Positions 1 through 64,000 are shown, numbered from the stretch's first letter. The stretch is DNA of 64,000 nucleotides from an uncultured Actinomycetes bacterium (GCA_964547485.1 CAZJNU010000002.1:33771-97770); one strand, 5' to 3'. Numbers and translations: made by a program. The notes: generated from the sequence alone by a model not told the origin.

Positions 1-243
1 GCTGCACTCCGCTACCGCCACCATCGATGCGGTGCCGGTGACTAGTACGCCTTCGATCACAGACTCCAGCAGCAGGTCGAGTTCGATCGGGGCACCGACC
101 GGCACCTTGATCACGGCATTGCCGAGGTCCTCACCTGCCCGCGCGACTCGCTGCAGCCGCTTCATCCCACCGGCACGTCGAAAGTCGTGCACATCGATCA
201 CCGCCGGATCCCGCGGGTCCGGGTGCTGCTGGGTGTTTGTCAC
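1..243 (-). CDS. YceD/DUF177 family protein (N-terminal part only; gene runs off the left edge)
   Basis: Manual minus-strand translation from GTG at 243 gives VTNTQQHPDPRDPAVIDVHDFRRAGGMKRLQRVARAGEDLGNAVIKVPVGAPIELDLLLESVIEGVLVTGTASMVAVAEC. The 'LDLxLESVxEGVLVTG' pattern is typical of DUF177, and the position next to sepIVA is conserved. It is absent from the ORF track because it is truncated. Confidence 0.6.
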   Translation of the reverse strand, partial: MTNTQQHPDPRDPAVIDVHDFRRAGGMKRLQRVARAGEDLGNAVIKVPVGAPIELDLLLESVIEGVLVTGTASMVAVAECS

Positions 244-273
244 TCTGCTCACTCGCGGCAGCCTACCGTCGCC

Positions 274-927
274 CTACCGTCGCGGGGGGTGACGACCCTC
301 GTCGAAACCACCCACCGACTCCAAATCGAAGATGTCCTCAGTCGCACCGATCGGGGGCTGGTGGTGAACCACCTGCGGCCGGTCGATCCTGCGCTGCACC
401 TGCGACTGTCCGCGACGGACCTCGTTCAACGCCCCCGCCAGCGCATCCTCAAGGTCGGCCAATCTGCTGGCCGCATAGCTGTCTGCCTGCAGTCGCACCC
501 GATCTGCCTCCCGGCGAGCGTGATCGACCGCTTCCGCTCCCTGCCGACGTGCCTCGGCGGAGATTTCGTGATCCGCTACCATCCGCTCCGCGTGTATTCG
601 AGCTTCGGCGATGATCCGGTCTGCCTCCCGCGCGGCGTCTGCGCGCGCCCGGTCGACCGCGTCGGCCCCCTCGCTGCGGAGCCGGGCAACCTCGGTCTTC
701 GCACTGGCCACCATCACGTCGCTTTCGCGCTGAGCGTCGGCGAGAATGTCATCACGGCGTCGCAGCAACACATCAGCTTCCCTGACGCTGTCGGGGATCG
801 CCGCCCGGACGTCTTCCAGCAGGTCCAGCACCTCGCCGCGGGGCACCACACACGACTGCGACAGCGGCATCGCCTTGGCGCCCTCGATGACGTCGGCCAC
901 GTCGTCGATCCGGTCGAAGATCTCCAC
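274..927 (-). CDS. sepIVA: SepIVA-like DivIVA-domain coiled-coil septation protein (often mis-annotated as ATP synthase b-like)
   Basis: 217-aa ORF. The N-terminus MEIFDRIDDVADVIEGAKAMPLSQSCVVPRGEVLDLLEDVRAAIP, followed by a long Ala/Arg/Asp/Glu coiled-coil, matches my recollection of mycobacterial Rv2927c-type proteins. It lies adjacent to DUF177. Confidence 0.65.
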   Translation of the reverse strand: MEIFDRIDDVADVIEGAKAMPLSQSCVVPRGEVLDLLEDVRAAIPDSVREADVLLRRRDDILADAQRESDVMVASAKTEVARLRSEGADAVDRARADAAREADRIIAEARIHAERMVADHEISAEARRQGAEAVDHARREADRVRLQADSYAASRLADLEDALAGALNEVRRGQSQVQRRIDRPQVVHHQPPIGATEDIFDLESVGGFDEGRHPPRR

Positions 928-930
928 CGT

Positions 931-1434
931 CTACTCCCCCGCCGCCGCGCGCGCGGCCTGCTGTTCGAGCTTCACGTTCAGTCGCTCGAGCACCAGTGCC
1001 GGCACCAACTCGGAGACGTCTCCGCCATAGGTGGCGACTTCCTTGATCAGCGACGACGAGAGGAACGAGTACAGCGGATTGGTCGACATGAACAGCGTGT
1101 CCACCCCGGCCAACCGATGATTCATCTGCGCCATCTGCAGTTCGTAGTCGAAGTCGCTGACCGCCCGCAACCCCTTCACAATGGCGACGACCTCGTGCTC
1201 GCGACAGAATTCCACCAGCAGTCCGTGGAATGACAGGATGCGAACATTTGGTAGGTGCGCGGTTGCCTGCGTCAGGATGTCGATCCGTTCCGGGATGGCG
1301 AAGAGTCCGGTCTTCTTCTTGTTGATCAGCACCGACACGATCACCTCGTCGAACAGGCCCGAGGCCCGCGAGATGATGTCCAGGTGCCCGTTGGTCACGG
1401 GGTCGAAGGAGCCAGGGCACACTGCACGCCTCAC
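931..1434 (-). CDS. coaD: Phosphopantetheine adenylyltransferase
   Basis: The sequence shows [16 protein letters not shown] (the T/HxGH nucleotidyltransferase motif) and SSSLIKEV. I place the start at GTG 1434, which forms a GTGA overlap with the rsmD stop and follows GGAGAGGAG. The ORF-track start at 1599 adds a non-homologous 55-aa extension. Confidence 0.93.
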
Positions 1435-2033
1435 GTTGACTCCTCTCCGGTTGACCGCACTGACGCTACCAAACGGCCGAGCTGAATCACGGTCTGTGCG
1501 TACCGGCGATCCGTGACAGTTGACCAATCCGGTGGCCAGTGGAACGGCGTTCCGCGGGTCGAGCGTTCGACAACCGCCCACGCACCCGGCGCCAACCACA
1601 GGCCGACGCGCAGATCCGACAGCACCTGCGCCACCTTGTCACCGTCCAGGTCGTACGGCGGATCCAGCACGACAAGGTCCACCGCGGGGATGTCTGGTGC
1701 CATCGCGGCGCGTGCGGCCAGCCGGGTGGCGTCAGCCGCCAGAACCTTGACGCCTTCAAGTCCGGCTGTGGCGATGTTCCGGCGGATGACAGCCAAAGCC
1801 CGTCGATCTCGCTCCACCAGCAGCACAGATGACGCCCCTCGCGAAGCCGCCTCCAGTCCCATCGCCCCGCTGCCTGCATAGAGGTCAAGCACACATCGTC
1901 CCGACCAGCCGCTCAGGTGATGTCCCAGCGATGAGAAGACGGCCTCTCGAACACGATCGGAGGTCGGTCTGGTCACCACCGGCGGCACCTCCAGCCGTCG
2001 ACCCCGGGCCCGCCCGGCAATAATCCGCGTCAT
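1431..2033 (-). CDS. rsmD: 16S rRNA (guanine966-N2)-methyltransferase RsmD
   Basis: [51 protein letters not shown] and the LDPPY motif. It overlaps the recG stop and the coaD start, so it is part of an operon. Confidence 0.92.
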
Positions 2034-4231
2034 GTCTTCTCGAGATAGTCGACGTCGTCTGCGGCCTCTGTGGCCGCCAATGCCGCCATCAGGGCCGGCT
2101 GCCCCCGAAGGCCCGGGTCAGTGGCCAACACATCGGCGAACTCGTCCCTGGCTCGGGCAATGATCTCCTCATGCTCGAGCACCGACAGCAGCCGCAACGA
2201 GTTCGAGCGCCCCGACTGGTTGGCACCCAACACGTCACCTTCCCGCCGTGCCCGCAAATCCACCAGACTCAATTCGAACCCGTCGGTGGTGGCGGCGACC
2301 GCCTGCAGCCGCTCCCGAGCCGGGCTCCCCTGGGCGGCGGTGGTGACCAACAGGCACAGACCAGGGGCTGACCCTCTTCCGACGCGACCCCGGAGTTGGT
2401 GCAGAGCTGAGACGCCGAATCGCTCGGCATCCACAATCACCATCGTGGTCGCGTTCGGCACATCGACGCCGACCTCGATCACGGTGGTCGCGACAAGTAC
2501 GTCCAACGGCTCAGCGCTGCCAGTCGGATCGGCAAACGCGGCCATCACTGCATCCTTCGCCGCGGGACGCAGCCGCCCGTGCAGCAGTCCCAGCCGAATA
2601 CCGGCGAGCGGGCCTGCCGCGAGGAAGTCGGCCAACTCGACCACCGCCGCCGGGGGGTAACCAGCTGGGCGGGCCTCGCTCTGTTCGCCTTCCTCGATGC
2701 GAGGGCACACCAGGTAGACCTGATGTCCCGACTCCACTTCCTCACGCACCCTGAGCCAGGTTCTGCTCAGGTAATCCGGTCGTTCCGCGGCGGGCACGAC
2801 GTGCGTCGCGATCGGAGACCGTCCCGCTGGCAGTTCACGCAGCGTCGACACGTCCAGATCGCCGAACACTGTCATCGCCACTGTCCTGGGTATCGGGGTC
2901 GCGGTCATCACCAGTAGGTGGGGTCGGGTGTCGGTCCTTGCCTTGTCGAGTAGTAGCGCCCGTTGCTCCACCCCAAACCGATGCTGTTCATCGATGACGA
3001 CCAGGCCGAGATCGTGGAAGTCAACACCTTCGGAGATCAGGGCGTGGGTGCCGACCACGATGCCGGCCTGACCAGTGGCGATGTCGGCCAGCGCCTGCCG
3101 CCGCTCAGCAGCCGGCTGGGACCCGGTCAGCAGCACCACGCCGGTGGCTCCGTCCGCGCCCTGCAAGGTGCCCGCTGCGGCCATCGGCCCCAGCAAATCC
3201 AGGATGACGCGGTAGTGCTGCCCGGCCAGCACCTCCGTCGGTGCCAGCAACGCCGCCTGGGCTCCGGCATCGACCACCGACAGCATGGCTCGTAGCGCGA
3301 CCACCGTCTTGCCCGATCCGACCTCGCCCTGAAGTAGTCGCATCATCGGATGATCCTGCGCCAGGTCAGCTCGAATCTCCTCGGCGACCAGCGACTGGCC
3401 CGGTGTCAATTCGAAGGGCAGCGCGGCATCCAACGCGGCCACAAGTCCGTCGGGCTTCTCCAGCCTCGGGACTGCCGTCAGTGCCCGAGCCACGCTCCGG
3501 CGACGCAACAGCACACCCTGCAACAGGAACGCTTCCTGCCAACGCAATCGGTCCCGGGCCGCGTCGGCCGCGGCCAGGTCCGCAGGTCGATGGACATCGT
3601 GAAGGGCGGTCGAGAGATCCAGCAGGCCATACCGAGATCGCACCTCGTCAGGTATTGGATCGGCGACACCCTCGGCATACGGCAGCACCAATGCCATGAC
3701 TGCTTGGATTCGCCAACTCGGCATCCCGGACGTGGCTGGGTAGACCGGAATGACGGTGTTGCTGAAGGCGGCGGCCGCCTCCGGGTCACTCGGTTCGTCC
3801 ACTTCGGGCAGCAGCACGAAGCTCGGGTGGGACAGTTGCCGCCGACCCCGGAAGGACCCGACTTTGCCGGCGAAGAGTCCCCGTCTCCCCGGCCGCAATT
3901 GCCCCTGCCGAAAGGCCTGGTTGAAGAACGTGACGGTCAATTCCCCGGTGCCGTCGGTGACGACCACTTCCACCACATTCGTCCGCTTACCGCGAGCAGA
4001 TCCACCTCGAGGATTCGTCCACCTGCTGTTGACGGTCTTCACCCGGGCCATCACGGTGACCTCTTCATCGATCCGCAACGAAGCGAGATCAGTAAGTTGG
4101 CCACGAGGGATGTACCGCCGCGGATAGTGCCGAAGGGCATCGGAGACCGTGCGCATTCCAAAGGCCTTGTGTAATCGATCGGCGGTACGACCACCGACCA
4201 CCGACTGAAGATCCGGGTCGAGTTCAGCCAC
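2030..4231 (-). CDS. recG: ATP-dependent DNA helicase RecG
   Basis: 733 aa with Walker A GEVGSGKT, DEQHRFG, an N-terminal wedge/OB region and C-terminal helicase motifs (QLRGRVGRG). Confidence 0.95.
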   Translation of the reverse strand: MAELDPDLQSVVGGRTADRLHKAFGMRTVSDALRHYPRRYIPRGQLTDLASLRIDEEVTVMARVKTVNSRWTNPRGGSARGKRTNVVEVVVTDGTGELTVTFFNQAFRQGQLRPGRRGLFAGKVGSFRGRRQLSHPSFVLLPEVDEPSDPEAAAAFSNTVIPVYPATSGMPSWRIQAVMALVLPYAEGVADPIPDEVRSRYGLLDLSTALHDVHRPADLAAADAARDRLRWQEAFLLQGVLLRRRSVARALTAVPRLEKPDGLVAALDAALPFELTPGQSLVAEEIRADLAQDHPMMRLLQGEVGSGKTVVALRAMLSVVDAGAQAALLAPTEVLAGQHYRVILDLLGPMAAAGTLQGADGATGVVLLTGSQPAAERRQALADIATGQAGIVVGTHALISEGVDFHDLGLVVIDEQHRFGVEQRALLLDKARTDTRPHLLVMTATPIPRTVAMTVFGDLDVSTLRELPAGRSPIATHVVPAAERPDYLSRTWLRVREEVESGHQVYLVCPRIEEGEQSEARPAGYPPAAVVELADFLAAGPLAGIRLGLLHGRLRPAAKDAVMAAFADPTGSAEPLDVLVATTVIEVGVDVPNATTMVIVDAERFGVSALHQLRGRVGRGSAPGLCLLVTTAAQGSPARERLQAVAATTDGFELSLVDLRARREGDVLGANQSGRSNSLRLLSVLEHEEIIARARDEFADVLATDPGLRGQPALMAALAATEAADDVDYLEKT

Positions 4232-4247
4232 AGCTACCGGGCTCTCC

Positions 4248-5846
4248 TCACTCGGCCCCGAAGATCAGCGGCCAGTGCGGTTGCCCGCCGTCGAGCACTT
4301 CGATCTCCAGGAACCGACGGTCAGTCATGGCGTGGTCGGACACCGCGTCGGCGAGCCCGGCAGGAACATCGTCCCCGGTGATGACGGTGAGCAGTTCGGT
4401 GGAACCGGAGACCAGTCGGTCGACCACGTTCTGGGCCACGCTGACCAGGTCCTCACCGATCTCGACGATATCGCCGTCCAACAGTCCGAGTACGTCTCCG
4501 GGCCGACAGCTACCCGCGTTTGTGACCGCCTCTCGGGCCGCAGTCGTGACGGCGCCGTAGCGGGTGGCCCCGGCGGCCCGACCCATCGCGATCACAGCAT
4601 CGTCAAACCGCGCCTGCGGATCATGAACAGCGATCGCGGCCAAGCTTTGAACGATGCTCCGAGTGGGCACGACGCTGGCCCGCAACCCCAGGTCACGAGC
4701 GGCCGAGGCGGCCGCCTCGGCCACCGGCAACGTGTCCTTGTCGCTGGGAAGAAAGACGATGTCATGGGCCTTGGCGCGCTGCGCGCCGGCGAGCAACTCA
4801 GCGGTCGACGGGCGGCCCCGAGGTCTGGCCGGAACCACGGTGACCCCTTCTGCCGCCAGGTAGGCAGCCATCCCGGGGCCGTGCGTGACGACTACCAACG
4901 CTCGACTGTTCATCTCCCCGCGGCCCTGTTGCCGCAACGAGTCTGCCTCCAACAGTCGGGTTACCCGAATCCGGTGCGGACGGCCCGCTTCCACCCCCCG
5001 CTCCATCGCGGCGCCCACCGTGTCGGTGTGCACATGAACGTTCCAGAGGCCATGGCCCCCCACAACCACCACGGAATCCCCCAAACCGCTGAGCTGTTCC
5101 CGGAGCAGTTGTGCCGCATCGTCTGCGGCGTCCAACAGGTACATCACCTCGTATTCCGGCCCGGTATAGCCAGCCACCGGCGTGTGTGCGGTCGGCCGGA
5201 TCAGAGCCGCGGCCGGCGCCGACACCCGCTGCCGACCCGAGACGGCATCGTCCAACGCCTCCAGCATCACCACCAGACCCCGACCTCCGGCGTCGACCAC
5301 CCCCGCCTCCCGCAGCACCGGCAACTGATCCGGGGTCCGGGCGAGCGCCTCCCGCGCCGTCTCGACCGCGGCGCGCGCGGTGCGACCCAGATCGTCCCCG
5401 ATCAGCGTGGCACCTTCGGCCGCGGCCCTGGAGACCGTCAGCACGGTGCCCTCCTTCGGAACGGCGACCGCCTGGTAGGCCGACGAACTTGCCCGTGCCA
5501 GCGCCCGGGCCAGGGCCTCGCCGCGCAGTTGCCCCGCGGACTCCTCCGCAAGCGAGTCGGCCAATCCGCGGAGCAACTGACTCGCGATCACCCCCGAGTT
5601 GCCTCGGGCGCCGAGCAGTGCGCCCCGGGCGAAGGCTTCCACCACCTCCGCCAGTAGCGCCTCCGCCGGCTCGGCCGCCACCGCCTCCTCCGCCGCCTCC
5701 AGCGTCAGGTAGAGGTTGGTGCCGGTGTCGCCATCGGGCACCGGGAATACGTTGAGGGCATCAATCTCTGCCCGTTGGGAACCCAGCTGCTCCACCGTCA
5801 GCAGCGCCCACCGGCGAATCACCTGGGTATCAAGAGCCTCGTGCAT
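4248..5846 (-). CDS. DAK2 domain-containing protein (YloV-like)
   Basis: 532 aa. The N-terminal DAK2 signature is VFPVPDGDTGTNL. The C-terminal region is DegV/YloV-like. It holds the conserved position upstream of recG. Confidence 0.88.
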   Translation of the reverse strand: MHEALDTQVIRRWALLTVEQLGSQRAEIDALNVFPVPDGDTGTNLYLTLEAAEEAVAAEPAEALLAEVVEAFARGALLGARGNSGVIASQLLRGLADSLAEESAGQLRGEALARALARASSSAYQAVAVPKEGTVLTVSRAAAEGATLIGDDLGRTARAAVETAREALARTPDQLPVLREAGVVDAGGRGLVVMLEALDDAVSGRQRVSAPAAALIRPTAHTPVAGYTGPEYEVMYLLDAADDAAQLLREQLSGLGDSVVVVGGHGLWNVHVHTDTVGAAMERGVEAGRPHRIRVTRLLEADSLRQQGRGEMNSRALVVVTHGPGMAAYLAAEGVTVVPARPRGRPSTAELLAGAQRAKAHDIVFLPSDKDTLPVAEAAASAARDLGLRASVVPTRSIVQSLAAIAVHDPQARFDDAVIAMGRAAGATRYGAVTTAAREAVTNAGSCRPGDVLGLLDGDIVEIGEDLVSVAQNVVDRLVSGSTELLTVITGDDVPAGLADAVSDHAMTDRRFLEIEVLDGGQPHWPLIFGAE

Positions 5847-6014
5847 GGGACCTCCGCCCTCGACCGGATATTGACACCGTCACCTGCCAGACCGCAGGCC
5901 GCACCCGGCCACCGATCCAACCCGCACCCAGCGATCGAACCGGGGCACGCTAGCATTGCAGACTAAACGCATTGCGCGCATGCACCAAACCCTACGAACA
6001 ATCTGGAGACCATT

Positions 6015-6200
6015 GTGGCTTCGACCTGCGACGTCTGCGGTAAAGGCCCGGGCTTCGGCAACAGCATTTCGCACTCCCACCGCCGGACCAAGCGCCGCTG
6101 GAACCCGAATATCCAGTCCGTGAAGGCCACGGTCGGTAAGACCCCGAAGAGGCTGAACGTCTGTACTTCCTGCCTGAAGGCCGGCAAAGTCAGCCGCTAG
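6015..6200 (+). CDS. rpmB: 50S ribosomal protein L28 (Cys-containing, zinc-ribbon type)
   Basis: 61 aa, (M)[36 protein letters not shown]...[13 protein letters not shown] start follows GGAGA. Two CxxC pairs are present. Confidence 0.95.
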
Positions 6201-7164
6201 AGCTGAAGTGCTGCCAGCCACCTACGTCGGTGAACGGCTCTCCATCGACCGTGACCTGACCGTCGCCGGCGACGACTTCGCCGATCCGTTGGAAGCCCAC
6301 CGGCGGCTCCACATCGGGTGGGAAGGTTGCCACCAGCGAATGGTCGTCACCGCCGGTCAACACCCAGACCAACGGATTCGCACTGAAAGCGGTGGCGGTG
6401 TCCTTCAGCGGTGCATCCACCGGTAATAGCGAACTCACCAGCGCCACTGTGACGCCGGACGCCGCCGCGACATGTCTGACATCGGCGACTAGGCCATCGC
6501 TGACGTCGATCATCGAGGTCGCGCCGACCCGGGCGGCCTCGGGACCCGAGGTGTACGGCGGATCTGGGCGACGCAGTGCGTCGACCAGTACCCGAGGGGA
6601 TCGGAACCCTCGGCTCAGGACGGTGAGGCCAGCGCTGGCCCACCCTTGTCGACCGGCCAGCGCGACCACATCGCCAACCCGGGCACCGCTGCGAAGGACA
6701 GGCTGGCGTCCAGCCAGGTCCCCCAACGCAGTAATCGAGATGACAATGCCTCCGTCCGTCTCGGTGGTGTCACCGCCCACGACGGCTGCACCGACGGTTC
6801 GACACTCGTCAGCTATTCCGGTCAGCAACTGCCTCGCCCAGGAGATTTCGATCTCGCTCGGCAGCGAGACGGCTACCACCAGTGCTCGGGGATCCGCCCC
6901 CATCGCCACGACATCGGCGAGGTTGGCCGCTGCGGCGCGATGTCCGACGTCCTCGGGGCCGGACCAAGCACGCCGAAAGTGTCGCCCCTCCACCAACATG
7001 TCGGTGGTCACCACGACCCTCGGACCGGTCAGTCTGACGACGGCGGCGTCGTCACCGAGCCCCACCTCGACGAATCCAGGTCTGGCCAATCCGGCTGTGA
7101 TGCGATCGATCAGAGCGAACTCCCCGATCCCCGCCACCGGGTTGTTGCTGTCAATCCCGTCCAC
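6190..7164 (-). CDS. thiL: Thiamine-monophosphate kinase
   Basis: 324 aa AIR-synthase-fold protein with [26 protein letters not shown] and DVSDGL. Confidence 0.92.
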
Positions 7165-7229
7165 GCTGCTTCCTTCCGACTAGGTCACGCTACTCTCGCA
7201 GCACCACTCATCACATGGAGGCGCAGGAC

Positions 7230-7475
7230 ATGACCGGCGTGGCAGTGAACGCGTACGTCCTGGTGCAAACCGACGTCGGTGTGTCGAAACAGGTCGCTGA
7301 GGCGATCGCCGAGATCGACGGCGTGACGTTCGCCGAGGACGTCACCGGCCCATATGACGTGATCGCCCGGGCCTCTGCGACGAACATGGATGAACTCGGT
7401 CGGCTCGTGATCTCCCGGATTCAGGGCGTCCCCGGCATCACCCGAACGTTGACGTGCCCCGTAGTACGCCTCTGA
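7230..7475 (+). CDS. Small Lrp/AsnC ligand-binding (RAM) domain protein
   Basis: MTGVAVNAYVLVQTD...DVTGPYDVIARA...LGRLVISRIQGVPGITRTLTCPVV. I choose ATG 7230, 8 nt after GGAGG at 7217-7221, rather than ATG 7215. Confidence 0.8.
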   Translation: MTGVAVNAYVLVQTDVGVSKQVAEAIAEIDGVTFAEDVTGPYDVIARASATNMDELGRLVISRIQGVPGITRTLTCPVVRL

Positions 7476-7915
7476 TCAGCGCGCTCGTCGTGATGGCCGC
7501 CGTGACGACGGGCTGCGCGGCGCCGGTGCCGGTGACCCCGCCGACTGGCGCGTCTGCTGCGTGCGCGGGGCTCCGCCGACAACTTCCGCAGGTCGTCGAC
7601 GGACAGCTGCGCCGACGTACCCAGCCAAACAGCCCGAGCACCGACGCCTGGGGCGATCCCGCGATTGTGCTGCGGTGCGGGGTGCCACGACCGGCGTCCT
7701 ATCGACAGACCTCCGAGTTGATCGGCATCAACGGCGTCGATTGGCTTCCCGAACCTGTGGTCGGCGGCTACCGCTTCACGACTGTGGGCCGTGCCGCAAA
7801 TGTCGAAGTAACCGTGCCTAGCGTCTACTCCCCGGAGGTCGACCCGCTGGTCGACCTGGCTGCGCCGATTCGGTCCGCCCTGCCGTCCGAGGACGATCTG
7901 CTGGGCGAACCCTGA
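7454..7915 (+). CDS. DUF3515-like lipoprotein
   Basis: GTG start. The signal and lipobox are PRSTPLISALVVMAAVTTG|C. It holds the conserved actinobacterial position between thiL and ddl. The body resembles DUF3515 from memory. Confidence 0.7.
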   Translation: MPRSTPLISALVVMAAVTTGCAAPVPVTPPTGASAACAGLRRQLPQVVDGQLRRRTQPNSPSTDAWGDPAIVLRCGVPRPASYRQTSELIGINGVDWLPEPVVGGYRFTTVGRAANVEVTVPSVYSPEVDPLVDLAAPIRSALPSEDDLLGEP

Positions 7916-7941
7916 GGTAACGGCGGATTGCGAACCCGACA

Positions 7942-9087
7942 TCAGCTGGGTCCGATGCCACTCCTGCCGATCGCATCCTGCAGCAATCGGTCCAACAACG
8001 CCGGATACGCCACCCCGGCCGCCGCCCAGACCACTGGGTACATCGAGGTTGCCGTGAACCCCGGAATGGTGTTCGGCTCATTGACCAGGACGGAGCCATC
8101 CGCGGTGACAAACATGTCGATCCGGGCCATACCTTCGCAGCCCAGGGTGTCGAAGGCCTGCAACGCGATCTTCTCGATCCGGTCGCGGATCTCGTCATCG
8201 AGCGTCGCCGGCACCGTGATCCGGGCACTTCCGTCCAGGTACTTCGCCTCGAAATCGTAGAACGCGTGCGGACCGAGCACTTCAATCTCGGCGCAGGCAC
8301 TGACCTCGGGCGGGCCGCCGTCGAGTCCGGCCAGCACCCCGCACTCAATCTCGCGACCACCGGTGATCGCCGCCTCCACAATCACTCGCGGGTCATGGCG
8401 GCGGGCCGCTTCAATCGCCGCCGGCAGGTCCTCGGCGACCGACACCTTGCTGATGCCGACGCTGGAGCCAGCACGAGCAGGTTTGACGAAGAGCGGCAAC
8501 CCCAATTCCAGCGCCCGCCGCAACACCTCCGTTCGAGCATGTCGCCATTGCCGGTCCGTCACTCCGAGGTAGGCGCCGATCGGGATACCGGCGCCCCCGA
8601 GCAGGTCCTTGGTGAGCACCTTGTCCATGCAGATCGCGGAGGCAGCGACACCGGACCCGACGAAGGGCAGCCCGGCAAGCTCGCACAATCCCTGGATGGT
8701 GCCGTCCTCGCCGTAGGCGCCATGCAAGACCGGGAACACCACATCGATTCCGATCCGGCGACCCTCGGCGTCGATCAGGCCACCGACAGCCGGATCCGCC
8801 GACAACTGCACCGGACGATCGTTGTTGACGATGGACGGCAACTCGCCGTCGTCGATCCGATAGTCATCCGGATCATCAGAGACCAACTGCCAGGATCCAG
8901 TCCGGGTAATCCCGACCGCGGTCACCTGATACCGCTGGCGATCGATCGCGGCCAGAATGCTGCCGGCCGACAGACAGGAGATCTGATGCTCACTGCTGTG
9001 GCCTCCGAACACCAATGCGACTCGAGGACGCCCGTCGGATGGGCGCGCTGCCGTCTGTCCGACCGCCGACTGTTCGGGTGCTGACAC
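7942..9087 (-). CDS. ddl: D-alanine--D-alanine ligase
   Basis: RVALVFGGHSSEHQISCLSAGSI, an ATP-grasp body, and the C-terminal EPNTIPGFT. The start is uncertain. GTG 9087 avoids a head-on overlap with the divergent gene at 9146. The ORF-track start at 9279 and ATG 9153 are less likely. Confidence 0.9.
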   Translation of the reverse strand: MSAPEQSAVGQTAARPSDGRPRVALVFGGHSSEHQISCLSAGSILAAIDRQRYQVTAVGITRTGSWQLVSDDPDDYRIDDGELPSIVNNDRPVQLSADPAVGGLIDAEGRRIGIDVVFPVLHGAYGEDGTIQGLCELAGLPFVGSGVAASAICMDKVLTKDLLGGAGIPIGAYLGVTDRQWRHARTEVLRRALELGLPLFVKPARAGSSVGISKVSVAEDLPAAIEAARRHDPRVIVEAAITGGREIECGVLAGLDGGPPEVSACAEIEVLGPHAFYDFEAKYLDGSARITVPATLDDEIRDRIEKIALQAFDTLGCEGMARIDMFVTADGSVLVNEPNTIPGFTATSMYPVVWAAAGVAYPALLDRLLQDAIGRSGIGPS

Positions 9088-9145
9088 GGTAGGCGACACT
9101 ACTAGCCGGAGCCGCCCGGCCTGCGGATGCCGGGCCGATGGGAGT

Positions 9146-10312
9146 GTGACCATGATCGCGGACAATCGCGGACATCGTGAGGGTGTCGCGCCGGAATGGA
9201 CCGCGGCAACTATCGCCGTGTCGGGAGGGCGGCCACAGGCTGCCGGGGCGCCGTTGAACACCCCCATCATGCCGGCCACTTCGTTCCGCGGCGATGGCGA
9301 TCCCGGCTACAGCCGCGCCGGAAACCCCAGCTGGGAACCGTTCGAACAGGTGGTGGGAGCACTCGAAGGTGGTACTGCGTTGGCCTTTGGATCAGGGATG
9401 GCCGCCATCACCGCCGCTTTCGAGTGCGCCTTTGCCGGCAGTTCGGACCCGCGCGGACAGTGTGTCGTCGCAGCGCCGGCGGTGTGCTACTCCGGTACCC
9501 GCAGCCTGCTGGACGGCTGGGCGTCGACGGGCCGGATAGTCCTGGTCGAGTACAACGGTGAGGACGCAGAGTCCGTCATCGCTGCTGTCACCACAGCCGA
9601 TGTGGTGTTCATCGAGTCGCCCGCAAACCCAATAATGACGATCACTGATATCGCCGCGACCGCTGCCCTCGCCCGGACCGCGGCCGCACTCACCATCTGC
9701 GACAACACCTATGCGACACCGCTGGTGACCAGACCGCTGGCGCTGGGCGTGGACCTGGTGGTGCATTCCGCCTCCAAGTACCTGGCCGGGCATTCAGATG
9801 CCCTGCTCGGCGTAGCGGTCACCCGCACCGAGCAACTCGCGGCCAGACTGCTGGAACATCGCACCGGCCACGGTGCGGTGCCGGGCGTGCTGGAGGCCTA
9901 TCTGGCCACCAGGGGCCTGCGGACTCTGCCCCTGCGGATGGCACGATCGCAGACCAGCGCAGCCGATCTCGCAGCAAGGTTGGCGGCGCATCCGGACGTC
10001 GCCTGGGTTCGATATCCAGGACTGCTCGAGGATCCAGGACACCAGGTCGCGGCCAGCCAGATGTCGGATTTCGGTTCGGTGATCGCCTTCGGCCCGAAGG
10101 GTGGCGCCGAGGCAGCTGGCCGGGTTCCGCTGGCGACCAGACTCTGGCTGCACGCGACCAGCCTCGGTGGGGTGGAGTCCACGCTGGAACGACGCCGCCG
10201 CCACCCGCAGGAATCCCCAGCGACACCGGCCGATCTGATCCGGCTGTCGGTTGGCTGCGAGGACGTGGAGGACCTGTGGCGGGACCTGGACCAGGCCATC
10301 TCCGGAGCATGA
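9146..10312 (+). CDS. Cys/Met-metabolism PLP-dependent enzyme (cystathionine gamma-synthase/beta-lyase family)
   Basis: 388 aa with YSRAGNPSWEPFE and the PLP-lysine motif HSASKYLAGHSD. The C-terminus is LIRLSVGCEDVEDLWRDL. Confidence 0.88.
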   Translation: MTMIADNRGHREGVAPEWTAATIAVSGGRPQAAGAPLNTPIMPATSFRGDGDPGYSRAGNPSWEPFEQVVGALEGGTALAFGSGMAAITAAFECAFAGSSDPRGQCVVAAPAVCYSGTRSLLDGWASTGRIVLVEYNGEDAESVIAAVTTADVVFIESPANPIMTITDIAATAALARTAAALTICDNTYATPLVTRPLALGVDLVVHSASKYLAGHSDALLGVAVTRTEQLAARLLEHRTGHGAVPGVLEAYLATRGLRTLPLRMARSQTSAADLAARLAAHPDVAWVRYPGLLEDPGHQVAASQMSDFGSVIAFGPKGGAEAAGRVPLATRLWLHATSLGGVESTLERRRRHPQESPATPADLIRLSVGCEDVEDLWRDLDQAISGA

Positions 10313-10332
10313 CCCGCTTGTGAACTCGCCTG

Positions 10333-10677
10333 CTATTCGGCTGGCGATCCGCGGTGAGCGAGTACCGCGGCAGTTGCGGTCGCCACGGTGGCCGTGCCCA
10401 GCAGGGCTGTTGCGACGATCACCCTCCGAGTCGACCCGGTGTCACCGTGACTCATCGCGGTACCTGCGCTGGTGGAACTCATCACCGACCCGACCGACAA
10501 CCACGACATGACGCTGCCGGCGCTGACCGCGGAAGCCGTGCTGAACGCAGACGCGAAGGAGCCCACCGAGCAGATGCTGAGGGCGGACCCGGTGGATCCG
10601 ATACTGAGCACCGAACCACGGGAGGCGATCGAGAGCACCGATCCCTCCGACCGCAGTGACCACAACGACGCCAGCAT
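10333..10677 (-). CDS. Tail-anchored small membrane protein built of about eight 9-residue GSxLSIxSx repeats
   Basis: ATG 10677 is preceded by GGAGGCAAA. The product is MLASLWSLRSEGSVLSIASRGSVLSIGSTGSALSICSVGSFASAFSTASAVSAGSVMSWLSVGSVMSSTSAGTAMSHGDTGS, followed by the hydrophobic helix RRVIVATALLGTATVATATAAVLA. Function unknown. Confidence 0.6.
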   Translation of the reverse strand: MLASLWSLRSEGSVLSIASRGSVLSIGSTGSALSICSVGSFASAFSTASAVSAGSVMSWLSVGSVMSSTSAGTAMSHGDTGSTRRVIVATALLGTATVATATAAVLAHRGSPAE

Positions 10678-10854
10678 TTTGCCTCCGGTGAATCGACTCC
10701 CCGTGCGAACGAATGCCTCACCTTGGCACACACAGACCGGAGCGGTCGCGCTGCGATGTCGGGCAGTCGGCGCACGAGGGTAGGGCAAGAAGTTTCGGAG
10801 CGGTCAGTTTCGCGGCGGGGCCACGCACCGTGGCCTGCACTTACGATTGCCGTT

Positions 10855-11508
10855 GTGCGGATAGTCGATCTCACCCGACCCATCCAGCCGGGGATGCAGG
10901 TCTACCCCGGCGATTCTCGGCCCACCGCCACGATGGTGGCATCGGTTGCCGCCGACGGCTTCGAGGTTCATCGACTGACACTGGGCAGCCAGTCCGGCAC
11001 CCACCTGGATGCACCGAGCCACACCGTCGCAAACTCCGGGGCAAGCGAATCCGTCTCGTTGAGACGGCTGCTCGGCCGCGGGGTGATTGTGGACGTCACC
11101 GCAGCTCACCCGGAGTCGGAGATTCACCCCGGACCCTGGCTGTCCAGCATCGAACCGGGCGACCTGGTGCTGTTCCGGGCGGACTGGGATCGATTTGACG
11201 GTGCGGAAACCGCGTGGCTGCACCCCTGGCTGTCGGAGCGCTGCGCGGCTGCGTTGGTTGCGGTCAAGGTCGCGGCCATCGGGTTGGACTTCGCCTCGCC
11301 GGATCGGCACCTCGCACCCCTGACTGGCCACCACATCTTCGCCGAAGCCGGCATCCCGGTGATTGAGAACCTGGCCCACCTCGCCGACATCGACTGGCCA
11401 ACTCCGACCATCATCGCCCTGCCGCTGTCCTGGCCGGGGTTGGACGGACTGCCGGTGCGGGCCATCGCCTGCGATCTGCCGCTGCCAACTACCCGGCCAC
11501 CCGACTGA
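10855..11508 (+). CDS. Cyclase family protein (kynurenine-formamidase-like fold)
   Basis: VRIVDLTRPIQPGMQVYPGD and the metal motif QSGTHLDAPSH. I start at GTG 10855 because the upstream part of the ORF-track ORF (from 10723) is Arg-rich and unlikely to be coding. Confidence 0.8.
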   Translation: MRIVDLTRPIQPGMQVYPGDSRPTATMVASVAADGFEVHRLTLGSQSGTHLDAPSHTVANSGASESVSLRRLLGRGVIVDVTAAHPESEIHPGPWLSSIEPGDLVLFRADWDRFDGAETAWLHPWLSERCAAALVAVKVAAIGLDFASPDRHLAPLTGHHIFAEAGIPVIENLAHLADIDWPTPTIIALPLSWPGLDGLPVRAIACDLPLPTTRPPD

Positions 11509-11551
11509 CGGCTGCCACCCGACTGACGTGACCTGCCGACGCCCGCCTCGG

Positions 11552-13573
11552 CTACCAGATCCGGACCCGCTGCTCCGGCTCCCGCCACATCCCGTCACCC
11601 GGCTGGACGTCGAAGGCCGCAACGAAATCGTCGCTGTTGACCAGCACCCCGATGACGCGCTGTTCGGGGGGTGAGTGCGGATCGACGGCCAGCCTGCGCT
11701 CCGTCTCCTCCGGCCGGACCTTGGCCCGCCACACCTGCGCCCAACCTGCGAAGAACCGTTGCTCCCCACTGAGACCGTCAATCACCGGGGCTGCCTCGCC
11801 GGCTAACGATCGACGATAGGCACGCAGCGCGACCGCCAGGCCTGAGACGTCGGCGATGTTCTCCCCCAACGTCAATTCACCGTTGATGTGGTGACCCGCG
11901 ACCGGCTCAAACTCGGCGTACTGCGCCACCAGCGCGGTCGTGCGCTGCTCGAAAGCTGCGTTGTCCGAATCGTTCCACCAATTGCGCAGATTCCCCAGTC
12001 CGTCGTACTGCGATCCTTTGTCATCGAATCCGTGACTGATCTCGTGGCCGATCACTGCGCCGATACCGCCGTAGTTGATGGCATCGTCGGCGTCCATGGT
12101 GAAGAACGGCGGTTGCAGGATCGCCGCCGGGAAGACGATCTCGTTCAGCTCCGGGTTGTAGTAGGCATTCACCATCTGCGGCGGCATGAACCACTCGTCC
12201 CGGTCGATCGGACCGCCCAGCTTCGCCATCTCGTATTCGTGCTCGAAGGTGTTGGATCGCGCCGTATTGCCCACTAGGTCGGTTGGGGTGACCGACAGCT
12301 CCGAATAGTCCCGCCAACGATCCGGGTAGCCGATCTTCGGCCGGAAGGTGGCCAGTTTCGCGTGGGCTTCCTGCTTGGTCTCCGGCGTCATCCAGCTGAG
12401 GGAGTCGACGCTCTCTGCGAAGGCTGCCAGCAGATTGTCGACCAACTCGACCATCCTGTCCTTGTTGGCGGGCGGGAAATGGCGTTCCACATAGACCTGG
12501 CCCAGCGCCTCGCCCATCGCCCCCTGCACCAGATCCACCCCGCGCTTCCACCTCGGGCGTTGCTCCGGGATACCGCGCAAGGTGGTGCCATAGAAGGCGA
12601 AGTTCGCCTCGTCCAAATCCGCGGTCAGTAGCGAGGCCGACCTTACGATTACATGCCAGCGCAGGTAGTCCTGCCAGTCCGTCAGCGGAACGGTCGTGAC
12701 CAACTCCGCCAGTCCGGTGACGAAGTCGGGCTGACCCACGTTGACCTCGGCCACCCGTCCAAGTGCCCCCACCTCACGCAGGAAGTCCGAAAGCCCGAGT
12801 CCGGGCGCGAGCTGGTCCAACTGCGCGACCGGTAGCAGATTGTAGGTGGCCTGCGGATCGCGGTTGCGCACCTTGTCCCAGTGCAATCGGGCGAGCGCAG
12901 TCTCCAACGACATCACCCGTTCCGCAGCGTCGTGGGCAGCCGACTCGTCACCCAGCCCGGCCAGTTGCCACATCTTCTCGACGTGCTGCCGATAGGCCTG
13001 GCGGATCTCCTCGAAGGTGTCCTCGAGGTAGTAGTCGCGATCAGGCAGCCCCAACCCCGACTGCCGGATATCGAGCAGGTAGCGGGTCGAATCCATATTG
13101 TCCTGGTGCACATAGGTGCCCACCGGAGCGCCCTCGCCGCTGCGATCAAGACGGCCGAAGTGGCTACCCAGGGAGGCCGCGTCGGTGAGTGCATCGATGG
13201 CGGCCAGCCGGTCCGCGATCGGGGTGGTGCCGAGGCTTTCAAGCCGATCGGTGTCCATGAACGACGCATACAGGGCCGCGATCTTTCCGGCCGGCGTATC
13301 CGACGGCGGCAGTTCGGCCGCCAATTCCGAGATGATGTCACGCAACTGTTCTTGCGACTGGTCGTGCAGCGCTATGAAGGACGCGTACTCGGCCTTGTCC
13401 GCAGGTATCTCAAACTCAGCCAACCATCGTCCGTGCCAGGACCGGTAGAAGTCATCTTGGGGGCGCACCGACACGTCGCGACCCGACAGGTCGAGTCCGG
13501 ACGGACGGGTGGGTTCGGCCTGGTCGGCGGTGTCCTGGTCGGGAGCGGGGCGGGTCGTGTCAGGTGAGGTCAT
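11552..13573 (-). CDS. M13 family metallopeptidase (PepO/endothelin-converting-enzyme-like)
   Basis: 673 aa with zinc motif VIGHEISHGFD and the downstream GENIADVSG. There is no obvious signal peptide. Confidence 0.92.
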   Translation of the reverse strand: MTSPDTTRPAPDQDTADQAEPTRPSGLDLSGRDVSVRPQDDFYRSWHGRWLAEFEIPADKAEYASFIALHDQSQEQLRDIISELAAELPPSDTPAGKIAALYASFMDTDRLESLGTTPIADRLAAIDALTDAASLGSHFGRLDRSGEGAPVGTYVHQDNMDSTRYLLDIRQSGLGLPDRDYYLEDTFEEIRQAYRQHVEKMWQLAGLGDESAAHDAAERVMSLETALARLHWDKVRNRDPQATYNLLPVAQLDQLAPGLGLSDFLREVGALGRVAEVNVGQPDFVTGLAELVTTVPLTDWQDYLRWHVIVRSASLLTADLDEANFAFYGTTLRGIPEQRPRWKRGVDLVQGAMGEALGQVYVERHFPPANKDRMVELVDNLLAAFAESVDSLSWMTPETKQEAHAKLATFRPKIGYPDRWRDYSELSVTPTDLVGNTARSNTFEHEYEMAKLGGPIDRDEWFMPPQMVNAYYNPELNEIVFPAAILQPPFFTMDADDAINYGGIGAVIGHEISHGFDDKGSQYDGLGNLRNWWNDSDNAAFEQRTTALVAQYAEFEPVAGHHINGELTLGENIADVSGLAVALRAYRRSLAGEAAPVIDGLSGEQRFFAGWAQVWRAKVRPEETERRLAVDPHSPPEQRVIGVLVNSDDFVAAFDVQPGDGMWREPEQRVRIW

Positions 13574-13595
13574 CGCACCACCCTACTTCGACCGG

Positions 13596-14969
13596 TCAGT
13601 CCCGCTTCTCGATGTCACGGGTGTAGGCGCGGCGGACCGCCGCAGGCGCGTTTCGATCCACCAAACCCTCACGCAGCATGAATTCCGCGGCGTCCCGGGC
13701 GTCCTCGGCGAAGAAGAACGGCACCCCCTCGGACTGCAGCTCGGGCGCCGACGCCCGCAATTCCTCGGCCCGCTCGGCGACATGTTCACCGGCGTCGATG
13801 ATGATGATCGCGCGGACCTGATTGGGGCGGATTCTGGCTACCTCGACATAGACGTCCGGGTCCTTCTGCCCCGAATCGCCGATCAAGACGAACTCGGTCT
13901 CCGGATACAGGTCGAACAGCCGCCGCAGACTCTTCCGCTTGTGTTCCCGACCGGACCGAGTGACGTACCGCTCTTGTGGACCCCAATCGGTGAGGAACAG
14001 CGGCCCGGCCGGGAAGCCGCGCAGTTCCAAGAACTCGGTCAACATGTCGTAGAGGTTCCACGGGCCGGTCGACAGGTAGTAGAAGCAGGCTGGCCCGGAA
14101 CTTCGCGGGCCCGCCTGCACCGCCTGATAGAGCGCGGCCATGCCTGGAATCGGCTCCCTGGTCTCGGCCTGACCGAACAGCGTCCGGCGCAGGGCGACAA
14201 CACCCTCACCCAAACCGGTCTTGATCACGGTGTCGTCGAGATCGCTGACCACTGCCACCCCGACAGATGGATCGGGGGCGAGCACCCGGCCGGTCACCAC
14301 GGTGGGCTCTTCGGTCGGATCGTCGGGCTGGGTCCGAACGCGGTACTCGTGCCAACCCGGGGGCAACTCGCCGACGTTCAGCTGGGCCGTGGCATAACCG
14401 TGTCGGCCACTCTCCGCGATCTCGGACGTGCCCGCCAGCGAGAGATTCACCTTCACCCCGGGAAAGGACAGCGCGACGAACCGGCGGAGGTTGGACTTCA
14501 GTGCGCTGGTATCGGTGATGACCTCTGCCGGTGGCGGAATGACGGGCTCTTCCATCACCCGCACGCGCAGATAGGCACGACCGTCCGCGACATAGCCGCG
14601 GTACGCCATCACAAGGGTCGCGCGCAGGGTACCCTTCCCGATCTTGCGCTCCCGTCGAGTGCGCCAGGCCCAATCCTCAAGACCCGCCACCACGCCCGCC
14701 GTGCGCCGACTCTTCGTGGCTCGATCCAGACCGGTCCCCACGGATCGGGCAAGAGTGCGAAGCCGCCCGTCGGAGTCGTCGGCTGCCTCCTCGTCGACGG
14801 AGTCCTCGGCGTCGGCGTCCGGACGGGCCGAGGTCAACGGGGATCCGGCAGTCGCCGCCCGGTCAAGTGGATCTGGTTCGGCGGACTCCTCTGTCGGCTG
14901 CACGTGGACAGGATTACACAGGTGGTGGCGACCACGCCCGAGTCGTCCCCCGACAACCCGGCGCACCAT
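13596..14969 (-). CDS. App1-like phosphatidate phosphatase domain protein (DUF2183)
   Basis: 457 aa. DxDxT motif VVSDLDDTVIKTG, and LIGDSGQKDPDVY near the C-terminus. Confidence 0.8.
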   Translation of the reverse strand: MVRRVVGGRLGRGRHHLCNPVHVQPTEESAEPDPLDRAATAGSPLTSARPDADAEDSVDEEAADDSDGRLRTLARSVGTGLDRATKSRRTAGVVAGLEDWAWRTRRERKIGKGTLRATLVMAYRGYVADGRAYLRVRVMEEPVIPPPAEVITDTSALKSNLRRFVALSFPGVKVNLSLAGTSEIAESGRHGYATAQLNVGELPPGWHEYRVRTQPDDPTEEPTVVTGRVLAPDPSVGVAVVSDLDDTVIKTGLGEGVVALRRTLFGQAETREPIPGMAALYQAVQAGPRSSGPACFYYLSTGPWNLYDMLTEFLELRGFPAGPLFLTDWGPQERYVTRSGREHKRKSLRRLFDLYPETEFVLIGDSGQKDPDVYVEVARIRPNQVRAIIIIDAGEHVAERAEELRASAPELQSEGVPFFFAEDARDAAEFMLREGLVDRNAPAAVRRAYTRDIEKRD

Positions 14970-14982
14970 TTAGGCTGCTGGC

Positions 14983-15972
14983 ATGGGATTGCGACGAGGA
15001 AGCCTGGCGGTCGCCGGCACGGTACTGGTCCTGACAGCGATGGCGGCAGCCCCAGCGGCAGCTACCTGGTCGATCGTCGGGGCCGATCCGAAGACCGGCG
15101 AGGTCGGCGTGGCGATCGCAAGTTGCGTCGGATTCGAAACAGCTCTCGCTCCGACGCTGGTGCCCGGTAAGGGCGCGGCGGTCTCCCAAGCTGGGCTCTA
15201 TAAGGAGTCCGGCGCCGCGATCGTGAAGGGGCTCGAAGATGGTCAAAGCGCCGACCAGGTGATCGCCGGGCTCACCCAGCCTTCCTTTGATCAGGAGGTG
15301 CCGCTGCGACAGTACGGCGTCGTGACTCTTCCCTCCGGAGTGGCCAACTTCACTGGTTCTGAGGTACCGGCGACAGCCGGCGCAGTTTCCAACGCAGACA
15401 AGACCGCGTCGGTCCAAGGTGCGGCTGTGGAATCCGATGCCGTGCTCGCCGAATCCCTGAGGGCGTTCGACACCACTTCTGGAAATCTTGGTGAGAAGTT
15501 GGTCGCAGGCTTGAATGCGGGGAACAAGGCCGGTGGCGATGCCGACTGCGTCGAGGATGCCAATGCCGCGTCGTTGTTGGTCGCCAACAAGGACGAACTG
15601 CCGTACTCGCAGACGAATCGCCTGCCCGACCAATTCCAGGCGTTTGTCTATGCCATCTATGGACGAGACTTCGCCCAGGCACCGCCGCAGGGCAACGTAC
15701 CTTCCACTTATATCTCCGTGGTCACGGGCCAAGGCGACAACGCCGTTGTGCGGCTCAGCGAAACCTACGCGAAGGTGAAGGATTCGCCCGGCCCGATCAA
15801 GCAGCGAATCGTGGCGCCGAGCGCCAGCGGCGGCGACGCCACCGGCTTCCTGGCCCGAGTGGGGTTCGTCGTTCTGGTGTTAGGCGCCATCGCGGTCGCG
15901 GTTGTGGTCGTGTTGATGGTGAGGCGTGCGGCGGGCAAGGCTCACCGCCCCATTTCCGAGAAAGAACAGTAA
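14983..15972 (+). CDS. DUF1028 (Ntn-hydrolase-like) protein with signal peptide and C-terminal membrane anchor
   Basis: The signal peptide ends ...AAPAAA|TWSIVGADPKTGEVGVAIASC, which exposes the N-terminal Thr typical of DUF1028. The C-terminal hydrophobic helix is FVVLVLGAIAVAVVVVLMV. Confidence 0.8.
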   Translation: MGLRRGSLAVAGTVLVLTAMAAAPAAATWSIVGADPKTGEVGVAIASCVGFETALAPTLVPGKGAAVSQAGLYKESGAAIVKGLEDGQSADQVIAGLTQPSFDQEVPLRQYGVVTLPSGVANFTGSEVPATAGAVSNADKTASVQGAAVESDAVLAESLRAFDTTSGNLGEKLVAGLNAGNKAGGDADCVEDANAASLLVANKDELPYSQTNRLPDQFQAFVYAIYGRDFAQAPPQGNVPSTYISVVTGQGDNAVVRLSETYAKVKDSPGPIKQRIVAPSASGGDATGFLARVGFVVLVLGAIAVAVVVVLMVRRAAGKAHRPISEKEQ

Positions 15973-15978
15973 CCGGGC

Positions 15979-15994
15979 CTGCCCTGCGGGGCAG
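15979..15994 (+). terminator. Short GC hairpin after the DUF1028 stop (possible terminator)
   Basis: ctgccc-tgcg-gggcag, a 6-bp stem 7 nt after the stop. It is followed by AAAAA rather than a U-tract, so support is weak. Confidence 0.25.
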
Positions 15995-16273
15995 AAAAAC
16001 GGCCGCTAAGCGACTCGACGCATCAGACCCTTAGCGCACGCCCGTGCCAACTGCGGATACACGTGAGTGCGAGACCAACGAGTCTCGACGTAAACGATCT
16101 CGCGACCGCTCAACGTCCGGAAGACCATCATGGTCAACACCTCCAACAGTTCTCGGCGCTACCATCCTCGACCTGTTGGACCCCGGACTAGATGGATTCT
16201 GCCAAGAAACCCTTAGAAACATTGAACCATTGCCGTCGGCCATCTGGCAATCGCGGTGGTGAACTCAGCAGCG

Positions 16274-16747
16274 TCAGCCTCGCACGGCCGCCTCAATGGC
16301 CGCGACGTCAAGCTTCTGCATCGTCATCATGGCCGCGAAGGCGCGCCGGGCCACGTCCCCGCCGGCGGCCAACGCCTCGATCAGTACGCGCGGAGTGATC
16401 TGCCAGGAGACACCCCAGCGGTCCTTGCACCAGCCACACTCGCTCTCCTGGCCGCCGTTGCCGACGATGGCGTTCCAGTAGCGGTCGGTCTCCTCCTGGT
16501 CGTCGGTGGCGATCTGGAACGAGAAGGCCTCGGTCTGGGGCCAGTGCGGGCCACCGTTCAACCCCAGGCAGGGAATGCCGGCAACCACGAACTCCACGGT
16601 CAGCACGTCTCCGGCGTGCCCGGACGGGTAGTCGTCGGGTGCATGCTGAACGGCCAGCACCCGGCTGTCCGGGAAGGTCACCGCGTAGAAGTTGGCAGCC
16701 GCTTCGGCGTCCTTGTCGAACCAGAGACAGATCGTGTTCTTGGGCAT
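16274..16747 (-). CDS. VOC-superfamily protein, PhnB / 3-demethylubiquinone-9 3-methyltransferase-domain type
   Basis: 157 aa: MPKNTICLWFDKDAEAAANFYAVTFPDS...GWCKDRWGVSWQI. Confidence 0.85.
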   Translation of the reverse strand: MPKNTICLWFDKDAEAAANFYAVTFPDSRVLAVQHAPDDYPSGHAGDVLTVEFVVAGIPCLGLNGGPHWPQTEAFSFQIATDDQEETDRYWNAIVGNGGQESECGWCKDRWGVSWQITPRVLIEALAAGGDVARRAFAAMMTMQKLDVAAIEAAVRG

Positions 16748-16777
16748 TGACTTCCTTTCGCCGGTGGAGCCGACATG

Positions 16778-17166
16778 CTACCCAACGAATTGAGGTTGTC
16801 GGAGGCTTCCCAGGTCGGGATCCGTGCAGCACGGTGAGGCCGACCACTTCCGCGGTGGCGGCAATCAGCAAGTCCGCGCCGCCAGGTCCTCGATGCTGGC
16901 CGCGTTTCGCCAACTCTCGTTGTACCGCAGGTGCCCGCTGCTCGATCAACGGCGAAAGGTACTCCAACGGCATCCGGTCGACTGGGGCTTGCCTGATCGC
17001 ACTGTCCCAGTCGTCGGCGCTGCGGGCCGAGAATCCGACCTCGAGCAGGGTGACGGTCGAGATCCTCGAGTCCCCGCTCGATTCGATTGGACCAGGAGTC
17101 CCGGTCCGAACTGCTGCCGAGGCGGGCCAGGTCCGACTTGTCAACCAGCCAGCCGTTCACGACCAC
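16778..17166 (-). pseudogene. PIN-domain (VapC-like) toxin gene disrupted by frameshifts
   Basis: Frame A (GTG 17166) gives VVNGWLVDKSDLARLGSSSDRDSWSNRIERGL. The homology continues in another frame as ISTVTLLEVGFSARSADDWDSAIRQAPVDRMPLEYLSPLIEQRAPAVQRELAKRGQHRGPGGADLLIAATAEVVGLTVLH, with the shift near 17064-17070. A plausible C-terminus, DPDLGSLRQPQFVG*, appears in a third frame, with a second shift near 16825 and a stop at 16778-16780. Confidence 0.6.
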
Positions 17167-17331
17167 GCCCGCGACATGACTTCCGGGTCACCCAGATCCC
17201 GCCAGTCCCCGAACAAGCACGTTTGCCATTGCCGTTTTCCATCCCGCGGAGCAGTCCACAGATTGCCGACTCCCTCTGGAACCGGGACGTCCCACCGACT
17301 GTGATGGTGTTCTTCCAATGAAGGGGCAGGG

Positions 17332-17850
17332 ATGACACTGTTGGACGACTGGCGAGCGGGGCTCCGTCTGCTGCACACCCGCCCCATCAGCTACGACCCG
17401 ATCTTCGATGTCGAGTTGACCAAGTGCGCGCGCGACGCAGGCTGGATCGAGGTGATATCCCCAGTTGAAGACGGCTACGGTCCATGGCCTGCAGGTGAGC
17501 CCCACCTGGATTGGGACGGCCGAGACGAAACACGACACCAGGTAACCGGCGTCGACGCGCACTTGGACTGGGGACGCCAGTACGTTCACCCGGACTACTA
17601 CCGCGTCGGACTTGCGGTCCAGCAGATCGCCTACTCGATCCAACTGCTGCGCGTCGGCCAATGGCGGCACGGACCGGCGGTTCTGGTGGTGGACATTAGG
17701 GGCCTGACCTCACCCCATCGCCAGGAAGGTTGGCCGGAGGTGGAGCCCTGGTTACACAGTAAGAGCGATGATCAACTGAGGTGCTGGCCCGGTCCTGACG
17801 ACGACAGCCTGTGTTGGCGCAGACAATTCGGCCTGCCCCTGCTGGCATGA
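17332..17850 (+). CDS. Hypothetical Trp-rich protein
   Basis: 172-aa ORF beginning ATG with largely G/C third positions (MTLLDDWRAGLRLLHTRPISYDP...). I recognise no motif. Confidence 0.45.
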   Translation: MTLLDDWRAGLRLLHTRPISYDPIFDVELTKCARDAGWIEVISPVEDGYGPWPAGEPHLDWDGRDETRHQVTGVDAHLDWGRQYVHPDYYRVGLAVQQIAYSIQLLRVGQWRHGPAVLVVDIRGLTSPHRQEGWPEVEPWLHSKSDDQLRCWPGPDDDSLCWRRQFGLPLLA

Positions 17851-17920
17851 GGACGAACCCCTCTCAGAGTCGACGAACCAACTCGGTGGCGCGAGTCGCC
17901 GAGTGTGCGAAAGTTGGTCT

Positions 17921-18886
17921 ATGTCCAGATCTTGGCCGCGTTTCCTGCTCGCAGGCGCCCTGCTGCTTACCGGCTGCGGTGCAGCGGCCACTGGCAATCC
18001 AACGAGCGTCAGGTCCGGGTCGGCGGATGCCACCTCGGCTGGCTGTACCGCAGACACGGCCGCGACCGCTGGCACCTTCGAGGAGACCGTCACGGTGGGC
18101 GACAAGCAGCGCCGCTACATCGTGCACGTACCGACCGGCTACGTCGCAGACATGCCCACCCCGCTGGTCTTGAGTCTGCACGGCAGCGGCTCCACCGCCG
18201 CTCAGCAAATGGCACTCACCGGGATAGCCACATCCTCCGACAAGCACGGCTTCGTCGTCATCGCCCCTCAGGCAGTTGCCGGCCAATGGCAGTTACCGGC
18301 ATACAACGGAACGACCGCTGTCACGGCCGAGAGTGAGTATCTGCGCACAGTGATATCCGAAGTCGACCGGAAGGTCTGCCTGGATCACAGCCGACAGTAC
18401 GCATCCGGAATGTCCATGGGCTCGATTATGACGTTCGTACTGGCATGCGCCAAAGAACAGACCTTCGCCGCGTTTGGCGGGGTCGGTGCCACCTTCTACC
18501 GACCGGTGTGCGGCCAGTCCCCGCCAGCACCGCTCATCTATTTCCACGGCAGCCGAGACACCGTCGTCCCGATCGAGGGAGGCGACGTACGAGGGTTCGG
18601 TTTCAGCCCCGTGCAGCAGACCATGGCTGACTGGGCGGCGCACAACCGATGTGCGCCGACTCCAACCCGGACCCAGATCGGCGAGGCCACCCGCTTCCTC
18701 TGGAGCGGTTGTGCCGCCAATGCCGACGTGGACTACTACCGGATCGCGGGGGCTGGGCACACCTGGCCGGGGGGCCCGGTCGACGTCGCCAATCTGATCG
18801 AACCGACGCTGGGCAAGACCACCCGGGATGTATCCGCCAACGACCTGATGTGGCAATTCTTCAGCCGCTATCGGCTGCCCAGCTGA
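17921..18886 (+). CDS. Secreted lipoprotein esterase (PHB-depolymerase/LpqC-like alpha/beta hydrolase)
   Basis: Lipobox MSRSWPRFLLAGALLLTG|C. It also shows LVLSLHGSGS, the nucleophile elbow GMSMGS, and HGSRDTVVP. Confidence 0.82.
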   Translation: MSRSWPRFLLAGALLLTGCGAAATGNPTSVRSGSADATSAGCTADTAATAGTFEETVTVGDKQRRYIVHVPTGYVADMPTPLVLSLHGSGSTAAQQMALTGIATSSDKHGFVVIAPQAVAGQWQLPAYNGTTAVTAESEYLRTVISEVDRKVCLDHSRQYASGMSMGSIMTFVLACAKEQTFAAFGGVGATFYRPVCGQSPPAPLIYFHGSRDTVVPIEGGDVRGFGFSPVQQTMADWAAHNRCAPTPTRTQIGEATRFLWSGCAANADVDYYRIAGAGHTWPGGPVDVANLIEPTLGKTTRDVSANDLMWQFFSRYRLPS

Positions 18887-18944
18887 TCGGGGCGGAGCGG
18901 CGTCGCGTCGCGCGGTTGTCGGTGAAAGTCCATACGATCGGGGC

Positions 18945-19631
18945 ATGACCAATCCCACCGCGGCCATCGGCCCTGACCCGATCCCCGACGCCAACGATCT
19001 CGGCACAGCACGGCCCACACCAGCAGCAGCCGAGCCTTCCCCTGGGACGAAGCAGGCCAGCCCGCTGGCCGCGTTGGGACGATTGGATGAACGGATCTAC
19101 CAGTCACTTGCCGCACCCCTTGGGCCGCCTTTTGACCGCGCCCTGAGCCTGCTGACCAATGCCGCGGATCATTCCAAGCTGTCCGTTGCGATGGCCGCCG
19201 GGCTCGCACTGCTAGGTGGGACCCGTGGCCGCCGCGCCGCAGCGACCGGGCTGGTGTCGGTGGCTCTCACCTCCGCGACCGCCAACGCGATTGTGAAACC
19301 GCTCGCCCGCCGCCGTCGTCCGGCCAGGAGTGAACAGCATCTGGCTCATCCGCCCGCATCCAGCCACCACGTTCCGATGCCAGACTCGCACTCCTTCCCC
19401 TCTGGACACACCGCCGCCGCATTCGCGTTCGCGACCGGGGTGGCCACCGTCTGGCCGGGCGTGGCGCGGGGTCCGGCCGTGGTGGCGGTGGTCGTCGGCT
19501 ACTCCCGGGTACACGCCGGTGTGCACTTCCCGGGCGACGTCGTTCTCGGAGCCCTGTTGGGCTCGGCTATCGCGCTGGCGGTGGGTCGGTCCGCTCGTCA
19601 GTTCGGAGTGGGTGCCTCGCCCCGTCACTGA
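18945..19631 (+). CDS. PAP2 superfamily phosphatase (membrane)
   Basis: All three PAP2 motifs are present: KPLARRRRP, PSGH and SRVHAGVHFPGD. Confidence 0.88.
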   Translation: MTNPTAAIGPDPIPDANDLGTARPTPAAAEPSPGTKQASPLAALGRLDERIYQSLAAPLGPPFDRALSLLTNAADHSKLSVAMAAGLALLGGTRGRRAAATGLVSVALTSATANAIVKPLARRRRPARSEQHLAHPPASSHHVPMPDSHSFPSGHTAAAFAFATGVATVWPGVARGPAVVAVVVGYSRVHAGVHFPGDVVLGALLGSAIALAVGRSARQFGVGASPRH

Positions 19632-20827
19632 AGATGGACCCCCCGCCCCAGCAGCGCGAGGCGCAGCGCCAGCCGGTCACGCGGATTCGACAGCGAGCTG
19701 CCCAGCGCCGCGCGCAACTGGGCCATTCGGTAGCTGACCGTCTGCGGATGGACAACCAGCGCCGCAGCTACAGCCGAACGGTCGCCGTCATGACCCAGCC
19801 ACGCAGAAAGAGTCTCCTCCAGCGTGCGGCGTCGTTCCCTCGGCAAGGAATCCAGCGGACGCAGGATTCGCTCAGCCAATTCCGCCAACAGGGCGGGATC
19901 GGCCGCAACAACCATCTCCGCGAGATGATCGTTAGCCACCACAACCGGCTCGGCGGCCACCACCCCATCGATTACCAGCCGATGTAACCGGCGCGCATGT
20001 GCCAACGAGACTGCCGCCTCCGAGGGTCCCCTGACAGTGCCGACGTAGACCCCCGTCTTCGGTGCGGAGGCCACCAACGCCGCCCGGCGGCCCGGCCCCG
20101 AGGGATCCGGTACCACTGCAATCACCTCGGCCCCGCGCTCCAACACCAGCACGTCTGCGGGGGCAGCAGGCAGCGGACGACCGGATCCGGCCGCACCGGG
20201 CACCACAGCGACTGCGAGTTTCGAGGGGAACACCCAGCCCGCCTCGTCTGCCAGCCGCCGCACGGCCTCCAGGTCGGTCGCCGCGAGGCCGTCGACAAGT
20301 GCCTCCGCCAGTCTCCGTCTGACGACATCCCGGTAGCCGGCCTGCGCGGCCTGCTCAGACACGTAGCCGGCCACGGTGACGGCCGAGAGTTCATCGATAT
20401 ACACGAAGATTGCCTCCGCCAGCGAGACCAGATCAGCAGTCTCGATACCGCCGGCGGTGGCAGCGGCCGACATCTGCTCCCAAGCGACTCGGGCACCGGT
20501 GCGATAGGCGCCCAATAGCGCCTCCAGGGTTCTGCCGGCGGCACGTTCACCGGCGCCGATCCGGCGGTACACCTCTGCCGCCCGGTCATCCAGCGCTACT
20601 TCGTCGCTGCCGAGCAGATCGAGGAGGCGCCGAAAGGCCGTCTCCACCCCGCGCAGCAGTACCGGGCCCATCGGCCCAGCCATACTCCCCCGATAACCCG
20701 GCACCTCCGCCTCGATAGCGTCGATCGCGGCCTCGATGGTCTTAGGCAGCACCGGGATCAGCAGCGGCCCAAGAGTCGGATCCAAGGCGGACCAAGGGCG
20801 GCGTGGCCCTTGCGAGCCTTCCATCAT
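19625..20827 (-). CDS. PucR-family transcriptional regulator
   Basis: 400 aa. The C-terminal HTH is TLEETLSAWLGHDGDRSAVAAALVVHPQTVSYRMAQLRAALG. Confidence 0.85.
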   Translation of the reverse strand: MMEGSQGPRRPWSALDPTLGPLLIPVLPKTIEAAIDAIEAEVPGYRGSMAGPMGPVLLRGVETAFRRLLDLLGSDEVALDDRAAEVYRRIGAGERAAGRTLEALLGAYRTGARVAWEQMSAAATAGGIETADLVSLAEAIFVYIDELSAVTVAGYVSEQAAQAGYRDVVRRRLAEALVDGLAATDLEAVRRLADEAGWVFPSKLAVAVVPGAAGSGRPLPAAPADVLVLERGAEVIAVVPDPSGPGRRAALVASAPKTGVYVGTVRGPSEAAVSLAHARRLHRLVIDGVVAAEPVVVANDHLAEMVVAADPALLAELAERILRPLDSLPRERRRTLEETLSAWLGHDGDRSAVAAALVVHPQTVSYRMAQLRAALGSSLSNPRDRLALRLALLGRGVHLQ

Positions 20828-20912
20828 TTATCACCTCGTGCTAGATAGTCGCACGGTTTTCTGTTCCGAGCCCCCGTAACCCCGCATCGAGCTATCCGCC
20901 ACGCTTAGAGGT

Positions 20913-21845
20913 ATGACTCAAGACAATCGAAACATCCCGCGACTCGACGGCGCCAGGGACAACACCATCGCTGCCTTCTTTGACCTGGATGGCACGCTGA
21001 TCCCTGGCTCGGCCAACATCCCATTGGCCAAGGCAGCCTTCCGAGCCGGAATGATGACGCCGAAGGAGCTCGCCAAGGATCTGCGCAACGGAGTGTCGTT
21101 CATTCTCAAGGGCGCAACTGACGAACGGTCCGAACAGGTGCGCGATCGGATTCTGGCTGCAGTGGAGGGCTATCCGGCAGCGCAGGTGGAGGCTTTGGCG
21201 GATACCTTCATGGCGGCGTTGGTCGACTCCGTCGAACCGACGATGCAGCAGGTGCTCGATGAGCACGCGGATCGCCACGAAGACCGGATCGTGCTGTCGG
21301 CCAGCCCGACCGAGATCGTGTCGAGGTTCGCGTCGGAGGTCGGCCTGGAGCATGGCACCGGAACCACCTCCGAGCGCGATGCCGACGGCGTCTATACCGG
21401 CCGACTGGTCGGACCCTTCTGCTACCGCGAAGGCAAGGTGGCGGTGATGAGGCAGTTGGCCGCCGAATATGGCTACGACCTGACGAAGAGCTACGCCTAC
21501 TCCGATTCCGTCAGCGATCTGCCGATGTTGGCCGCCGTCGGCCATCCGGTGGCCGTCAACCCAGAGCCGGCATTGCGGGATCTCGCCACCGAGCGCGGCT
21601 GGCCGATCATCGAAACCTCCGCCACCCCGCGCGCCAGGTTGACCTCTTTCTCAGGGATCACCCGGCTGGCCCGGACGGTCGCGGCCGGCACCGTCTCGGG
21701 GACGGCGTCGGTGACCGCCGCCGCATTCACCGCTGCCGCCGGCAGCGTCCGCCGGGCCGCCCGGACCGGCCGTCAGTTCGCTATCAAGGGCGCCCCTGGA
21801 ACGACCAGCAAGCGGTTGTCCTTGAGCGAGGCCCATCATGGCTGA
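20913..21845 (+). CDS. HAD-IB family hydrolase (SerB-like) with Ala/Thr-rich C-terminal extension
   Basis: AAFFDLDGTLIPGS, SASPTEIV and YSDSVSDLPML. Confidence 0.85.
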   Translation: MTQDNRNIPRLDGARDNTIAAFFDLDGTLIPGSANIPLAKAAFRAGMMTPKELAKDLRNGVSFILKGATDERSEQVRDRILAAVEGYPAAQVEALADTFMAALVDSVEPTMQQVLDEHADRHEDRIVLSASPTEIVSRFASEVGLEHGTGTTSERDADGVYTGRLVGPFCYREGKVAVMRQLAAEYGYDLTKSYAYSDSVSDLPMLAAVGHPVAVNPEPALRDLATERGWPIIETSATPRARLTSFSGITRLARTVAAGTVSGTASVTAAAFTAAAGSVRRAARTGRQFAIKGAPGTTSKRLSLSEAHHG

Positions 21846-23121
21846 GGAATCCCCGCCCCAAAAGGCGACCGCAGCCTTCGATCGCCGACCGCCACACCAA
21901 GGCGCTGCCGCCGCGCGTGCCACCGCTGCTGCCGTTTCGGAGGTTTCGACCACGGTCGAACGGATGCAACGCGCGGTCTTCGCTCGGGTCCGCCGCAGCA
22001 GCACAGCCGTCTCGACTGCTGTGCCGGCCGCCAGCCCGGTCGGCACCACGACAGCCGGCATCGTTGACCTGCTGGAGGCATCCGCTGCACTGACCCATTC
22101 CGCAGTGCGACTGACCGGGTCCGCGGTCGCGGCTGGAGTCGGCGCCGGGCTGCGGGCAAAGACACCGGCTGGCACGCTTGACGAGTCGCCGCGCGGGGCC
22201 GCGACGCTCGCCGGTATCAGTGCGGCCTTTGGCGACCACCTATCTTCATCGACGGGCACGATCGCGCTGACCACGCCGATGTCCGTCCGCAACCAGGGGC
22301 GAACCGTACCGGTGACGACCGCGGCACTTCGGCAGTCCTACCCCACCGCTGGAACCGGTGTGGCCGTCTTCGTGCACGGGTTGGCTGCGACCGAACTCGT
22401 GTGGGGCGAGCACTATCCGGCAGCCGTGGAACCGCTGACCGCTGTCATGCTGCGCTTCAACACTGGGGTGTCCGTCGAGGCAAACGGCGTCGCCCTCAAC
22501 CAGTTGTTGGCGGCGCTGGTCGACCAATGGCCGGTGCCGGTGGAACGCATCGTGTTGATCGGCCACTCGATGGGCGGGCTAGTGATCCGATCAGGCATCG
22601 CTGCAGGACAGGCCGGCGAAGAGGCCTGGCTTGCCGAACTCACCGACGTGGTGACGCTGGCAACGCCACATCGGGGTGCACCGATGGAGAAGGTCGCCAG
22701 CACCGCGATTCGGGCATTGCGGTTGGACGCGGTCGCGTCGCCGCTGGCAGACCTGTTCAACCGTCGGAGTCGTGGCATCAAGGACTTGCGGTTCGGCGCG
22801 GTCCATCCCGACGACTGGGGCGGGCTGGATCCAGACGATGTGCTGCATGACACCACCTCGCCGCATCCGTTGCCCGCCGGTGTCGACCACCATGGCGTGG
22901 TCGCGACCTTGGCCGCAGATCCTGGCGGACTTTCCGCACATACATTGGGCGACGGCTTGGTTAGACCCGCGAGTGCCGCCTTCACGCCGGGGGAAGTGCA
23001 CCGGACGCTCGTCCATATCCCCGCCGCCGGCCACAACAGACTGCTCGACCATCCCGACGTCGCGGCGCTGCTCCACGATGTGGCCGTGGCCGGTGGCAAC
23101 CGGACGGAACAACGACCCTGA
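21838..23121 (+). CDS. Alpha/beta hydrolase (lipase/PGAP1-like) with low-complexity Ala-rich N-terminus
   Basis: The nucleophile elbow is LIGHSMGGLV. It overlaps the HAD gene by 8 nt. Confidence 0.75.
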   Translation: MAEESPPQKATAAFDRRPPHQGAAAARATAAAVSEVSTTVERMQRAVFARVRRSSTAVSTAVPAASPVGTTTAGIVDLLEASAALTHSAVRLTGSAVAAGVGAGLRAKTPAGTLDESPRGAATLAGISAAFGDHLSSSTGTIALTTPMSVRNQGRTVPVTTAALRQSYPTAGTGVAVFVHGLAATELVWGEHYPAAVEPLTAVMLRFNTGVSVEANGVALNQLLAALVDQWPVPVERIVLIGHSMGGLVIRSGIAAGQAGEEAWLAELTDVVTLATPHRGAPMEKVASTAIRALRLDAVASPLADLFNRRSRGIKDLRFGAVHPDDWGGLDPDDVLHDTTSPHPLPAGVDHHGVVATLAADPGGLSAHTLGDGLVRPASAAFTPGEVHRTLVHIPAAGHNRLLDHPDVAALLHDVAVAGGNRTEQRP

Positions 23122-23175
23122 CCGGATAGTCGATCGGCGCCTGCTTTCCCGACTATTCATGTCAGGCTTGCCCGC

Positions 23176-24636
23176 ATGGCCAATACGCGGACCGATTCCG
23201 GCGGGTCGAGCTGGCGGGAGAAATGGCAGCAGCTGACCCGGACAAGCGCCGGGGCCCCCGACGAGGCACTCCACCTGGATCGATCGCTGAGCACCTTTGC
23301 GGTGTTGCTGCTCGCGGTCGGCTCCGTCATCGGCACCGGGATTTTCGTGATCCTCGGGGTGGTGATCCCGATAGCCGGGCCCGCGGTGGTGCTGTCGTTC
23401 ATCCTGGCCGGTTTCGCCTGCCTGCTATCAGGTCTCTCCTATGCCGAGATCGCAAGTTCCCTTCCGAGTTCGGGTTCGGTCTACTCCTATGCCTACGCAA
23501 GCGTCGGTGAGCTCGTCGCGTGGATCGTCGGCTGGTGCCTCATCCTGGAGTACGGCGTCGGTGTCGCGGCCGTCTCCGTCGGTTGGAGCGAGTACCTCAA
23601 CGAGGGCCTGCAACAAGCGTTCGGCGTCACCGTGCCGGCCGCCTTGTCCTACTCCCCCGCCTCGGGCGGGATCATCAACCTGCCCGCGGTCGTGCTCGTG
23701 CTCGGGATGGCCGCCGTCGTTTCGATCGGGGTGAAGGAATCGGCTCGAGTGAACGCGGCACTGGTGCTGACAAAACTGGTGTTGATCGTGGTCTTCCTTG
23801 GCATCGCCTTCATGGGCTTCAACTCCGCCAACCTGCACCCGTTCCTGCCGTTGGGGGTTGCCGGCGTGCTAGCGGCGGCCGGCAAACTCGTCTTCGCCTA
23901 CGCCGGTTTTGACGCCGCTGCGGTCGCCGGCGCCGAGTCCAAGAACCCCCGGAAGGCCATCCCGATCGCGATCGTCGGGGCGCTCACTCTGATCACAGTC
24001 ATCTACACCCTGGTCGGACTGGCTGCCGTCGGCGCCTGGCCCTGGCAGCAGTTTGAGGGCGCCGGCGGAGAGGCGGCCTTGGCGAAGATCGTGCAGGACG
24101 TCTCCGGTCAGGCCTGGACCAGCGAAATCATCTCGGTGGGCGCGATCATCGCGATCATCAGCGTGGTGCTGGCCCTGCTCTACACCCTGTCGCGGATCAT
24201 CTTCACGATGAGTCGCGACGGCCTGCTGCCCAAACGGTTCGGCTCCATCTCGCCTCGGACGCGGACACCGACCTTCGCCACCTGGTCGCTGGCCGGCGTG
24301 CTGGCCTTACTCGCCGCCTTCATCCCGCTGGACGATCTGGCCGCGGCCATCAGCCTCGGCACGCTGGTCGCGTTCAGCATCGTCAGCATCGCCGTGCTGG
24401 TCCTGCGTCGCACCCGCCCGGACCTGCCCCGGTTGTTCCGGGTCCCCGGCGGCCCGGTCATCCCGGTCATCGCGGTGGTGATCAATCTCGTGCTGATGTT
24501 GTCGCTACCGATGGCTACCTGGATAGTCTTCGTTGTCTGGCTGGTGATCGGACTTGCGATCTACTACTTCTACAGTCGGCACCGCTCGATCATCGGACCG
24601 GGCAGAGCGACCTCGACGAGCGGAGAGCCCGGATGA
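23176..24636 (+). CDS. APC-superfamily amino acid permease
   Basis: 486 aa with about 12 hydrophobic segments and the typical AVGSVIGTGIFV motif. Its stop overlaps the next start (ATGA at 24633). Confidence 0.9.
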   Translation: MANTRTDSGGSSWREKWQQLTRTSAGAPDEALHLDRSLSTFAVLLLAVGSVIGTGIFVILGVVIPIAGPAVVLSFILAGFACLLSGLSYAEIASSLPSSGSVYSYAYASVGELVAWIVGWCLILEYGVGVAAVSVGWSEYLNEGLQQAFGVTVPAALSYSPASGGIINLPAVVLVLGMAAVVSIGVKESARVNAALVLTKLVLIVVFLGIAFMGFNSANLHPFLPLGVAGVLAAAGKLVFAYAGFDAAAVAGAESKNPRKAIPIAIVGALTLITVIYTLVGLAAVGAWPWQQFEGAGGEAALAKIVQDVSGQAWTSEIISVGAIIAIISVVLALLYTLSRIIFTMSRDGLLPKRFGSISPRTRTPTFATWSLAGVLALLAAFIPLDDLAAAISLGTLVAFSIVSIAVLVLRRTRPDLPRLFRVPGGPVIPVIAVVINLVLMLSLPMATWIVFVVWLVIGLAIYYFYSRHRSIIGPGRATSTSGEPG

Positions 24637-26069
24637 CCACGAACCACTCACCGGATGCGTCGGCACCGGGTCCGCCGTGGCTGGGTCCGCTGCCGGAACA
24701 GCCGCAGATCTACGACAGCATGCTTGAACTGATCGGCAACACCCCGCTGGTCCGGCTGCACGGCCTGGCCCCGGGGACGGGGGCGGACTTGGTAGCCAAG
24801 GTGGAGTACTTCAACCCGGGTGGCTCAGTCAAGGACAGAATCGCGGTCCGGATGATCGATGCCGCCGAACGGGATGGTCTGCTGGTCCCCGGCGGAACCA
24901 TAGTCGAGCCGACCAGCGGCAATACCGGCGTCGGACTGGCCATGGTCGCCCAACAGCGCGGCTACTCGACCATCTTCGTCTGCCCGGACAAAGTGAGCCC
25001 GGACAAGATCGCCACTTTGCGGGCCTATGGCGCCGAAGTCGTCGTCTGCCCCACCGCGGTGCCACCTGAGGACCCACGGTCGTACTACCAAGTCAGCGAC
25101 AGACTGGCCCGGGAAACCCCGAAGGCGTGGAAACCGGACCAGTATTCCAACCCGAACAACCCCGAATCGCACTACCTCGGCACCGGCCCGGAGATCTGGC
25201 ACCAGACGGCAGGTCGGATCACACATTTCGTCGCAGGAGTCGGGACTGGTGGCACCATCACCGGGGTGGGCCGATACCTGAAAGAGGTGAGCCAGGGACG
25301 AGTGAAGGTGATCGGCGCGGATCCGGCGGGATCGGTCTACTCCGGTGGGAGTGGGCGACCCTACCTGGTGGAGGGTGTGGGCGAGGATTTCTGGCCGACC
25401 ACCTATGACCCTGCCATCTGCGACGACGTCGTGATGGTCAGCGACCGGGAGGCCTTCACGATCACCCGTCGGCTGGCCAGGGAGGAAGGGATGTTGGTGG
25501 GCGGTTCCTGCGGGCTCGCGGTGGCCGCCGCGATGAAAGTGGCCGCTGCGGCCTCAGCTGATGACCTCGTCGTGGTGCTACTGCCCGATTCCGGCCGCGG
25601 CTACCTGTCGAAGGTGTTCAACAACGAATGGTTGTCCTCGTTCGGGTTCCTTGCATCGGCCCGCACCGAGCACACCGCGGAGGAAGTGCTGGCCGCCCGG
25701 GTCGGACAGATCCCCTCCTTCATTCACCTGCACCCGACCGAGGCCGTGCGAGACGCGGTGGACCTCTTCAACGAATACGACGTCTCACAGGTCCCGGTGG
25801 TGACGTCGGAACCACCGGTGCTGGTGTCGGAGATGGTTGGCTCGGTGTCGGAGCGGGAACTGCTGGAGGTGCTGTTTCGCGGGGAGGCGAGTCTCTCGGA
25901 CCCGGTCGGGCGACATATGGGCCCCCCGATGCCGACTATCGGCGCGGGGGAATCCGTGGACGCCGTGGTGAGCGGGCTCGGAACAGCCGATGCGCTGGTG
26001 GTTCTCGCCGACGGACGACCAATCGGTGTTCTCACCCGCCAGGATCTGCTCAGCTTCGTCGCCCGTTGA
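24633..26069 (+). CDS. cbs: Cystathionine beta-synthase (PLP domain plus C-terminal CBS pair)
   Basis: NPGGSVKDRIA (PLP lysine), EPTSGNTG, and a C-terminal CBS-pair region (...VSQVPVV...ALVVLADGRPIGVLTRQDLL). Confidence 0.9.
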   Translation: MTTNHSPDASAPGPPWLGPLPEQPQIYDSMLELIGNTPLVRLHGLAPGTGADLVAKVEYFNPGGSVKDRIAVRMIDAAERDGLLVPGGTIVEPTSGNTGVGLAMVAQQRGYSTIFVCPDKVSPDKIATLRAYGAEVVVCPTAVPPEDPRSYYQVSDRLARETPKAWKPDQYSNPNNPESHYLGTGPEIWHQTAGRITHFVAGVGTGGTITGVGRYLKEVSQGRVKVIGADPAGSVYSGGSGRPYLVEGVGEDFWPTTYDPAICDDVVMVSDREAFTITRRLAREEGMLVGGSCGLAVAAAMKVAAAASADDLVVVLLPDSGRGYLSKVFNNEWLSSFGFLASARTEHTAEEVLAARVGQIPSFIHLHPTEAVRDAVDLFNEYDVSQVPVVTSEPPVLVSEMVGSVSERELLEVLFRGEASLSDPVGRHMGPPMPTIGAGESVDAVVSGLGTADALVVLADGRPIGVLTRQDLLSFVAR

Positions 26070-26110
26070 TGCCGAGCCACCCGATCGTGCCGCCACCGCA
26101 GGAGGACTCA

Positions 26111-27294
26111 TGACGTCTGACCCCACCCCTGGGTTCGCCACCCGTGCTATCCATGCCGGCCAGGAACCTGACAAGACCACCGGAGCGGTGATCCCAGCTA
26201 TCCACATGTCGACCACCTTCCGACAGGACGGCGTCGGCGTGCTGCCGGGCGGCTTCGAGTATTCCCGCAGTGGCAACCCGACTCGGGCAGCGTTGGAGGA
26301 ATGCCTGGCGGCGTTGGAGGGGGTGGACCTCGGCGGTGCAGCACTGCCGGACGTCCGAGCGCTGTCCTTCGCCTCCGGCCTCGCGGCCTCGGATGCACTG
26401 TTCCGATCGGTGTTGTCGCCTGGCGATCACGTGGTCATCCCCGACGATGCGTATGGCGGCACCTACCGACTGGTCAACTCCGTGCTCGGCGATTGGGGAG
26501 TGACGCACACCGTGGCGCCGGTGAGCGACCCCGCAGCGTTCGCGGCCGCCGCGATCCCGGGCCGCACCAAACTGATGTGGGTGGAATCGCCCACAAATCC
26601 AATGCTCGGCGTCGCCGATCTCAGCGCACTTGCCGACATTGCACACGCTGCCGGAGCACACCTGGTGGTAGACAACACGTTTGCCACCCCCTACCTGCAG
26701 CAGCCGATGGCCTGGGGCGCGGATGTGGTCGTCCACTCGGTCACCAAGTACCTCGGCGGCCACAGCGATGTGGTCTCCGGAGCCGTGATCGCGCGGGACC
26801 CGCAGTTGGTGGAGCGAATCGCCTTCCACCAGAACGCGATGGGAGCCGTTCCCTCGCCTTTCGACTGCTGGCTCACACTACGCGGAATCCGCACGCTGGC
26901 GGTGCGGATGGACCGCCACTGCAGCAATGCCCGGGCAGTTGTCGGGGCTCTGGTGGCGCACCCCCAGGTACTGGAGGTGTTCTACCCGGGCCTACCCGGC
27001 AACCAGGGACACGCGCTGGCGCTGAGGCAGATGCGCGACTTCGGCGGGATGGTGTCGTTTCGCGTCGCGGGCGGCTCGGACCGAGCCCGCGCGGTTTGTG
27101 CAGGCACCGAACTGTTCACCCTCGGGGAGTCTCTCGGCGGGGTCGAATCGCTTATCGAGCTTCCCGCCGCGATGACGCACTTGTCGGTGGCGGACTCGGA
27201 ACTTGCCGTCCCCGATGACCTGATCCGGCTATCCGTCGGTATCGAGGACGCTGAGGACCTGGTGGCCGACCTGGTTGCCGCTCTGTCGGCCTAA
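26111..27294 (+). CDS. Cystathionine gamma-lyase/gamma-synthase family PLP enzyme
   Basis: MTSDPTPGFATRAIHAGQEPD, YSRSGNPTRAALE, and the PLP lysine in HSVTKYLGGHSD. ATG 26111 is preferred to the ORF-track start at 25990, which overlaps cbs. Confidence 0.9.
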
Positions 27295-27554
27295 CCAGCC
27301 TGACCCACTACTTCAGCGCCCCCGGACCTCTTGGCGCCAGCCGTCAGATAGGCAATCGGCCCGAACGGCTGGATCACCAGACACACGGCCCACAGGACCT
27401 TGGGTCCGCGAACCTCAGCGCGGGGTCGCCGCCACAGGTCGACTGCCGCAGTGGCTGTCAGCGCCAGCTCGATCGACGCTCCCACCAGCACCAACGTCTG
27501 CTGCCCGCTGGACATATCTCGCCAGCGCTTCCTACTCTTCCCAACTGTTCCCAT
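27291..27554 (-). CDS. PLD-N-terminal-domain small membrane protein
   Basis: 87 aa with two hydrophobic helices and RWRDMSSGQQ...DLWRRP...KVLWAVCLVIQPFGPIAYL, typical of the PLDc_N family. Confidence 0.7.
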   Translation of the reverse strand: MGTVGKSRKRWRDMSSGQQTLVLVGASIELALTATAAVDLWRRPRAEVRGPKVLWAVCLVIQPFGPIAYLTAGAKRSGGAEVVGQAG

Positions 27555-27580
27555 GGTTCATCCTGGCATGATCAGCCCAG

Positions 27581-27922
27581 TCACGGAAAGATGTCGTCCA
27601 ACCACCCAACAGCGGCTTCGGTATCGGCCACCACCTCCGCGATGGCGGCATTTTCGGGGCGCCCGGCGGGCAGTACCAACCGGAGTTCCTGAAGTTCGGT
27701 TGCCAACAGCACCATCAGGTCCCGGGCTGCCTGCACCTGGCCGACCGCGGGTATTCCGCCAGCGTCCACCACGGTCACCACCTGCTCGAACCGGGCTTGG
27801 GCAAGGTGCGAGAGTTCGGTGGCCGCTGCTGCCCGCTCGACGATCTCCGGCGACAGTTGCGCGCCACCCCGTCGTCGCCAGCACATGATGTGAGGGTAGA
27901 ACTTGCCGGGCAGTTCGGACAA
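27581..27922 (-). CDS. Hypothetical protein
   Basis: 113-aa ORF with coding-like composition. No recognised motif. Confidence 0.45.
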   Translation of the reverse strand: MSELPGKFYPHIMCWRRRGGAQLSPEIVERAAAATELSHLAQARFEQVVTVVDAGGIPAVGQVQAARDLMVLLATELQELRLVLPAGRPENAAIAEVVADTEAAVGWLDDIFP

Positions 27923-27984
27923 GACGTGGCAGGTCGGCTAGACCGTCGGCCGGTCGCTAGCCTTGGCAGTAGCCGTCGCGGAGG

Positions 27985-28176
27985 TTGACGATGATCAACA
28001 AGGAATGGCACCAGCAGCATGTTCTCGGCAGCAACGCCCCATTGGATGCCCGGGTGGCATGGCATAGCGAGCACGTCCAGGTCTGCGGCTGCCGAGGCAT
28101 GCCGAAGTCAATCTCCGAGGAGATAGCGCGCCGCGAAGAGGCCGCTCGGGTTGACCAACCGGACACTGGTCGCTGA
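27985..28176 (+). CDS. Small conserved His/Cys-containing protein
   Basis: MTMINKEWHQQHVLGSNAPLDARVAWHSEHVQVCGCRGMPKSI. It resembles a widespread small bacterial family (KEWHxxHxM...RIxWHxxHxxxCxCR) that I recall only as hypothetical. Confidence 0.6.
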   Translation: MTMINKEWHQQHVLGSNAPLDARVAWHSEHVQVCGCRGMPKSISEEIARREEAARVDQPDTGR

Positions 28177-28205
28177 GCTGGGCCAGAGTCGCCTACCGTG
28201 GGACC

Positions 28206-28754
28206 ATGGCAGTGCATTCCAGCATGGTTCCGCTGGGGACAGCTCTTCCCGATCAGACCCTTTCCGACACCGGCGGTCGGCCGGTCAACCTGGCTGAACT
28301 GCGTGGCGCGGGCGTGCTGGTGGTGATGTGGTCCGCCAACCACTGCCCCTACGTGCGACACCTCGAGCGGTCGTTGGCAGCCCTCGCCGACGAGTTCGCA
28401 GACCGGGCCGTGTCGTTCGTCGCGATCTGCAGCAATGACGTGGTGGCGTATCCGGACGACGATCTGGCGGGCCTCACCGAGCAGGCTGAACGCGCGGGTT
28501 GGACGTTTCCCTACCTGATCGACCCCGACCAGACGGTGGCACATCAGTTCGGCGCGGTGTGCACGCCGGACTTCTTCGTCTACGGGATTGCGGGCGAGCT
28601 GGCATATCGCGGGGCGTTCGACAGTTCCACACCACGCAACCACGCCCCCGTGACCGGGGAGTTGCTCCGAACAGCGATTCTGCTCGCGGCCGCCGATCGT
28701 CCGATCCCGGAACCACACCGTCCGGCGATGGGATGCGCCATCAAGTGGCGCTGA
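28206..28754 (+). CDS. Thioredoxin-fold (redoxin/AhpC-TSA-like) protein
   Basis: 182 aa with VVMWSANHCPYV and CTPDFFVY. Confidence 0.8.
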   Translation: MAVHSSMVPLGTALPDQTLSDTGGRPVNLAELRGAGVLVVMWSANHCPYVRHLERSLAALADEFADRAVSFVAICSNDVVAYPDDDLAGLTEQAERAGWTFPYLIDPDQTVAHQFGAVCTPDFFVYGIAGELAYRGAFDSSTPRNHAPVTGELLRTAILLAAADRPIPEPHRPAMGCAIKWR

Positions 28755-28807
28755 CACGCGCGGTGACACTGACTCCGAACTTGCCATCGCGGCACTAGCG
28801 TTGGGGG

Positions 28808-29794
28808 GTGGAATCCCGAGAGTGCGACCTGCTGATCATCGGTGCCGGTCCCACCGGCCTCTACGGCGCCTACTACGCGGGTTTCCGCGGTTTCAGCACC
28901 GTGGTCCTCGACACGCTGCCGGAGTTGGGCGGCCAAATCACTGCGATGTATCCGGAGAAGGACATCTTCGATGTCGCCGGGTTCCCCAGCATCAAGGGCC
29001 GGGAATTGGTCGACCAACTCAGCCAGCAGGCGAGAACCTTCCCGATCGACTTCGTGCTCGGCGATCAGGCATGCGAACTGGAAACCTCCGACGATGGACC
29101 GGCTGTGGTCCGGACCGTCGCAGGTCGCGAGTTCACGACCAAGGCAGTGGTGCTCGCCGGTGGGATCGGATCGTTTCGACCCCGGCCGATCCCAGTCGGC
29201 GAAGAGTGGCTGGACCGCGGGGTCGCCTACTTCGTCCCCCGACTGGCGGACTATCGCGATCGGAATGTGGTCATCATCGGCGGCGGGGACTCAGCGTTCG
29301 ACTGGGCCTGGTCGCTGCAACCGGTCGCGACGTCCGTCACCCTGGTGCACCGGCGAGAGGCGTTCAGAGCCCATGCCGGCATGGTCAAGAAGGTGCGGGA
29401 CGCCGGAGTCACGCTGATAACGAGCCACCAGCTGAGTGCCGTCGCCGGAGGTGACACGGTCACCTCTGTGACGGTCAAGCACCGAGACACTGGCGAGGAG
29501 ACCGTCCTACAGGCCGACGCCGTGATCGCCGCATTGGGCTTCATCGCCAATATCGGGCCGATGGCGCAGTGGGGCCTCGAGCTGGAGAAGCGCCGCGTCA
29601 AGGTCGACAGCGCGATGCGGACATCCCTGCCGCGAGTATTCGCTGCCGGCGACCTGGCGGCCTATGACGGCAAGGTGCCATTGATCGCGGCGGGTTTCGG
29701 AGAGGCTGCCACGGCAGTCAATAATGCGGCGCCCCTGATAGATCCCCACTATGGGGTGTTTCCGGGGCATTCTTCAGGCGAATCCGGCGAGTAG
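28808..29794 (+). CDS. Ferredoxin--NADP(+) reductase, thioredoxin-reductase-like type
   Basis: DLLIIGAGPTGLYGAYYAGFRG, LGGQITAMYPEKDIFDVAGFP, and a second dinucleotide motif IIGGGDSAFDWA. Confidence 0.88.
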   Translation: MESRECDLLIIGAGPTGLYGAYYAGFRGFSTVVLDTLPELGGQITAMYPEKDIFDVAGFPSIKGRELVDQLSQQARTFPIDFVLGDQACELETSDDGPAVVRTVAGREFTTKAVVLAGGIGSFRPRPIPVGEEWLDRGVAYFVPRLADYRDRNVVIIGGGDSAFDWAWSLQPVATSVTLVHRREAFRAHAGMVKKVRDAGVTLITSHQLSAVAGGDTVTSVTVKHRDTGEETVLQADAVIAALGFIANIGPMAQWGLELEKRRVKVDSAMRTSLPRVFAAGDLAAYDGKVPLIAAGFGEAATAVNNAAPLIDPHYGVFPGHSSGESGE

Positions 29795-29841
29795 CACCCC
29801 CCGCCATCGGCGCCGCTGAGAAGTCGCCTACCCTCTGGCTC

Positions 29842-30378
29842 GTGAGCCCATTCAAAGCCACCCCCGAGCCCTTCCCCTCCGACACCTTCGGTGATGTACT
29901 CGCTGCGAATGCGCGCTTCGCGGCCGAGTATCACGCTCCGGAATCACTCACCGGTCGGGCCGCGAAGGGGTTGGCGGTGGTGACCTGTATGGACTCAAGG
30001 GTGGATCCGCTAGAGATTCTCGGGATGGGCAGAGGCGACGTCAAGATCCTGCGCAATGCCGGGGCCCGGGTGACGGAGGACGTCCTGCGCACGCTGGCGC
30101 TGGCCTCCTACCTACTTGATGTCGACCGGATTCTGGTGATGCCGCATACGGACTGCCGGATGGCCAAGGGCGAGGAAGCGGATGTCCACGCCGCCATCTA
30201 TGAGAACTACGGAGTCGACACTCGCAGTATGGAATTCGCCATCTCCTCCGACCAGGTCACAACCCTGCGCCGAGATGTGGTCCGGATACGGGCCTTTCCG
30301 TTGTTGCCGACCTACGTGGTGGTGGGCGGAGCCATCTACAACGTGGCCTCGGGGGCACTGGAGCCCCAGGAGATCTAG
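29842..30378 (+). CDS. Beta-class carbonic anhydrase
   Basis: VVTCMDSRVDP and MPHTDCRM supply the zinc ligands. Confidence 0.88.
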   Translation: MSPFKATPEPFPSDTFGDVLAANARFAAEYHAPESLTGRAAKGLAVVTCMDSRVDPLEILGMGRGDVKILRNAGARVTEDVLRTLALASYLLDVDRILVMPHTDCRMAKGEEADVHAAIYENYGVDTRSMEFAISSDQVTTLRRDVVRIRAFPLLPTYVVVGGAIYNVASGALEPQEI

Positions 30379-30429
30379 CGAGCGACGGCGAGATCCGGTG
30401 CAGTACTCCCCGGTCTCCCAATCAATCGC

Positions 30430-31233
30430 TCAACCTAGCACCAGCCGATCCTGCAGGCGGCTGAGCGTCTCATCTGACAGGCCCAACCCACGCCGAAAGT
30501 ACTGATCGACGGTGCCGTGACTCTCCGCCACCCGTTCCAACGCAAGATCGAGGTAGTCGCCTCGCACTGTCACCAGATTTGCCACCGCCGCCGGATCACC
30601 CCCGGCCGCGACGAAGGCTGCCACCAGCTCGCCGATCATTTCGGGTTGCTGCTCATTTGAGCGCAAGTAGTCCGCGCGCACGTCAGCCTCGTCCATCCCC
30701 AGCCAGAGTTGTAGTACGGCGCTGGCCCAGCCGGTTCGATCCTTTCCAGCCGTGCAGTGGATCAACACCACGCCGGACGCGGGTTCGGCGATAATCTCGA
30801 ACGTGCGCCGGTAGGCACTTCGTGCCGAAGGCAGGTCGACCATGTCCCGGTAGGAGTTCAGCATGAACGACTCGGTGTCGTGGGCGCTGATCGTCTGCAA
30901 CTTGCCCTGGCCGAACAACCGCGAGAAGGCCGCGGCCGAGTCCGGGTTGTCGGCCAGCACATCGAGCCAGACTCCGGTTGCCCCAGCCGGCAGTTGGTAA
31001 CCGCCGCCAGCCCGTTCGGCGGACGATCGCAAGTCGACGGCGGTGCCGATTCCGATGCTGGCCAACAGCGCTTCGCCCTGGCTGCTCAGACCCTGCAGGT
31101 GCGAACTTCGAAACACGACCCCGGACGCGATCCGACCCCCGTCGGGCAACTCGTGACCCCCGACGTCTCGCATGTTCGGCACCGCCGACAATCCCGGTCC
31201 AGAAGTGGGGAGTGGCTCTGCGACCTCACCCAT
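30430..31233 (-). CDS. Tyrosine-protein phosphatase (Y_phosphatase3 family)
   Basis: The CX5R active site is HCTAGKDRTG. Its start shares one nucleotide with the stop of the upstream topoisomerase gene (TGATG). Confidence 0.85.
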   Translation of the reverse strand: MGEVAEPLPTSGPGLSAVPNMRDVGGHELPDGGRIASGVVFRSSHLQGLSSQGEALLASIGIGTAVDLRSSAERAGGGYQLPAGATGVWLDVLADNPDSAAAFSRLFGQGKLQTISAHDTESFMLNSYRDMVDLPSARSAYRRTFEIIAEPASGVVLIHCTAGKDRTGWASAVLQLWLGMDEADVRADYLRSNEQQPEMIGELVAAFVAAGGDPAAVANLVTVRGDYLDLALERVAESHGTVDQYFRRGLGLSDETLSRLQDRLVLG

Positions 31234-33371
31234 CAGGCGTCGATTCTGCCGCGGTCCAGGCTGGCCGCGCCGCTCACGATGAAATCCTTCCGCGGGGCGA
31301 CGTCGCTTCCCATCAGCAGATCGAACACCTCTGCGGCTGCCTCAGCGTCCGCGACAGTGATTCGCCGCAGTACCCGTTTGCTGGGGTCCAGCGTCGTCTC
31401 CCGCAGTTGCTTGGCGTCCATCTCCCCCAACCCCTTGTACCGCTGGATCGGATCCTTCACCCGGATCCCCGCCCTGGCGGCCGCCGCGAGCTCGCGCCTC
31501 ATCTCCTCGTCGCTGTAGGTGTATCGGACCTCGGCACCCCGCTTGCCAGGATGGATCAACTCCAACCGATGCAGTGGTGGTACGGCCGCATAGATCCGAC
31601 CGTCGTCGAGTAGCGGTCGCATGTAGCGATGGAACAGAGTCAGCAGCAGACACCGAATGTGTGCACCGTCAACATCTGCATCCGTCATCAGCGCAATCTT
31701 TCCGTAGCGCACAGCCTCCAAATCAAAACTTCGACCGGATCCGGCGCCGATCACCTGGATGATTGAGGCGCACTCGGCGTTCTTCAACATGTCGGCCACC
31801 GAGGCCTTCTGAACGTTCAGGATCTTGCCGCGAATCGGCAGCAGCGCCTGAAACTCACTGTTCCTGGCCATTTTGGCGGTGCCCAGCGCGCTGTCACCTT
31901 CGACGATGAACAACTCGCTGCGGTCTGTGTCTCCGCTGCGACAATCCGCGAGTTTCGCCGGCAGCGCAGAGGATTCCAACGCGTTCTTGCGTCGCTGCAC
32001 GTCTCGGGAGGTTCGCGCGGCGATCCGGGCCCGGGCGGCGTTGGCTATCTTCTCCAACGCGGCTTTCGCGGCCGCCTTGTCACCCCTCGGTGGGGTCGTG
32101 AACCACGCCTTCAGGTGCTTATTGACGATGTGCGAGACGATCCGAGACGCGGCCGGAGTGCCGAGCACCTCCTTCGTCTGGCCTTCGAACTGTGGTTCGG
32201 CGAGCCGCACCGTCACTACCGCGGTCAGACCCTCTGTGATGTCATCTCGGGTGACGTTGTCCTCACTGGCGCGCAGCACCTTGGCGGCCCGCAGCGCCTC
32301 GTTGGCGGTCTTGACCAGGGCGCGCTCAAAGCCGACCACATGCGTGCCCCCTTTCGGCGTCGCGATGATATTGACGAAGGACGACACACTTGCGTCGTAG
32401 TCAGACGTCCACCGCATCGCGATATCAACGCCCAACTCACGCTCGACCTCCTGTGAACTCAAGTGGCCCTTCGCATCGAGCACCGGCACCGTCTCGTGGA
32501 AGTGCCCCACCCCGGTCAATCGGATCACCCCGGTGATCGGATCGCCCTTGCTCAGGTAGTCGACGAACTCGGATAGCCCGCCCCTGAACCTGAACGACTC
32601 CTCTACGACAGCGTCGGGGTCTCTTTCATCCCGGACAGTGATGGCGAGCCCTGGCACCAGGAAGGCGGTCTGCCGAGCCCGCGCGCAGAGCTGTTGCCAG
32701 GAATAGTCGGCGTCTGCCGTGAACACCTGCGGATCTGCCCAGTAGCGAAGCCTGGTGCCGGTCCGGGTCTTGGGAACCCGGTCGCCAACCTGCAGCCCAC
32801 CCCGGCGGCTGAATTCCGCGCCGGGCCCGGGGCCATCGAAGACCCCCGGTACTCCCCGACGAAAAGACATCTTGTGCGTTCTGCCGGCGCGGTCGACCTC
32901 GACATCGAGTCGCTCGCTCAGGGCGTTGACCACGCTCGCGCCGACCCCATGCAGCCCACCGGCTGCGGCGTAGGAACCGCCGCCGAACTTTCCTCCTGCG
33001 TGCAACTTCGTCATCACGAGTTGCACGCCGGAAAGTTTGGTCTTGCTATCGATGTCGACCGGAATGCCTCGCCCGTTGTCGGACACCAGCACTGAGCGAT
33101 CTTCTGCCAGGACGACGTCGATCCGACTGCAATGCCCAGCCAGAGCTTCGTCGACAGCGTTATCGATGATCTCCCAGACGCAGTGCATCAGACCACGACC
33201 GTCAGTGGACCCGATGTACATACCGGGCCGCTTGCGGACCGCATCGAGGCCTTCAAGCACGGTGAGGTCCTTCACCGAGTAGCGGGCCTTGGTGGTGGTG
33301 ACAGCGGGTGGGGGCACGGGACGAATGTATCTTCCAGGCCCGTCAAGATCACTCATTGCCGAGCCGATCAT
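31233..33371 (-). CDS. parE: Type IIA topoisomerase subunit B (topoisomerase IV ParE / GyrB paralogue)
   Basis: 712 aa. The GHKL ATPase is EIIDNAVDEA, DNGRGIP, GGLHGVG. TOPRIM is ELFIVEGDSA, and MTDADVDGAHI is present. It lies in the conserved neighbourhood of the principal sigma factor. Confidence 0.9.
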   Translation of the reverse strand: MIGSAMSDLDGPGRYIRPVPPPAVTTTKARYSVKDLTVLEGLDAVRKRPGMYIGSTDGRGLMHCVWEIIDNAVDEALAGHCSRIDVVLAEDRSVLVSDNGRGIPVDIDSKTKLSGVQLVMTKLHAGGKFGGGSYAAAGGLHGVGASVVNALSERLDVEVDRAGRTHKMSFRRGVPGVFDGPGPGAEFSRRGGLQVGDRVPKTRTGTRLRYWADPQVFTADADYSWQQLCARARQTAFLVPGLAITVRDERDPDAVVEESFRFRGGLSEFVDYLSKGDPITGVIRLTGVGHFHETVPVLDAKGHLSSQEVERELGVDIAMRWTSDYDASVSSFVNIIATPKGGTHVVGFERALVKTANEALRAAKVLRASEDNVTRDDITEGLTAVVTVRLAEPQFEGQTKEVLGTPAASRIVSHIVNKHLKAWFTTPPRGDKAAAKAALEKIANAARARIAARTSRDVQRRKNALESSALPAKLADCRSGDTDRSELFIVEGDSALGTAKMARNSEFQALLPIRGKILNVQKASVADMLKNAECASIIQVIGAGSGRSFDLEAVRYGKIALMTDADVDGAHIRCLLLTLFHRYMRPLLDDGRIYAAVPPLHRLELIHPGKRGAEVRYTYSDEEMRRELAAAARAGIRVKDPIQRYKGLGEMDAKQLRETTLDPSKRVLRRITVADAEAAAEVFDLLMGSDVAPRKDFIVSGAASLDRGRIDA

Positions 33372-33498
33372 GTGAATGGATGTGCCTCCAACCCTGGTGA
33401 GGAGCGCGAGGCCGGCATGCGGGGTACGCTCAGGGCGAACCGCAGAAGTTCCCGAAATGTCGGAGGCATGTGAGACTGTTCAACATACGTCGCAGCAA

Positions 33499-33530
33499 CT
33501 GCGATCTTGATTGCAGTCAGCTGCGATCAA
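33499..33530. promoter_or_regulatory. Three copies of an 8-bp motif (CTGCGATC / GATTGCAG / CTGCGATC) upstream of the DUF7455-like gene
   Basis: Copies lie at 33499-33506 (CTGCGATC), 33509-33516 (GATTGCAG, the reverse complement with one mismatch) and 33521-33528 (CTGCGATC). They sit 27-56 nt upstream of ATG 33555. Confidence 0.35.
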
Positions 33531-33554
33531 CCGTTCGACGTCACGGAGGTAGCC

Positions 33555-33767
33555 ATGTCAACACTGACCCAGACCGCCCCTCTCACTGCGTCGGACCGCT
33601 GTGATCGATGCGGCGCTCAGGCGTACGTCCAAGTTGTGCTCGTCTCAGGCGGGGATCTGTTGTTCTGTGGGCATCATGCCCGCGAGCACCTTGCCAAACT
33701 GCGGCCACTGGCCGAGCGCATCAACGACTACACCCACACTCTCGCGGAGGTCAGCACCTCGGCGTAG
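33555..33767 (+). CDS. Small conserved actinobacterial Cys-containing protein (DUF7455-like)
   Basis: MSTLTQTAPLTASDRCDRCGAQAYVQVVLVSGGDLLFCGHHAREH. ATG 33555 follows GGAGG. Confidence 0.75.
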   Translation: MSTLTQTAPLTASDRCDRCGAQAYVQVVLVSGGDLLFCGHHAREHLAKLRPLAERINDYTHTLAEVSTSA

Positions 33768-33800
33768 CGGAGTTCCGCCACCCCGAACCGGTTACGCCTC

Positions 33801-34280
33801 GTGACATTCCTGGACCTGTTCGTCGGTGTTGCCTGCCTAGTCGGGATCGTGGGCACAATTGTCCCAGTCCTCCCGGGCACCCTGCTCTGTGCGGGTGCGG
33901 TCGCCTTGTGGGGGGTGGTCACAGGCGGCACCCCCGGCTGGGCGGCAGTCGTCGTCGCGGTGTTGCTGCTCGCCCTGACCACAGGGCTGAAGTACCTGAT
34001 ACCGGCACGCTGGCTCAAGGAGGACGGGGTTCCGTCCTGGGTTCTGATCGTCGGCGGCGTCGTGGGCGTCGTGGGATTCTTCGTGATTCCGGTGGTAGGA
34101 ATCATCGTGGGATTCATCGCCGGGATATTTCTCGCCGAACTGCTCCGGTTGCGGTCAGTTGCACGGGCCTGGCCCACCACCTGGACCGCGATGAAGGCGG
34201 CCGGACTCTCCTCGCTGATCGAACTCGCGGGCGCGCTCTTCATCACGGCCGGCTGGGTGGCAGCCGTCATCCTCCGCTGA
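33801..34280 (+). CDS. DUF456 family membrane protein
   Basis: 159 aa with four hydrophobic segments and an N-terminus GIVGTIVPVLPG typical of DUF456. Confidence 0.75.
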   Translation: MTFLDLFVGVACLVGIVGTIVPVLPGTLLCAGAVALWGVVTGGTPGWAAVVVAVLLLALTTGLKYLIPARWLKEDGVPSWVLIVGGVVGVVGFFVIPVVGIIVGFIAGIFLAELLRLRSVARAWPTTWTAMKAAGLSSLIELAGALFITAGWVAAVILR

Positions 34281-34335
34281 GCTGCCCCCGGCCGCTGTGC
34301 CCTGCGCCGGCGCCACTCACCCACTCAGTCGCCGG

Positions 34336-34557
34336 TCAGCCCCCGCTCTTGCGGCGGAACTGGCGGCTACCGCCAGCCTTGGCGTGTTCTCCGCCGGCCT
34401 TGGCGGAGCCCTCCAGATGAGCCTGACCAGCGTGCGCCTTGGCATTCTTCTTCGCCAGCGCCTCCCTCATCTGCTCCCTGGGGTCGAGGTTCTCGGGGTC
34501 CACCGGTGTTTCTTTCGAAGCGTCTGAGTCTTGCTGGCTCGTTTCGTTGTCAACCAT
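34336..34557 (-). CDS. DUF5302-like small hydrophilic protein
   Basis: 73 aa: ...REQMREALAKKNAKAHAGQAHLEGSAKAGGEHAKAGGSRQFRRKSGG. Confidence 0.7.
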   Translation of the reverse strand: MVDNETSQQDSDASKETPVDPENLDPREQMREALAKKNAKAHAGQAHLEGSAKAGGEHAKAGGSRQFRRKSGG

Positions 34558-34587
34558 GCCGCAAGGCTATACCCGGCTGCTCGGGCG

Positions 34588-36972
34588 CTACTTGCCGTCG
34601 ACCTGCACCGGCCCGATCATGTCGTCCGGATCTTCAGGGCCGTCAGGGGCCGAGGGAGTCTCGGGCGATGGAGTCTGGGGTGACGCACCGAGCTGTCCGT
34701 CAGCGTTGTCGGCTGGAACGTCCTCGGTACCCGGAACCGGGGTGGGCACCAATTCGCCGTCAACTGCCGGGCTCGCCCCCGCCCCGGTGACGAGGGCCGC
34801 TGGCGCCCCAACTGCCCCGGACGCCGTCGCAACACCGCTGACACGTCGCCAGCCGAGGTAGGCGACCGCGACGAGAACCAGCGCGAGGGCTCCGATCAGG
34901 CCCCAATTGACCGACTCCTGCTGCGGCTCGCTCGCCAGCTGGTAAACGTAGGCGACCCGGCCGGTGGCACCCGCAGGAGCTCCGTAGGGCATCGCGTCGG
35001 TGGTGCGCTTGTCTGTCGCCACCAGGTAGGCACGCGCAAATGCGGGTTGTTTGGAGGATTCCACCACTTGGGTGTAGATCTTCGAGGTGCCCTGCTGTTG
35101 AAGTTCGGAGGCCCCCTGGGACACGTCGGAGCTACCCTGCGCCAACTGACCGGTGCCGTCGGTCAACTGTTGCGCCCCGCTGCTGGCGTCGCCGAGACTG
35201 TCGGTGAGCTCGCCGGACCCCGAAGTCAACTGTTCGGCACCCGTGGTGGACTGTTGCGCGCCGACGGCCAACCTCTCGGCTGTCACCGCGGCCACGGTGA
35301 GCCCGGCCGTCAGCGCAATCAACCCCTCGTAAACACCTGGGGCCTGCGGATTGCCGCTTTGCAGCGCCGCCGAGACCTGGGCCAGGCCATCCTGAATCCC
35401 GACGACAGCGGTGTTGATCAACATCGCCCCGTCCGCCGCCTGAGTCGCACCGGCGGCGAAGAACTGAACCTTGGCGGTGGCGACGCCGTTGCTTTGGGCA
35501 GCCGTCATCCCGGCGGCGCCAGCATCGGCCACCAGTTGCATCGCCTGCTGGAGGTCGCTGCAGCCAGGCGGCGGTGGCAAGACAGCGCACAGCTGCGTCA
35601 TCCCCGCGATCAGACTCGCATTGGCTGCGAAACTCTTGGCCACGACAGTAGCGGCGGCGGCGCTGACCTCGGCCATCTCGGTGGCAGCGACGGCGGTGAG
35701 CGCATCGGCTAACTCGCGCAGTTTCGCATCCAGTTCAGCGCTGCCTGCCGCCGTCGCGCGTGCCACTTGATACAAGGTGGCACCGGGGGGCAGCGGGTTT
35801 ACCACGGGGTCACTCGGCGATCCGATGACCGCGGCGATCTTGCGAACTGCCTCGGCCAATGCCGCCGACGTCTCGACCGCAACCGGTAGACCTTTGGGAC
35901 CCGCCAAGGTGTCCAGGCCGGCGGTGAGTTGAGTCAGTCCGTCGCTGAGCCCGGAGAGTCCACTGGTCAGGCTGGAGGAGCCCTGTTGGGCGGCATTCAG
36001 GCCAGTGGCCAACTGCTGGGAACTGTCCTGCAAGGTCAGCAAGCCAGCAGTCAGCTGAGCTGTCCCCTGGGCGATCTTCAAGGTGGACTCGTCGATGTCG
36101 CCCAGCCCGTCGGCCAGGCTTCTGTTCCCCTTCAGCGTGTCATCCAGCATTCCGGTGGAGAACCCGACTGCAGCATCCTCACTTGAGGTGACCGGCACGA
36201 CCTCCATCCGCACCGGCGGAACCTGCAGAGAATCGGCGGCAATCCGCAGCTGATAGCGCTGCGTGTAGTCACCGAGGGGCGGATAGAGCACCAGGTTCCA
36301 GGTGGCCTGGGAGCGTCCTTCCCTGGTTGTCTCGAGCACGGCTCCTGGTGCCGAGAGCAACCGTTGGCCGGGCGCCAGCACGATCCGCAACGTGCCGGCG
36401 AACGGAGCGAACACCGGCTTCTTCTCCGAGTGTTCAACTCCCTGGGCGTCTTGGTAGGTGATGGTCTGGTCTTTCACCGTCGTGTTGGTGACGGTATAGG
36501 TGACCTGCATCTCACCAGCGCCCCCGGTCACCGCTTCGGGTGCCACAGCCTGGCCAGCCCGCTGGTACTCCGCATGCAGGGCCACCGGCAACGGCTTGCC
36601 GAACGTTGCCTGCGTGGTCACGGATCCGATCGGGCCCCCGACCGTGACGAGAGCGTCGGATCCGGTGGTCTTCGGGCTGCCGCGCTGACCGACGTAGGTG
36701 ATGTCGGTCGTCGACGTCGGATTCTTGTAGGTCTTCTCCGGGAGTCCCGTCGCCGAGAGCCGGTCGATCAGAGTGGCCGACGTCGGTAACCCAGACGGGC
36801 CCAGATCGGCCACGACCAATTCGTCGTTGACCAACCTGGCTGCTGGCGGATCCACCGCCGGATCAGCCGCCGACCTTGCCGAGGCTGGCGCGGTAACCGC
36901 CGGGACCAGCAGGGAAGCAACCAGTGGGGCAGCGATGAGCCGACCGGCTATCCGCCAGGGACGCGACCTCAT
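34588..36972 (-). CDS. Exported, C-terminally anchored protein with YhgE/Pip-type xxxLxxG heptad-repeat blocks
   Basis: Signal peptide MRSRPWRIAGRLIAAPLVASLLVPAVTAPASA. The heptad blocks are QLTAGLLTLQDSSQQLATGLNAAQQGSSSLTSGLSGLSDGLTQLTAGLDTLAG (nt 35902-36135) and AEQLTSGSGELTDSLGDASSGAQQLTDGTGQLAQGSSDVSQGASELQ (nt 35083-35340). The TM helix is WGLIGALALVLVAVAYLGW (nt 34843-34908). A Pro/Gly/Ala-rich tail follows. The start overlaps the MMPL stop (ATGA). Confidence 0.8.
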   Translation of the reverse strand: MRSRPWRIAGRLIAAPLVASLLVPAVTAPASARSAADPAVDPPAARLVNDELVVADLGPSGLPTSATLIDRLSATGLPEKTYKNPTSTTDITYVGQRGSPKTTGSDALVTVGGPIGSVTTQATFGKPLPVALHAEYQRAGQAVAPEAVTGGAGEMQVTYTVTNTTVKDQTITYQDAQGVEHSEKKPVFAPFAGTLRIVLAPGQRLLSAPGAVLETTREGRSQATWNLVLYPPLGDYTQRYQLRIAADSLQVPPVRMEVVPVTSSEDAAVGFSTGMLDDTLKGNRSLADGLGDIDESTLKIAQGTAQLTAGLLTLQDSSQQLATGLNAAQQGSSSLTSGLSGLSDGLTQLTAGLDTLAGPKGLPVAVETSAALAEAVRKIAAVIGSPSDPVVNPLPPGATLYQVARATAAGSAELDAKLRELADALTAVAATEMAEVSAAAATVVAKSFAANASLIAGMTQLCAVLPPPPGCSDLQQAMQLVADAGAAGMTAAQSNGVATAKVQFFAAGATQAADGAMLINTAVVGIQDGLAQVSAALQSGNPQAPGVYEGLIALTAGLTVAAVTAERLAVGAQQSTTGAEQLTSGSGELTDSLGDASSGAQQLTDGTGQLAQGSSDVSQGASELQQQGTSKIYTQVVESSKQPAFARAYLVATDKRTTDAMPYGAPAGATGRVAYVYQLASEPQQESVNWGLIGALALVLVAVAYLGWRRVSGVATASGAVGAPAALVTGAGASPAVDGELVPTPVPGTEDVPADNADGQLGASPQTPSPETPSAPDGPEDPDDMIGPVQVDGK

Positions 36973-39900
36973 GACCGACCGCCGACGGAGTCGCCGCTGG
37001 GCTCGCCGCCGACGTTCTCCCCTTCGCCGCCAGCCGAATCCGGCGGTGGCCGGAACCGTTGGTAAGGGTCACCCGTCGGCGGCGGACCTTCGCTCGGCTC
37101 CGCCAAACCGACACTCGAGAGCCGACTGGAGGTCGCTCCGACGGCCGGGCGGAGAGCGACAGAAGTCGACGCCTGGGGCGCTGCCGGCGGCAGCACCGGT
37201 GGCGCGGCCGAGGTCGGCGACCCCCGATGGCCGCGCCGCCGATCCGCACTGAACGTACGACCGACCGTCGCCACCAACAGCGCCAACAGCCCCGGCAGCA
37301 ACGCTGCGGAGAGGATCTGGCTCACACCCACACCCTGCCCTGACAGCGCAGCCACCGCGTCAGGAACCACTGCCATTCGGGCCACCACTAGCGCGATACC
37401 ACCGAAAGCGGCCGGGATCCAGATGGATCGAGCGCCCGCGACCAGGATGAGAACACCAGTGATCGCGACCGACCAAGCGAGCAGCCAACCGTTGGTCCGA
37501 TCGGGCGCGCCGGCCGCGCTGACAATTCCGGCGACGAATGCCATCAGAGCCGCACCTGCGACGAAACTCAGCGCCCGCGGCAAGGCGCCCCAATCCACTT
37601 CGCGTCTCTTCAACGGCAGCACCGCAATCAACCCGCCGCAGACCGCTGAAAGCGCTGCGGCCGGCAACAGGGCCGCCTCCGGGCCGGCGATCACAAAGGC
37701 GGAGGCGCAGGCTGCCACCACGCCAACTGCGGCCCAGAGCGCGGGGGCCCGGGGACTGCGGCGACCGCGGGGCTCGGTTGACTCGGCCATGATCGCCACC
37801 GCGTCCAGTGCCGCCGGGTCACCTTCGACGTGCATCTGCGGGAGCAGCCGGTCGAGCCACCCCGGTAGCCACCAGGTCCCCTTCTGCGCCAGCACCATGA
37901 TCGCGGGAACGAGCAGACACCTCACGATCGTGGCATCCACAAACACCGCGGTCGCCAAGCCAATCCCGAACATCTTCACGATCGCGTTATCCGACAACAC
38001 GAAACTGCCGAACACAACACACATAATCAATGCTGCCGACGTCACCACCTTGCCGGTGTCAGCTAGTCCCCGCCGAACCGAGACCGTCATGTCGCCCGTG
38101 CGCTCCCAGTGTTCCCGGAACGCGGTCAACAGGAACACCTCGTAGTCCATCGAGAGGCCGAAGAGGACTGCGAACATCATCATCGGCACATATGACTCGA
38201 TCGGTATCGGACCCTCCAGCCCGATGGCCTCTGCCCCCCAGCCCCATTGGAACACCGCCGTCACCACCCCATAGGCGGCAGCGATCGAGATCAGGTTCAT
38301 CAGCGCGGCTTTGAAGGGGATCAGCAGCGACCGGTAGGCCACCATCAGCAGCACGAACGAGAGCGAGACCACCCCGAGGATGAACCAGGGGGTGCGTTGG
38401 GCGATCAATTCGCTCAGATCAGTCGTCGCCGCTGTGACACCCCCCACATGCGCGGACATCCCCTGACCGGCCTCCGCCGCCGGCAACACCTCGGTCCGCA
38501 ACTGCTTGACCAATTCCTCGGTGCGGGGATCCGCACCACTCCACTCCGGGGTCACTCGGATGATCGACACGCCACCGTCGGTGCTCACCACGGCCGGGTC
38601 AGCGGCGACGATTCCCGGCGTTGCCAACAACGACGCCCGCAGCGCGACGAGTCGCGGGTCTTTCGTCCTGGGATCGCCACCGGTGGAGTCGGCGTTGGTG
38701 GTGGCGGGCTGGTCGGGGTTGTCCGCGGCCGGCGCCTCGGCGGGGGCATACATGCTGGTGACAATGGCCAGCGGCGCAGTGGCGCCCGGACCGAACGCCT
38801 CCGAGGTGAGGTCATAAGCCTGTCGGGCGGTTGTGTCCTTCGGCAGAATGCTGGCGTCTGTGTGGCCGAGGGTCAGCGTCAGGGTAGGTGCCGCCATCAG
38901 CAGCAACACCAGCGTGGAACCGACCGCGAACAGCCAGGGCCGGGCAGTCACGGCGTTGGCAAGTTTGGCCCAACGCGTCCTGTCCAATTCCCCGCTATCG
39001 CCGGTGTCGGCGCCACGATCCGCCTTGCGCATCACGCGGTGGCCGGACAACCCAAGCATCGCGGGTACGAACGTCACGGATGCCAGCACCGCGACCGCCA
39101 CAACAATTGCGGCGGCATAACCCAACCACGCCAGAAAGCTCAGGCCGGTCAGCGCCAGCCCGCAAACGGCAGCGATCAGCGTGCAGCCGGCGAAAATCAT
39201 CCCCGCGCCAGCGGTGCCAGAGGTACGCCCGACCGCGTCCGGCACCGAGAATCCCCGTCGCAGTAGCTGTCGATGCCGCGTGACCAGGAAGAGGGCGTAG
39301 TCGATGCCGACACCGAGTCCCAGCATCGTCCCCAGCGTCGGGGCGACATCTGGGATGAAGACGATCCGGTTCAGTAGGTGGACGATCGACAGTCCGATAC
39401 CGACCGCCAGGATCGCGTTGGCCAACGGGATTATCGTCGCCAGGAACCTACGCAACGTGAAGAACAGCACCAGCACCGCTGCCAGCAGACCCAGAATCTC
39501 CGACTCATGGGTACTGGGGCTGGACACCTGTCTGCCCAGGAAGCCGCCAAGCGCGACCTGGGTGGCCGTGCCCTCAGTCTGTTTCTCAGCCGTGGCGAGC
39601 AGTTCCTGCCCAACTTCCACCTTTGCGGCATCGCGCTCGTTCACGGTGACGTTGATCATCGCGGTGTGATGATCCGCCGACAACTGCCCGGGCACGTCCT
39701 TCGGGGTCGTGACGACGGTCACCGAAGAATTCTGCTGCAAGGCATCGCGGACTGAGTTCACCTGTTTTGCGCCGGGCCCCGCACCGAAATCGAGCGCGTC
39801 GTTGTGCAGCAGGATCGGGCTGGCGTCCGCGGCAGAGCCGGGGAAGGCTTGGCCGAGCAACTGCTGGGCGGCAGCACTATCGGTGCCCGAGAGCACGTAA

Positions 39901-40031
39901 CTGCTCGGCGGATTGCCGCCGAGCACCCTGTTCAGCCCGCCCAATCCGAGCAGCACGACAATCCAGATGATCACCACCAGCCAGGCGTGCTCGGCACACC
40001 ATCGCGAGAGCCGGTAGAGAAATGTGGTCAC
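36969..40031 (-). CDS. MMPL/RND-family transporter with about 280-aa C-terminal extension
   Basis: 1,020 aa with a two-fold MMPL body (GIDYALFLVTRH and GLSMDYEVFLLTAFRE). The canonical end lies near ...TWWLPGWLDRLLP (about aa 730). Six further hydrophobic segments and a Pro-rich tail follow (nt 36972-37814). Confidence 0.88.
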   Translation of the reverse strand: MTTFLYRLSRWCAEHAWLVVIIWIVVLLGLGGLNRVLGGNPPSSYVLSGTDSAAAQQLLGQAFPGSAADASPILLHNDALDFGAGPGAKQVNSVRDALQQNSSVTVVTTPKDVPGQLSADHHTAMINVTVNERDAAKVEVGQELLATAEKQTEGTATQVALGGFLGRQVSSPSTHESEILGLLAAVLVLFFTLRRFLATIIPLANAILAVGIGLSIVHLLNRIVFIPDVAPTLGTMLGLGVGIDYALFLVTRHRQLLRRGFSVPDAVGRTSGTAGAGMIFAGCTLIAAVCGLALTGLSFLAWLGYAAAIVVAVAVLASVTFVPAMLGLSGHRVMRKADRGADTGDSGELDRTRWAKLANAVTARPWLFAVGSTLVLLLMAAPTLTLTLGHTDASILPKDTTARQAYDLTSEAFGPGATAPLAIVTSMYAPAEAPAADNPDQPATTNADSTGGDPRTKDPRLVALRASLLATPGIVAADPAVVSTDGGVSIIRVTPEWSGADPRTEELVKQLRTEVLPAAEAGQGMSAHVGGVTAATTDLSELIAQRTPWFILGVVSLSFVLLMVAYRSLLIPFKAALMNLISIAAAYGVVTAVFQWGWGAEAIGLEGPIPIESYVPMMMFAVLFGLSMDYEVFLLTAFREHWERTGDMTVSVRRGLADTGKVVTSAALIMCVVFGSFVLSDNAIVKMFGIGLATAVFVDATIVRCLLVPAIMVLAQKGTWWLPGWLDRLLPQMHVEGDPAALDAVAIMAESTEPRGRRSPRAPALWAAVGVVAACASAFVIAGPEAALLPAAALSAVCGGLIAVLPLKRREVDWGALPRALSFVAGAALMAFVAGIVSAAGAPDRTNGWLLAWSVAITGVLILVAGARSIWIPAAFGGIALVVARMAVVPDAVAALSGQGVGVSQILSAALLPGLLALLVATVGRTFSADRRRGHRGSPTSAAPPVLPPAAPQASTSVALRPAVGATSSRLSSVGLAEPSEGPPPTGDPYQRFRPPPDSAGGEGENVGGEPSGDSVGGRS

Positions 40032-40146
40032 GCCCGGAATCGTCGCACATCAAGGGCCACCCGCGACGGCCGTTCACAACCCCCCGTCCAACAACGCCGC
40101 TAGGCTGGGTGACAGGGGTAAGTGAAATCGTGAAGAGGAGTGGACA

Positions 40147-40698
40147 GTGCCGTTCTTCCTGGCACCGCTGGTGCTTCTGGTCATCGGTTGGGGAATTCAC
40201 GTTCTGCTGGACCGAAAGCCGAACCGTCGAACGGGACATCGGGTCGTCGAACTTGCGCTGCTTTGGGTGATGGTCTGGCTGGGCGCGTGGGCTCTGTTCG
40301 GCGGCCTGCTACACCTCGGACCTACCGCTGGCGCGATCGCCGAGAGCATCGGCTACGCCCCATCGATGTTCCAATGGGAGGTCGGCTGGGCTGATATCGC
40401 GATTGGGGTGCTGGGCGTTGGTTGCGCCTGGAAGGCCCGTCGGGACGGCTGGCTCACCGCGGCGGTAGTGGTGCTCGCCATCTCCTATTGGGGCGACGCA
40501 ATCGGACACATAATGCAGTACTACGCCCATGACAACACGGCCACCAGCAATGTCTGGGCAATCCCGTCTGACATCCTTCAGCCATTGCTGGCGATTATCC
40601 TGCTGGTCGCCTACCGCCGTGGCGAGCGCAAGCTGGCCGCCCAAGCCGACCCGGCAGCAGGGTCACCGACCTCGGCAACCACAACGCCCGCCCTGTGA
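40147..40698 (+). CDS. Integral membrane protein of unknown function
   Basis: 183 aa. GTG start follows GAAGAGGAG. It has about five hydrophobic segments (MPFFLAPLVLLVIGWGIHVLL...). Confidence 0.6.
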   Translation: MPFFLAPLVLLVIGWGIHVLLDRKPNRRTGHRVVELALLWVMVWLGAWALFGGLLHLGPTAGAIAESIGYAPSMFQWEVGWADIAIGVLGVGCAWKARRDGWLTAAVVVLAISYWGDAIGHIMQYYAHDNTATSNVWAIPSDILQPLLAIILLVAYRRGERKLAAQADPAAGSPTSATTTPAL

Positions 40699-40728
40699 TC
40701 CGCAGTCGGTCCGCCGCCGACGAGCGGG

Positions 40729-42240
40729 TCAGTCCAGGTAGTCGCGGAGCACTTGGGAACGACTGGGGTGGCGCAGTTTCGACATCGTCTTGGACTCGAT
40801 CTGGCGGATCCGCTCCCGGGTGACTCCGTAGACCTTGCCTATCTCGTCCAACGTCTTGGGCTGTCCGTCGGTCAAACCGAACCGCATTTTCACGACGCCG
40901 GCCTCTCGTTCACTCAAGGTCTCCAACACGCCCTGCAACTGCTCCTGCAGCAGCGTGAAACTCACCGCGTCGGCGGGCACGATCGCCTCAGAGTCCTCGA
41001 TCAGATCACCGAACTCGCTGTCGCCATCTTCACCCAGCGGCGTGTGCAGGGAGATGGGTTCCCGGCCGTACTTCTGTACCTCGATGACCTTTTCCGGGGT
41101 CATGTCGAGTTCCTTGGCCAGCTCCTCAGGAGTGGCGTCCCGACCTAGGTCCTGGGTCATCTGCCGCTGGACTCGGGCGAGTTTGTTAATCACCTCAACC
41201 ATGTGCACCGGGATCCGGATGGTTCTGGCCTGATCAGCCATCGCCCGGGTGATCGCCTGCCTGATCCACCAGGTGGCGTAGGTGGAGAACTTGTAACCCT
41301 TGGTGTAATCGAACTTCTCGACCGCCCGGATGAGGCCCAGGTTCCCCTCCTGGATCAGGTCCAAGAAGAGCATGCCGCGCCCGGTGTAGCGCTTGGCCAG
41401 CGACACCACCAATCGCAGGTTGGCCTCCAGCAGGTGCCGCTTGGCCGCGTGACCGTCTGCGGCGATCCACTCAAGGTCCAGCCGCATCTCGTTATCGTCG
41501 ACGCCAGCAGCCAACTTCTCCTCGGCAAAGAGACCGGCCTCAATTCGCTTGGCGAGTTCCACCTCCATTTCGGCGTTCAGCAGGGGCACTCGTCCGATCT
41601 GCTTCAGGTAATCCTTGACTGGGTCCGCGGTGGCGCCTGCCTGGTGCACCTGCTGCACGGGCTCATCGGTGTCGTCGACGTCGGAGATGACCAACTCCTC
41701 GGTCCCCTCGGCCTCCGCCGCCTTCGGCTTGACCGGTTCGGCAACGACGACCTCCTTGAGATCCTCAGCCAACTCCTCCTCGAGTTGCTCCTCCAGCACC
41801 GCCGCGGCGGCGAGGTCGACGACCACAACCCCCTCCGTTTCGACGACCTCCAGCACCACATCCTCCGACCCCGCGGCCGCAGTCGCGACCGTCAGGTTGC
41901 CCGTCGTCGCCTTCGCCGACGCCTTCTTGGCAGTCGGTGACTTAGCCGAGGCTTTCTTGGTTGCGGTCGACTTCTTGGCCGGAGACTTCTTAGTGGCGGT
42001 CGACTTCGCGGCCGGGGCCTTCTTGGTGGCGGTCGACTTCGCGGCCGGGGCCTTCTTGACCGGAGCTTTCTTGGCCGCGCCCGCCTTTGCGGCCGGGGCC
42101 TTCTTGGCGGTCGCCTTCTTGGTTGCGGCCCCCTTGGTGGCCGCCTTCCCAGCCGCAGGCGCCTTCTTCGCGGCGGCCGCCTTGCCCGTGGGCGTGGTAG
42201 TGGTCGAGGGACTGGTGGCTGACCTCTTGCTGCTGGGCAC
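40729..42240 (-). CDS. rpoD: Principal RNA polymerase sigma factor (RpoD/HrdB/SigA) with Lys/Ala/Pro-rich N-terminal tail
   Basis: Region 2 is [30 protein letters not shown]. Region 4.2 is [31 protein letters not shown] place the start at GTG 42240, which follows GGAAGG. The ORF-track ATG 42360 adds 40 non-protein-like residues. Confidence 0.93.
41961..42059 (-). repeat. Three tandem 33-bp units (two identical except the last base) encoding [11 protein letters not shown] inside the sigma-factor N-terminal tail
   Basis: 41994-42026 and 42027-42059 are identical except the last base. 41961-41993 is a diverged third copy. Together they encode [33 protein letters not shown]. Confidence 0.9.
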
Positions 42241-42493
42241 TGACGACCTTCCGTACGAGAGTGGCGGATTCCTGTCCGGTGTGGCGGAATCCGTACGTGA
42301 TCTGCACTGGGCGCCCAGTGCACCTGTGACAGAAGTCAATGCAGGATGAAGCGGATGCATTGGCAGATCGATACAGTCAACATTGCTCTGGGCATGACGA
42401 AGGACGAGCTGTCAAGGCTGTCCCACTGCTACAACGATGTCACATCCCCGGGTATTCCGTGGCGACTGACCCACCTGAATCGCCACGGGGCTG

Positions 42494-43519
42494 CTATTCC
42501 AGCTGTCGGCCGGGTTCCCGGTCAACCTGTCCGGTCTCGCCATCTCGCCACAAAATCAGGGCAACCGCGGCCAATACCATCACCATCCCGACCACCTGAA
42601 ACGGCGCCACCCGCTCCGCAAGCACCAGTGCCCCCAGCACAACCGCGAGCACCGGCTCCAGGGTTGCCACCACGGACGCATGGGACGCGCTCAGATGACT
42701 CAGTCCGGCGCTGAGCAGACCGAATGCGGCCACCGTCGAAACCACGGCCATCGCAACCGCAACTCCGTAGCTGGCCGGGTCCGACGGGCCGGCAGCCCCC
42801 GTCAAGAGCGCAACCACGCCAAAGGATGCTGCTGCGCCACTCACAATCAACGTCGTCGCGCGCAGACTTCCCACTCGTTGCACCAGGTTGGCGGCGATCA
42901 GCACGTAGGCGGCATAGCAGACAGAGGCGCCCAGCAGCATCGCAATACCGGCCAGCGTGCGGTCGTCTACCTGACTGCCGCTGGTGTAGGCACCGATCGT
43001 CAGGGCGGCACCCGCGACGGCGACGGCGGTGCAGACCAACGTGACGATCGAGGGCACTCGCCTTCTTCCCACCGCGACCGCCACCACCACCCACGCCGGA
43101 AACAGGAATAGCAGCACCTCTGCCAGCCCCGCACTGATGTACTGCAGGCCAAGAAAATACAGAGCTACCTCGAAAGCCAGCAGTAGGCCACCCAACAACA
43201 GCAGGCCCAGCGATTCCCGCGGCAAGGGCAGCATGGCAACGGATGTCACCCGGCTCCGGACCGCGAGCAACAGCCACAGCAACGCTGCGGCAATCAGAAA
43301 CCGCCACGCCAGCAATGCAAATGGGGCAACGCCGTGCGCGTAGGCGGTCTTGCCCAAAATTGGCATTACCGCAAATCCCAAGGCGGAGCCGGCGACCAGC
43401 ACTGCACCTAGGGCGCTCTGCCCCCTCGTACTCGCGACCTCTCGGGGCGGGTCGACGACTGGCTGCCGGAAGTCGCTACTCGTGGCTTGCCCTGACAACG
43501 AGGACCGGACACGGCGCAT
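42494..43519 (-). CDS. EamA/DMT-family transporter
   Basis: 341 aa with ten hydrophobic segments in two EamA halves. The start is uncertain. The ORF-track start overlaps the USP gene by 44 nt, and an internal GTG near 43438 would avoid this. Confidence 0.8.
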   Translation of the reverse strand: MRRVRSSLSGQATSSDFRQPVVDPPREVASTRGQSALGAVLVAGSALGFAVMPILGKTAYAHGVAPFALLAWRFLIAAALLWLLLAVRSRVTSVAMLPLPRESLGLLLLGGLLLAFEVALYFLGLQYISAGLAEVLLFLFPAWVVVAVAVGRRRVPSIVTLVCTAVAVAGAALTIGAYTSGSQVDDRTLAGIAMLLGASVCYAAYVLIAANLVQRVGSLRATTLIVSGAAASFGVVALLTGAAGPSDPASYGVAVAMAVVSTVAAFGLLSAGLSHLSASHASVVATLEPVLAVVLGALVLAERVAPFQVVGMVMVLAAVALILWRDGETGQVDREPGRQLE

Positions 43520-43883
43520 GCATCAATACCCGCTGGAGCTGGCTTCCCAGGATGAGTTTGCCGACCGGTGAACGCTGCGGATTACCCAAAACGATCAGCT
43601 CAGCCGAATATTCGCCGACCATCTCCAGCAGATCCTCGGCAGGCTCCTTCCCCCGCACCAGGTTTCGGATTTGGAACGGGACGCCGTGGGCGTCGAGGTC
43701 GTCCTTCACCTCGGTCAGGGCGCTCTTCAGGGCCACCGCTTCGCCCCCGTCGAGCATCACCCCGCCGCGACTGGAGTGCACCACGATCAACTGGGCAGCT
43801 CTGGTCTTAGCCTCCTGGGAGGCGGCCCGCAGCGCCGCGTTGCCCTCGGGTGTGTCCAGATATCCCACGATCACGGTATTCAT
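43476..43883 (-). CDS. Universal stress protein (UspA family)
   Basis: 135 aa: MNTVIVGYLDTPEG...LIVLGNPQRSPVGKLILGSQLQRVLMHAPCPVLVV. Confidence 0.88.
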   Translation of the reverse strand: MNTVIVGYLDTPEGNAALRAASQEAKTRAAQLIVVHSSRGGVMLDGGEAVALKSALTEVKDDLDAHGVPFQIRNLVRGKEPAEDLLEMVGEYSAELIVLGNPQRSPVGKLILGSQLQRVLMHAPCPVLVVRASHE

Positions 43884-44047
43884 GGACCTAAGAATAGTCG
43901 GCAGACCGGACCCGAATCAGCATCGAATGCCGCCTGTGTCGGCCTACCAGCCCCATCGCCCGGTGACCCTGGGCAATCGGAATTCCGCGCCACTAGTACC
44001 AATGGCCGCCACCAGTGGTCCGTCCGGACATTGGACACCATCTGCAA

Positions 44048-44076
44048 TGGCCATACTCCTCACCCCTATGCATAAT
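44048..44076 (+). promoter_or_regulatory. Candidate sigma-70-type promoter for the giant-protein operon
   Basis: TGGCCA (44048-44053), a 17-bp spacer, then CATAAT (44071-44076). It lies inside the only AT-rich patch of the 284-bp intergenic region (tatgcataataaacatg, 44067-44083). Confidence 0.3.
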
Positions 44077-44129
44077 AAACATGCCTGTTCACTCTTCTGT
44101 GGTCAGCCGCCCGGATGGGGCGAGACAAG

Positions 44130-44145
44130 GGTTGCCAAGGCAACC
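44130..44145. promoter_or_regulatory. Perfect 7-2-7 inverted repeat GGTTGCC-AA-GGCAACC just upstream of the RBS of the first giant gene
   Basis: Read directly from the sequence. It lies 10 nt upstream of GGAGGA (44155-44160) and 23 nt upstream of ATG 44168. Confidence 0.4.
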
Positions 44146-44167
44146 GGTGCGCGTGGAGGAGTGACTA

Positions 44168-47100
44168 ATGCCAGCAATGGTTCAGCGTGGGGTCGTCCGG
44201 GTGTTGGCCACCTGCTTGGCGACGGTAGTCGGCGCTACCGGGGCGATCGGGCAGGCTCAGTCGGCCATCGCGAGCACGGCGCGCTCAGCTGAACTGCCAG
44301 AGGTACCGGCGCGACTGGGTTCGGCCAAGTGGGGCGAGAATGCCGCCGGACTAGGTGGTGGTCCCGCCGCCCATTGGCGAGTGTCGGTCACGCCAGGCGG
44401 CACGGCCATCTGGGGCGCCGAAATGACAGCAGGTCTGCACCGAGTCCCAGCGGCGCGACTGGCGTTCACCGGCTTGCCAGCCGGGATGAGCCTCGCAACG
44501 TCGGGCTTGCCGAGAACGGTTGCGGGCAGCGAGGTGAACAAGGTGACGTCCTGCGCCCGCTCACCTGAGCGAACCATCTGCCAGCTAGGTGCACCACTTG
44601 CTTCTGGCAAGTTCGCAGTGTCCGCTGTCGCGGTGACAGCGGACCGCACTGTTCGGGAGGGGGACTACCCGATCTCGGTCGCACTGCTCGACGGCGACAA
44701 CGCGACGGCGGGGTCGACACAGTTCACTGTCCACATCCAGCGCGCTGTCAAGGACGCATTGTTCGTGCATTCCGGCGGCCAGCAACTGTCCGCCTTGGGG
44801 GCTCGGCAGGACCGCCGTATCAATGTGTTCAACCTGGGCGGATCCGAGAGCCGTGGTGCGATCCAACTATCGCTAGGCAACGTACTCCCTGCGCGGATAG
44901 CCAGGAATGTGTCGGCCCGCGGGGCTGGCTGGAACTGCCCGCCCGGACTGGCCGCGACACGCTGCACATACCGCACACCCGCCTTCGCGCCCGGCGATTC
45001 CGCACCGTCGCTGGAACTCAGCTACCGCGTGCCGCCAGCCGCGACAACCGGTCTGAAGCCACTCGACAGCGGGCACCGCTTTCGCTGGCAGATGGCCGTC
45101 ACCGGCGCCGCTCGGGTCCAGCCGACAACTCATGTCGAGACCGAGCACCTGCTGTCCAAGCCGACCACAACTCCCACCCGGCCGGCAAAAGTTGTCACCG
45201 GCCCCGGAAATATGATCGTCAAAGTAAATCATTTGGGACGCTCGCGGCTGGGCGGGATCGGGCTCTACCGGATCGCCGTCAACAACGGGGGCCGCCAGCC
45301 TGTCGTCGGCGCCCAGTTGCGAATCCAACCGCCAGCACACGCCTCGATTCTCCGGTTCGGTTCCGCCGTCGGGTGGCGGTGCTCGACAGCGGGAGTGTGC
45401 ACCCGCACCGGAGTCATCGCCTCGCACCGGGCCCCGCCGCCGATCGAGGTCGTGCTGGCCAGCAATGCCACCTCCAATAGGCAAGCATCCCAGCGACTCG
45501 CAGTGGTGGCATCGTGGGCCGGGGTTCGCGGCACCCGATCCTCGAACAGGGTGACCGCAACGGACTCTTGGGATCCTCTCCTTCAGGTGTCGACGGCCGG
45601 TTCGAGCGCACGGGTCCACGATCGCGCGGCTGCCGGTTCCAAGGGAATGCTCGTGTCTTCGGTCGCCGGGCTGGCGAAACAGAAGTACTCGTTCAATTGG
45701 ACCCAGGTCTGTCCGCCACGGGCGTGCGCCCGGGTCGCCTGGGACCAGACGCCACATGGCACTACTCCTCATCCAGGCAACTCGGTTGCCTTCACTCCAC
45801 CGGCGGTCAGACGGCCCACCGAGTTGAACTTCCAGCTTGTCGTCAAGGCGGCTGGTGCCGAGGTGCGCAGGCAGGTCAAGGTCACAGTATTCCCCTTCAC
45901 CCCAAAGGTCGATGCCCGACTTGGTACCACGAAGTGGCGCGAACCGAAATTCCCGGGTCGTGCCGATCGCTCAGTCCGACAGGGCACCGTGGTGCAACCC
46001 GGGGCCTCGCTTGTCATCAATGGCGCGGGTCGTACGTTCGCCCGGCCGGGGGACCGGGTCACGCTCCGAGTGGCAGTGCCCGGCCCTGCGGGTAACGCCC
46101 GTGATTTGCGGATCGCCTGGCGCGGGCATGGCGAGGCAAGTTCGCTGCTGGCTGGAGCCAAGGCGACCGACCGTGGCCGGCAACTCACCTTCATCCTGCC
46201 CCGCGGTCTGACACGCTCAGTTGTCCTCTCCGCCATCGCCAAGACGGGCAACCGGACCATCGCCGGGGGGTCAGAGATGATTGTCCCGAAATTGCCGCGG
46301 CCGAAACCGGCGACACTTTCCGCGGCCACCGCGAAACCCACCTCGCCTGCGGGGGCGACGTCGGCGTCTAAAGCCCGCAACCGCACCGCTGCCGCCAGCC
46401 CCAGTACGACCGCATTCTGCGCGATGTACACCGCGGCCAGGGCAGCCAACCTGCCATCAGTGCAGTTCGCGTCCGCAAACCTGACTCTGGGTACGGTCTC
46501 CGTCAGCGGTACCACCTGCACTGCGGCCGGCGCCACCATCACCTTCTCCGGAGGTCAGGCCCAGGCCGGCGGTATCGGACTCACCCAACTCGCCGGCACG
46601 ATCACGGCATCCGGGCTCACCGTCAACTCAGGCGTTCTGCAGCTACCGCAGGATCCGGCCGTGCCGGCCGGGCTGACGACCATTCCGTTCTCTAGCGGCA
46701 CGGGCGGGTTGGCGGCATTCGTCATCCCATTCGCCGGGAGCACGTTGGGCAGCCTGACCGGCACCATCAGTCTGTCGACGCTGCCGTACCTGCCGCTGCC
46801 GAAGGGCTGGGCGTTGACGAACCAGGCACCGCAGCTGTCGCAGTTGATCGTGATTCCAGCGCCGGGGGGCAGCGGCTATGCCGCGCAACTCACCGCGTAC
46901 GCCACCGGCCCCGACCAGGGGTCGGCCGCCGTCACCGGTCAGGTCAACACCGATGGCAGTTTCAACCTGTATGTCAGCGGCGCCAACATGTGGCCACTGA
47001 CCGGGTCCGACGGCTCCACCGCAGTCTTCAGCGGCGCCGGCACCGTCTCCCGCGCCGTAGGTCAAGGAGTCGCCTACGACGCCTCGATGGAGATGGTCAC

Positions 47101-50100
47101 CAAGCATGCGGCCTTCCCCCTGTACGGCGGCTTCTCGCTGCAGAATGCCAGCCTCACCTGGACAAACAGCGGACTGGCCGCAAATGCCACCGGGATCGCC
47201 GTGATCGGCGGCCAGAACCACAACTTCTCCGTCACCGGCCAGCTCACCGATTTCCACAACTGGTCGCTGACGGTGCAATCCAGCGAAAGCATCGCGCTGA
47301 CCTACCTGAACCTGGACAATCTCGGCGGGTCGATCTCGATGACCAAGGTTGGCCGCAACCCGAGCGTGCTGGCGATCGACGTCTTCGGCCAGGCAGTGAT
47401 CGGTCCGGCCACCCTGACCAAACTCGGCCTGACCGTCAACACCGCCACCGGGCACGTCGGCATCTACTGCAACAACGTCGCGCAACTCCCGCAGAACGCC
47501 CGGGATGCCTGCCAGAACAAGACGCTGCAACTGCAGTTGGATGTCACCGGATCTGCCACCTTGTTCGGCAAGGTCCTACCGATCGACGCCACCGCCAACG
47601 CTAATATCACCGACGGGTCGTTCAACCTGCAAGCCGCGATCCAGAACACCGCGTTCGGGCCCAAGACCCTGAACCTCTCGGATATCACGTTCTTCGCGAC
47701 CGACAACGCCCAGAACGCACCCGAACTGGTCGGAAATCCCTGCATGAGCGACCCGTCGCTGGCAAATCGCAACAACATCTTCGGGTTCACAGCGACCTAC
47801 AATGCCGGCAACGGGTTCACCGGAACCGCCACCGGCGTCTACAACACAAGTTTCCCCGACGCCGCAGATAACACCGGCTATTGCCTGTCCGCCGCAGTCG
47901 CGCAGGGCCAGGCGAACACCGAGATTCCCGGCTCGATGGGCAGTTTCAGCAATGACACCACGTTCATCTACTCGTCCTACCCGACGACCGTCACCATCAA
48001 CAACACCCAAACCATCGTCAACCCGCAACAGGCCACGGTGCTCGGCAATTTCACCTTGCCAGCCGCGGTGCAAAACTTCCTCAGCACCCCGCAGATGGAC
48101 AACGTGCTCGCGGAACTGACGCTGGGCGGGGCGACCTCCTCAGCCAGCCTGACGGCGAGCCTGCCGGAGACGAGCTACATCGTCGGTGATGCCACCTCCG
48201 CCACCAGCCTGCAGATGCAGAGCGCGGGGGTGGTCGTGGGCAAGGTCAACGGTGCGTGGAGTTTCGGCGTCAACCTGGCCGCGCAACTCAAGACACCGGG
48301 CTCACCAGGGACCGACCCGACCAGCACTACCGCGACGGTCCAGAACGCCGTGGCGCCGGGCACGGTACCGGTCAGCGGCAGTCTGATGTACGCCCCCTCG
48401 TCCGGTGCGATCACGATGTCTGCGGAGATCGGCAACGGCACGGTCATCAATGACGCCTTCGGCTTTGACGGATTTGACCTCGAGGCGTTCAAGGTGATGG
48501 CGTCCGTCGGCGGGGAGCCCAAGGACGACTTCGTCGGCGTCAGCGCCAATGTGCTGACCCCGGACAACAACAGTTCCACCTTCGGCAAGATCACCGAGGA
48601 CATCGGCCTGCAGCCCAACACCGACATCAGTTTCGCATTCCAGTTGTCCGAGACCTCGCCCTGCTACGCCATCCAGATCGGCAACCCGAACCCTGCCCAG
48701 CAGACGCTCGCGATCAGTTGGTTCGACGTAATTGAAGCGAATTTCGTGCAAATGTACTTCGCGCCGAACGGCTGCGCGGTAGAGACCACCGCATTGCCGA
48801 GTTCGGGCTACGCGTTCGACTTTGACGGCGCGATCCTGGGCACGCCGACGAAGATCAATGGCGAGTTCTCCACCGGACCAGGCGCCCTGTTCAGTGGTTC
48901 GTTGACCATCAACGTCGGGTCATTCTCACTTGCCGGTATCGATGTCCAGAACACCGTCATCGATCTGACCTTCGCCGACTACCCGACCCAGAAGTTCGAC
49001 CTGCAGTTCAGTGGCGGCATCAATATCTGGGGGGCCATCCAAATCCAGGCCTCCGGAGACATCGACATCGAGGCGGGTACCGCTCCCGGCGTCGGGAACG
49101 CGCACGCAAAGGTCAGACTCAACGCCACCCAGAATGAAGACCTCTTCGGAATCTTCACCGAGAACATCGCGTTCGGCTTCGAATGTGACTGGGAGATGCC
49201 TGACAACGCCGCGCCCTACTTTGGTTCGTTGGACATGTCGCTCAGCGCCAGCGTAAAAGTGTTGGTATTCACCGGATCGGCCAGTGCCTGGTTCGACTAC
49301 GGCCCGATGATGGTCAATGGCGCCTCCCAGAACATCGTCACCTCGATGGGCGCCTCCTTCAGCGCTGGGATAAACCTGTGGATCGCGGGGATCACCGCCA
49401 ATGTCACGTTGTGCTACGTCCGCCCGTCCAACCAACAGGCCGACTGCAGCCAGCCGATCGTCCCCGTCTCCGGGACTCCGGTGGCCACCGGATCCGATGG
49501 AGAGTTGCATGTGAATGTCTCCGGCACGTTGCACTGGTGGTTGTTCGGCGAGCACTCCGAGACCATCAACATCCTGGCAACGACAATCCCGATCCACTTC
49601 GCCAATCCTCAATATGCGGCGCCCGCACCTGCCCAATATGCCCCGCCGGCGGCGCCGCAGAACACCTGGCCGAACCCGTCTTGGCAGTACTCGACCAACA
49701 TGTACCTGAACGTGCCGTGGGACCCGAACGAACTCGCCAACGCGGCCGGCGGGTCTGGCGCTGCGGTTTCCGTCGACCCGGGCCATCTGGCCGACACCTT
49801 GGGTGTCGCCACCGACCCGACCACGGTTCCGGCCCCCGTGTTCGACCCGCAGGGAACCGTCACCCTTGGCAACAGCACGGACGGTTCCGACAGCGCCAGC
49901 ACAGTCACCGGCAACGTTCCGCTGCCCGCCACGCCGACCTACCAGCAACTAGTGGCGGACTATCAGCAGTACGTCGGCCCGAATCTTCCTGCCAATCTGA
50001 AATCGCAATCGCACTGCGCAGGGTCTACCTCGAAGTCGTTCTCGGTGGAGGTACCGCAGTGGAATGGCGGCCATCCGGTATCCGCAAGCAATGCGTCATT

Positions 50101-50515
50101 CCTGGTGGCCGACATCAACTGGCGGATGTACCTGGCGTCGGTCGTGGAGGCTAGCTCGATTCAGGGTGATCGCGGCGGCGCCGTCACCAACCCGAGGATT
50201 CGCGCCATCAAGCAGGCACAGAACTACAAGTGCGGCTACGCAAACTGGGACAGCTTCCCGGCAGTGCAGACTTGGCTTACCTCGAACTCGGTGGGGCCAC
50301 AGTTCAACCTCGCCTACCCGCAACCCATCACCAACACGACCACAGACCAGCAGCTCTGCCAGTCCGATGGTGACTATCCCAACGGCGACTTCGCCGCGGC
50401 CTGCGCCACGAACCTACCGCTGCTGAACTCCAACCCGGCCCAGCCGTGGGGATCCGGCTGGGGACAGTCCGCAGACCCGACGCCCAACTGGGGTGGCGGC
50501 TCGGGCTCCGGCTGA
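44168..50515 (+). CDS. Giant secreted protein 1 (2,115 aa): signal peptide, Arg-rich Ig/DUF11-like N-terminal third, then a long N/T/S/G/Q-rich region of unknown fold
   Basis: RBS GGAGGA is present. The signal peptide is MPAMVQRGVVRVLATCLATVVGATGAIGQAQSA. DUF11-like modules include ...GAGWNCPPGLAATRCTYRTPAFAPGDSAPSLELSYRV (nt 44810-45037) and ...SAVGWRCSTAGVCTRTG... (nt 45200-45463). A PKD/Ig-like pattern is YSFNWTQV...VAFTPPAVRRPTELNFQLVVKAAGAEVRRQVKVTV (nt 45680-45898). The reading frame is uninterrupted for 6.3 kb. Confidence 0.85.
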   Translation: MPAMVQRGVVRVLATCLATVVGATGAIGQAQSAIASTARSAELPEVPARLGSAKWGENAAGLGGGPAAHWRVSVTPGGTAIWGAEMTAGLHRVPAARLAFTGLPAGMSLATSGLPRTVAGSEVNKVTSCARSPERTICQLGAPLASGKFAVSAVAVTADRTVREGDYPISVALLDGDNATAGSTQFTVHIQRAVKDALFVHSGGQQLSALGARQDRRINVFNLGGSESRGAIQLSLGNVLPARIARNVSARGAGWNCPPGLAATRCTYRTPAFAPGDSAPSLELSYRVPPAATTGLKPLDSGHRFRWQMAVTGAARVQPTTHVETEHLLSKPTTTPTRPAKVVTGPGNMIVKVNHLGRSRLGGIGLYRIAVNNGGRQPVVGAQLRIQPPAHASILRFGSAVGWRCSTAGVCTRTGVIASHRAPPPIEVVLASNATSNRQASQRLAVVASWAGVRGTRSSNRVTATDSWDPLLQVSTAGSSARVHDRAAAGSKGMLVSSVAGLAKQKYSFNWTQVCPPRACARVAWDQTPHGTTPHPGNSVAFTPPAVRRPTELNFQLVVKAAGAEVRRQVKVTVFPFTPKVDARLGTTKWREPKFPGRADRSVRQGTVVQPGASLVINGAGRTFARPGDRVTLRVAVPGPAGNARDLRIAWRGHGEASSLLAGAKATDRGRQLTFILPRGLTRSVVLSAIAKTGNRTIAGGSEMIVPKLPRPKPATLSAATAKPTSPAGATSASKARNRTAAASPSTTAFCAMYTAARAANLPSVQFASANLTLGTVSVSGTTCTAAGATITFSGGQAQAGGIGLTQLAGTITASGLTVNSGVLQLPQDPAVPAGLTTIPFSSGTGGLAAFVIPFAGSTLGSLTGTISLSTLPYLPLPKGWALTNQAPQLSQLIVIPAPGGSGYAAQLTAYATGPDQGSAAVTGQVNTDGSFNLYVSGANMWPLTGSDGSTAVFSGAGTVSRAVGQGVAYDASMEMVTKHAAFPLYGGFSLQNASLTWTNSGLAANATGIAVIGGQNHNFSVTGQLTDFHNWSLTVQSSESIALTYLNLDNLGGSISMTKVGRNPSVLAIDVFGQAVIGPATLTKLGLTVNTATGHVGIYCNNVAQLPQNARDACQNKTLQLQLDVTGSATLFGKVLPIDATANANITDGSFNLQAAIQNTAFGPKTLNLSDITFFATDNAQNAPELVGNPCMSDPSLANRNNIFGFTATYNAGNGFTGTATGVYNTSFPDAADNTGYCLSAAVAQGQANTEIPGSMGSFSNDTTFIYSSYPTTVTINNTQTIVNPQQATVLGNFTLPAAVQNFLSTPQMDNVLAELTLGGATSSASLTASLPETSYIVGDATSATSLQMQSAGVVVGKVNGAWSFGVNLAAQLKTPGSPGTDPTSTTATVQNAVAPGTVPVSGSLMYAPSSGAITMSAEIGNGTVINDAFGFDGFDLEAFKVMASVGGEPKDDFVGVSANVLTPDNNSSTFGKITEDIGLQPNTDISFAFQLSETSPCYAIQIGNPNPAQQTLAISWFDVIEANFVQMYFAPNGCAVETTALPSSGYAFDFDGAILGTPTKINGEFSTGPGALFSGSLTINVGSFSLAGIDVQNTVIDLTFADYPTQKFDLQFSGGINIWGAIQIQASGDIDIEAGTAPGVGNAHAKVRLNATQNEDLFGIFTENIAFGFECDWEMPDNAAPYFGSLDMSLSASVKVLVFTGSASAWFDYGPMMVNGASQNIVTSMGASFSAGINLWIAGITANVTLCYVRPSNQQADCSQPIVPVSGTPVATGSDGELHVNVSGTLHWWLFGEHSETINILATTIPIHFANPQYAAPAPAQYAPPAAPQNTWPNPSWQYSTNMYLNVPWDPNELANAAGGSGAAVSVDPGHLADTLGVATDPTTVPAPVFDPQGTVTLGNSTDGSDSASTVTGNVPLPATPTYQQLVADYQQYVGPNLPANLKSQSHCAGSTSKSFSVEVPQWNGGHPVSASNASFLVADINWRMYLASVVEASSIQGDRGGAVTNPRIRAIKQAQNYKCGYANWDSFPAVQTWLTSNSVGPQFNLAYPQPITNTTTDQQLCQSDGDYPNGDFAAACATNLPLLNSNPAQPWGSGWGQSADPTPNWGGGSGSG

Positions 50516-50542
50516 GCCCGGCCGACAGACAGAGGATGCATC

Positions 50543-53500
50543 ATGACCAACCCCGCACCTGACATCCGACCCGCTAGCACGGGTCACCGCGATCGAACCC
50601 AGCTGCGCCGAATGTCGCCCGTCCTCGGGCTGACCGCAGCGGCTGCGCTGATCTTCGCGCCACTGACGTCGGCCTCAGCTGCAACTCCCCCGCCGGCACC
50701 GTCGCCGTCGGCAACTGGTCCGGCCGCACGGCCGGACCAGGATACGGTCGCCACCCGGACTACTTCACCCGCCGCCAGCCCTACCACCACCACGCCACCA
50801 CCAAAGCCCGCAGCACCGAAGCCCCCCGCCAAACCCACCCCAAGGACGCCGACCGGGCCCGTCCCGCCGTCGCGGGTCGGCGCTCGCGGGGAGGTGACCG
50901 CGCCTGCCACGGCTGGAATCCGCGTCACAGATATCAAGTTGGTCGGCAACGGTCGCGCCATCTCTGCGATTGTCCGCTGGAACCGCGCGCTGATCGCGCT
51001 GCCCGGCAACCACGACCAGTTCCGGATCCGGCTGACAGGATTCCCGGCCAACTCCAATCGACCGGTGACCTTCGGGCAACTGGCTTTTAACCGGGTCCCG
51101 GCCGCCGTTCAACGCGTGACACTACCGCTCACGCCGGTGAAACTGCGGCAACTCCGTGCCGCCGCGGACGTTGTCCTGAGCGCCTCCCAGCACTACGACG
51201 GGCCTGATCGGAACGCATCCTTCGAACGCACCCACGTCGCCACCACCCACCTCAACACCCTGCTGCGCCCCCGGCCCCGGTCAGCCGGGGTTGGCGGCCG
51301 AATCACCGCAACCGCAGCCCTGGCGCTGCGTGACTGTACCGGGGTGCTGATCGGCCCTGGCGCGGATCTGCGGAGATGCGATCTGCGAGGTGCGCAACTA
51401 CAGGGCGTCAACCTCACGAACGCGCTACTGCAACGGGCGGACTTCATCGGCACCAACCTTTCCGGCGCGGTGTTCACCGGAGCGCAAGTCAACGGCGCGT
51501 TCTTCGGTGGCGCCACCGGGGTCAACCTGGCCGGGGCGATCGGTATCCCGGCGGCCGCCGGGGCCACCCCGGCCAACCCGAACCCGTCGCCGGCGGGCCC
51601 CCGGGTGACCTCGATATCGCCACCGTCGGGTCCTGTGGCCGGCGGCACGACCGTGACCATCGTCGGCACCGGGTTCGTTCCGGGCGCCAGCGTCACCGTC
51701 GGCGGGGTACCCTGCTCAGACTCCGCATGGAAGAATCCGACCACCTTGAGATGCACGACCGGAGCCCACGCTCTCGGGGCCGCCGACGTCGTCGTCACCA
51801 ACCCGTCAAACGCCGAAACCGGCACCCTGAGTGCCGGTTTCACCTACACCAAGGGTGCACACCTGTTCTGGGCCGGCGCGCTGGGCGACTCAGCCTGGCT
51901 CGGCCGCGCGGACATCGAAGGGTCGAACCCGAACAACTCCTTCGTCAACGTCAACCCGAACGGCGGTTCCTGGGCGCAGGACGTGGCCACCGACGGGACC
52001 TACCTCTACTGGGCCGACATGAACGGCAACCAAATCGGCCGGTCAAATCTGGATGGTAGCGGTGTCAATTCCGGTTTCATCACCGGCCTCTACCAACCGA
52101 CAGGTGTAGCTGTCCAGGACGGGCAGATCTTCTGGGCCACCAGTGGCGCTATCGGGGTGGCGAACCTCGACGGCAGCAACGTCAACCAGGGTCTGGTCCA
52201 GACCAACACCGACGTCCAGAATGTGAACGGCGGTTGGGACGTTGCGGTGGACGACCAATTCGTCTACTGGACCAACAACCAGGACAGCAACGAGAACGCG
52301 AACGCCGGGACTACGATCGGTCGCGCCAACCTCGACGGAAGTAACGCCAACCCCAACTTCATCAACAACGCATTCGGTCCTCGCGGCCTGGCCGTCGACG
52401 GCGGTCATCTGTACTGGACCAACACCGCCGATCCCAATGTCAACGGACAGAGCCAATTCAGCATCGGACTCGCGAACCTCGACGGCAGCAACGCCAACGC
52501 GACCTGGTTGACAGGTATGCCGTCGGTGCAGGCGATGACGGTCGACGGCGGGTACGTCTACTGGGTGGACGTAGTCAGCAACTCGATCGGCCGAGCGGCC
52601 ACCGACGGATCCGGGATCAACACGACCTGGCTCGCTGCGGTCCAGAACCTGCAGGGTGTCGGCACCGACCTCACCCCTTTCCCGAAATCGCTGTCGACAA
52701 CCAGCGGATCCGAGGCTGGCGGCACCGAGGTGACCATCGCCGGCTTCGGATTCGACCCAGCGGCCACCGTCACCATCGGCGGAGTGGACTGCCCCCGCTA
52801 CACCGGCAGTTGGACAACCATCACCTGCGTCACTGGCGCGGCCCCGGCCGGTGCCGCCGACGTCGTGGTGACGAACCCGCGCTCGCAGGCCGGGCTCCTA
52901 CCCCAGGCATTCACCTTCCAGTCGGGGCCGCCACCAACGCTGAGTATCAGCGGTATCACCCCGGTCAGCGGGTCGGCACTCGGCGGCACTCCGGTCACCA
53001 TCTCCGGCGCCGGGTTCCTGCCCGGAACCACCATCTCCGTCGGCGGGTCAGCATGTCGCAATCCGATAGTCTCCTCGGCCAGCCAGCTGACCTGCGTCAC
53101 CTCCGCGCACCAACCGGGGCCTGCCGACGTGGTGGTGACCAACCCACAGGGACCCGGCCCCGCAGGTACCGCAAACCTGGCCGCCGGCTACACCTTCGTG
53201 CAGTCTCCACCGACGGTGACCCAGATCAGCCCTGCGGCAGGAAATGTGGCCGGTGGTACCCAAGTCATCGTCACCGGTACCCATTTCGCCCCACAAGCCA
53301 CGGTGACCATCGGCGGCGTCCCGTGTGCCCGGTTGGTGGTGGTCGCGCTGACCTCGCTGACCTGCAGCACCGGCGCCCACGCGACGGGACCGGCTGACGT
53401 TGTGGTGACCAACCCGGACGGCTCGACCGGGACATTGCCGGCCGGCTTCAGCTACAACTACGCGCCGCCGGTGGTCCAATCGATCAGTCCAACCGCAGTG

Positions 53501-56500
53501 CTGAGCACCGGCGGCGTGCCGTTGACCATCACCGGAAACGGCTTCCTGCAGGGGGCCACCGTCGCACTGAACTACAACAACGGCACTGGCGGTCCCAACC
53601 GGACAGGCGACTGCGCCATCACCCAAATCGCCTCGGCTTCGATCACTTGCACGATGGCTCCCAACTTCGGCGTCGGGGTGCAGGCAGACGTAGTCGTCAC
53701 GAACCCGAACGGTAAGCAGACCACGTTGAGCCAGGCGCTGACCCTCAACCCGAATACGACACCCACCATCACCGCCGTGCAGCCGAATTCCGGTCCCGTC
53801 ACCGGCGATACGCCTGTCACCGTGACTGGTTCCGGTTTCTACGGCAATTCCGAATCGACTGGCCTCACCGTCTCGATTGCCGGTCAACCCTGCACGATCA
53901 CCGGGGCAGTCCAGGCCGACACGCTCACCTGCACGACCGGCAGCAACAACTTCAACTCCGCCACGGGTGGTCCGGGACCATTCGACGTCTCAGTCGCCAC
54001 GACGTTTCAGTTCGCATCCGGCAGTCAGGCGACCGGAAACGCAACCTTGCCTGCCGGATACACCTACCTGAATACTCCGCTGCTCACCTCCGTCTCCCCC
54101 GCAGTCGGGTGGACGATGGGCGGTTCGCAGCTAACCCTTACCGGCGCCGCGATCGTCGACGGCGCAACAATCACGGTCGGAGGAATACCCTGCACCGACC
54201 CGACGGACGTCTCGCCCCAGGCAGATCCTGACGCCGCAATTGCGAGCGTCTGGACTTGTGTCACCGGCGGCCACGGGCCGGGCCCGGTTGATGTCGTGGT
54301 TACCAATCCCGACGGCATCACGTCCACCCTTCCGGGTGGGTATGGCTACCAGGACCCGGATGTCCAGCTGACAGGTATCAGTCCCGCCACTGGGTCAACC
54401 TTGGGCGGGACGCCGGTGACCATCAGCGGATCCGATCTGGTCGACGGCAGAGCGGGCTCCTCGGTAAAGGTGGGAGGGTCCCCCTGTGTGAATGCAACCT
54501 GGTCGGGGAACTCCATCACCTGCACCACCACCGGCCCGCAACCGGCAGGACCGGTCGATGTCTCGGTGAACGATGCCAGCGGACGGTCGGACACCCTGCC
54601 TCAGTCCTTCACCTTCGCTGAGGTTGCACCGCAGGTCCTGACCACGTCGCCGAACCAGGGCTCGGTGACCGGCGGCACAACTGTGACCGTGGCCGGCACT
54701 GGCTTCGAGCAGGGCGCGATCGTCACCGTCGGCGGCTACACCTGTGACGTCGGGGCAATCACGGCGCAGTCGCTGACCTGCGCCACCCATGCACATCCGG
54801 CTGGCACCGTCGACGTGACGGTGACCAATCCGAGCGGCCTGTTCGGGACCCTGACAGACGGTTTCACTTTCGCCATGCAGGTAACGGGGATGAACCCAAG
54901 TTCGGTCTCCACCCTGGGCGGCGCGCCACTGCAACTCACCGGGGGCGGGTTCGCCCAGGGCGCAACAGTCAGCATCGGTGGCCAGAGTTGCGAGGACCCT
55001 GCGATCACACCCACCGCCATCAGTTGCACCACGCCCGGCCTGGCCGTCGGTCAGTACCCCGTGGTGGTGACCAACACCAACGGACAGACTTCGCAGTGGT
55101 CCTCACCACTGGCGGCAGCCATCCCGACCCCGACAGTCACCGGAGTCTCGCCGCCCAGTGGATCCAACCTCGGCGGCGCAACCGTCACCGTGGCCGGCAC
55201 CGGCTTCTACGACGCAACCACGGTCCAAATCGGCGGCTCGGACTGCGCCAACGTCGAGATCAGCAACCAAACTTCCCTGACCTGCCAGACGACCGGGTAC
55301 CACCCCACCGGGACAGTGGACGTCGTGGTCACCAATCCGGGCAATCCCAGTGGAACCCTGGCTGGCAGCTACAGCTTCCTCGCGGCCACCCCCAACGTCG
55401 TGTCGGTGAGTCCGACGTCAGGTGCGGTTGCCGGGTCCACCCAAGTCACGATCACAGGGACGAACTTCGATCCAGCCGCAACCGCCACCATCGGCGGCGC
55501 CCAATGTGCCAATCCCAGCGTCAGCGCCGACTTCAGCCAACTGAGTTGCAGCACCGGCGTCAGCGAAGCTGCCGGGCCAGCGGACGTGGTGGTCACCAAT
55601 CCCACCTGGAAATCCGACACCGGCAGCGGCCTGTACACGTTCACCGCCAATCGACATCTCTTCTATGGCAACGTCGGTTCCGTGCCCTACTACGGTGGCG
55701 GCACGATCGGGAACCTCGGCCGGGCCAAACTGGACGGCAGCGAAGCGGACCCGAACTACATAGACGTCAATCCCGGCGTCACCGACCCCACCCAGCAAGT
55801 AGAGGACAGCAACCCGGTGGCCAGCGGTGGATTCGTGTATTACATCACCGGAAACGGATCAGTCGGTCGGGTAGGTCTGGACGGTTCTGACCTCAACAAC
55901 AACTGGATTTCGGGCGCTACCTACCCGGGGGTGGAATCTCAACTGGCGTTGGACGCCCAGTACATCTACGTCACGAACCAGAACAACGGCAACGGCGCGA
56001 TCGGACGGTTCAACCTAACCGACGGCAGCCAGGCGGGATTTGGCTCGACGACGGGGGACCAGTTCATCTCCGGGCTTAATACCCCGAGCGCAGTGGCCGT
56101 CAGTGGCGGCGCCATCTACTGGGGTGACTCCGGCACCGGGCAGATCGGCTCCGCGCTGTTGCCGGCAGCCGATGACACCAGCAACGGACCCGGTAGCATT
56201 AGCACGTCCCTGTTCACAGTCTTTTCGCCTGACTCGACTCAAGCCGAATTCACTGCGATGGCTGTCGGCTGGGTGAGTGAGTTGAACACCGATGGTGGCC
56301 TCTACTGGTCGCTGTCCACCATGACCGGCACGAACTCCTCGACGGCGTCTATCGGGATTGCCCCGATCACCCCGGGCAGCCCCGGCACGATCTTCACCGT
56401 CATCACCAACACTTCCTTGATCAGCGGACTCGGCATGGCAAACGGCCTCGCCGCCGACGGGCAGTACCTCTACTGGACCGGCACGAACAACGTCGAGCGC

Positions 56501-59500
56501 GCCGATTTGTCCAGTGGCAGCCTCTTCAACGACAATCTTCCGCTGACCGTTGACCGGAACTTCATCACCAACACCGTCAGCCCGGACGGCGTCGCCGTCG
56601 TACCCGAACCGTCGGCGGCGGATACGCCTGCTATCAGCCAATTCTCGGCGAACTCGCCGCAGGTGGGACCGGCCACCGGCGGTACCGTGGTCACGTTGCA
56701 GGGCTCCGGCTTCCTCGCAAACTCACGGATCACGTTCGGCGGACTGCCGTGCCCCCTGCTGACCACGGCGACCAATACCGCCACCTCGCTGACCTGCGTG
56801 ACACCAGCTCATCCGGCCGGCAGCGTCGATGTTGTGGTGGCCAACCTGAACGGTCAAACCACCGTGGTGTCTAGCGGCTTCAACTATCTCGCCGCCTCCT
56901 ATCTCTACTGGGTGGATACCAGCACCGGATCGGCCACCATCGCACGATCCAACCTCGATGGCACCGGCATCAATCCGACGTTTGCAGCAGCGGATTGTGG
57001 CGGCGCTCCGAACTGTACAACCGTGCCTGGGATGGCCCCATCCTCGCTGGCGGTCGACGACAACAACGTCTACTGGATTAATGCTGCGCCCGGTGACGAT
57101 TCGACAGCCGCCTCCATCGGCAGCATCGGGCTGGACGGATCCAACCCGAACAACAACTTGATCCCGAACGTGGACAATTCAAGCCTCGATGGCGGCGTCA
57201 TCGCCGCCGGCGGCGGACGCATCTACTGGATCAACTGCAACGATCCAGAGGACTTCGCCTGCACCCAGACCATCGGCGCAGCCGATATGGACGGCAAGAA
57301 CGTCAACTACTCCTTCATCCAGACCACCGGGGTCGCCGGCGGGATCACATCATTGGCCGCCGATAGTTCCGGCATCTACTGGGCCGATGGTGATGGGACC
57401 GGCCAGGTGATGTGGGCCGACCTCAACGGCCAGAACATAAATGCCACCTACTTGCCAGCCAATGTCACCGCCTACTCAGACACCACCTACGACGATTCCG
57501 GGGGTGAGATCGACCACGACGTCATGACCAAGCACGTGTCCATCTCCAACGGCCAGATCTACTGGGCCGGCTCAGGAATTGAAAACACCTATCTGGGTTC
57601 AGCGACTATCGGAGCCTCCGGCCCGACCAATATCGTGTATCCACTGCAGACGTTCGCCGACGGGGGCACCGCCCAGTTGACCGCCAATGCCCAACGGCTG
57701 TACTGGTGGAGTCCGAACCAGAACGGCGGCAACAGCACCGGCATGTCCACCATCGGCGGCGTCACCATCAATCCCAGCATCATGACCGATACTGGTGCCC
57801 CGGTGGTTTCACCGTCCGCGTTGTCGGCTCCCCCGCAAGTCACGACCGTCTCGCCGGTTGGCGGCTCCACTCTCGGTGGCACGTTGGTGACGATTTCGGG
57901 TACCGGTTTCCAACAGGCGACTAACACGGTGACCATCGGCGGTGTGCCATGCGCCAACGTGACGCCCAGTTCACCGACCTCGCTGACCTGCACCACCGGC
58001 GTCCACACCGCCGGGCCCATCGACTATGGCCCCGCCGACGTGACCGTCACCAACCCGGACACCCAATCCGGCACCCTCACAGGGGGGTACGACTACTCTC
58101 CCCCCACCCCCACGATCGGCGCCGTCAACCCCGGCAGTGCGCTGTTCCTGGGAGGTCAACAGATCGCGATCAACGGTGCCGGCTTCGACTCAAACCTGAC
58201 CGTGATGCTCGGGAACACACCGTGCTCGATCGCCCCTGGAAACGTCACCCCCACGACGATCACCTGTACCCCCGGTAACAACCAGGTCGAGCAGGTCGTG
58301 GACGTGGTCGTGAATAACGGAGACGGCAAACTGGCCACGAAGGCCCGTGGGTTCACCTTCGCTGGCTACGCCCCTACGGCCGACCCCCAGAGCCCATTGA
58401 CGCCGACCACGGCTCCACTCAACGGCGGAACCATCCTGACGATCACAGGTGGCTACTTCGATCAGAACGCGCAGATTACTGTCGGCGGCTCTCCATGCCC
58501 GCAGATCAGCGGCGGCTCCGGCCAAGGCAGCCCCCAATCCACCCTCCTGTGTCAACTACCCGCGGGCACTGCCGTCGGTCCCGCCACGGTTGTGGTCGCA
58601 AACCCGGACGGCCAGCGCATCAGCCTGCCGGGGGCCGACTCCACCGCCACCTTCAGTTACGGGCCGCCGAACCCATCGATCAGCAGCGTCACAACGGCTG
58701 CCGGGGAGAGTTTCGGCTCGACTGGCGGTAACTACCGGGTGACGGTTGCCGGGACCTCGTTCGGACAGAACCCAAGTGTCATGGTCGGAGCGCAACCATG
58801 CGTGAACCCTGTGCTGGCCGGAAGTACAGTCAGCTGCCGGGTTCGGCCACACTCCGCGGGGCCGGTCGATGTCGTCGTCACCCGAGCCGACGGCCAGTCC
58901 GCGGTCCTGACAAGGGGCTTCACGTTCGTGGTAGAAACCCCGACCCTGACCTCGATAAGCCCAGCAGCCGGTAGTTCAACCGGGGGTACACCGGTGACGG
59001 TCAGCGGAACCGGTTTCGACCCCGCCGCCACAGTCTCACTCGGAGGGGCAATCTGTGGACAGGTACAGATCGGTGGGCAGGCGTCCCTCAGTTGCGTCAC
59101 TGGCGGGGACATGGTCGGCCCAGCCGACCTGGTGGTGACCAACCCGGGCGGCCTCAGTGCGACGCTACCGGGCGCGTTCACCTACGGAGGTTGGGGTCCA
59201 GGCCCCTCCCCACAACCGCTGAGCATCACACCGAGTACCGGCACCCCGGGCGGGGGTGAGTCAGTGGCGATCTCGGGCAATTTCCTCGGGGTCGTGCCAA
59301 CCGACGTCACCGTCACGATTGGTGGGGTGGGCTGTCAGGTGACTACGACGACCGGATCCAGCCTGAACTGCACCACCGGTCCCCATCCGCTCGGTGTCGG
59401 CGACGTCGTAGTCACGGCCGTGGCCAACCTGGCAACCGGAACCCTTCCGCAAAGCTTCACCTACGCCACCGTCGTCCCTCCCACTGTGACCTCTATCTCC

Positions 59501-60577
59501 CCGTCCGAGGGCACCTTCCTCGGGAGAACGCCGGTGACCATCACCGGCACGGGATTCATGGCCGGCGCGGACGTCAAGATCGGCACCGCCAACTGCCGGA
59601 ATCCGCAGGTCACCAGCCCGACCACGGTGACCTGCACGACCGGTCGCTCGCAGTTGAGTCCGGACTCCTCTGCGCTGGCGGCGAAGGTCGTCGTGACCAA
59701 CTCGGACCAGCAGGCCTCCACCGATCCGGTGACCTACAGGTACACCCCCGGTGGCAACCTGTTCTGGTCCAACGGTGGGGCCAGCCCGCAGTCCATCGGT
59801 CAGGCCGCCGTTGGCAATACCGGGACCGACCACTCCTACACACTTCCGTCCGGGGTGGGGATGCTGGGCGGCATCGCGGCCGACGACCGCTATGTCTACT
59901 GGGCAGATCAGCTCAACGCCAGTATCGGCCGAGTCCCGATCGACGATCTGGCAGGGGAACAGGCTCAACCGAAGTGGATTGACCTGTCCAGCGTCTCAGC
60001 CACCCCGATGTCCGTTTCGGTCAGTGGCGGCTACATCTACTGGGCCGATAGTTCCAACGACCAGATCGGTCGGGCAACACTGGCCAACCCAGGTTCCACA
60101 GTGGCGTACAATTTTGTGTCCGGGAACGCCTTGAACTCCCCCTACGGTGTCGCGGTCGACAACGCCTACATCTACTGGGCAAACCACGGCGACTCCACGC
60201 TGGCTCGGGCATACCTGGCCAACGGGTCGCTGCCGACGGCCATCCACACGGTCAGCAACGGCCATAACCCAAGCGGCGTCACCGTAAGTGGCGGCCAGTT
60301 GTACTGGACGGCCCAGACTGCTGCCGGCACCGGCGGCTCGCTCGGCCGGGCGAACCCTGATGGTTCCAATCCAACCGACTCTTTCGTCGGGAATACCGGC
60401 GCCGGCAACGTAGCGTCGTTCAACAGCCCGCAGGGACTCGCCGCGGCCGGTTCGACGCTCTGCTGGGCGAATTCCGGCGGAACCAGCCTCGGAGCGGCAA
60501 ACCTCGCGGACGGGTCCAGCCCCGACGGCAACTTCATCGTCGGCGCCAACGCACCGCAGGGCGTCGCCGTGAACTGA
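50543..60577 (+). CDS. Giant secreted protein 2 (3,344 aa): pentapeptide repeats, 20 IPT/TIG-like modules and 4 YWTD-type six-bladed beta-propellers
   Basis: It starts 27 nt after gene 1, with RBS AGAGGA. The signal-like segment is RRMSPVLGLTAAAALIFAPLTSASA, followed by a Thr/Pro linker. The repeat modules were read and counted manually (see sub-features). The frame is uninterrupted for 10 kb. Confidence 0.88.
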   Translation: MTNPAPDIRPASTGHRDRTQLRRMSPVLGLTAAAALIFAPLTSASAATPPPAPSPSATGPAARPDQDTVATRTTSPAASPTTTTPPPKPAAPKPPAKPTPRTPTGPVPPSRVGARGEVTAPATAGIRVTDIKLVGNGRAISAIVRWNRALIALPGNHDQFRIRLTGFPANSNRPVTFGQLAFNRVPAAVQRVTLPLTPVKLRQLRAAADVVLSASQHYDGPDRNASFERTHVATTHLNTLLRPRPRSAGVGGRITATAALALRDCTGVLIGPGADLRRCDLRGAQLQGVNLTNALLQRADFIGTNLSGAVFTGAQVNGAFFGGATGVNLAGAIGIPAAAGATPANPNPSPAGPRVTSISPPSGPVAGGTTVTIVGTGFVPGASVTVGGVPCSDSAWKNPTTLRCTTGAHALGAADVVVTNPSNAETGTLSAGFTYTKGAHLFWAGALGDSAWLGRADIEGSNPNNSFVNVNPNGGSWAQDVATDGTYLYWADMNGNQIGRSNLDGSGVNSGFITGLYQPTGVAVQDGQIFWATSGAIGVANLDGSNVNQGLVQTNTDVQNVNGGWDVAVDDQFVYWTNNQDSNENANAGTTIGRANLDGSNANPNFINNAFGPRGLAVDGGHLYWTNTADPNVNGQSQFSIGLANLDGSNANATWLTGMPSVQAMTVDGGYVYWVDVVSNSIGRAATDGSGINTTWLAAVQNLQGVGTDLTPFPKSLSTTSGSEAGGTEVTIAGFGFDPAATVTIGGVDCPRYTGSWTTITCVTGAAPAGAADVVVTNPRSQAGLLPQAFTFQSGPPPTLSISGITPVSGSALGGTPVTISGAGFLPGTTISVGGSACRNPIVSSASQLTCVTSAHQPGPADVVVTNPQGPGPAGTANLAAGYTFVQSPPTVTQISPAAGNVAGGTQVIVTGTHFAPQATVTIGGVPCARLVVVALTSLTCSTGAHATGPADVVVTNPDGSTGTLPAGFSYNYAPPVVQSISPTAVLSTGGVPLTITGNGFLQGATVALNYNNGTGGPNRTGDCAITQIASASITCTMAPNFGVGVQADVVVTNPNGKQTTLSQALTLNPNTTPTITAVQPNSGPVTGDTPVTVTGSGFYGNSESTGLTVSIAGQPCTITGAVQADTLTCTTGSNNFNSATGGPGPFDVSVATTFQFASGSQATGNATLPAGYTYLNTPLLTSVSPAVGWTMGGSQLTLTGAAIVDGATITVGGIPCTDPTDVSPQADPDAAIASVWTCVTGGHGPGPVDVVVTNPDGITSTLPGGYGYQDPDVQLTGISPATGSTLGGTPVTISGSDLVDGRAGSSVKVGGSPCVNATWSGNSITCTTTGPQPAGPVDVSVNDASGRSDTLPQSFTFAEVAPQVLTTSPNQGSVTGGTTVTVAGTGFEQGAIVTVGGYTCDVGAITAQSLTCATHAHPAGTVDVTVTNPSGLFGTLTDGFTFAMQVTGMNPSSVSTLGGAPLQLTGGGFAQGATVSIGGQSCEDPAITPTAISCTTPGLAVGQYPVVVTNTNGQTSQWSSPLAAAIPTPTVTGVSPPSGSNLGGATVTVAGTGFYDATTVQIGGSDCANVEISNQTSLTCQTTGYHPTGTVDVVVTNPGNPSGTLAGSYSFLAATPNVVSVSPTSGAVAGSTQVTITGTNFDPAATATIGGAQCANPSVSADFSQLSCSTGVSEAAGPADVVVTNPTWKSDTGSGLYTFTANRHLFYGNVGSVPYYGGGTIGNLGRAKLDGSEADPNYIDVNPGVTDPTQQVEDSNPVASGGFVYYITGNGSVGRVGLDGSDLNNNWISGATYPGVESQLALDAQYIYVTNQNNGNGAIGRFNLTDGSQAGFGSTTGDQFISGLNTPSAVAVSGGAIYWGDSGTGQIGSALLPAADDTSNGPGSISTSLFTVFSPDSTQAEFTAMAVGWVSELNTDGGLYWSLSTMTGTNSSTASIGIAPITPGSPGTIFTVITNTSLISGLGMANGLAADGQYLYWTGTNNVERADLSSGSLFNDNLPLTVDRNFITNTVSPDGVAVVPEPSAADTPAISQFSANSPQVGPATGGTVVTLQGSGFLANSRITFGGLPCPLLTTATNTATSLTCVTPAHPAGSVDVVVANLNGQTTVVSSGFNYLAASYLYWVDTSTGSATIARSNLDGTGINPTFAAADCGGAPNCTTVPGMAPSSLAVDDNNVYWINAAPGDDSTAASIGSIGLDGSNPNNNLIPNVDNSSLDGGVIAAGGGRIYWINCNDPEDFACTQTIGAADMDGKNVNYSFIQTTGVAGGITSLAADSSGIYWADGDGTGQVMWADLNGQNINATYLPANVTAYSDTTYDDSGGEIDHDVMTKHVSISNGQIYWAGSGIENTYLGSATIGASGPTNIVYPLQTFADGGTAQLTANAQRLYWWSPNQNGGNSTGMSTIGGVTINPSIMTDTGAPVVSPSALSAPPQVTTVSPVGGSTLGGTLVTISGTGFQQATNTVTIGGVPCANVTPSSPTSLTCTTGVHTAGPIDYGPADVTVTNPDTQSGTLTGGYDYSPPTPTIGAVNPGSALFLGGQQIAINGAGFDSNLTVMLGNTPCSIAPGNVTPTTITCTPGNNQVEQVVDVVVNNGDGKLATKARGFTFAGYAPTADPQSPLTPTTAPLNGGTILTITGGYFDQNAQITVGGSPCPQISGGSGQGSPQSTLLCQLPAGTAVGPATVVVANPDGQRISLPGADSTATFSYGPPNPSISSVTTAAGESFGSTGGNYRVTVAGTSFGQNPSVMVGAQPCVNPVLAGSTVSCRVRPHSAGPVDVVVTRADGQSAVLTRGFTFVVETPTLTSISPAAGSSTGGTPVTVSGTGFDPAATVSLGGAICGQVQIGGQASLSCVTGGDMVGPADLVVTNPGGLSATLPGAFTYGGWGPGPSPQPLSITPSTGTPGGGESVAISGNFLGVVPTDVTVTIGGVGCQVTTTTGSSLNCTTGPHPLGVGDVVVTAVANLATGTLPQSFTYATVVPPTVTSISPSEGTFLGRTPVTITGTGFMAGADVKIGTANCRNPQVTSPTTVTCTTGRSQLSPDSSALAAKVVVTNSDQQASTDPVTYRYTPGGNLFWSNGGASPQSIGQAAVGNTGTDHSYTLPSGVGMLGGIAADDRYVYWADQLNASIGRVPIDDLAGEQAQPKWIDLSSVSATPMSVSVSGGYIYWADSSNDQIGRATLANPGSTVAYNFVSGNALNSPYGVAVDNAYIYWANHGDSTLARAYLANGSLPTAIHTVSNGHNPSGVTVSGGQLYWTAQTAAGTGGSLGRANPDGSNPTDSFVGNTGAGNVASFNSPQGLAAAGSTLCWANSGGTSLGAANLADGSSPDGNFIVGANAPQGVAVN
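51338..51547 (+). repeat. Pentapeptide-repeat block (aa about 266-335 of giant protein 2)
   Basis: CTGVLIGPGADLRRCDLRGAQLQGVNLTNALLQRADFIGTNLSGAVFTGAQVNGAFFGGATGVNLAGA, with A(D/N)LxG-type 5-residue periodicity. Confidence 0.75.
51599..51850 (+). repeat. IPT/TIG-like module 1 (single)
   Basis: RVTSISPPSGPVAGGTTVTIVGTGFVPGASVTVGGVPCSDSAWKNPTTLRCTTGAHALGAADVVVTNPSNAETGTLSAGFTY. Confidence 0.8.
51851..52678 (+). repeat. YWTD/LDL-receptor-class-B-like six-bladed propeller 1
   Basis: Six blade starts: HLFWAG, YLYWAD, QIFWAT, FVYWTN, HLYWTN, YVYWVD. Each is followed by xIGRxNLDGSxxN. Confidence 0.75.
52685..55648 (+). repeat. Array of 11 tandem IPT/TIG-like modules
   Basis: Eleven units of about 85-105 aa share (I/V)SPxxGxxxGGTxVTIxGxGFxxGAxVxIGGxxCxxxxxxSxTxLTCxTxxHxxGxxDVVVTNPxGxxxTLxxxFTY. 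Confidence 0.8.
55649..56608 (+). repeat. Six-bladed propeller 2 (most degenerate)
   Basis: Blade starts: HLFYGN, FVYYIT, YIYVTN, AIYWGD, GLYWSL, YLYWTG. Two blades carry long insertions. Confidence 0.6.
56624..56893 (+). repeat. IPT/TIG-like module (single)
   Basis: ISQFSANSPQVGPATGGTVVTLQGSGFLANSRITFGGLPCPLLTTATNTATSLTCVTPAHPAGSVDVVVANLNGQTTVVSSGFNY. Confidence 0.78.
56894..57802 (+). repeat. Six-bladed propeller 3
   Basis: Blade starts: YLYWVD, NVYWIN, RIYWIN, GIYWAD, QIYWAG, RLYWWS. Confidence 0.7.
57830..59749 (+). repeat. Array of 7 tandem IPT/TIG-like modules
   Basis: Seven units with the same consensus and the same conserved Cys pair as the 11-unit array. Confidence 0.78.
59750..60574 (+). 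repeat. Six-bladed propeller 4 (C-terminal end of the protein)
   Basis: Blade starts: NLFWSN, YVYWAD, YIYWAD, YIYWAN, QLYWTA, TLCWAN. The protein ends ...APQGVAVN with no anchor. Confidence 0.72.
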
Positions 60578-60621
60578 CCGGTGGAGTGGCCCAGCGCTCA
60601 ACCCAGCGCGCAATCGTAGGC

Positions 60622-61842
60622 TCAGCCCGCCTTCGGCAGCGGCGCCGCGTCATGCTCCACCGGCATCGGCCGAGTCCCGCGCAGCATGGCGGGGGTATAG
60701 CTGGCCAGTACCTCCTGCCACTGCGAGGGCGGCAACCCTGAACCTGCTGCGTGGCGAATCAGCCCCGCCAATACGTTGCCGCTGTCTGCGGCCAACGCGC
60801 GCTCGGCCGCAAGCCGGGCGAAGGCGCCGTCTCCCTGCTGCCAGGCGACCGCCGCCAACGTCGCCGCCACGGCTGCCACCTCGGGCGCGGGTGTTCGCCG
60901 GACCAATTCGGTGAGCATCGCCCGGGCCGCCTGCAGTCGCGCGACTCGGCGCGTAGCCGAGCCGCCGAACAGCAACCGATGCATCAGCGGTTCCCGGACT
61001 CGAGGGTCCTGTAGGGCCACTGCCCACCTCGCGGCCCGGAGATCCTCGTCCGGCTCAGCTACTCCTGAGTCCATCGAGCACGCCCCGGTTCCCACCGGGC
61101 TGGCCATTGTCACCAGTTCATCTTCTCGGGCCCGCCGCCAGCCCACCGCCCCGCGTCGGGACACGGCATGCAGCACCGACTCGGCCAGCGCTCGTGCCAT
61201 CACCTCGGCTGGCAGCAGCGCCGACCCGTCCGGCAGCAATCGATCGGCCAGTGCCTCTCGGCTGACCGCGAATCCAATTCCGGCCGTCACCAGGTCAAAG
61301 GCCGCCCGAGTGCCAGCCGAATCGTCACACTGGCGTCCGGTCGGCGGGCAGCATCCGGGCCGCGGACAGCTGTAGTGCCACCAGTGGTCACCTGTGGCCG
61401 CGAGCCACTCCCCCAACTCCACACCCTGCTCCAGCAACTCCTCGCGCAGCTTCAGCGACGTGTCCCGCAAGGGCCGTTCCAGTGCCCGGTTACTGAAAAG
61501 CACCACGTGGGCGACCTCCAGCTGGGCACCGGCAGCGAGCGCGCGCCTGACTGCGACCCCGATTTCGAGCGGCAACTCGGCCGCCGCACTCGCAGCCTCG
61601 TCCGCTCTACCGCCGACGTCCCATGGCTCCGACGGGGACTGCGCGATAGTCGGGGCATCCACTCGAAGACACAGCACCACGCGACCAGAGTCCCGGCAGG
61701 TGAAGACCACAACAAAGCTGTCCCGTGGTTCAAAACCCAGCAGGTAAGGGACCGAGGTGACCAAACCGCTGGCGCCGGACACTCGAATCGCGGGAGCAGA
61801 ACTGGTGGCTGGGTCGTGCGATTCGGCAGGATTCGTTGGCAT
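60622..61842 (-). CDS. DUF4192 domain-containing protein
   Basis: 406 aa. The N-terminus ...IRVSGASGLVTSVPYLLGFEPRDSFVVVF is typical of DUF4192, and it has the conserved Cys cluster WWHYSCPRPGCCP. Confidence 0.8.
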   Translation of the reverse strand: MPTNPAESHDPATSSAPAIRVSGASGLVTSVPYLLGFEPRDSFVVVFTCRDSGRVVLCLRVDAPTIAQSPSEPWDVGGRADEAASAAAELPLEIGVAVRRALAAGAQLEVAHVVLFSNRALERPLRDTSLKLREELLEQGVELGEWLAATGDHWWHYSCPRPGCCPPTGRQCDDSAGTRAAFDLVTAGIGFAVSREALADRLLPDGSALLPAEVMARALAESVLHAVSRRGAVGWRRAREDELVTMASPVGTGACSMDSGVAEPDEDLRAARWAVALQDPRVREPLMHRLLFGGSATRRVARLQAARAMLTELVRRTPAPEVAAVAATLAAVAWQQGDGAFARLAAERALAADSGNVLAGLIRHAAGSGLPPSQWQEVLASYTPAMLRGTRPMPVEHDAAPLPKAG

Positions 61843-61930
61843 GGCTTAACCCTGGGCCGAGCTGACCACGCTGAGAAGATGCCGGCAGCGGAATGTGGAC
61901 AGCTGCTCACAGGAAGTCCGCAGGGATGGT

Positions 61931-63052
61931 TCAGGCCCTGTTCGCCCGAGCCTCTTGCACCCGCCAACCGAGGAAGGTCGCGATGCCGGTGACCGCCTGC
62001 GGCAACAGACTCACCACCTGCCAGACCACCACCGCAGCGAGGATGTCCTGGCTGCTGAGGCCGAACACCCCGAGCATGACACCCAGCAGGCCGGCGACGG
62101 TGCCGAGGCCGCCCGGCGTGATCGGGATCAACGACCCCAACCGAGAGATGGCGAAGGCGCCGAAGATCTCCGCCGCGGTGACGCTGGCACCTCGGTCACC
62201 GGCAACGCCGCGAACCGCGACGAACAGGATCATGAACTGCATGAACGACACGGCCAGGTTCGTCAACGTCAGAGAGATCCAGCGGTCTTTGACCACATCC
62301 ACGATCCCGATCCGAAACTTCAGAATCGCCTCGGTGACGTCCTCGTCCTTGTGCATCCGCTTCAGCACCGGATTGGCGAGCTTCTGCCCCAACTGCCCAA
62401 CTTTTCTAGCACTGGTCTCGCTGCGCAGGATCAGCCAGAAGAGCACGATCATCACTGCCAGTGCCACCACACCGGCCACCCCGGCCCAAACCCAACTTGA
62501 CTCCAGTTGGCCGGACGACAGCAGCGCCAGCACCCCCAGCACGGGCAACAGGAAGGTCATGAAGAAGCTCCACACGCTGGTGATGGCGATTCCAGTGGTG
62601 GCCGCCGTCGGTGTCACCTTGTAGAAGGCCAGCATCACGTACTGCACCGCGACGGCCACTGCGCCACCAGCCGGTATCAGCGCCCCGATCGCCCAGGAAG
62701 TCTGCCGAACCATGAAGGCGGGCCGGTATTTCAGCCCGGGAATCGCCACCATGTACGGAAAGACATAGACGATGATGTTCACGATCGCCACCAGTATCAG
62801 GCTGGCAACTGCCAGCGCCGACATCGTCTGAATCTGCGTCCAGGCATCGGCAAATGAGCCGAACTTCTTGGCAAGCCCCCAGAACACCAGGACCAGCACG
62901 GCGAGCGTGACGATCCCGCCGATGATCGTCTTCTTCTTATCGAGGGTGGCCTTCGCCGCCGCCGGCATAGGCGCTGCCGCGTCCGGGTCGGCCACCGCTC
63001 CACCTCCAGCAACTGGCTGCGGGACCTGCTCGGCGCTACCGTCCTCGGTCAC
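61931..63052 (-). CDS. UPF0104 / lysylphosphatidylglycerol-synthase-TM-region-like (flippase-like) membrane protein
   Basis: 373 aa with about eight hydrophobic segments and a C-terminal ...IPITPGGLGTVAG... motif typical of the family. It overlaps the upstream SGNH gene by 17 nt. Confidence 0.72.
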   Translation of the reverse strand: MTEDGSAEQVPQPVAGGGAVADPDAAAPMPAAAKATLDKKKTIIGGIVTLAVLVLVFWGLAKKFGSFADAWTQIQTMSALAVASLILVAIVNIIVYVFPYMVAIPGLKYRPAFMVRQTSWAIGALIPAGGAVAVAVQYVMLAFYKVTPTAATTGIAITSVWSFFMTFLLPVLGVLALLSSGQLESSWVWAGVAGVVALAVMIVLFWLILRSETSARKVGQLGQKLANPVLKRMHKDEDVTEAILKFRIGIVDVVKDRWISLTLTNLAVSFMQFMILFVAVRGVAGDRGASVTAAEIFGAFAISRLGSLIPITPGGLGTVAGLLGVMLGVFGLSSQDILAAVVVWQVVSLLPQAVTGIATFLGWRVQEARANRA

Positions 63053-63851
63053 TTAGGGGCTCCAGTTCGGGACGACGGGGAAGCTGCGGATACGACTTGC
63101 GAAGAATACGCCTGGTTGCCCACGGCGTGACATCGCGTACCAGCCATCGGGCGTCATCAAGCCTGCGATGGAGGAACGGCGCCGCCGGCAGCGTGTCCGG
63201 AAGTGGCAATCGCCAAGTTGGATCCCCGAGGCCCAGGGCATCCAGTCCGGCTCGGGCGGCGTACTCATGACCCAGCGACGACAGGTGCAGTCGGTCCGGC
63301 GACCAGAGTCGATCGTCGTCGAAGCACTGCGCCCCCCAGTAGTCCACGATCCGAGCATCGAAGCGGTCAGCTATGCGGTGCAGGTGGTCGTCGTAGTGAC
63401 GGATCCGGTCGGCGATCGAACCGAGGGCGCGAGACCTGCGCCGGGGGTCGCCGAATGCGACCAGCAACACATCGCTGCCGATTGTCCGCATCGCCGCCAC
63501 CGTCGACTCGACGCCCATCACGGCAGCGGACAGGCTGAACCTGGGCCGAAGCATGTCATTGACCCCGACGGCGACCGTGGTGAGGTCTGGGCGCAGCGCA
63601 ATCGCTGTCGGCAGCTGGCGGGAGACCACGTCGGACACCTTGGCCCCGCGAACCGCCAGGTTTGCGTACCGAAGCCCCGGCTGCCGTTCGTCGATTGACT
63701 CGGCGAGGCGATCGGCCCAGCCGCGCAGCCGACCGTCCGGTCCGAGATCGTTCATCCCCTCCGTGAAGGAATCCCCCAGGGCCACATACCGGCGCCACGG
63801 CACCGCCGCGCTGTGGCTGGCAGCCAGTGCTGGCAGTTGCATCTCACCCAC
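63036..63851 (-). CDS. SGNH/GDSL-family hydrolase
   Basis: Block I is VALGDSFTEG, block III is GVNDM, and block V is DRLHLSSLGH. Confidence 0.85.
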   Translation of the reverse strand: MGEMQLPALAASHSAAVPWRRYVALGDSFTEGMNDLGPDGRLRGWADRLAESIDERQPGLRYANLAVRGAKVSDVVSRQLPTAIALRPDLTTVAVGVNDMLRPRFSLSAAVMGVESTVAAMRTIGSDVLLVAFGDPRRRSRALGSIADRIRHYDDHLHRIADRFDARIVDYWGAQCFDDDRLWSPDRLHLSSLGHEYAARAGLDALGLGDPTWRLPLPDTLPAAPFLHRRLDDARWLVRDVTPWATRRILRKSYPQLPRRPELEPLSDRGR

Positions 63852-64000
63852 GGCGCACCCACTTCCGACAGTTACCGCTGCGATCGGGACCGCAGCACGA
63901 AGATAGCGACAACCCCGTCTCGGTGCGGTCGTATCGACGATCCTGGCGACTCGCCGCCACGTTCACTGACGGAGGCTGGCTGCACGAGCCTGGGACCAAG

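Follow-up and report, generated by a model that had tools for sequence, protein, structure and literature searches.

The described systems closest to the locus reported here include the S-layer proteins of Lactobacillus (L. brevis SlpA, L. acidophilus SA, L. crispatus CbsA), the fibrillar adhesins with DUF11/CLIPPER and PKD stalks, and the giant proteins that combine IPT/TIG and YWTD (LDL-receptor class B) domains or carry 'choice-of-anchor Z' repeats. For L. brevis SlpA, experiments have mapped wall binding to the N-terminal region of high pI, the low-pI remainder being exposed and responsible for self-assembly, and in the L. acidophilus group the binding of teichoic acids is a property of cationic regions (PMC2571106). 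Fibrillar adhesins have DUF11/CLIPPER domains as modules of their stalks; the hallmark of these domains is a CnaA-like Ig fold with an intramolecular Lys-Asn isopeptide triad, many of them being devoid of the bond (bioRxiv 10.1101/2025.04.25.650565).

The window analyzed is a stretch of 64,000 nucleotides from an uncultured freshwater actinomycete, with MAGs of Ca. Nanopelagicales and Actinomycetales as its closest named relatives; all features described below lie on its forward (+) strand. Positions 44168..50515 hold one intact ORF (ORF1) which starts with ATG and encodes a giant secreted protein of 2,115 aa with five full-length co-linear homologs. A Sec-type signal peptide makes up its single hydrophobic segment (aa 1-33, 44168..44266; basic n-region, hydrophobic core and AQS-A) and has equivalents in the homologs, the top Kyte-Doolittle windows all falling within aa 3-30. 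Neither ORF1 nor its neighbor ORF2 carries LPXTG, a C-terminal hydrophobic segment or anchor, or the LPXTG/hydrophobic/basic tail of the sortase type. ORF1 resembles the Lactobacillus S-layer proteins in being a surface protein that a Gram-positive cell secretes but does not attach covalently, and in combining a contiguous high-pI region with a low-pI remainder, of which in ORF1 the former would be wall-bound and the latter exposed; this two-domain charge layout is conserved in its homologs and the basic region is N-terminal, as in L. brevis SlpA (PMC2571106). It differs from these proteins in the lack of sequence similarity to them, in being about five times larger, and in having a basic Ig-like DUF11/PKD array, a novel distal beta region and a paired second giant.

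The sharply bipartite composition that a preliminary description had attributed to ORF1 is real. Arg and Lys account for 9.4 and 2.6% of aa 1-705, and for 0.8 and 1.5% (11 Arg and 20 Lys in total) of the 1,370 aa that make up aa 746-2115, where Asn reaches 7.2% and Asp 4.5%. The Arg drop is sharp past aa 700, from 6-14 residues per 100-aa window up to that position to 0-2 across aa 751-1950, and the pI falls from 11.55 (aa 34-705) to 4.14 (aa 746-1815) and 4.26 (aa 1816-2115). By maximum likelihood, a two-rate model of Arg plus Lys content places the break at aa 739, nt ~46384 (lnL -424.0 versus -466.5 for one rate; 2*delta lnL ~85, far beyond chance). The switch falls exactly on a low-complexity Pro/Lys/Ala/Thr/Ser linker (aa 707-745, 46286..46402) whose length varies among homologs; its sequence, PKLPRPKPATLSAATAKPTSPAGATSASKARNRT, begins at aa 707 (nt 46286) as previously described, and the motifs quoted in that description are all present in ORF1. 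The charge split is kept in all five close homologs (34-86% identity), where Arg plus Lys make up 12-18% of the N part and 2-3% of the remainder, and among these sequences Arg and Lys replace each other, charge being kept and not residue identity. Of 38 more remote relatives, almost all have a basic N part, the remaining sequence being net acidic or neutral.

It had also been implied that a special fold can be recognized by its Arg/Lys depletion, and this part of the preliminary description did not stand. The beta region of 15 of the 38 relatives contains 5-10% Arg plus Lys, so that members of the family need not be extremely depleted (a point that also counts against the wall-stalk interpretation presented below), and ORF2 is equally depleted over its TIG and YWTD domains. 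An Arg/Lys-poor composition marks a zone of the protein and not a fold, because in ORF2 the Arg/Lys-poor part consists of these ordinary domains. Such zoning is also found in unrelated secreted proteins of related MAGs, namely a 748-aa pentapeptide protein (locus L011) and an fn3/YHYH protein (L013).

Alternatively, the depletion could primarily protect against extracellular proteases of the trypsin type, or reflect a general habit of cost or composition among the secreted proteins of this lineage, rather than serve electrostatic orientation, the basic N part being either buried and hence protected or engaged in another role such as DNA or mineral binding. It does span all distal domains whatever their fold (TIG, YWTD, ricin tails and beta core), and Asn is enriched 4-6 fold versus cytoplasmic neighbors, suggesting a general secreted-protein bias. 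Moreover, because a 1,056-aa secreted protein of locus L006 is Arg/Lys-poor without having a basic N part, some of the depletion may be a lineage-wide habit. As a full account this alternative is improbable, since it leaves unexplained both the sharp boundary sitting on the linker and the concentration of 12-19% Arg plus Lys in the non-homologous N parts of the two partners. Nitrogen saving was excluded as the cause of the depletion because Asn and Gln are enriched.

The basic N-terminal third is Ig-like. Its first part, domain A (aa 40-195, 44285..44752), is conserved in alignment A1 and is possibly a third, degenerate DUF11-like module (hhalign versus module D2: 50% probability, E 1.6e-4). 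It is followed by two DUF11/CLIPPER-like modules, module 1 at aa 196-335 (44753..45172; G252-W255-C257...C266) and module 2 at aa 345-500 (45200..45667; W403-C405...C411), whose mutual homology is borne out by hhalign (97%, E 1.2e-10; 92% in an earlier tile test). ORF1 itself gives no match to PF01345 at E <= 1 and stays below the gathering score of 24.6 bits, whereas 10 of 22 segments orthologous to module 2 match this family (best E 1.3e-6), the weak matches in homologs P0008 and P0004 falling at the equivalent position. For this reason the GxGWxC modules are regarded, from their sequences, as probable divergent relatives of DUF11/CLIPPER domains and not as certified members, and the earlier assignment of two GxGWxC...C modules as DUF11-like holds at the family level.

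The PKD/Ig-like nature proposed for the YSFNWTQ unit was likewise borne out. This unit, PKD-like module 1 (aa 500-582, 45665..45913; YSFNWTQ...LNFQLVV...VKVTVFP), matches the K319L-like PKD family (PF22352) over aa 507-574 with 13.8 bits and E 0.059, below the gathering score of 27 bits; 10 of 24 orthologous segments also match it (best E 1.1e-5), and a PDB profile search retrieved KIAA0319L (6nz0, E 0.011). PKD-like module 2 (aa 610-706, 45995..46285) was mapped through alignments A3, A4 and A1 from the remote homolog P0042, whose aa 934-1008 match K319L-like_PKD with E 4.6e-14 and correspond to aa 624-705 of ORF1. With its signal peptide, tandem Ig-like modules and giant size, and with relatives that bear lectin heads, ORF1 resembles the fibrillar adhesins that have DUF11/CLIPPER and PKD stalks. 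In contrast to these adhesins, it has no LPXTG, OmpA-like or other sorting domain and only 2-3 DUF11-like modules, its own copies being below the Pfam threshold; its polarity would be the opposite one, with an N-terminal anchor, and a non-repetitive domain takes up half of the protein in place of a repeat stalk.

This Arg/Lys-poor core (aa 746-1815, 46403..49612) has no Pfam, NCBIfam or PDB relative, and none of 21 family members scanned has a Pfam or NCBIfam match over it; the earlier view that the distal region lies outside any known family is confirmed by these searches. A profile of the core retrieved 177 representative clusters (E <= 1e-3), 61 of them with E <= 1e-30, all from metagenomes, while close full-length homologs of ORF1 number 5 among 5.8 billion proteins. 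By these profile matches, the core defines an unannotated family, described by no database searched, of giant secreted proteins in which a match of ~1,000 aa follows an N-terminal basic Ig-like array, the layout found in ORF1.

The core is predicted to be all-beta and antiparallel. AlphaFold2 run on 25 sequences gave a mean pLDDT of 78.4 with 56% strand and 7% helix, at a pTM of only 0.45, and the model consists of consecutive antiparallel hairpins with strands of 9-18 residues. The strands are amphipathic (2.35 versus 1.41 +/- 0.16 in shuffled sequences), most markedly those of 12-18 residues in aa 1547-1810. Cys residues are locally paired and conserved in ORF1, as is typical of extracellular proteins, and four of the pairs are invariant in the core. 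Modeling suggests a non-repetitive antiparallel beta-meander of amphipathic strands, and a beta-sheet rod is possible. A very long beta-solenoid (parallel beta-helix) stalk, as put forward in the preliminary description, could be read from the abundance of Asn, Thr, Ser and Gly and from a pair of similar DGSFNL motifs; it is effectively refuted and now barely credible, given that a BLASTP self-comparison gave nothing at E <= 10, profile tile-versus-tile comparison (hhalign) reached at most 16% probability anywhere in the core, and beta-helices or solenoids are absent both from the antiparallel model and from the Foldseek PDB/BFVD matches.

The best Foldseek match of the core is the ApoB100 beta-belt (9ea7; E 6.8e-6 and prob 0.98, with a TM of 0.13 and an rmsd of 34 A), followed by LptD, ushers and porins. 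Together with the amphipathic strands, these matches raise the very doubtful possibility that the core is a beta-belt or barrel-like sheet which binds or enters lipid or hydrophobic surfaces (prey or host membranes, particles) in the manner of ApoB100 or LptD. Like them, the modeled core has amphipathic antiparallel strands that go up and down in a long series. However, TM-scores are 0.09-0.15 by query (0.10-0.15 for the lipid-belt matches) and <=0.31 by porin targets, with rmsd of 20-44 A, on account of which the matches reflect local up-and-down geometry only, and a two-layer beta-sandwich of any kind would be no less expected to have amphipathic strands. Unlike ApoB100 and LptD, to which it has no sequence relation (global TM ~0.1), the core is bacterial, extracellular, disulfide-bonded through its four conserved pairs and highly polar, and the host is a monoderm without an outer membrane. 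An outer-membrane beta-barrel or LptD identity was rejected, all TM-scores being below 0.5.

Beyond a Pro/Ala/Tyr-rich linker (aa ~1816-1834, 49613..49669), recognized from sequence and by pLDDT <55 at the end of the model, ORF1 terminates in a Trp/Cys-rich domain (aa 1831-2115, 49658..50512) that ends in PWGSGWG and has 44 invariant columns in alignment A5. A PDB search with this domain gave no match, and its HMM is matched over the full length only in the closest subfamily (P0001-P0014 and P0154); in 5 of 21 remote relatives the C-terminal position is occupied by ricin-type lectins.

ORF2 (50543..60577; 3,344 aa) has a signal peptide and a basic N part with a pentapeptide-repeat domain, followed by 20 IPT/TIG domains and YWTD beta-propellers. 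Its matches (PF01833 x20, PF00058, and NF058597, CoaZ_rpt_PGGG, E 1.3e-86) liken it to the IPT/TIG and YWTD giants and 'choice-of-anchor Z' repeat proteins, from which it differs by the basic pentapeptide-bearing zone, by having no recognizable C-terminal anchor and by its strict coupling to the ORF1 family. The basic zone (aa 1-345, 50543..51577) has 9.3% Arg and a pI of 11.8, and the sequence beyond aa 345 has 1.3% Arg, 0.5% Lys and a pI of 4.05; this layout recurs in four homologs of ORF2 and in L009, L011 and L015 (seven other loci). There is no sequence similarity between the basic zone of ORF2 and the N part of ORF1. The two genes are separated by a 27-nt gap with neither promoter nor terminator, and a pentapeptide-TIG-YWTD giant is adjacent in all eight loci where the ORF1 homolog bears the WGxGWG head, with three different gene orientations among them, and in none of four loci whose family member lacks it.

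This strict co-inheritance would also suit a pair of subunits that assemble by themselves into a surface lattice or sheath (such as an S-layer-like coat or an extracellular matrix scaffold), with the beta-meander as the self-assembly domain and the basic N parts still acting as wall anchors. The pI layout is that of Lactobacillus S-layer proteins, a cationic wall-binding and a low-pI assembly region (PMC2571106), the body would be a large amphipathic sheet in need of a partner surface, and Foldseek gives weak matches to the Deinococcus S-layer protein SDBC (8agd, E 9.9e-4; 7zgx, TM 0.15), their TM-scores being at noise level. Such a lattice is nonetheless unlikely: S-layer subunits are normally of 40-200 kDa, strongly expressed and far commoner in databases than the rare ORF1 family, and the lectin-headed relatives without a partner resemble adhesins.

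The interpretation favored here, although tentatively, is that ORF1 is a sortase-independent surface fibre whose cationic N-terminal stalk is held in the anionic wall and which acts together with ORF2. The charge pattern most likely marks a wall-bound and an outward end, because the neighboring ORF2 has the same layout. Following Sec export by the monoderm actinomycete and cleavage of the signal peptide, the cationic third (pI ~11.6), with five or six DUF11/CLIPPER and PKD Ig-like modules, would be retained non-covalently in the wall as a basal stalk. The Pro/Ala/Thr linker, presumably flexible, would join it to the acidic distal part (pI ~4.1), a body of ~1,070 aa of beta-meander plus a Trp/Cys-rich head of ~280 aa, which would be repelled by the wall and project outward. 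An N-proximal, C-distal orientation with an adhesive role is also suggested by the remote relatives, as the binding end would be distal to the basic end given their C-terminal ricin-type lectins. The tie between basic region and wall polymer is putative, and a protein that has lost its signal peptide and is held by no covalent bond could be released; both points count against a wall stalk, as do the Arg/Lys-poor L006 protein and the pTM of the core model. The Trp/Cys head may couple ORF1 physically to the co-transcribed ORF2, although adjacency is no proof of interaction. ORF2 would follow the same plan, with a basic N-terminal base and then TIG domains and YWTD propellers in an acidic array, and the two proteins could jointly form an outward-facing binding or fibre layer.

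The gene for ORF1 is preceded by a Shine-Dalgarno sequence read directly from the DNA (GGAGGAG, 44155..44161, 6 nt 5' of the ATG) and, ~90 nt upstream, by a promoter-like site (TGGCCA-17-CATAAT, 44048..44076), a consensus match only and the single one found versus 0.2 expected. It is under purifying selection: compared with the 98%-identical strain L001, there are 25 synonymous and 2 non-synonymous codon changes over aa 746-1618 and 32 and 14, respectively, over aa 504-745, and the sole indel, in-frame and of 3 nt, is located inside the linker at nt 46355.

ORF1, the giant secreted protein encoded by an intact gene on the forward strand (44168–50515, 2,115 aa), consists of two compositionally distinct parts. 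The preliminary description had claimed a sharp bipartite composition with a boundary near nt 46400, and this is borne out by the Arg and Lys contents, the isoelectric points and a maximum-likelihood change point. Residues 1–705 contain 9.4% Arg and 2.6% Lys (pI 11.55, taken on aa 34–705), and aa 746–2115 contain 0.8% Arg and 1.5% Lys, with a pI of 4.14 for the core (aa 746–1815) and 4.26 for aa 1816–2115; Asn and Asp amount to 7.2 and 4.5% of this rear part. For comparison, cytoplasmic proteins encoded in the neighborhood carry 5–10% Arg and 1–2% Asn. The change point in Arg + Lys lies at aa 739 (nt ~46384), within the Pro/Lys/Ala/Thr linker (2ΔlnL ~85).

A search of 5.8 billion clustered proteins with the whole protein returned only five homologs, all full-length and co-linear (34–86% identity), and all five keep the split, with 12–18% Arg + Lys in the N-terminal part and 2–3% in the rest. 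Arg and Lys exchange freely among these homologs, so the conserved feature is charge and not residue identity. A gene fusion or horizontally acquired mosaic was rejected as the origin of the split on account of this co-linearity and of the even GC content along the gene (0.63–0.66), and nitrogen economy was rejected as the cause of the Arg/Lys depletion since Asn and Gln are enriched. Comparison with a 98%-identical strain shows 25 synonymous and 2 non-synonymous changes in aa 746–1618, vs. 32 and 14 in aa 504–745, and a single in-frame triplet, located in the linker, is the sole indel; this pattern indicates that ORF1 is functional and its distal core under tight constraint. The divergence from this strain (locus L001; window 45677–49021) is very uneven, affecting ~19% of codons in aa 504–745 and 3% in aa 746–1618, which points to recombination or, in the basic Ig-like part as compared with the core, to relaxed or diversifying pressure.

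The N-terminal third starts with a Sec-type signal peptide, the only hydrophobic segment of ORF1, followed by two GWxC...C modules that are homologous to each other (hhalign 97%, E 1.2e-10). These modules had been described as DUF11-like and a YSFNWTQ unit as PKD/Ig-like, assignments that are right at the family level, as orthologous segments and a family profile match these domains, although ORF1 itself is too divergent to certify them. Its own GWxC...C modules fall under the Pfam thresholds, and 10 of 22 segments orthologous to module 2 match DUF11 (PF01345; best E 1.3e-6), since renamed CLIPPER, a CnaA-like Ig domain characteristic of the stalks of fibrillar adhesins (bioRxiv 10.1101/2025.04.25.650565). 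The YSFNWTQ unit of ORF1 reaches E 0.059 against K319L-like_PKD, which is matched by 10/24 orthologous segments (best 1.1e-5), and the family profile retrieves the PKD structure of KIAA0319L (E 0.011). A further PKD-like module (aa ~624–705) aligns with a clear PKD match of a remote homolog.

The preliminary description could not assign the distal region to any family, and neither the single sequence nor a profile of it has a relative in Pfam, NCBIfam or the PDB. ORF1 retrieved only Calycin_like at E 0.4 from Pfam, nothing from NCBIfam and nothing from the PDB with phmmer, and the core profile gave zero PDB matches at E ≤ 10. An exhaustive search of 1.84 billion representatives with this profile (E ≤ 1e-3) detected 177 clusters, 61 of them at E ≤ 1e-30, all from metagenomes and nearly all representing signal-peptide-bearing giants of 1.5–3 thousand residues. 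Few members are named, as "hypothetical protein" in Acidimicrobiales and as a protein with a ricin-lectin domain in Ca. Nanopelagicales; both lineages have abundant freshwater bacterioplankton among their members. Among 21 members scanned, Pfam and NCBIfam annotate flanking PKD, DUF11, fn3 and C-terminal ricin-lectin domains only, and the core in none; no publication on this family turned up in a literature search on giant surface proteins of actinobacteria. On sequence grounds, the core is a new, unannotated domain family of ~1,000 aa. One member, P0025, is three times longer than ORF1 (6,323 aa), with the core at aa 808–1761 followed by ~4,500 Arg/Lys-poor residues (Arg + Lys 1.6%).

An AlphaFold2 model of the core from 25 aligned sequences (mean pLDDT 78.4; 832 of 1,085 residues at ≥70; pTM 0.45) superseded a run with 5 sequences, which had a pLDDT of 59.7 and no significant Foldseek match. 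The model comprises 56% strand and 7% helix, and its 51 strands (≥6 residues, many 12–18), joined mostly via short turns, form a continuous antiparallel meander. The strands are amphipathic, the hydrophobicity difference between alternate faces being 2.35 vs. 1.41 ± 0.16 in shuffled sequences. Foldseek against the PDB retrieved the ApoB100 beta-belt (E 6.8e-6), LptD, ushers, porins and a Deinococcus S-layer barrel, matches that share local geometry only (TM-scores ~0.1–0.3, rmsd 20–44 Å); a lipid-binding beta-belt, the role which the ApoB100 match would bring to mind, is very improbable. Nothing meaningful was retrieved from the viral structures of BFVD (top match a tail fiber, E 8e-4, TM 0.12), which argues against a phage-fiber origin. 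The distal region had been read as rich in strand-like patterns and possibly a very long beta-solenoid or beta-sheet rod: it is indeed an unknown all-beta region, whereas the solenoid is rejected, as no internal repeats were found in the core, the predicted model is antiparallel and the Foldseek matches are only of up-and-down local geometry. Two DGSFNL motifs were considered as repeat marks and discarded for the same lack of repeats. The invariance of four Cys pairs fits an extracellular location. As modeled, the core is an all-beta, antiparallel, non-repetitive domain or series of domains with no known structural relative, and a structural model of moderate confidence is now available where Pfam, NCBIfam and the PDB hold nothing.

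The preliminary description had also implied that the composition is specific to this fold, a point that does not hold. The partner giant ORF2 (50543–60577, forward strand, 3,344 aa) comprises a signal peptide, a basic N-terminal part with a pentapeptide-repeat domain and then 20 IPT/TIG domains and YWTD propellers (domains from Pfam/NCBIfam). Its aa 1–345 have 9.3% Arg and a pI of 11.8, and aa 346–3344 have 1.3% Arg, 0.5% Lys and a pI of 4.05; no sequence similarity was detected between the basic N-terminal parts of the two giants. The layout recurs in ORF2 homologs of seven other loci and in two unrelated secreted proteins from related MAG loci. In the wider ORF1 family the N-terminal part is nearly always basic, and 23 of 38 members have an Arg/Lys-depleted core, while that of the other 15 contains 5–10% Arg + Lys, offset by more Asp and Glu; together with the similar layout of ORF2, this indicates that the depletion is no structural requirement of the core. 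As chief driver of the depletion, protease evasion or a general composition bias of secreted proteins is improbable. What is conserved is a cationic proximal and an anionic distal zone, so that composition marks a zone and not a fold, one common to two non-homologous giants and other secreted proteins of these lineages. ORF2 also has a Pro/Thr/Ala linker, a pentapeptide-repeat segment at aa ~270–330 and several YWTD (LDL-receptor class B) propellers, and matches NCBIfam "choice-of-anchor Z" repeats yet has no C-terminal anchor.

ORF1 terminates in a Trp/Cys-rich head of ~280 aa ending (A/P)WGxGWG, found full-length only in the closest subfamily (local HMM, family proteins). Its profile has zero PDB matches at E ≤ 10, and a database profile search was uninformative, as an identical 162-aa fragment was all that came back and known homologs were missed. 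In this subfamily a pentapeptide-TIG-YWTD giant adjoins in 8/8 loci examined, tandem-downstream, upstream or divergent, with otherwise unrelated neighbors; it is next door in 0/4 family members with other C termini, ricin lectins included. This strict link offers a concrete protein–protein interaction hypothesis. At one related locus (L011, 254–7747) the partner function is split over two proteins upstream of the ORF1 homolog, a 748-aa pentapeptide-repeat-only protein with a basic N-terminal part followed by 14–18% Asn, and a 1,735-aa pentapeptide-TIG-YWTD protein, its gene ending in a stop that overlaps the ORF1-homolog start. Two remote members lack a partner: one with a ricin-lectin tail directly follows a GH18 chitinase gene (L008, 8656–16786), and the other is located two genes away from a sortase (L013, 384–9072). 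These contexts hint that other branches have roles in polysaccharide binding and different modes of anchoring.

A sortase-independent surface fiber is the simplest account of ORF1, held with slightly less than even confidence. The cationic Ig-like array would be retained within the anionic Gram-positive wall, the linker would mark the point of exit, and the acidic, Arg/Lys-free body and head would be pushed outward by repulsion, the head coupling to the similarly built ORF2; wall binding, orientation, the ORF1–ORF2 contact and any adhesive target are features that we infer. Among experimentally grounded analogs, Lactobacillus S-layer proteins come closest in charge design: wall binding has been mapped to their high-pI region, which is N-terminal in L. 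brevis SlpA (PMC2571106). An S-layer-like lattice is unlikely for ORF1. The zone-marking composition suggests that surface proteins of actinomycetes with no recognizable anchoring motifs are retained and oriented according to a simple electrostatic rule, from which the topology of many giant MAG proteins labeled "hypothetical" could be predicted. A broader reading is doubtful. In it, the core would represent a new class of fold, one non-repetitive antiparallel beta-belt made of >50 amphipathic strands and lacking structural relatives, and the two giants would together build a kind of surface organelle not known before, in uncultured freshwater actinomycetes. Charge zoning alone (a cationic base and an anionic Arg/Lys-free brush) would assemble and orient it, and sortase, SLH, LysM or other known anchoring modules would play no part. 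Novelty lies in the core fold and the two-giant module, whereas the charge-zoning principle has precedents, and the ORF1 family is a new take on the giant surface-protein theme.

ORF1 is preceded by a ribosome-binding site (GGAGGAG, 6 nt 5′ of the start) and a promoter-like consensus match (44048–44076), and the 27-nt gap to ORF2 contains no promoter-like or terminator-like site. Upstream, on the opposite strand, are the genes for a universal stress protein (43476–43883), an EamA transporter and the principal sigma factor. The remaining genes are those of an ordinary actinobacterial chromosome (RecG, FakA, Ddl, M13 peptidase, ParE/GyrB, MMPL, DUF4192 and others; window GC ~65%), and Rfam and tRNA scans of the window gave no match. 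The closest named relatives of the topoisomerase subunit (73–76% identity) are MAGs labeled Candidatus Nanopelagicales or Actinomycetales, and a 98%-identical ORF1 fragment occurs in a river MAG labeled Actinomycetota. A 349-aa ORF (43243–44292, forward strand) with no family match, overlapping the opposite-strand Usp and EamA genes and the ORF1 start, is almost certainly a high-GC artifact and no gene. A 794-aa ORF (34588–36972, reverse strand) with a signal-peptide-like N terminus, a pI of 4.5 and no Pfam match overlaps the MMPL transporter gene (36969–40031) by 4 nt; it appears to be translationally coupled to it and may encode an uncharacterized exported protein associated with MMPL. The sigma-70 factor (40729–42360, reverse strand) carries a Lys/Ala-rich N-terminal extension of ~240 aa that weakly resembles the histone-H1-like HC2 family (E 2.8e-6, under the Pfam cut-off).
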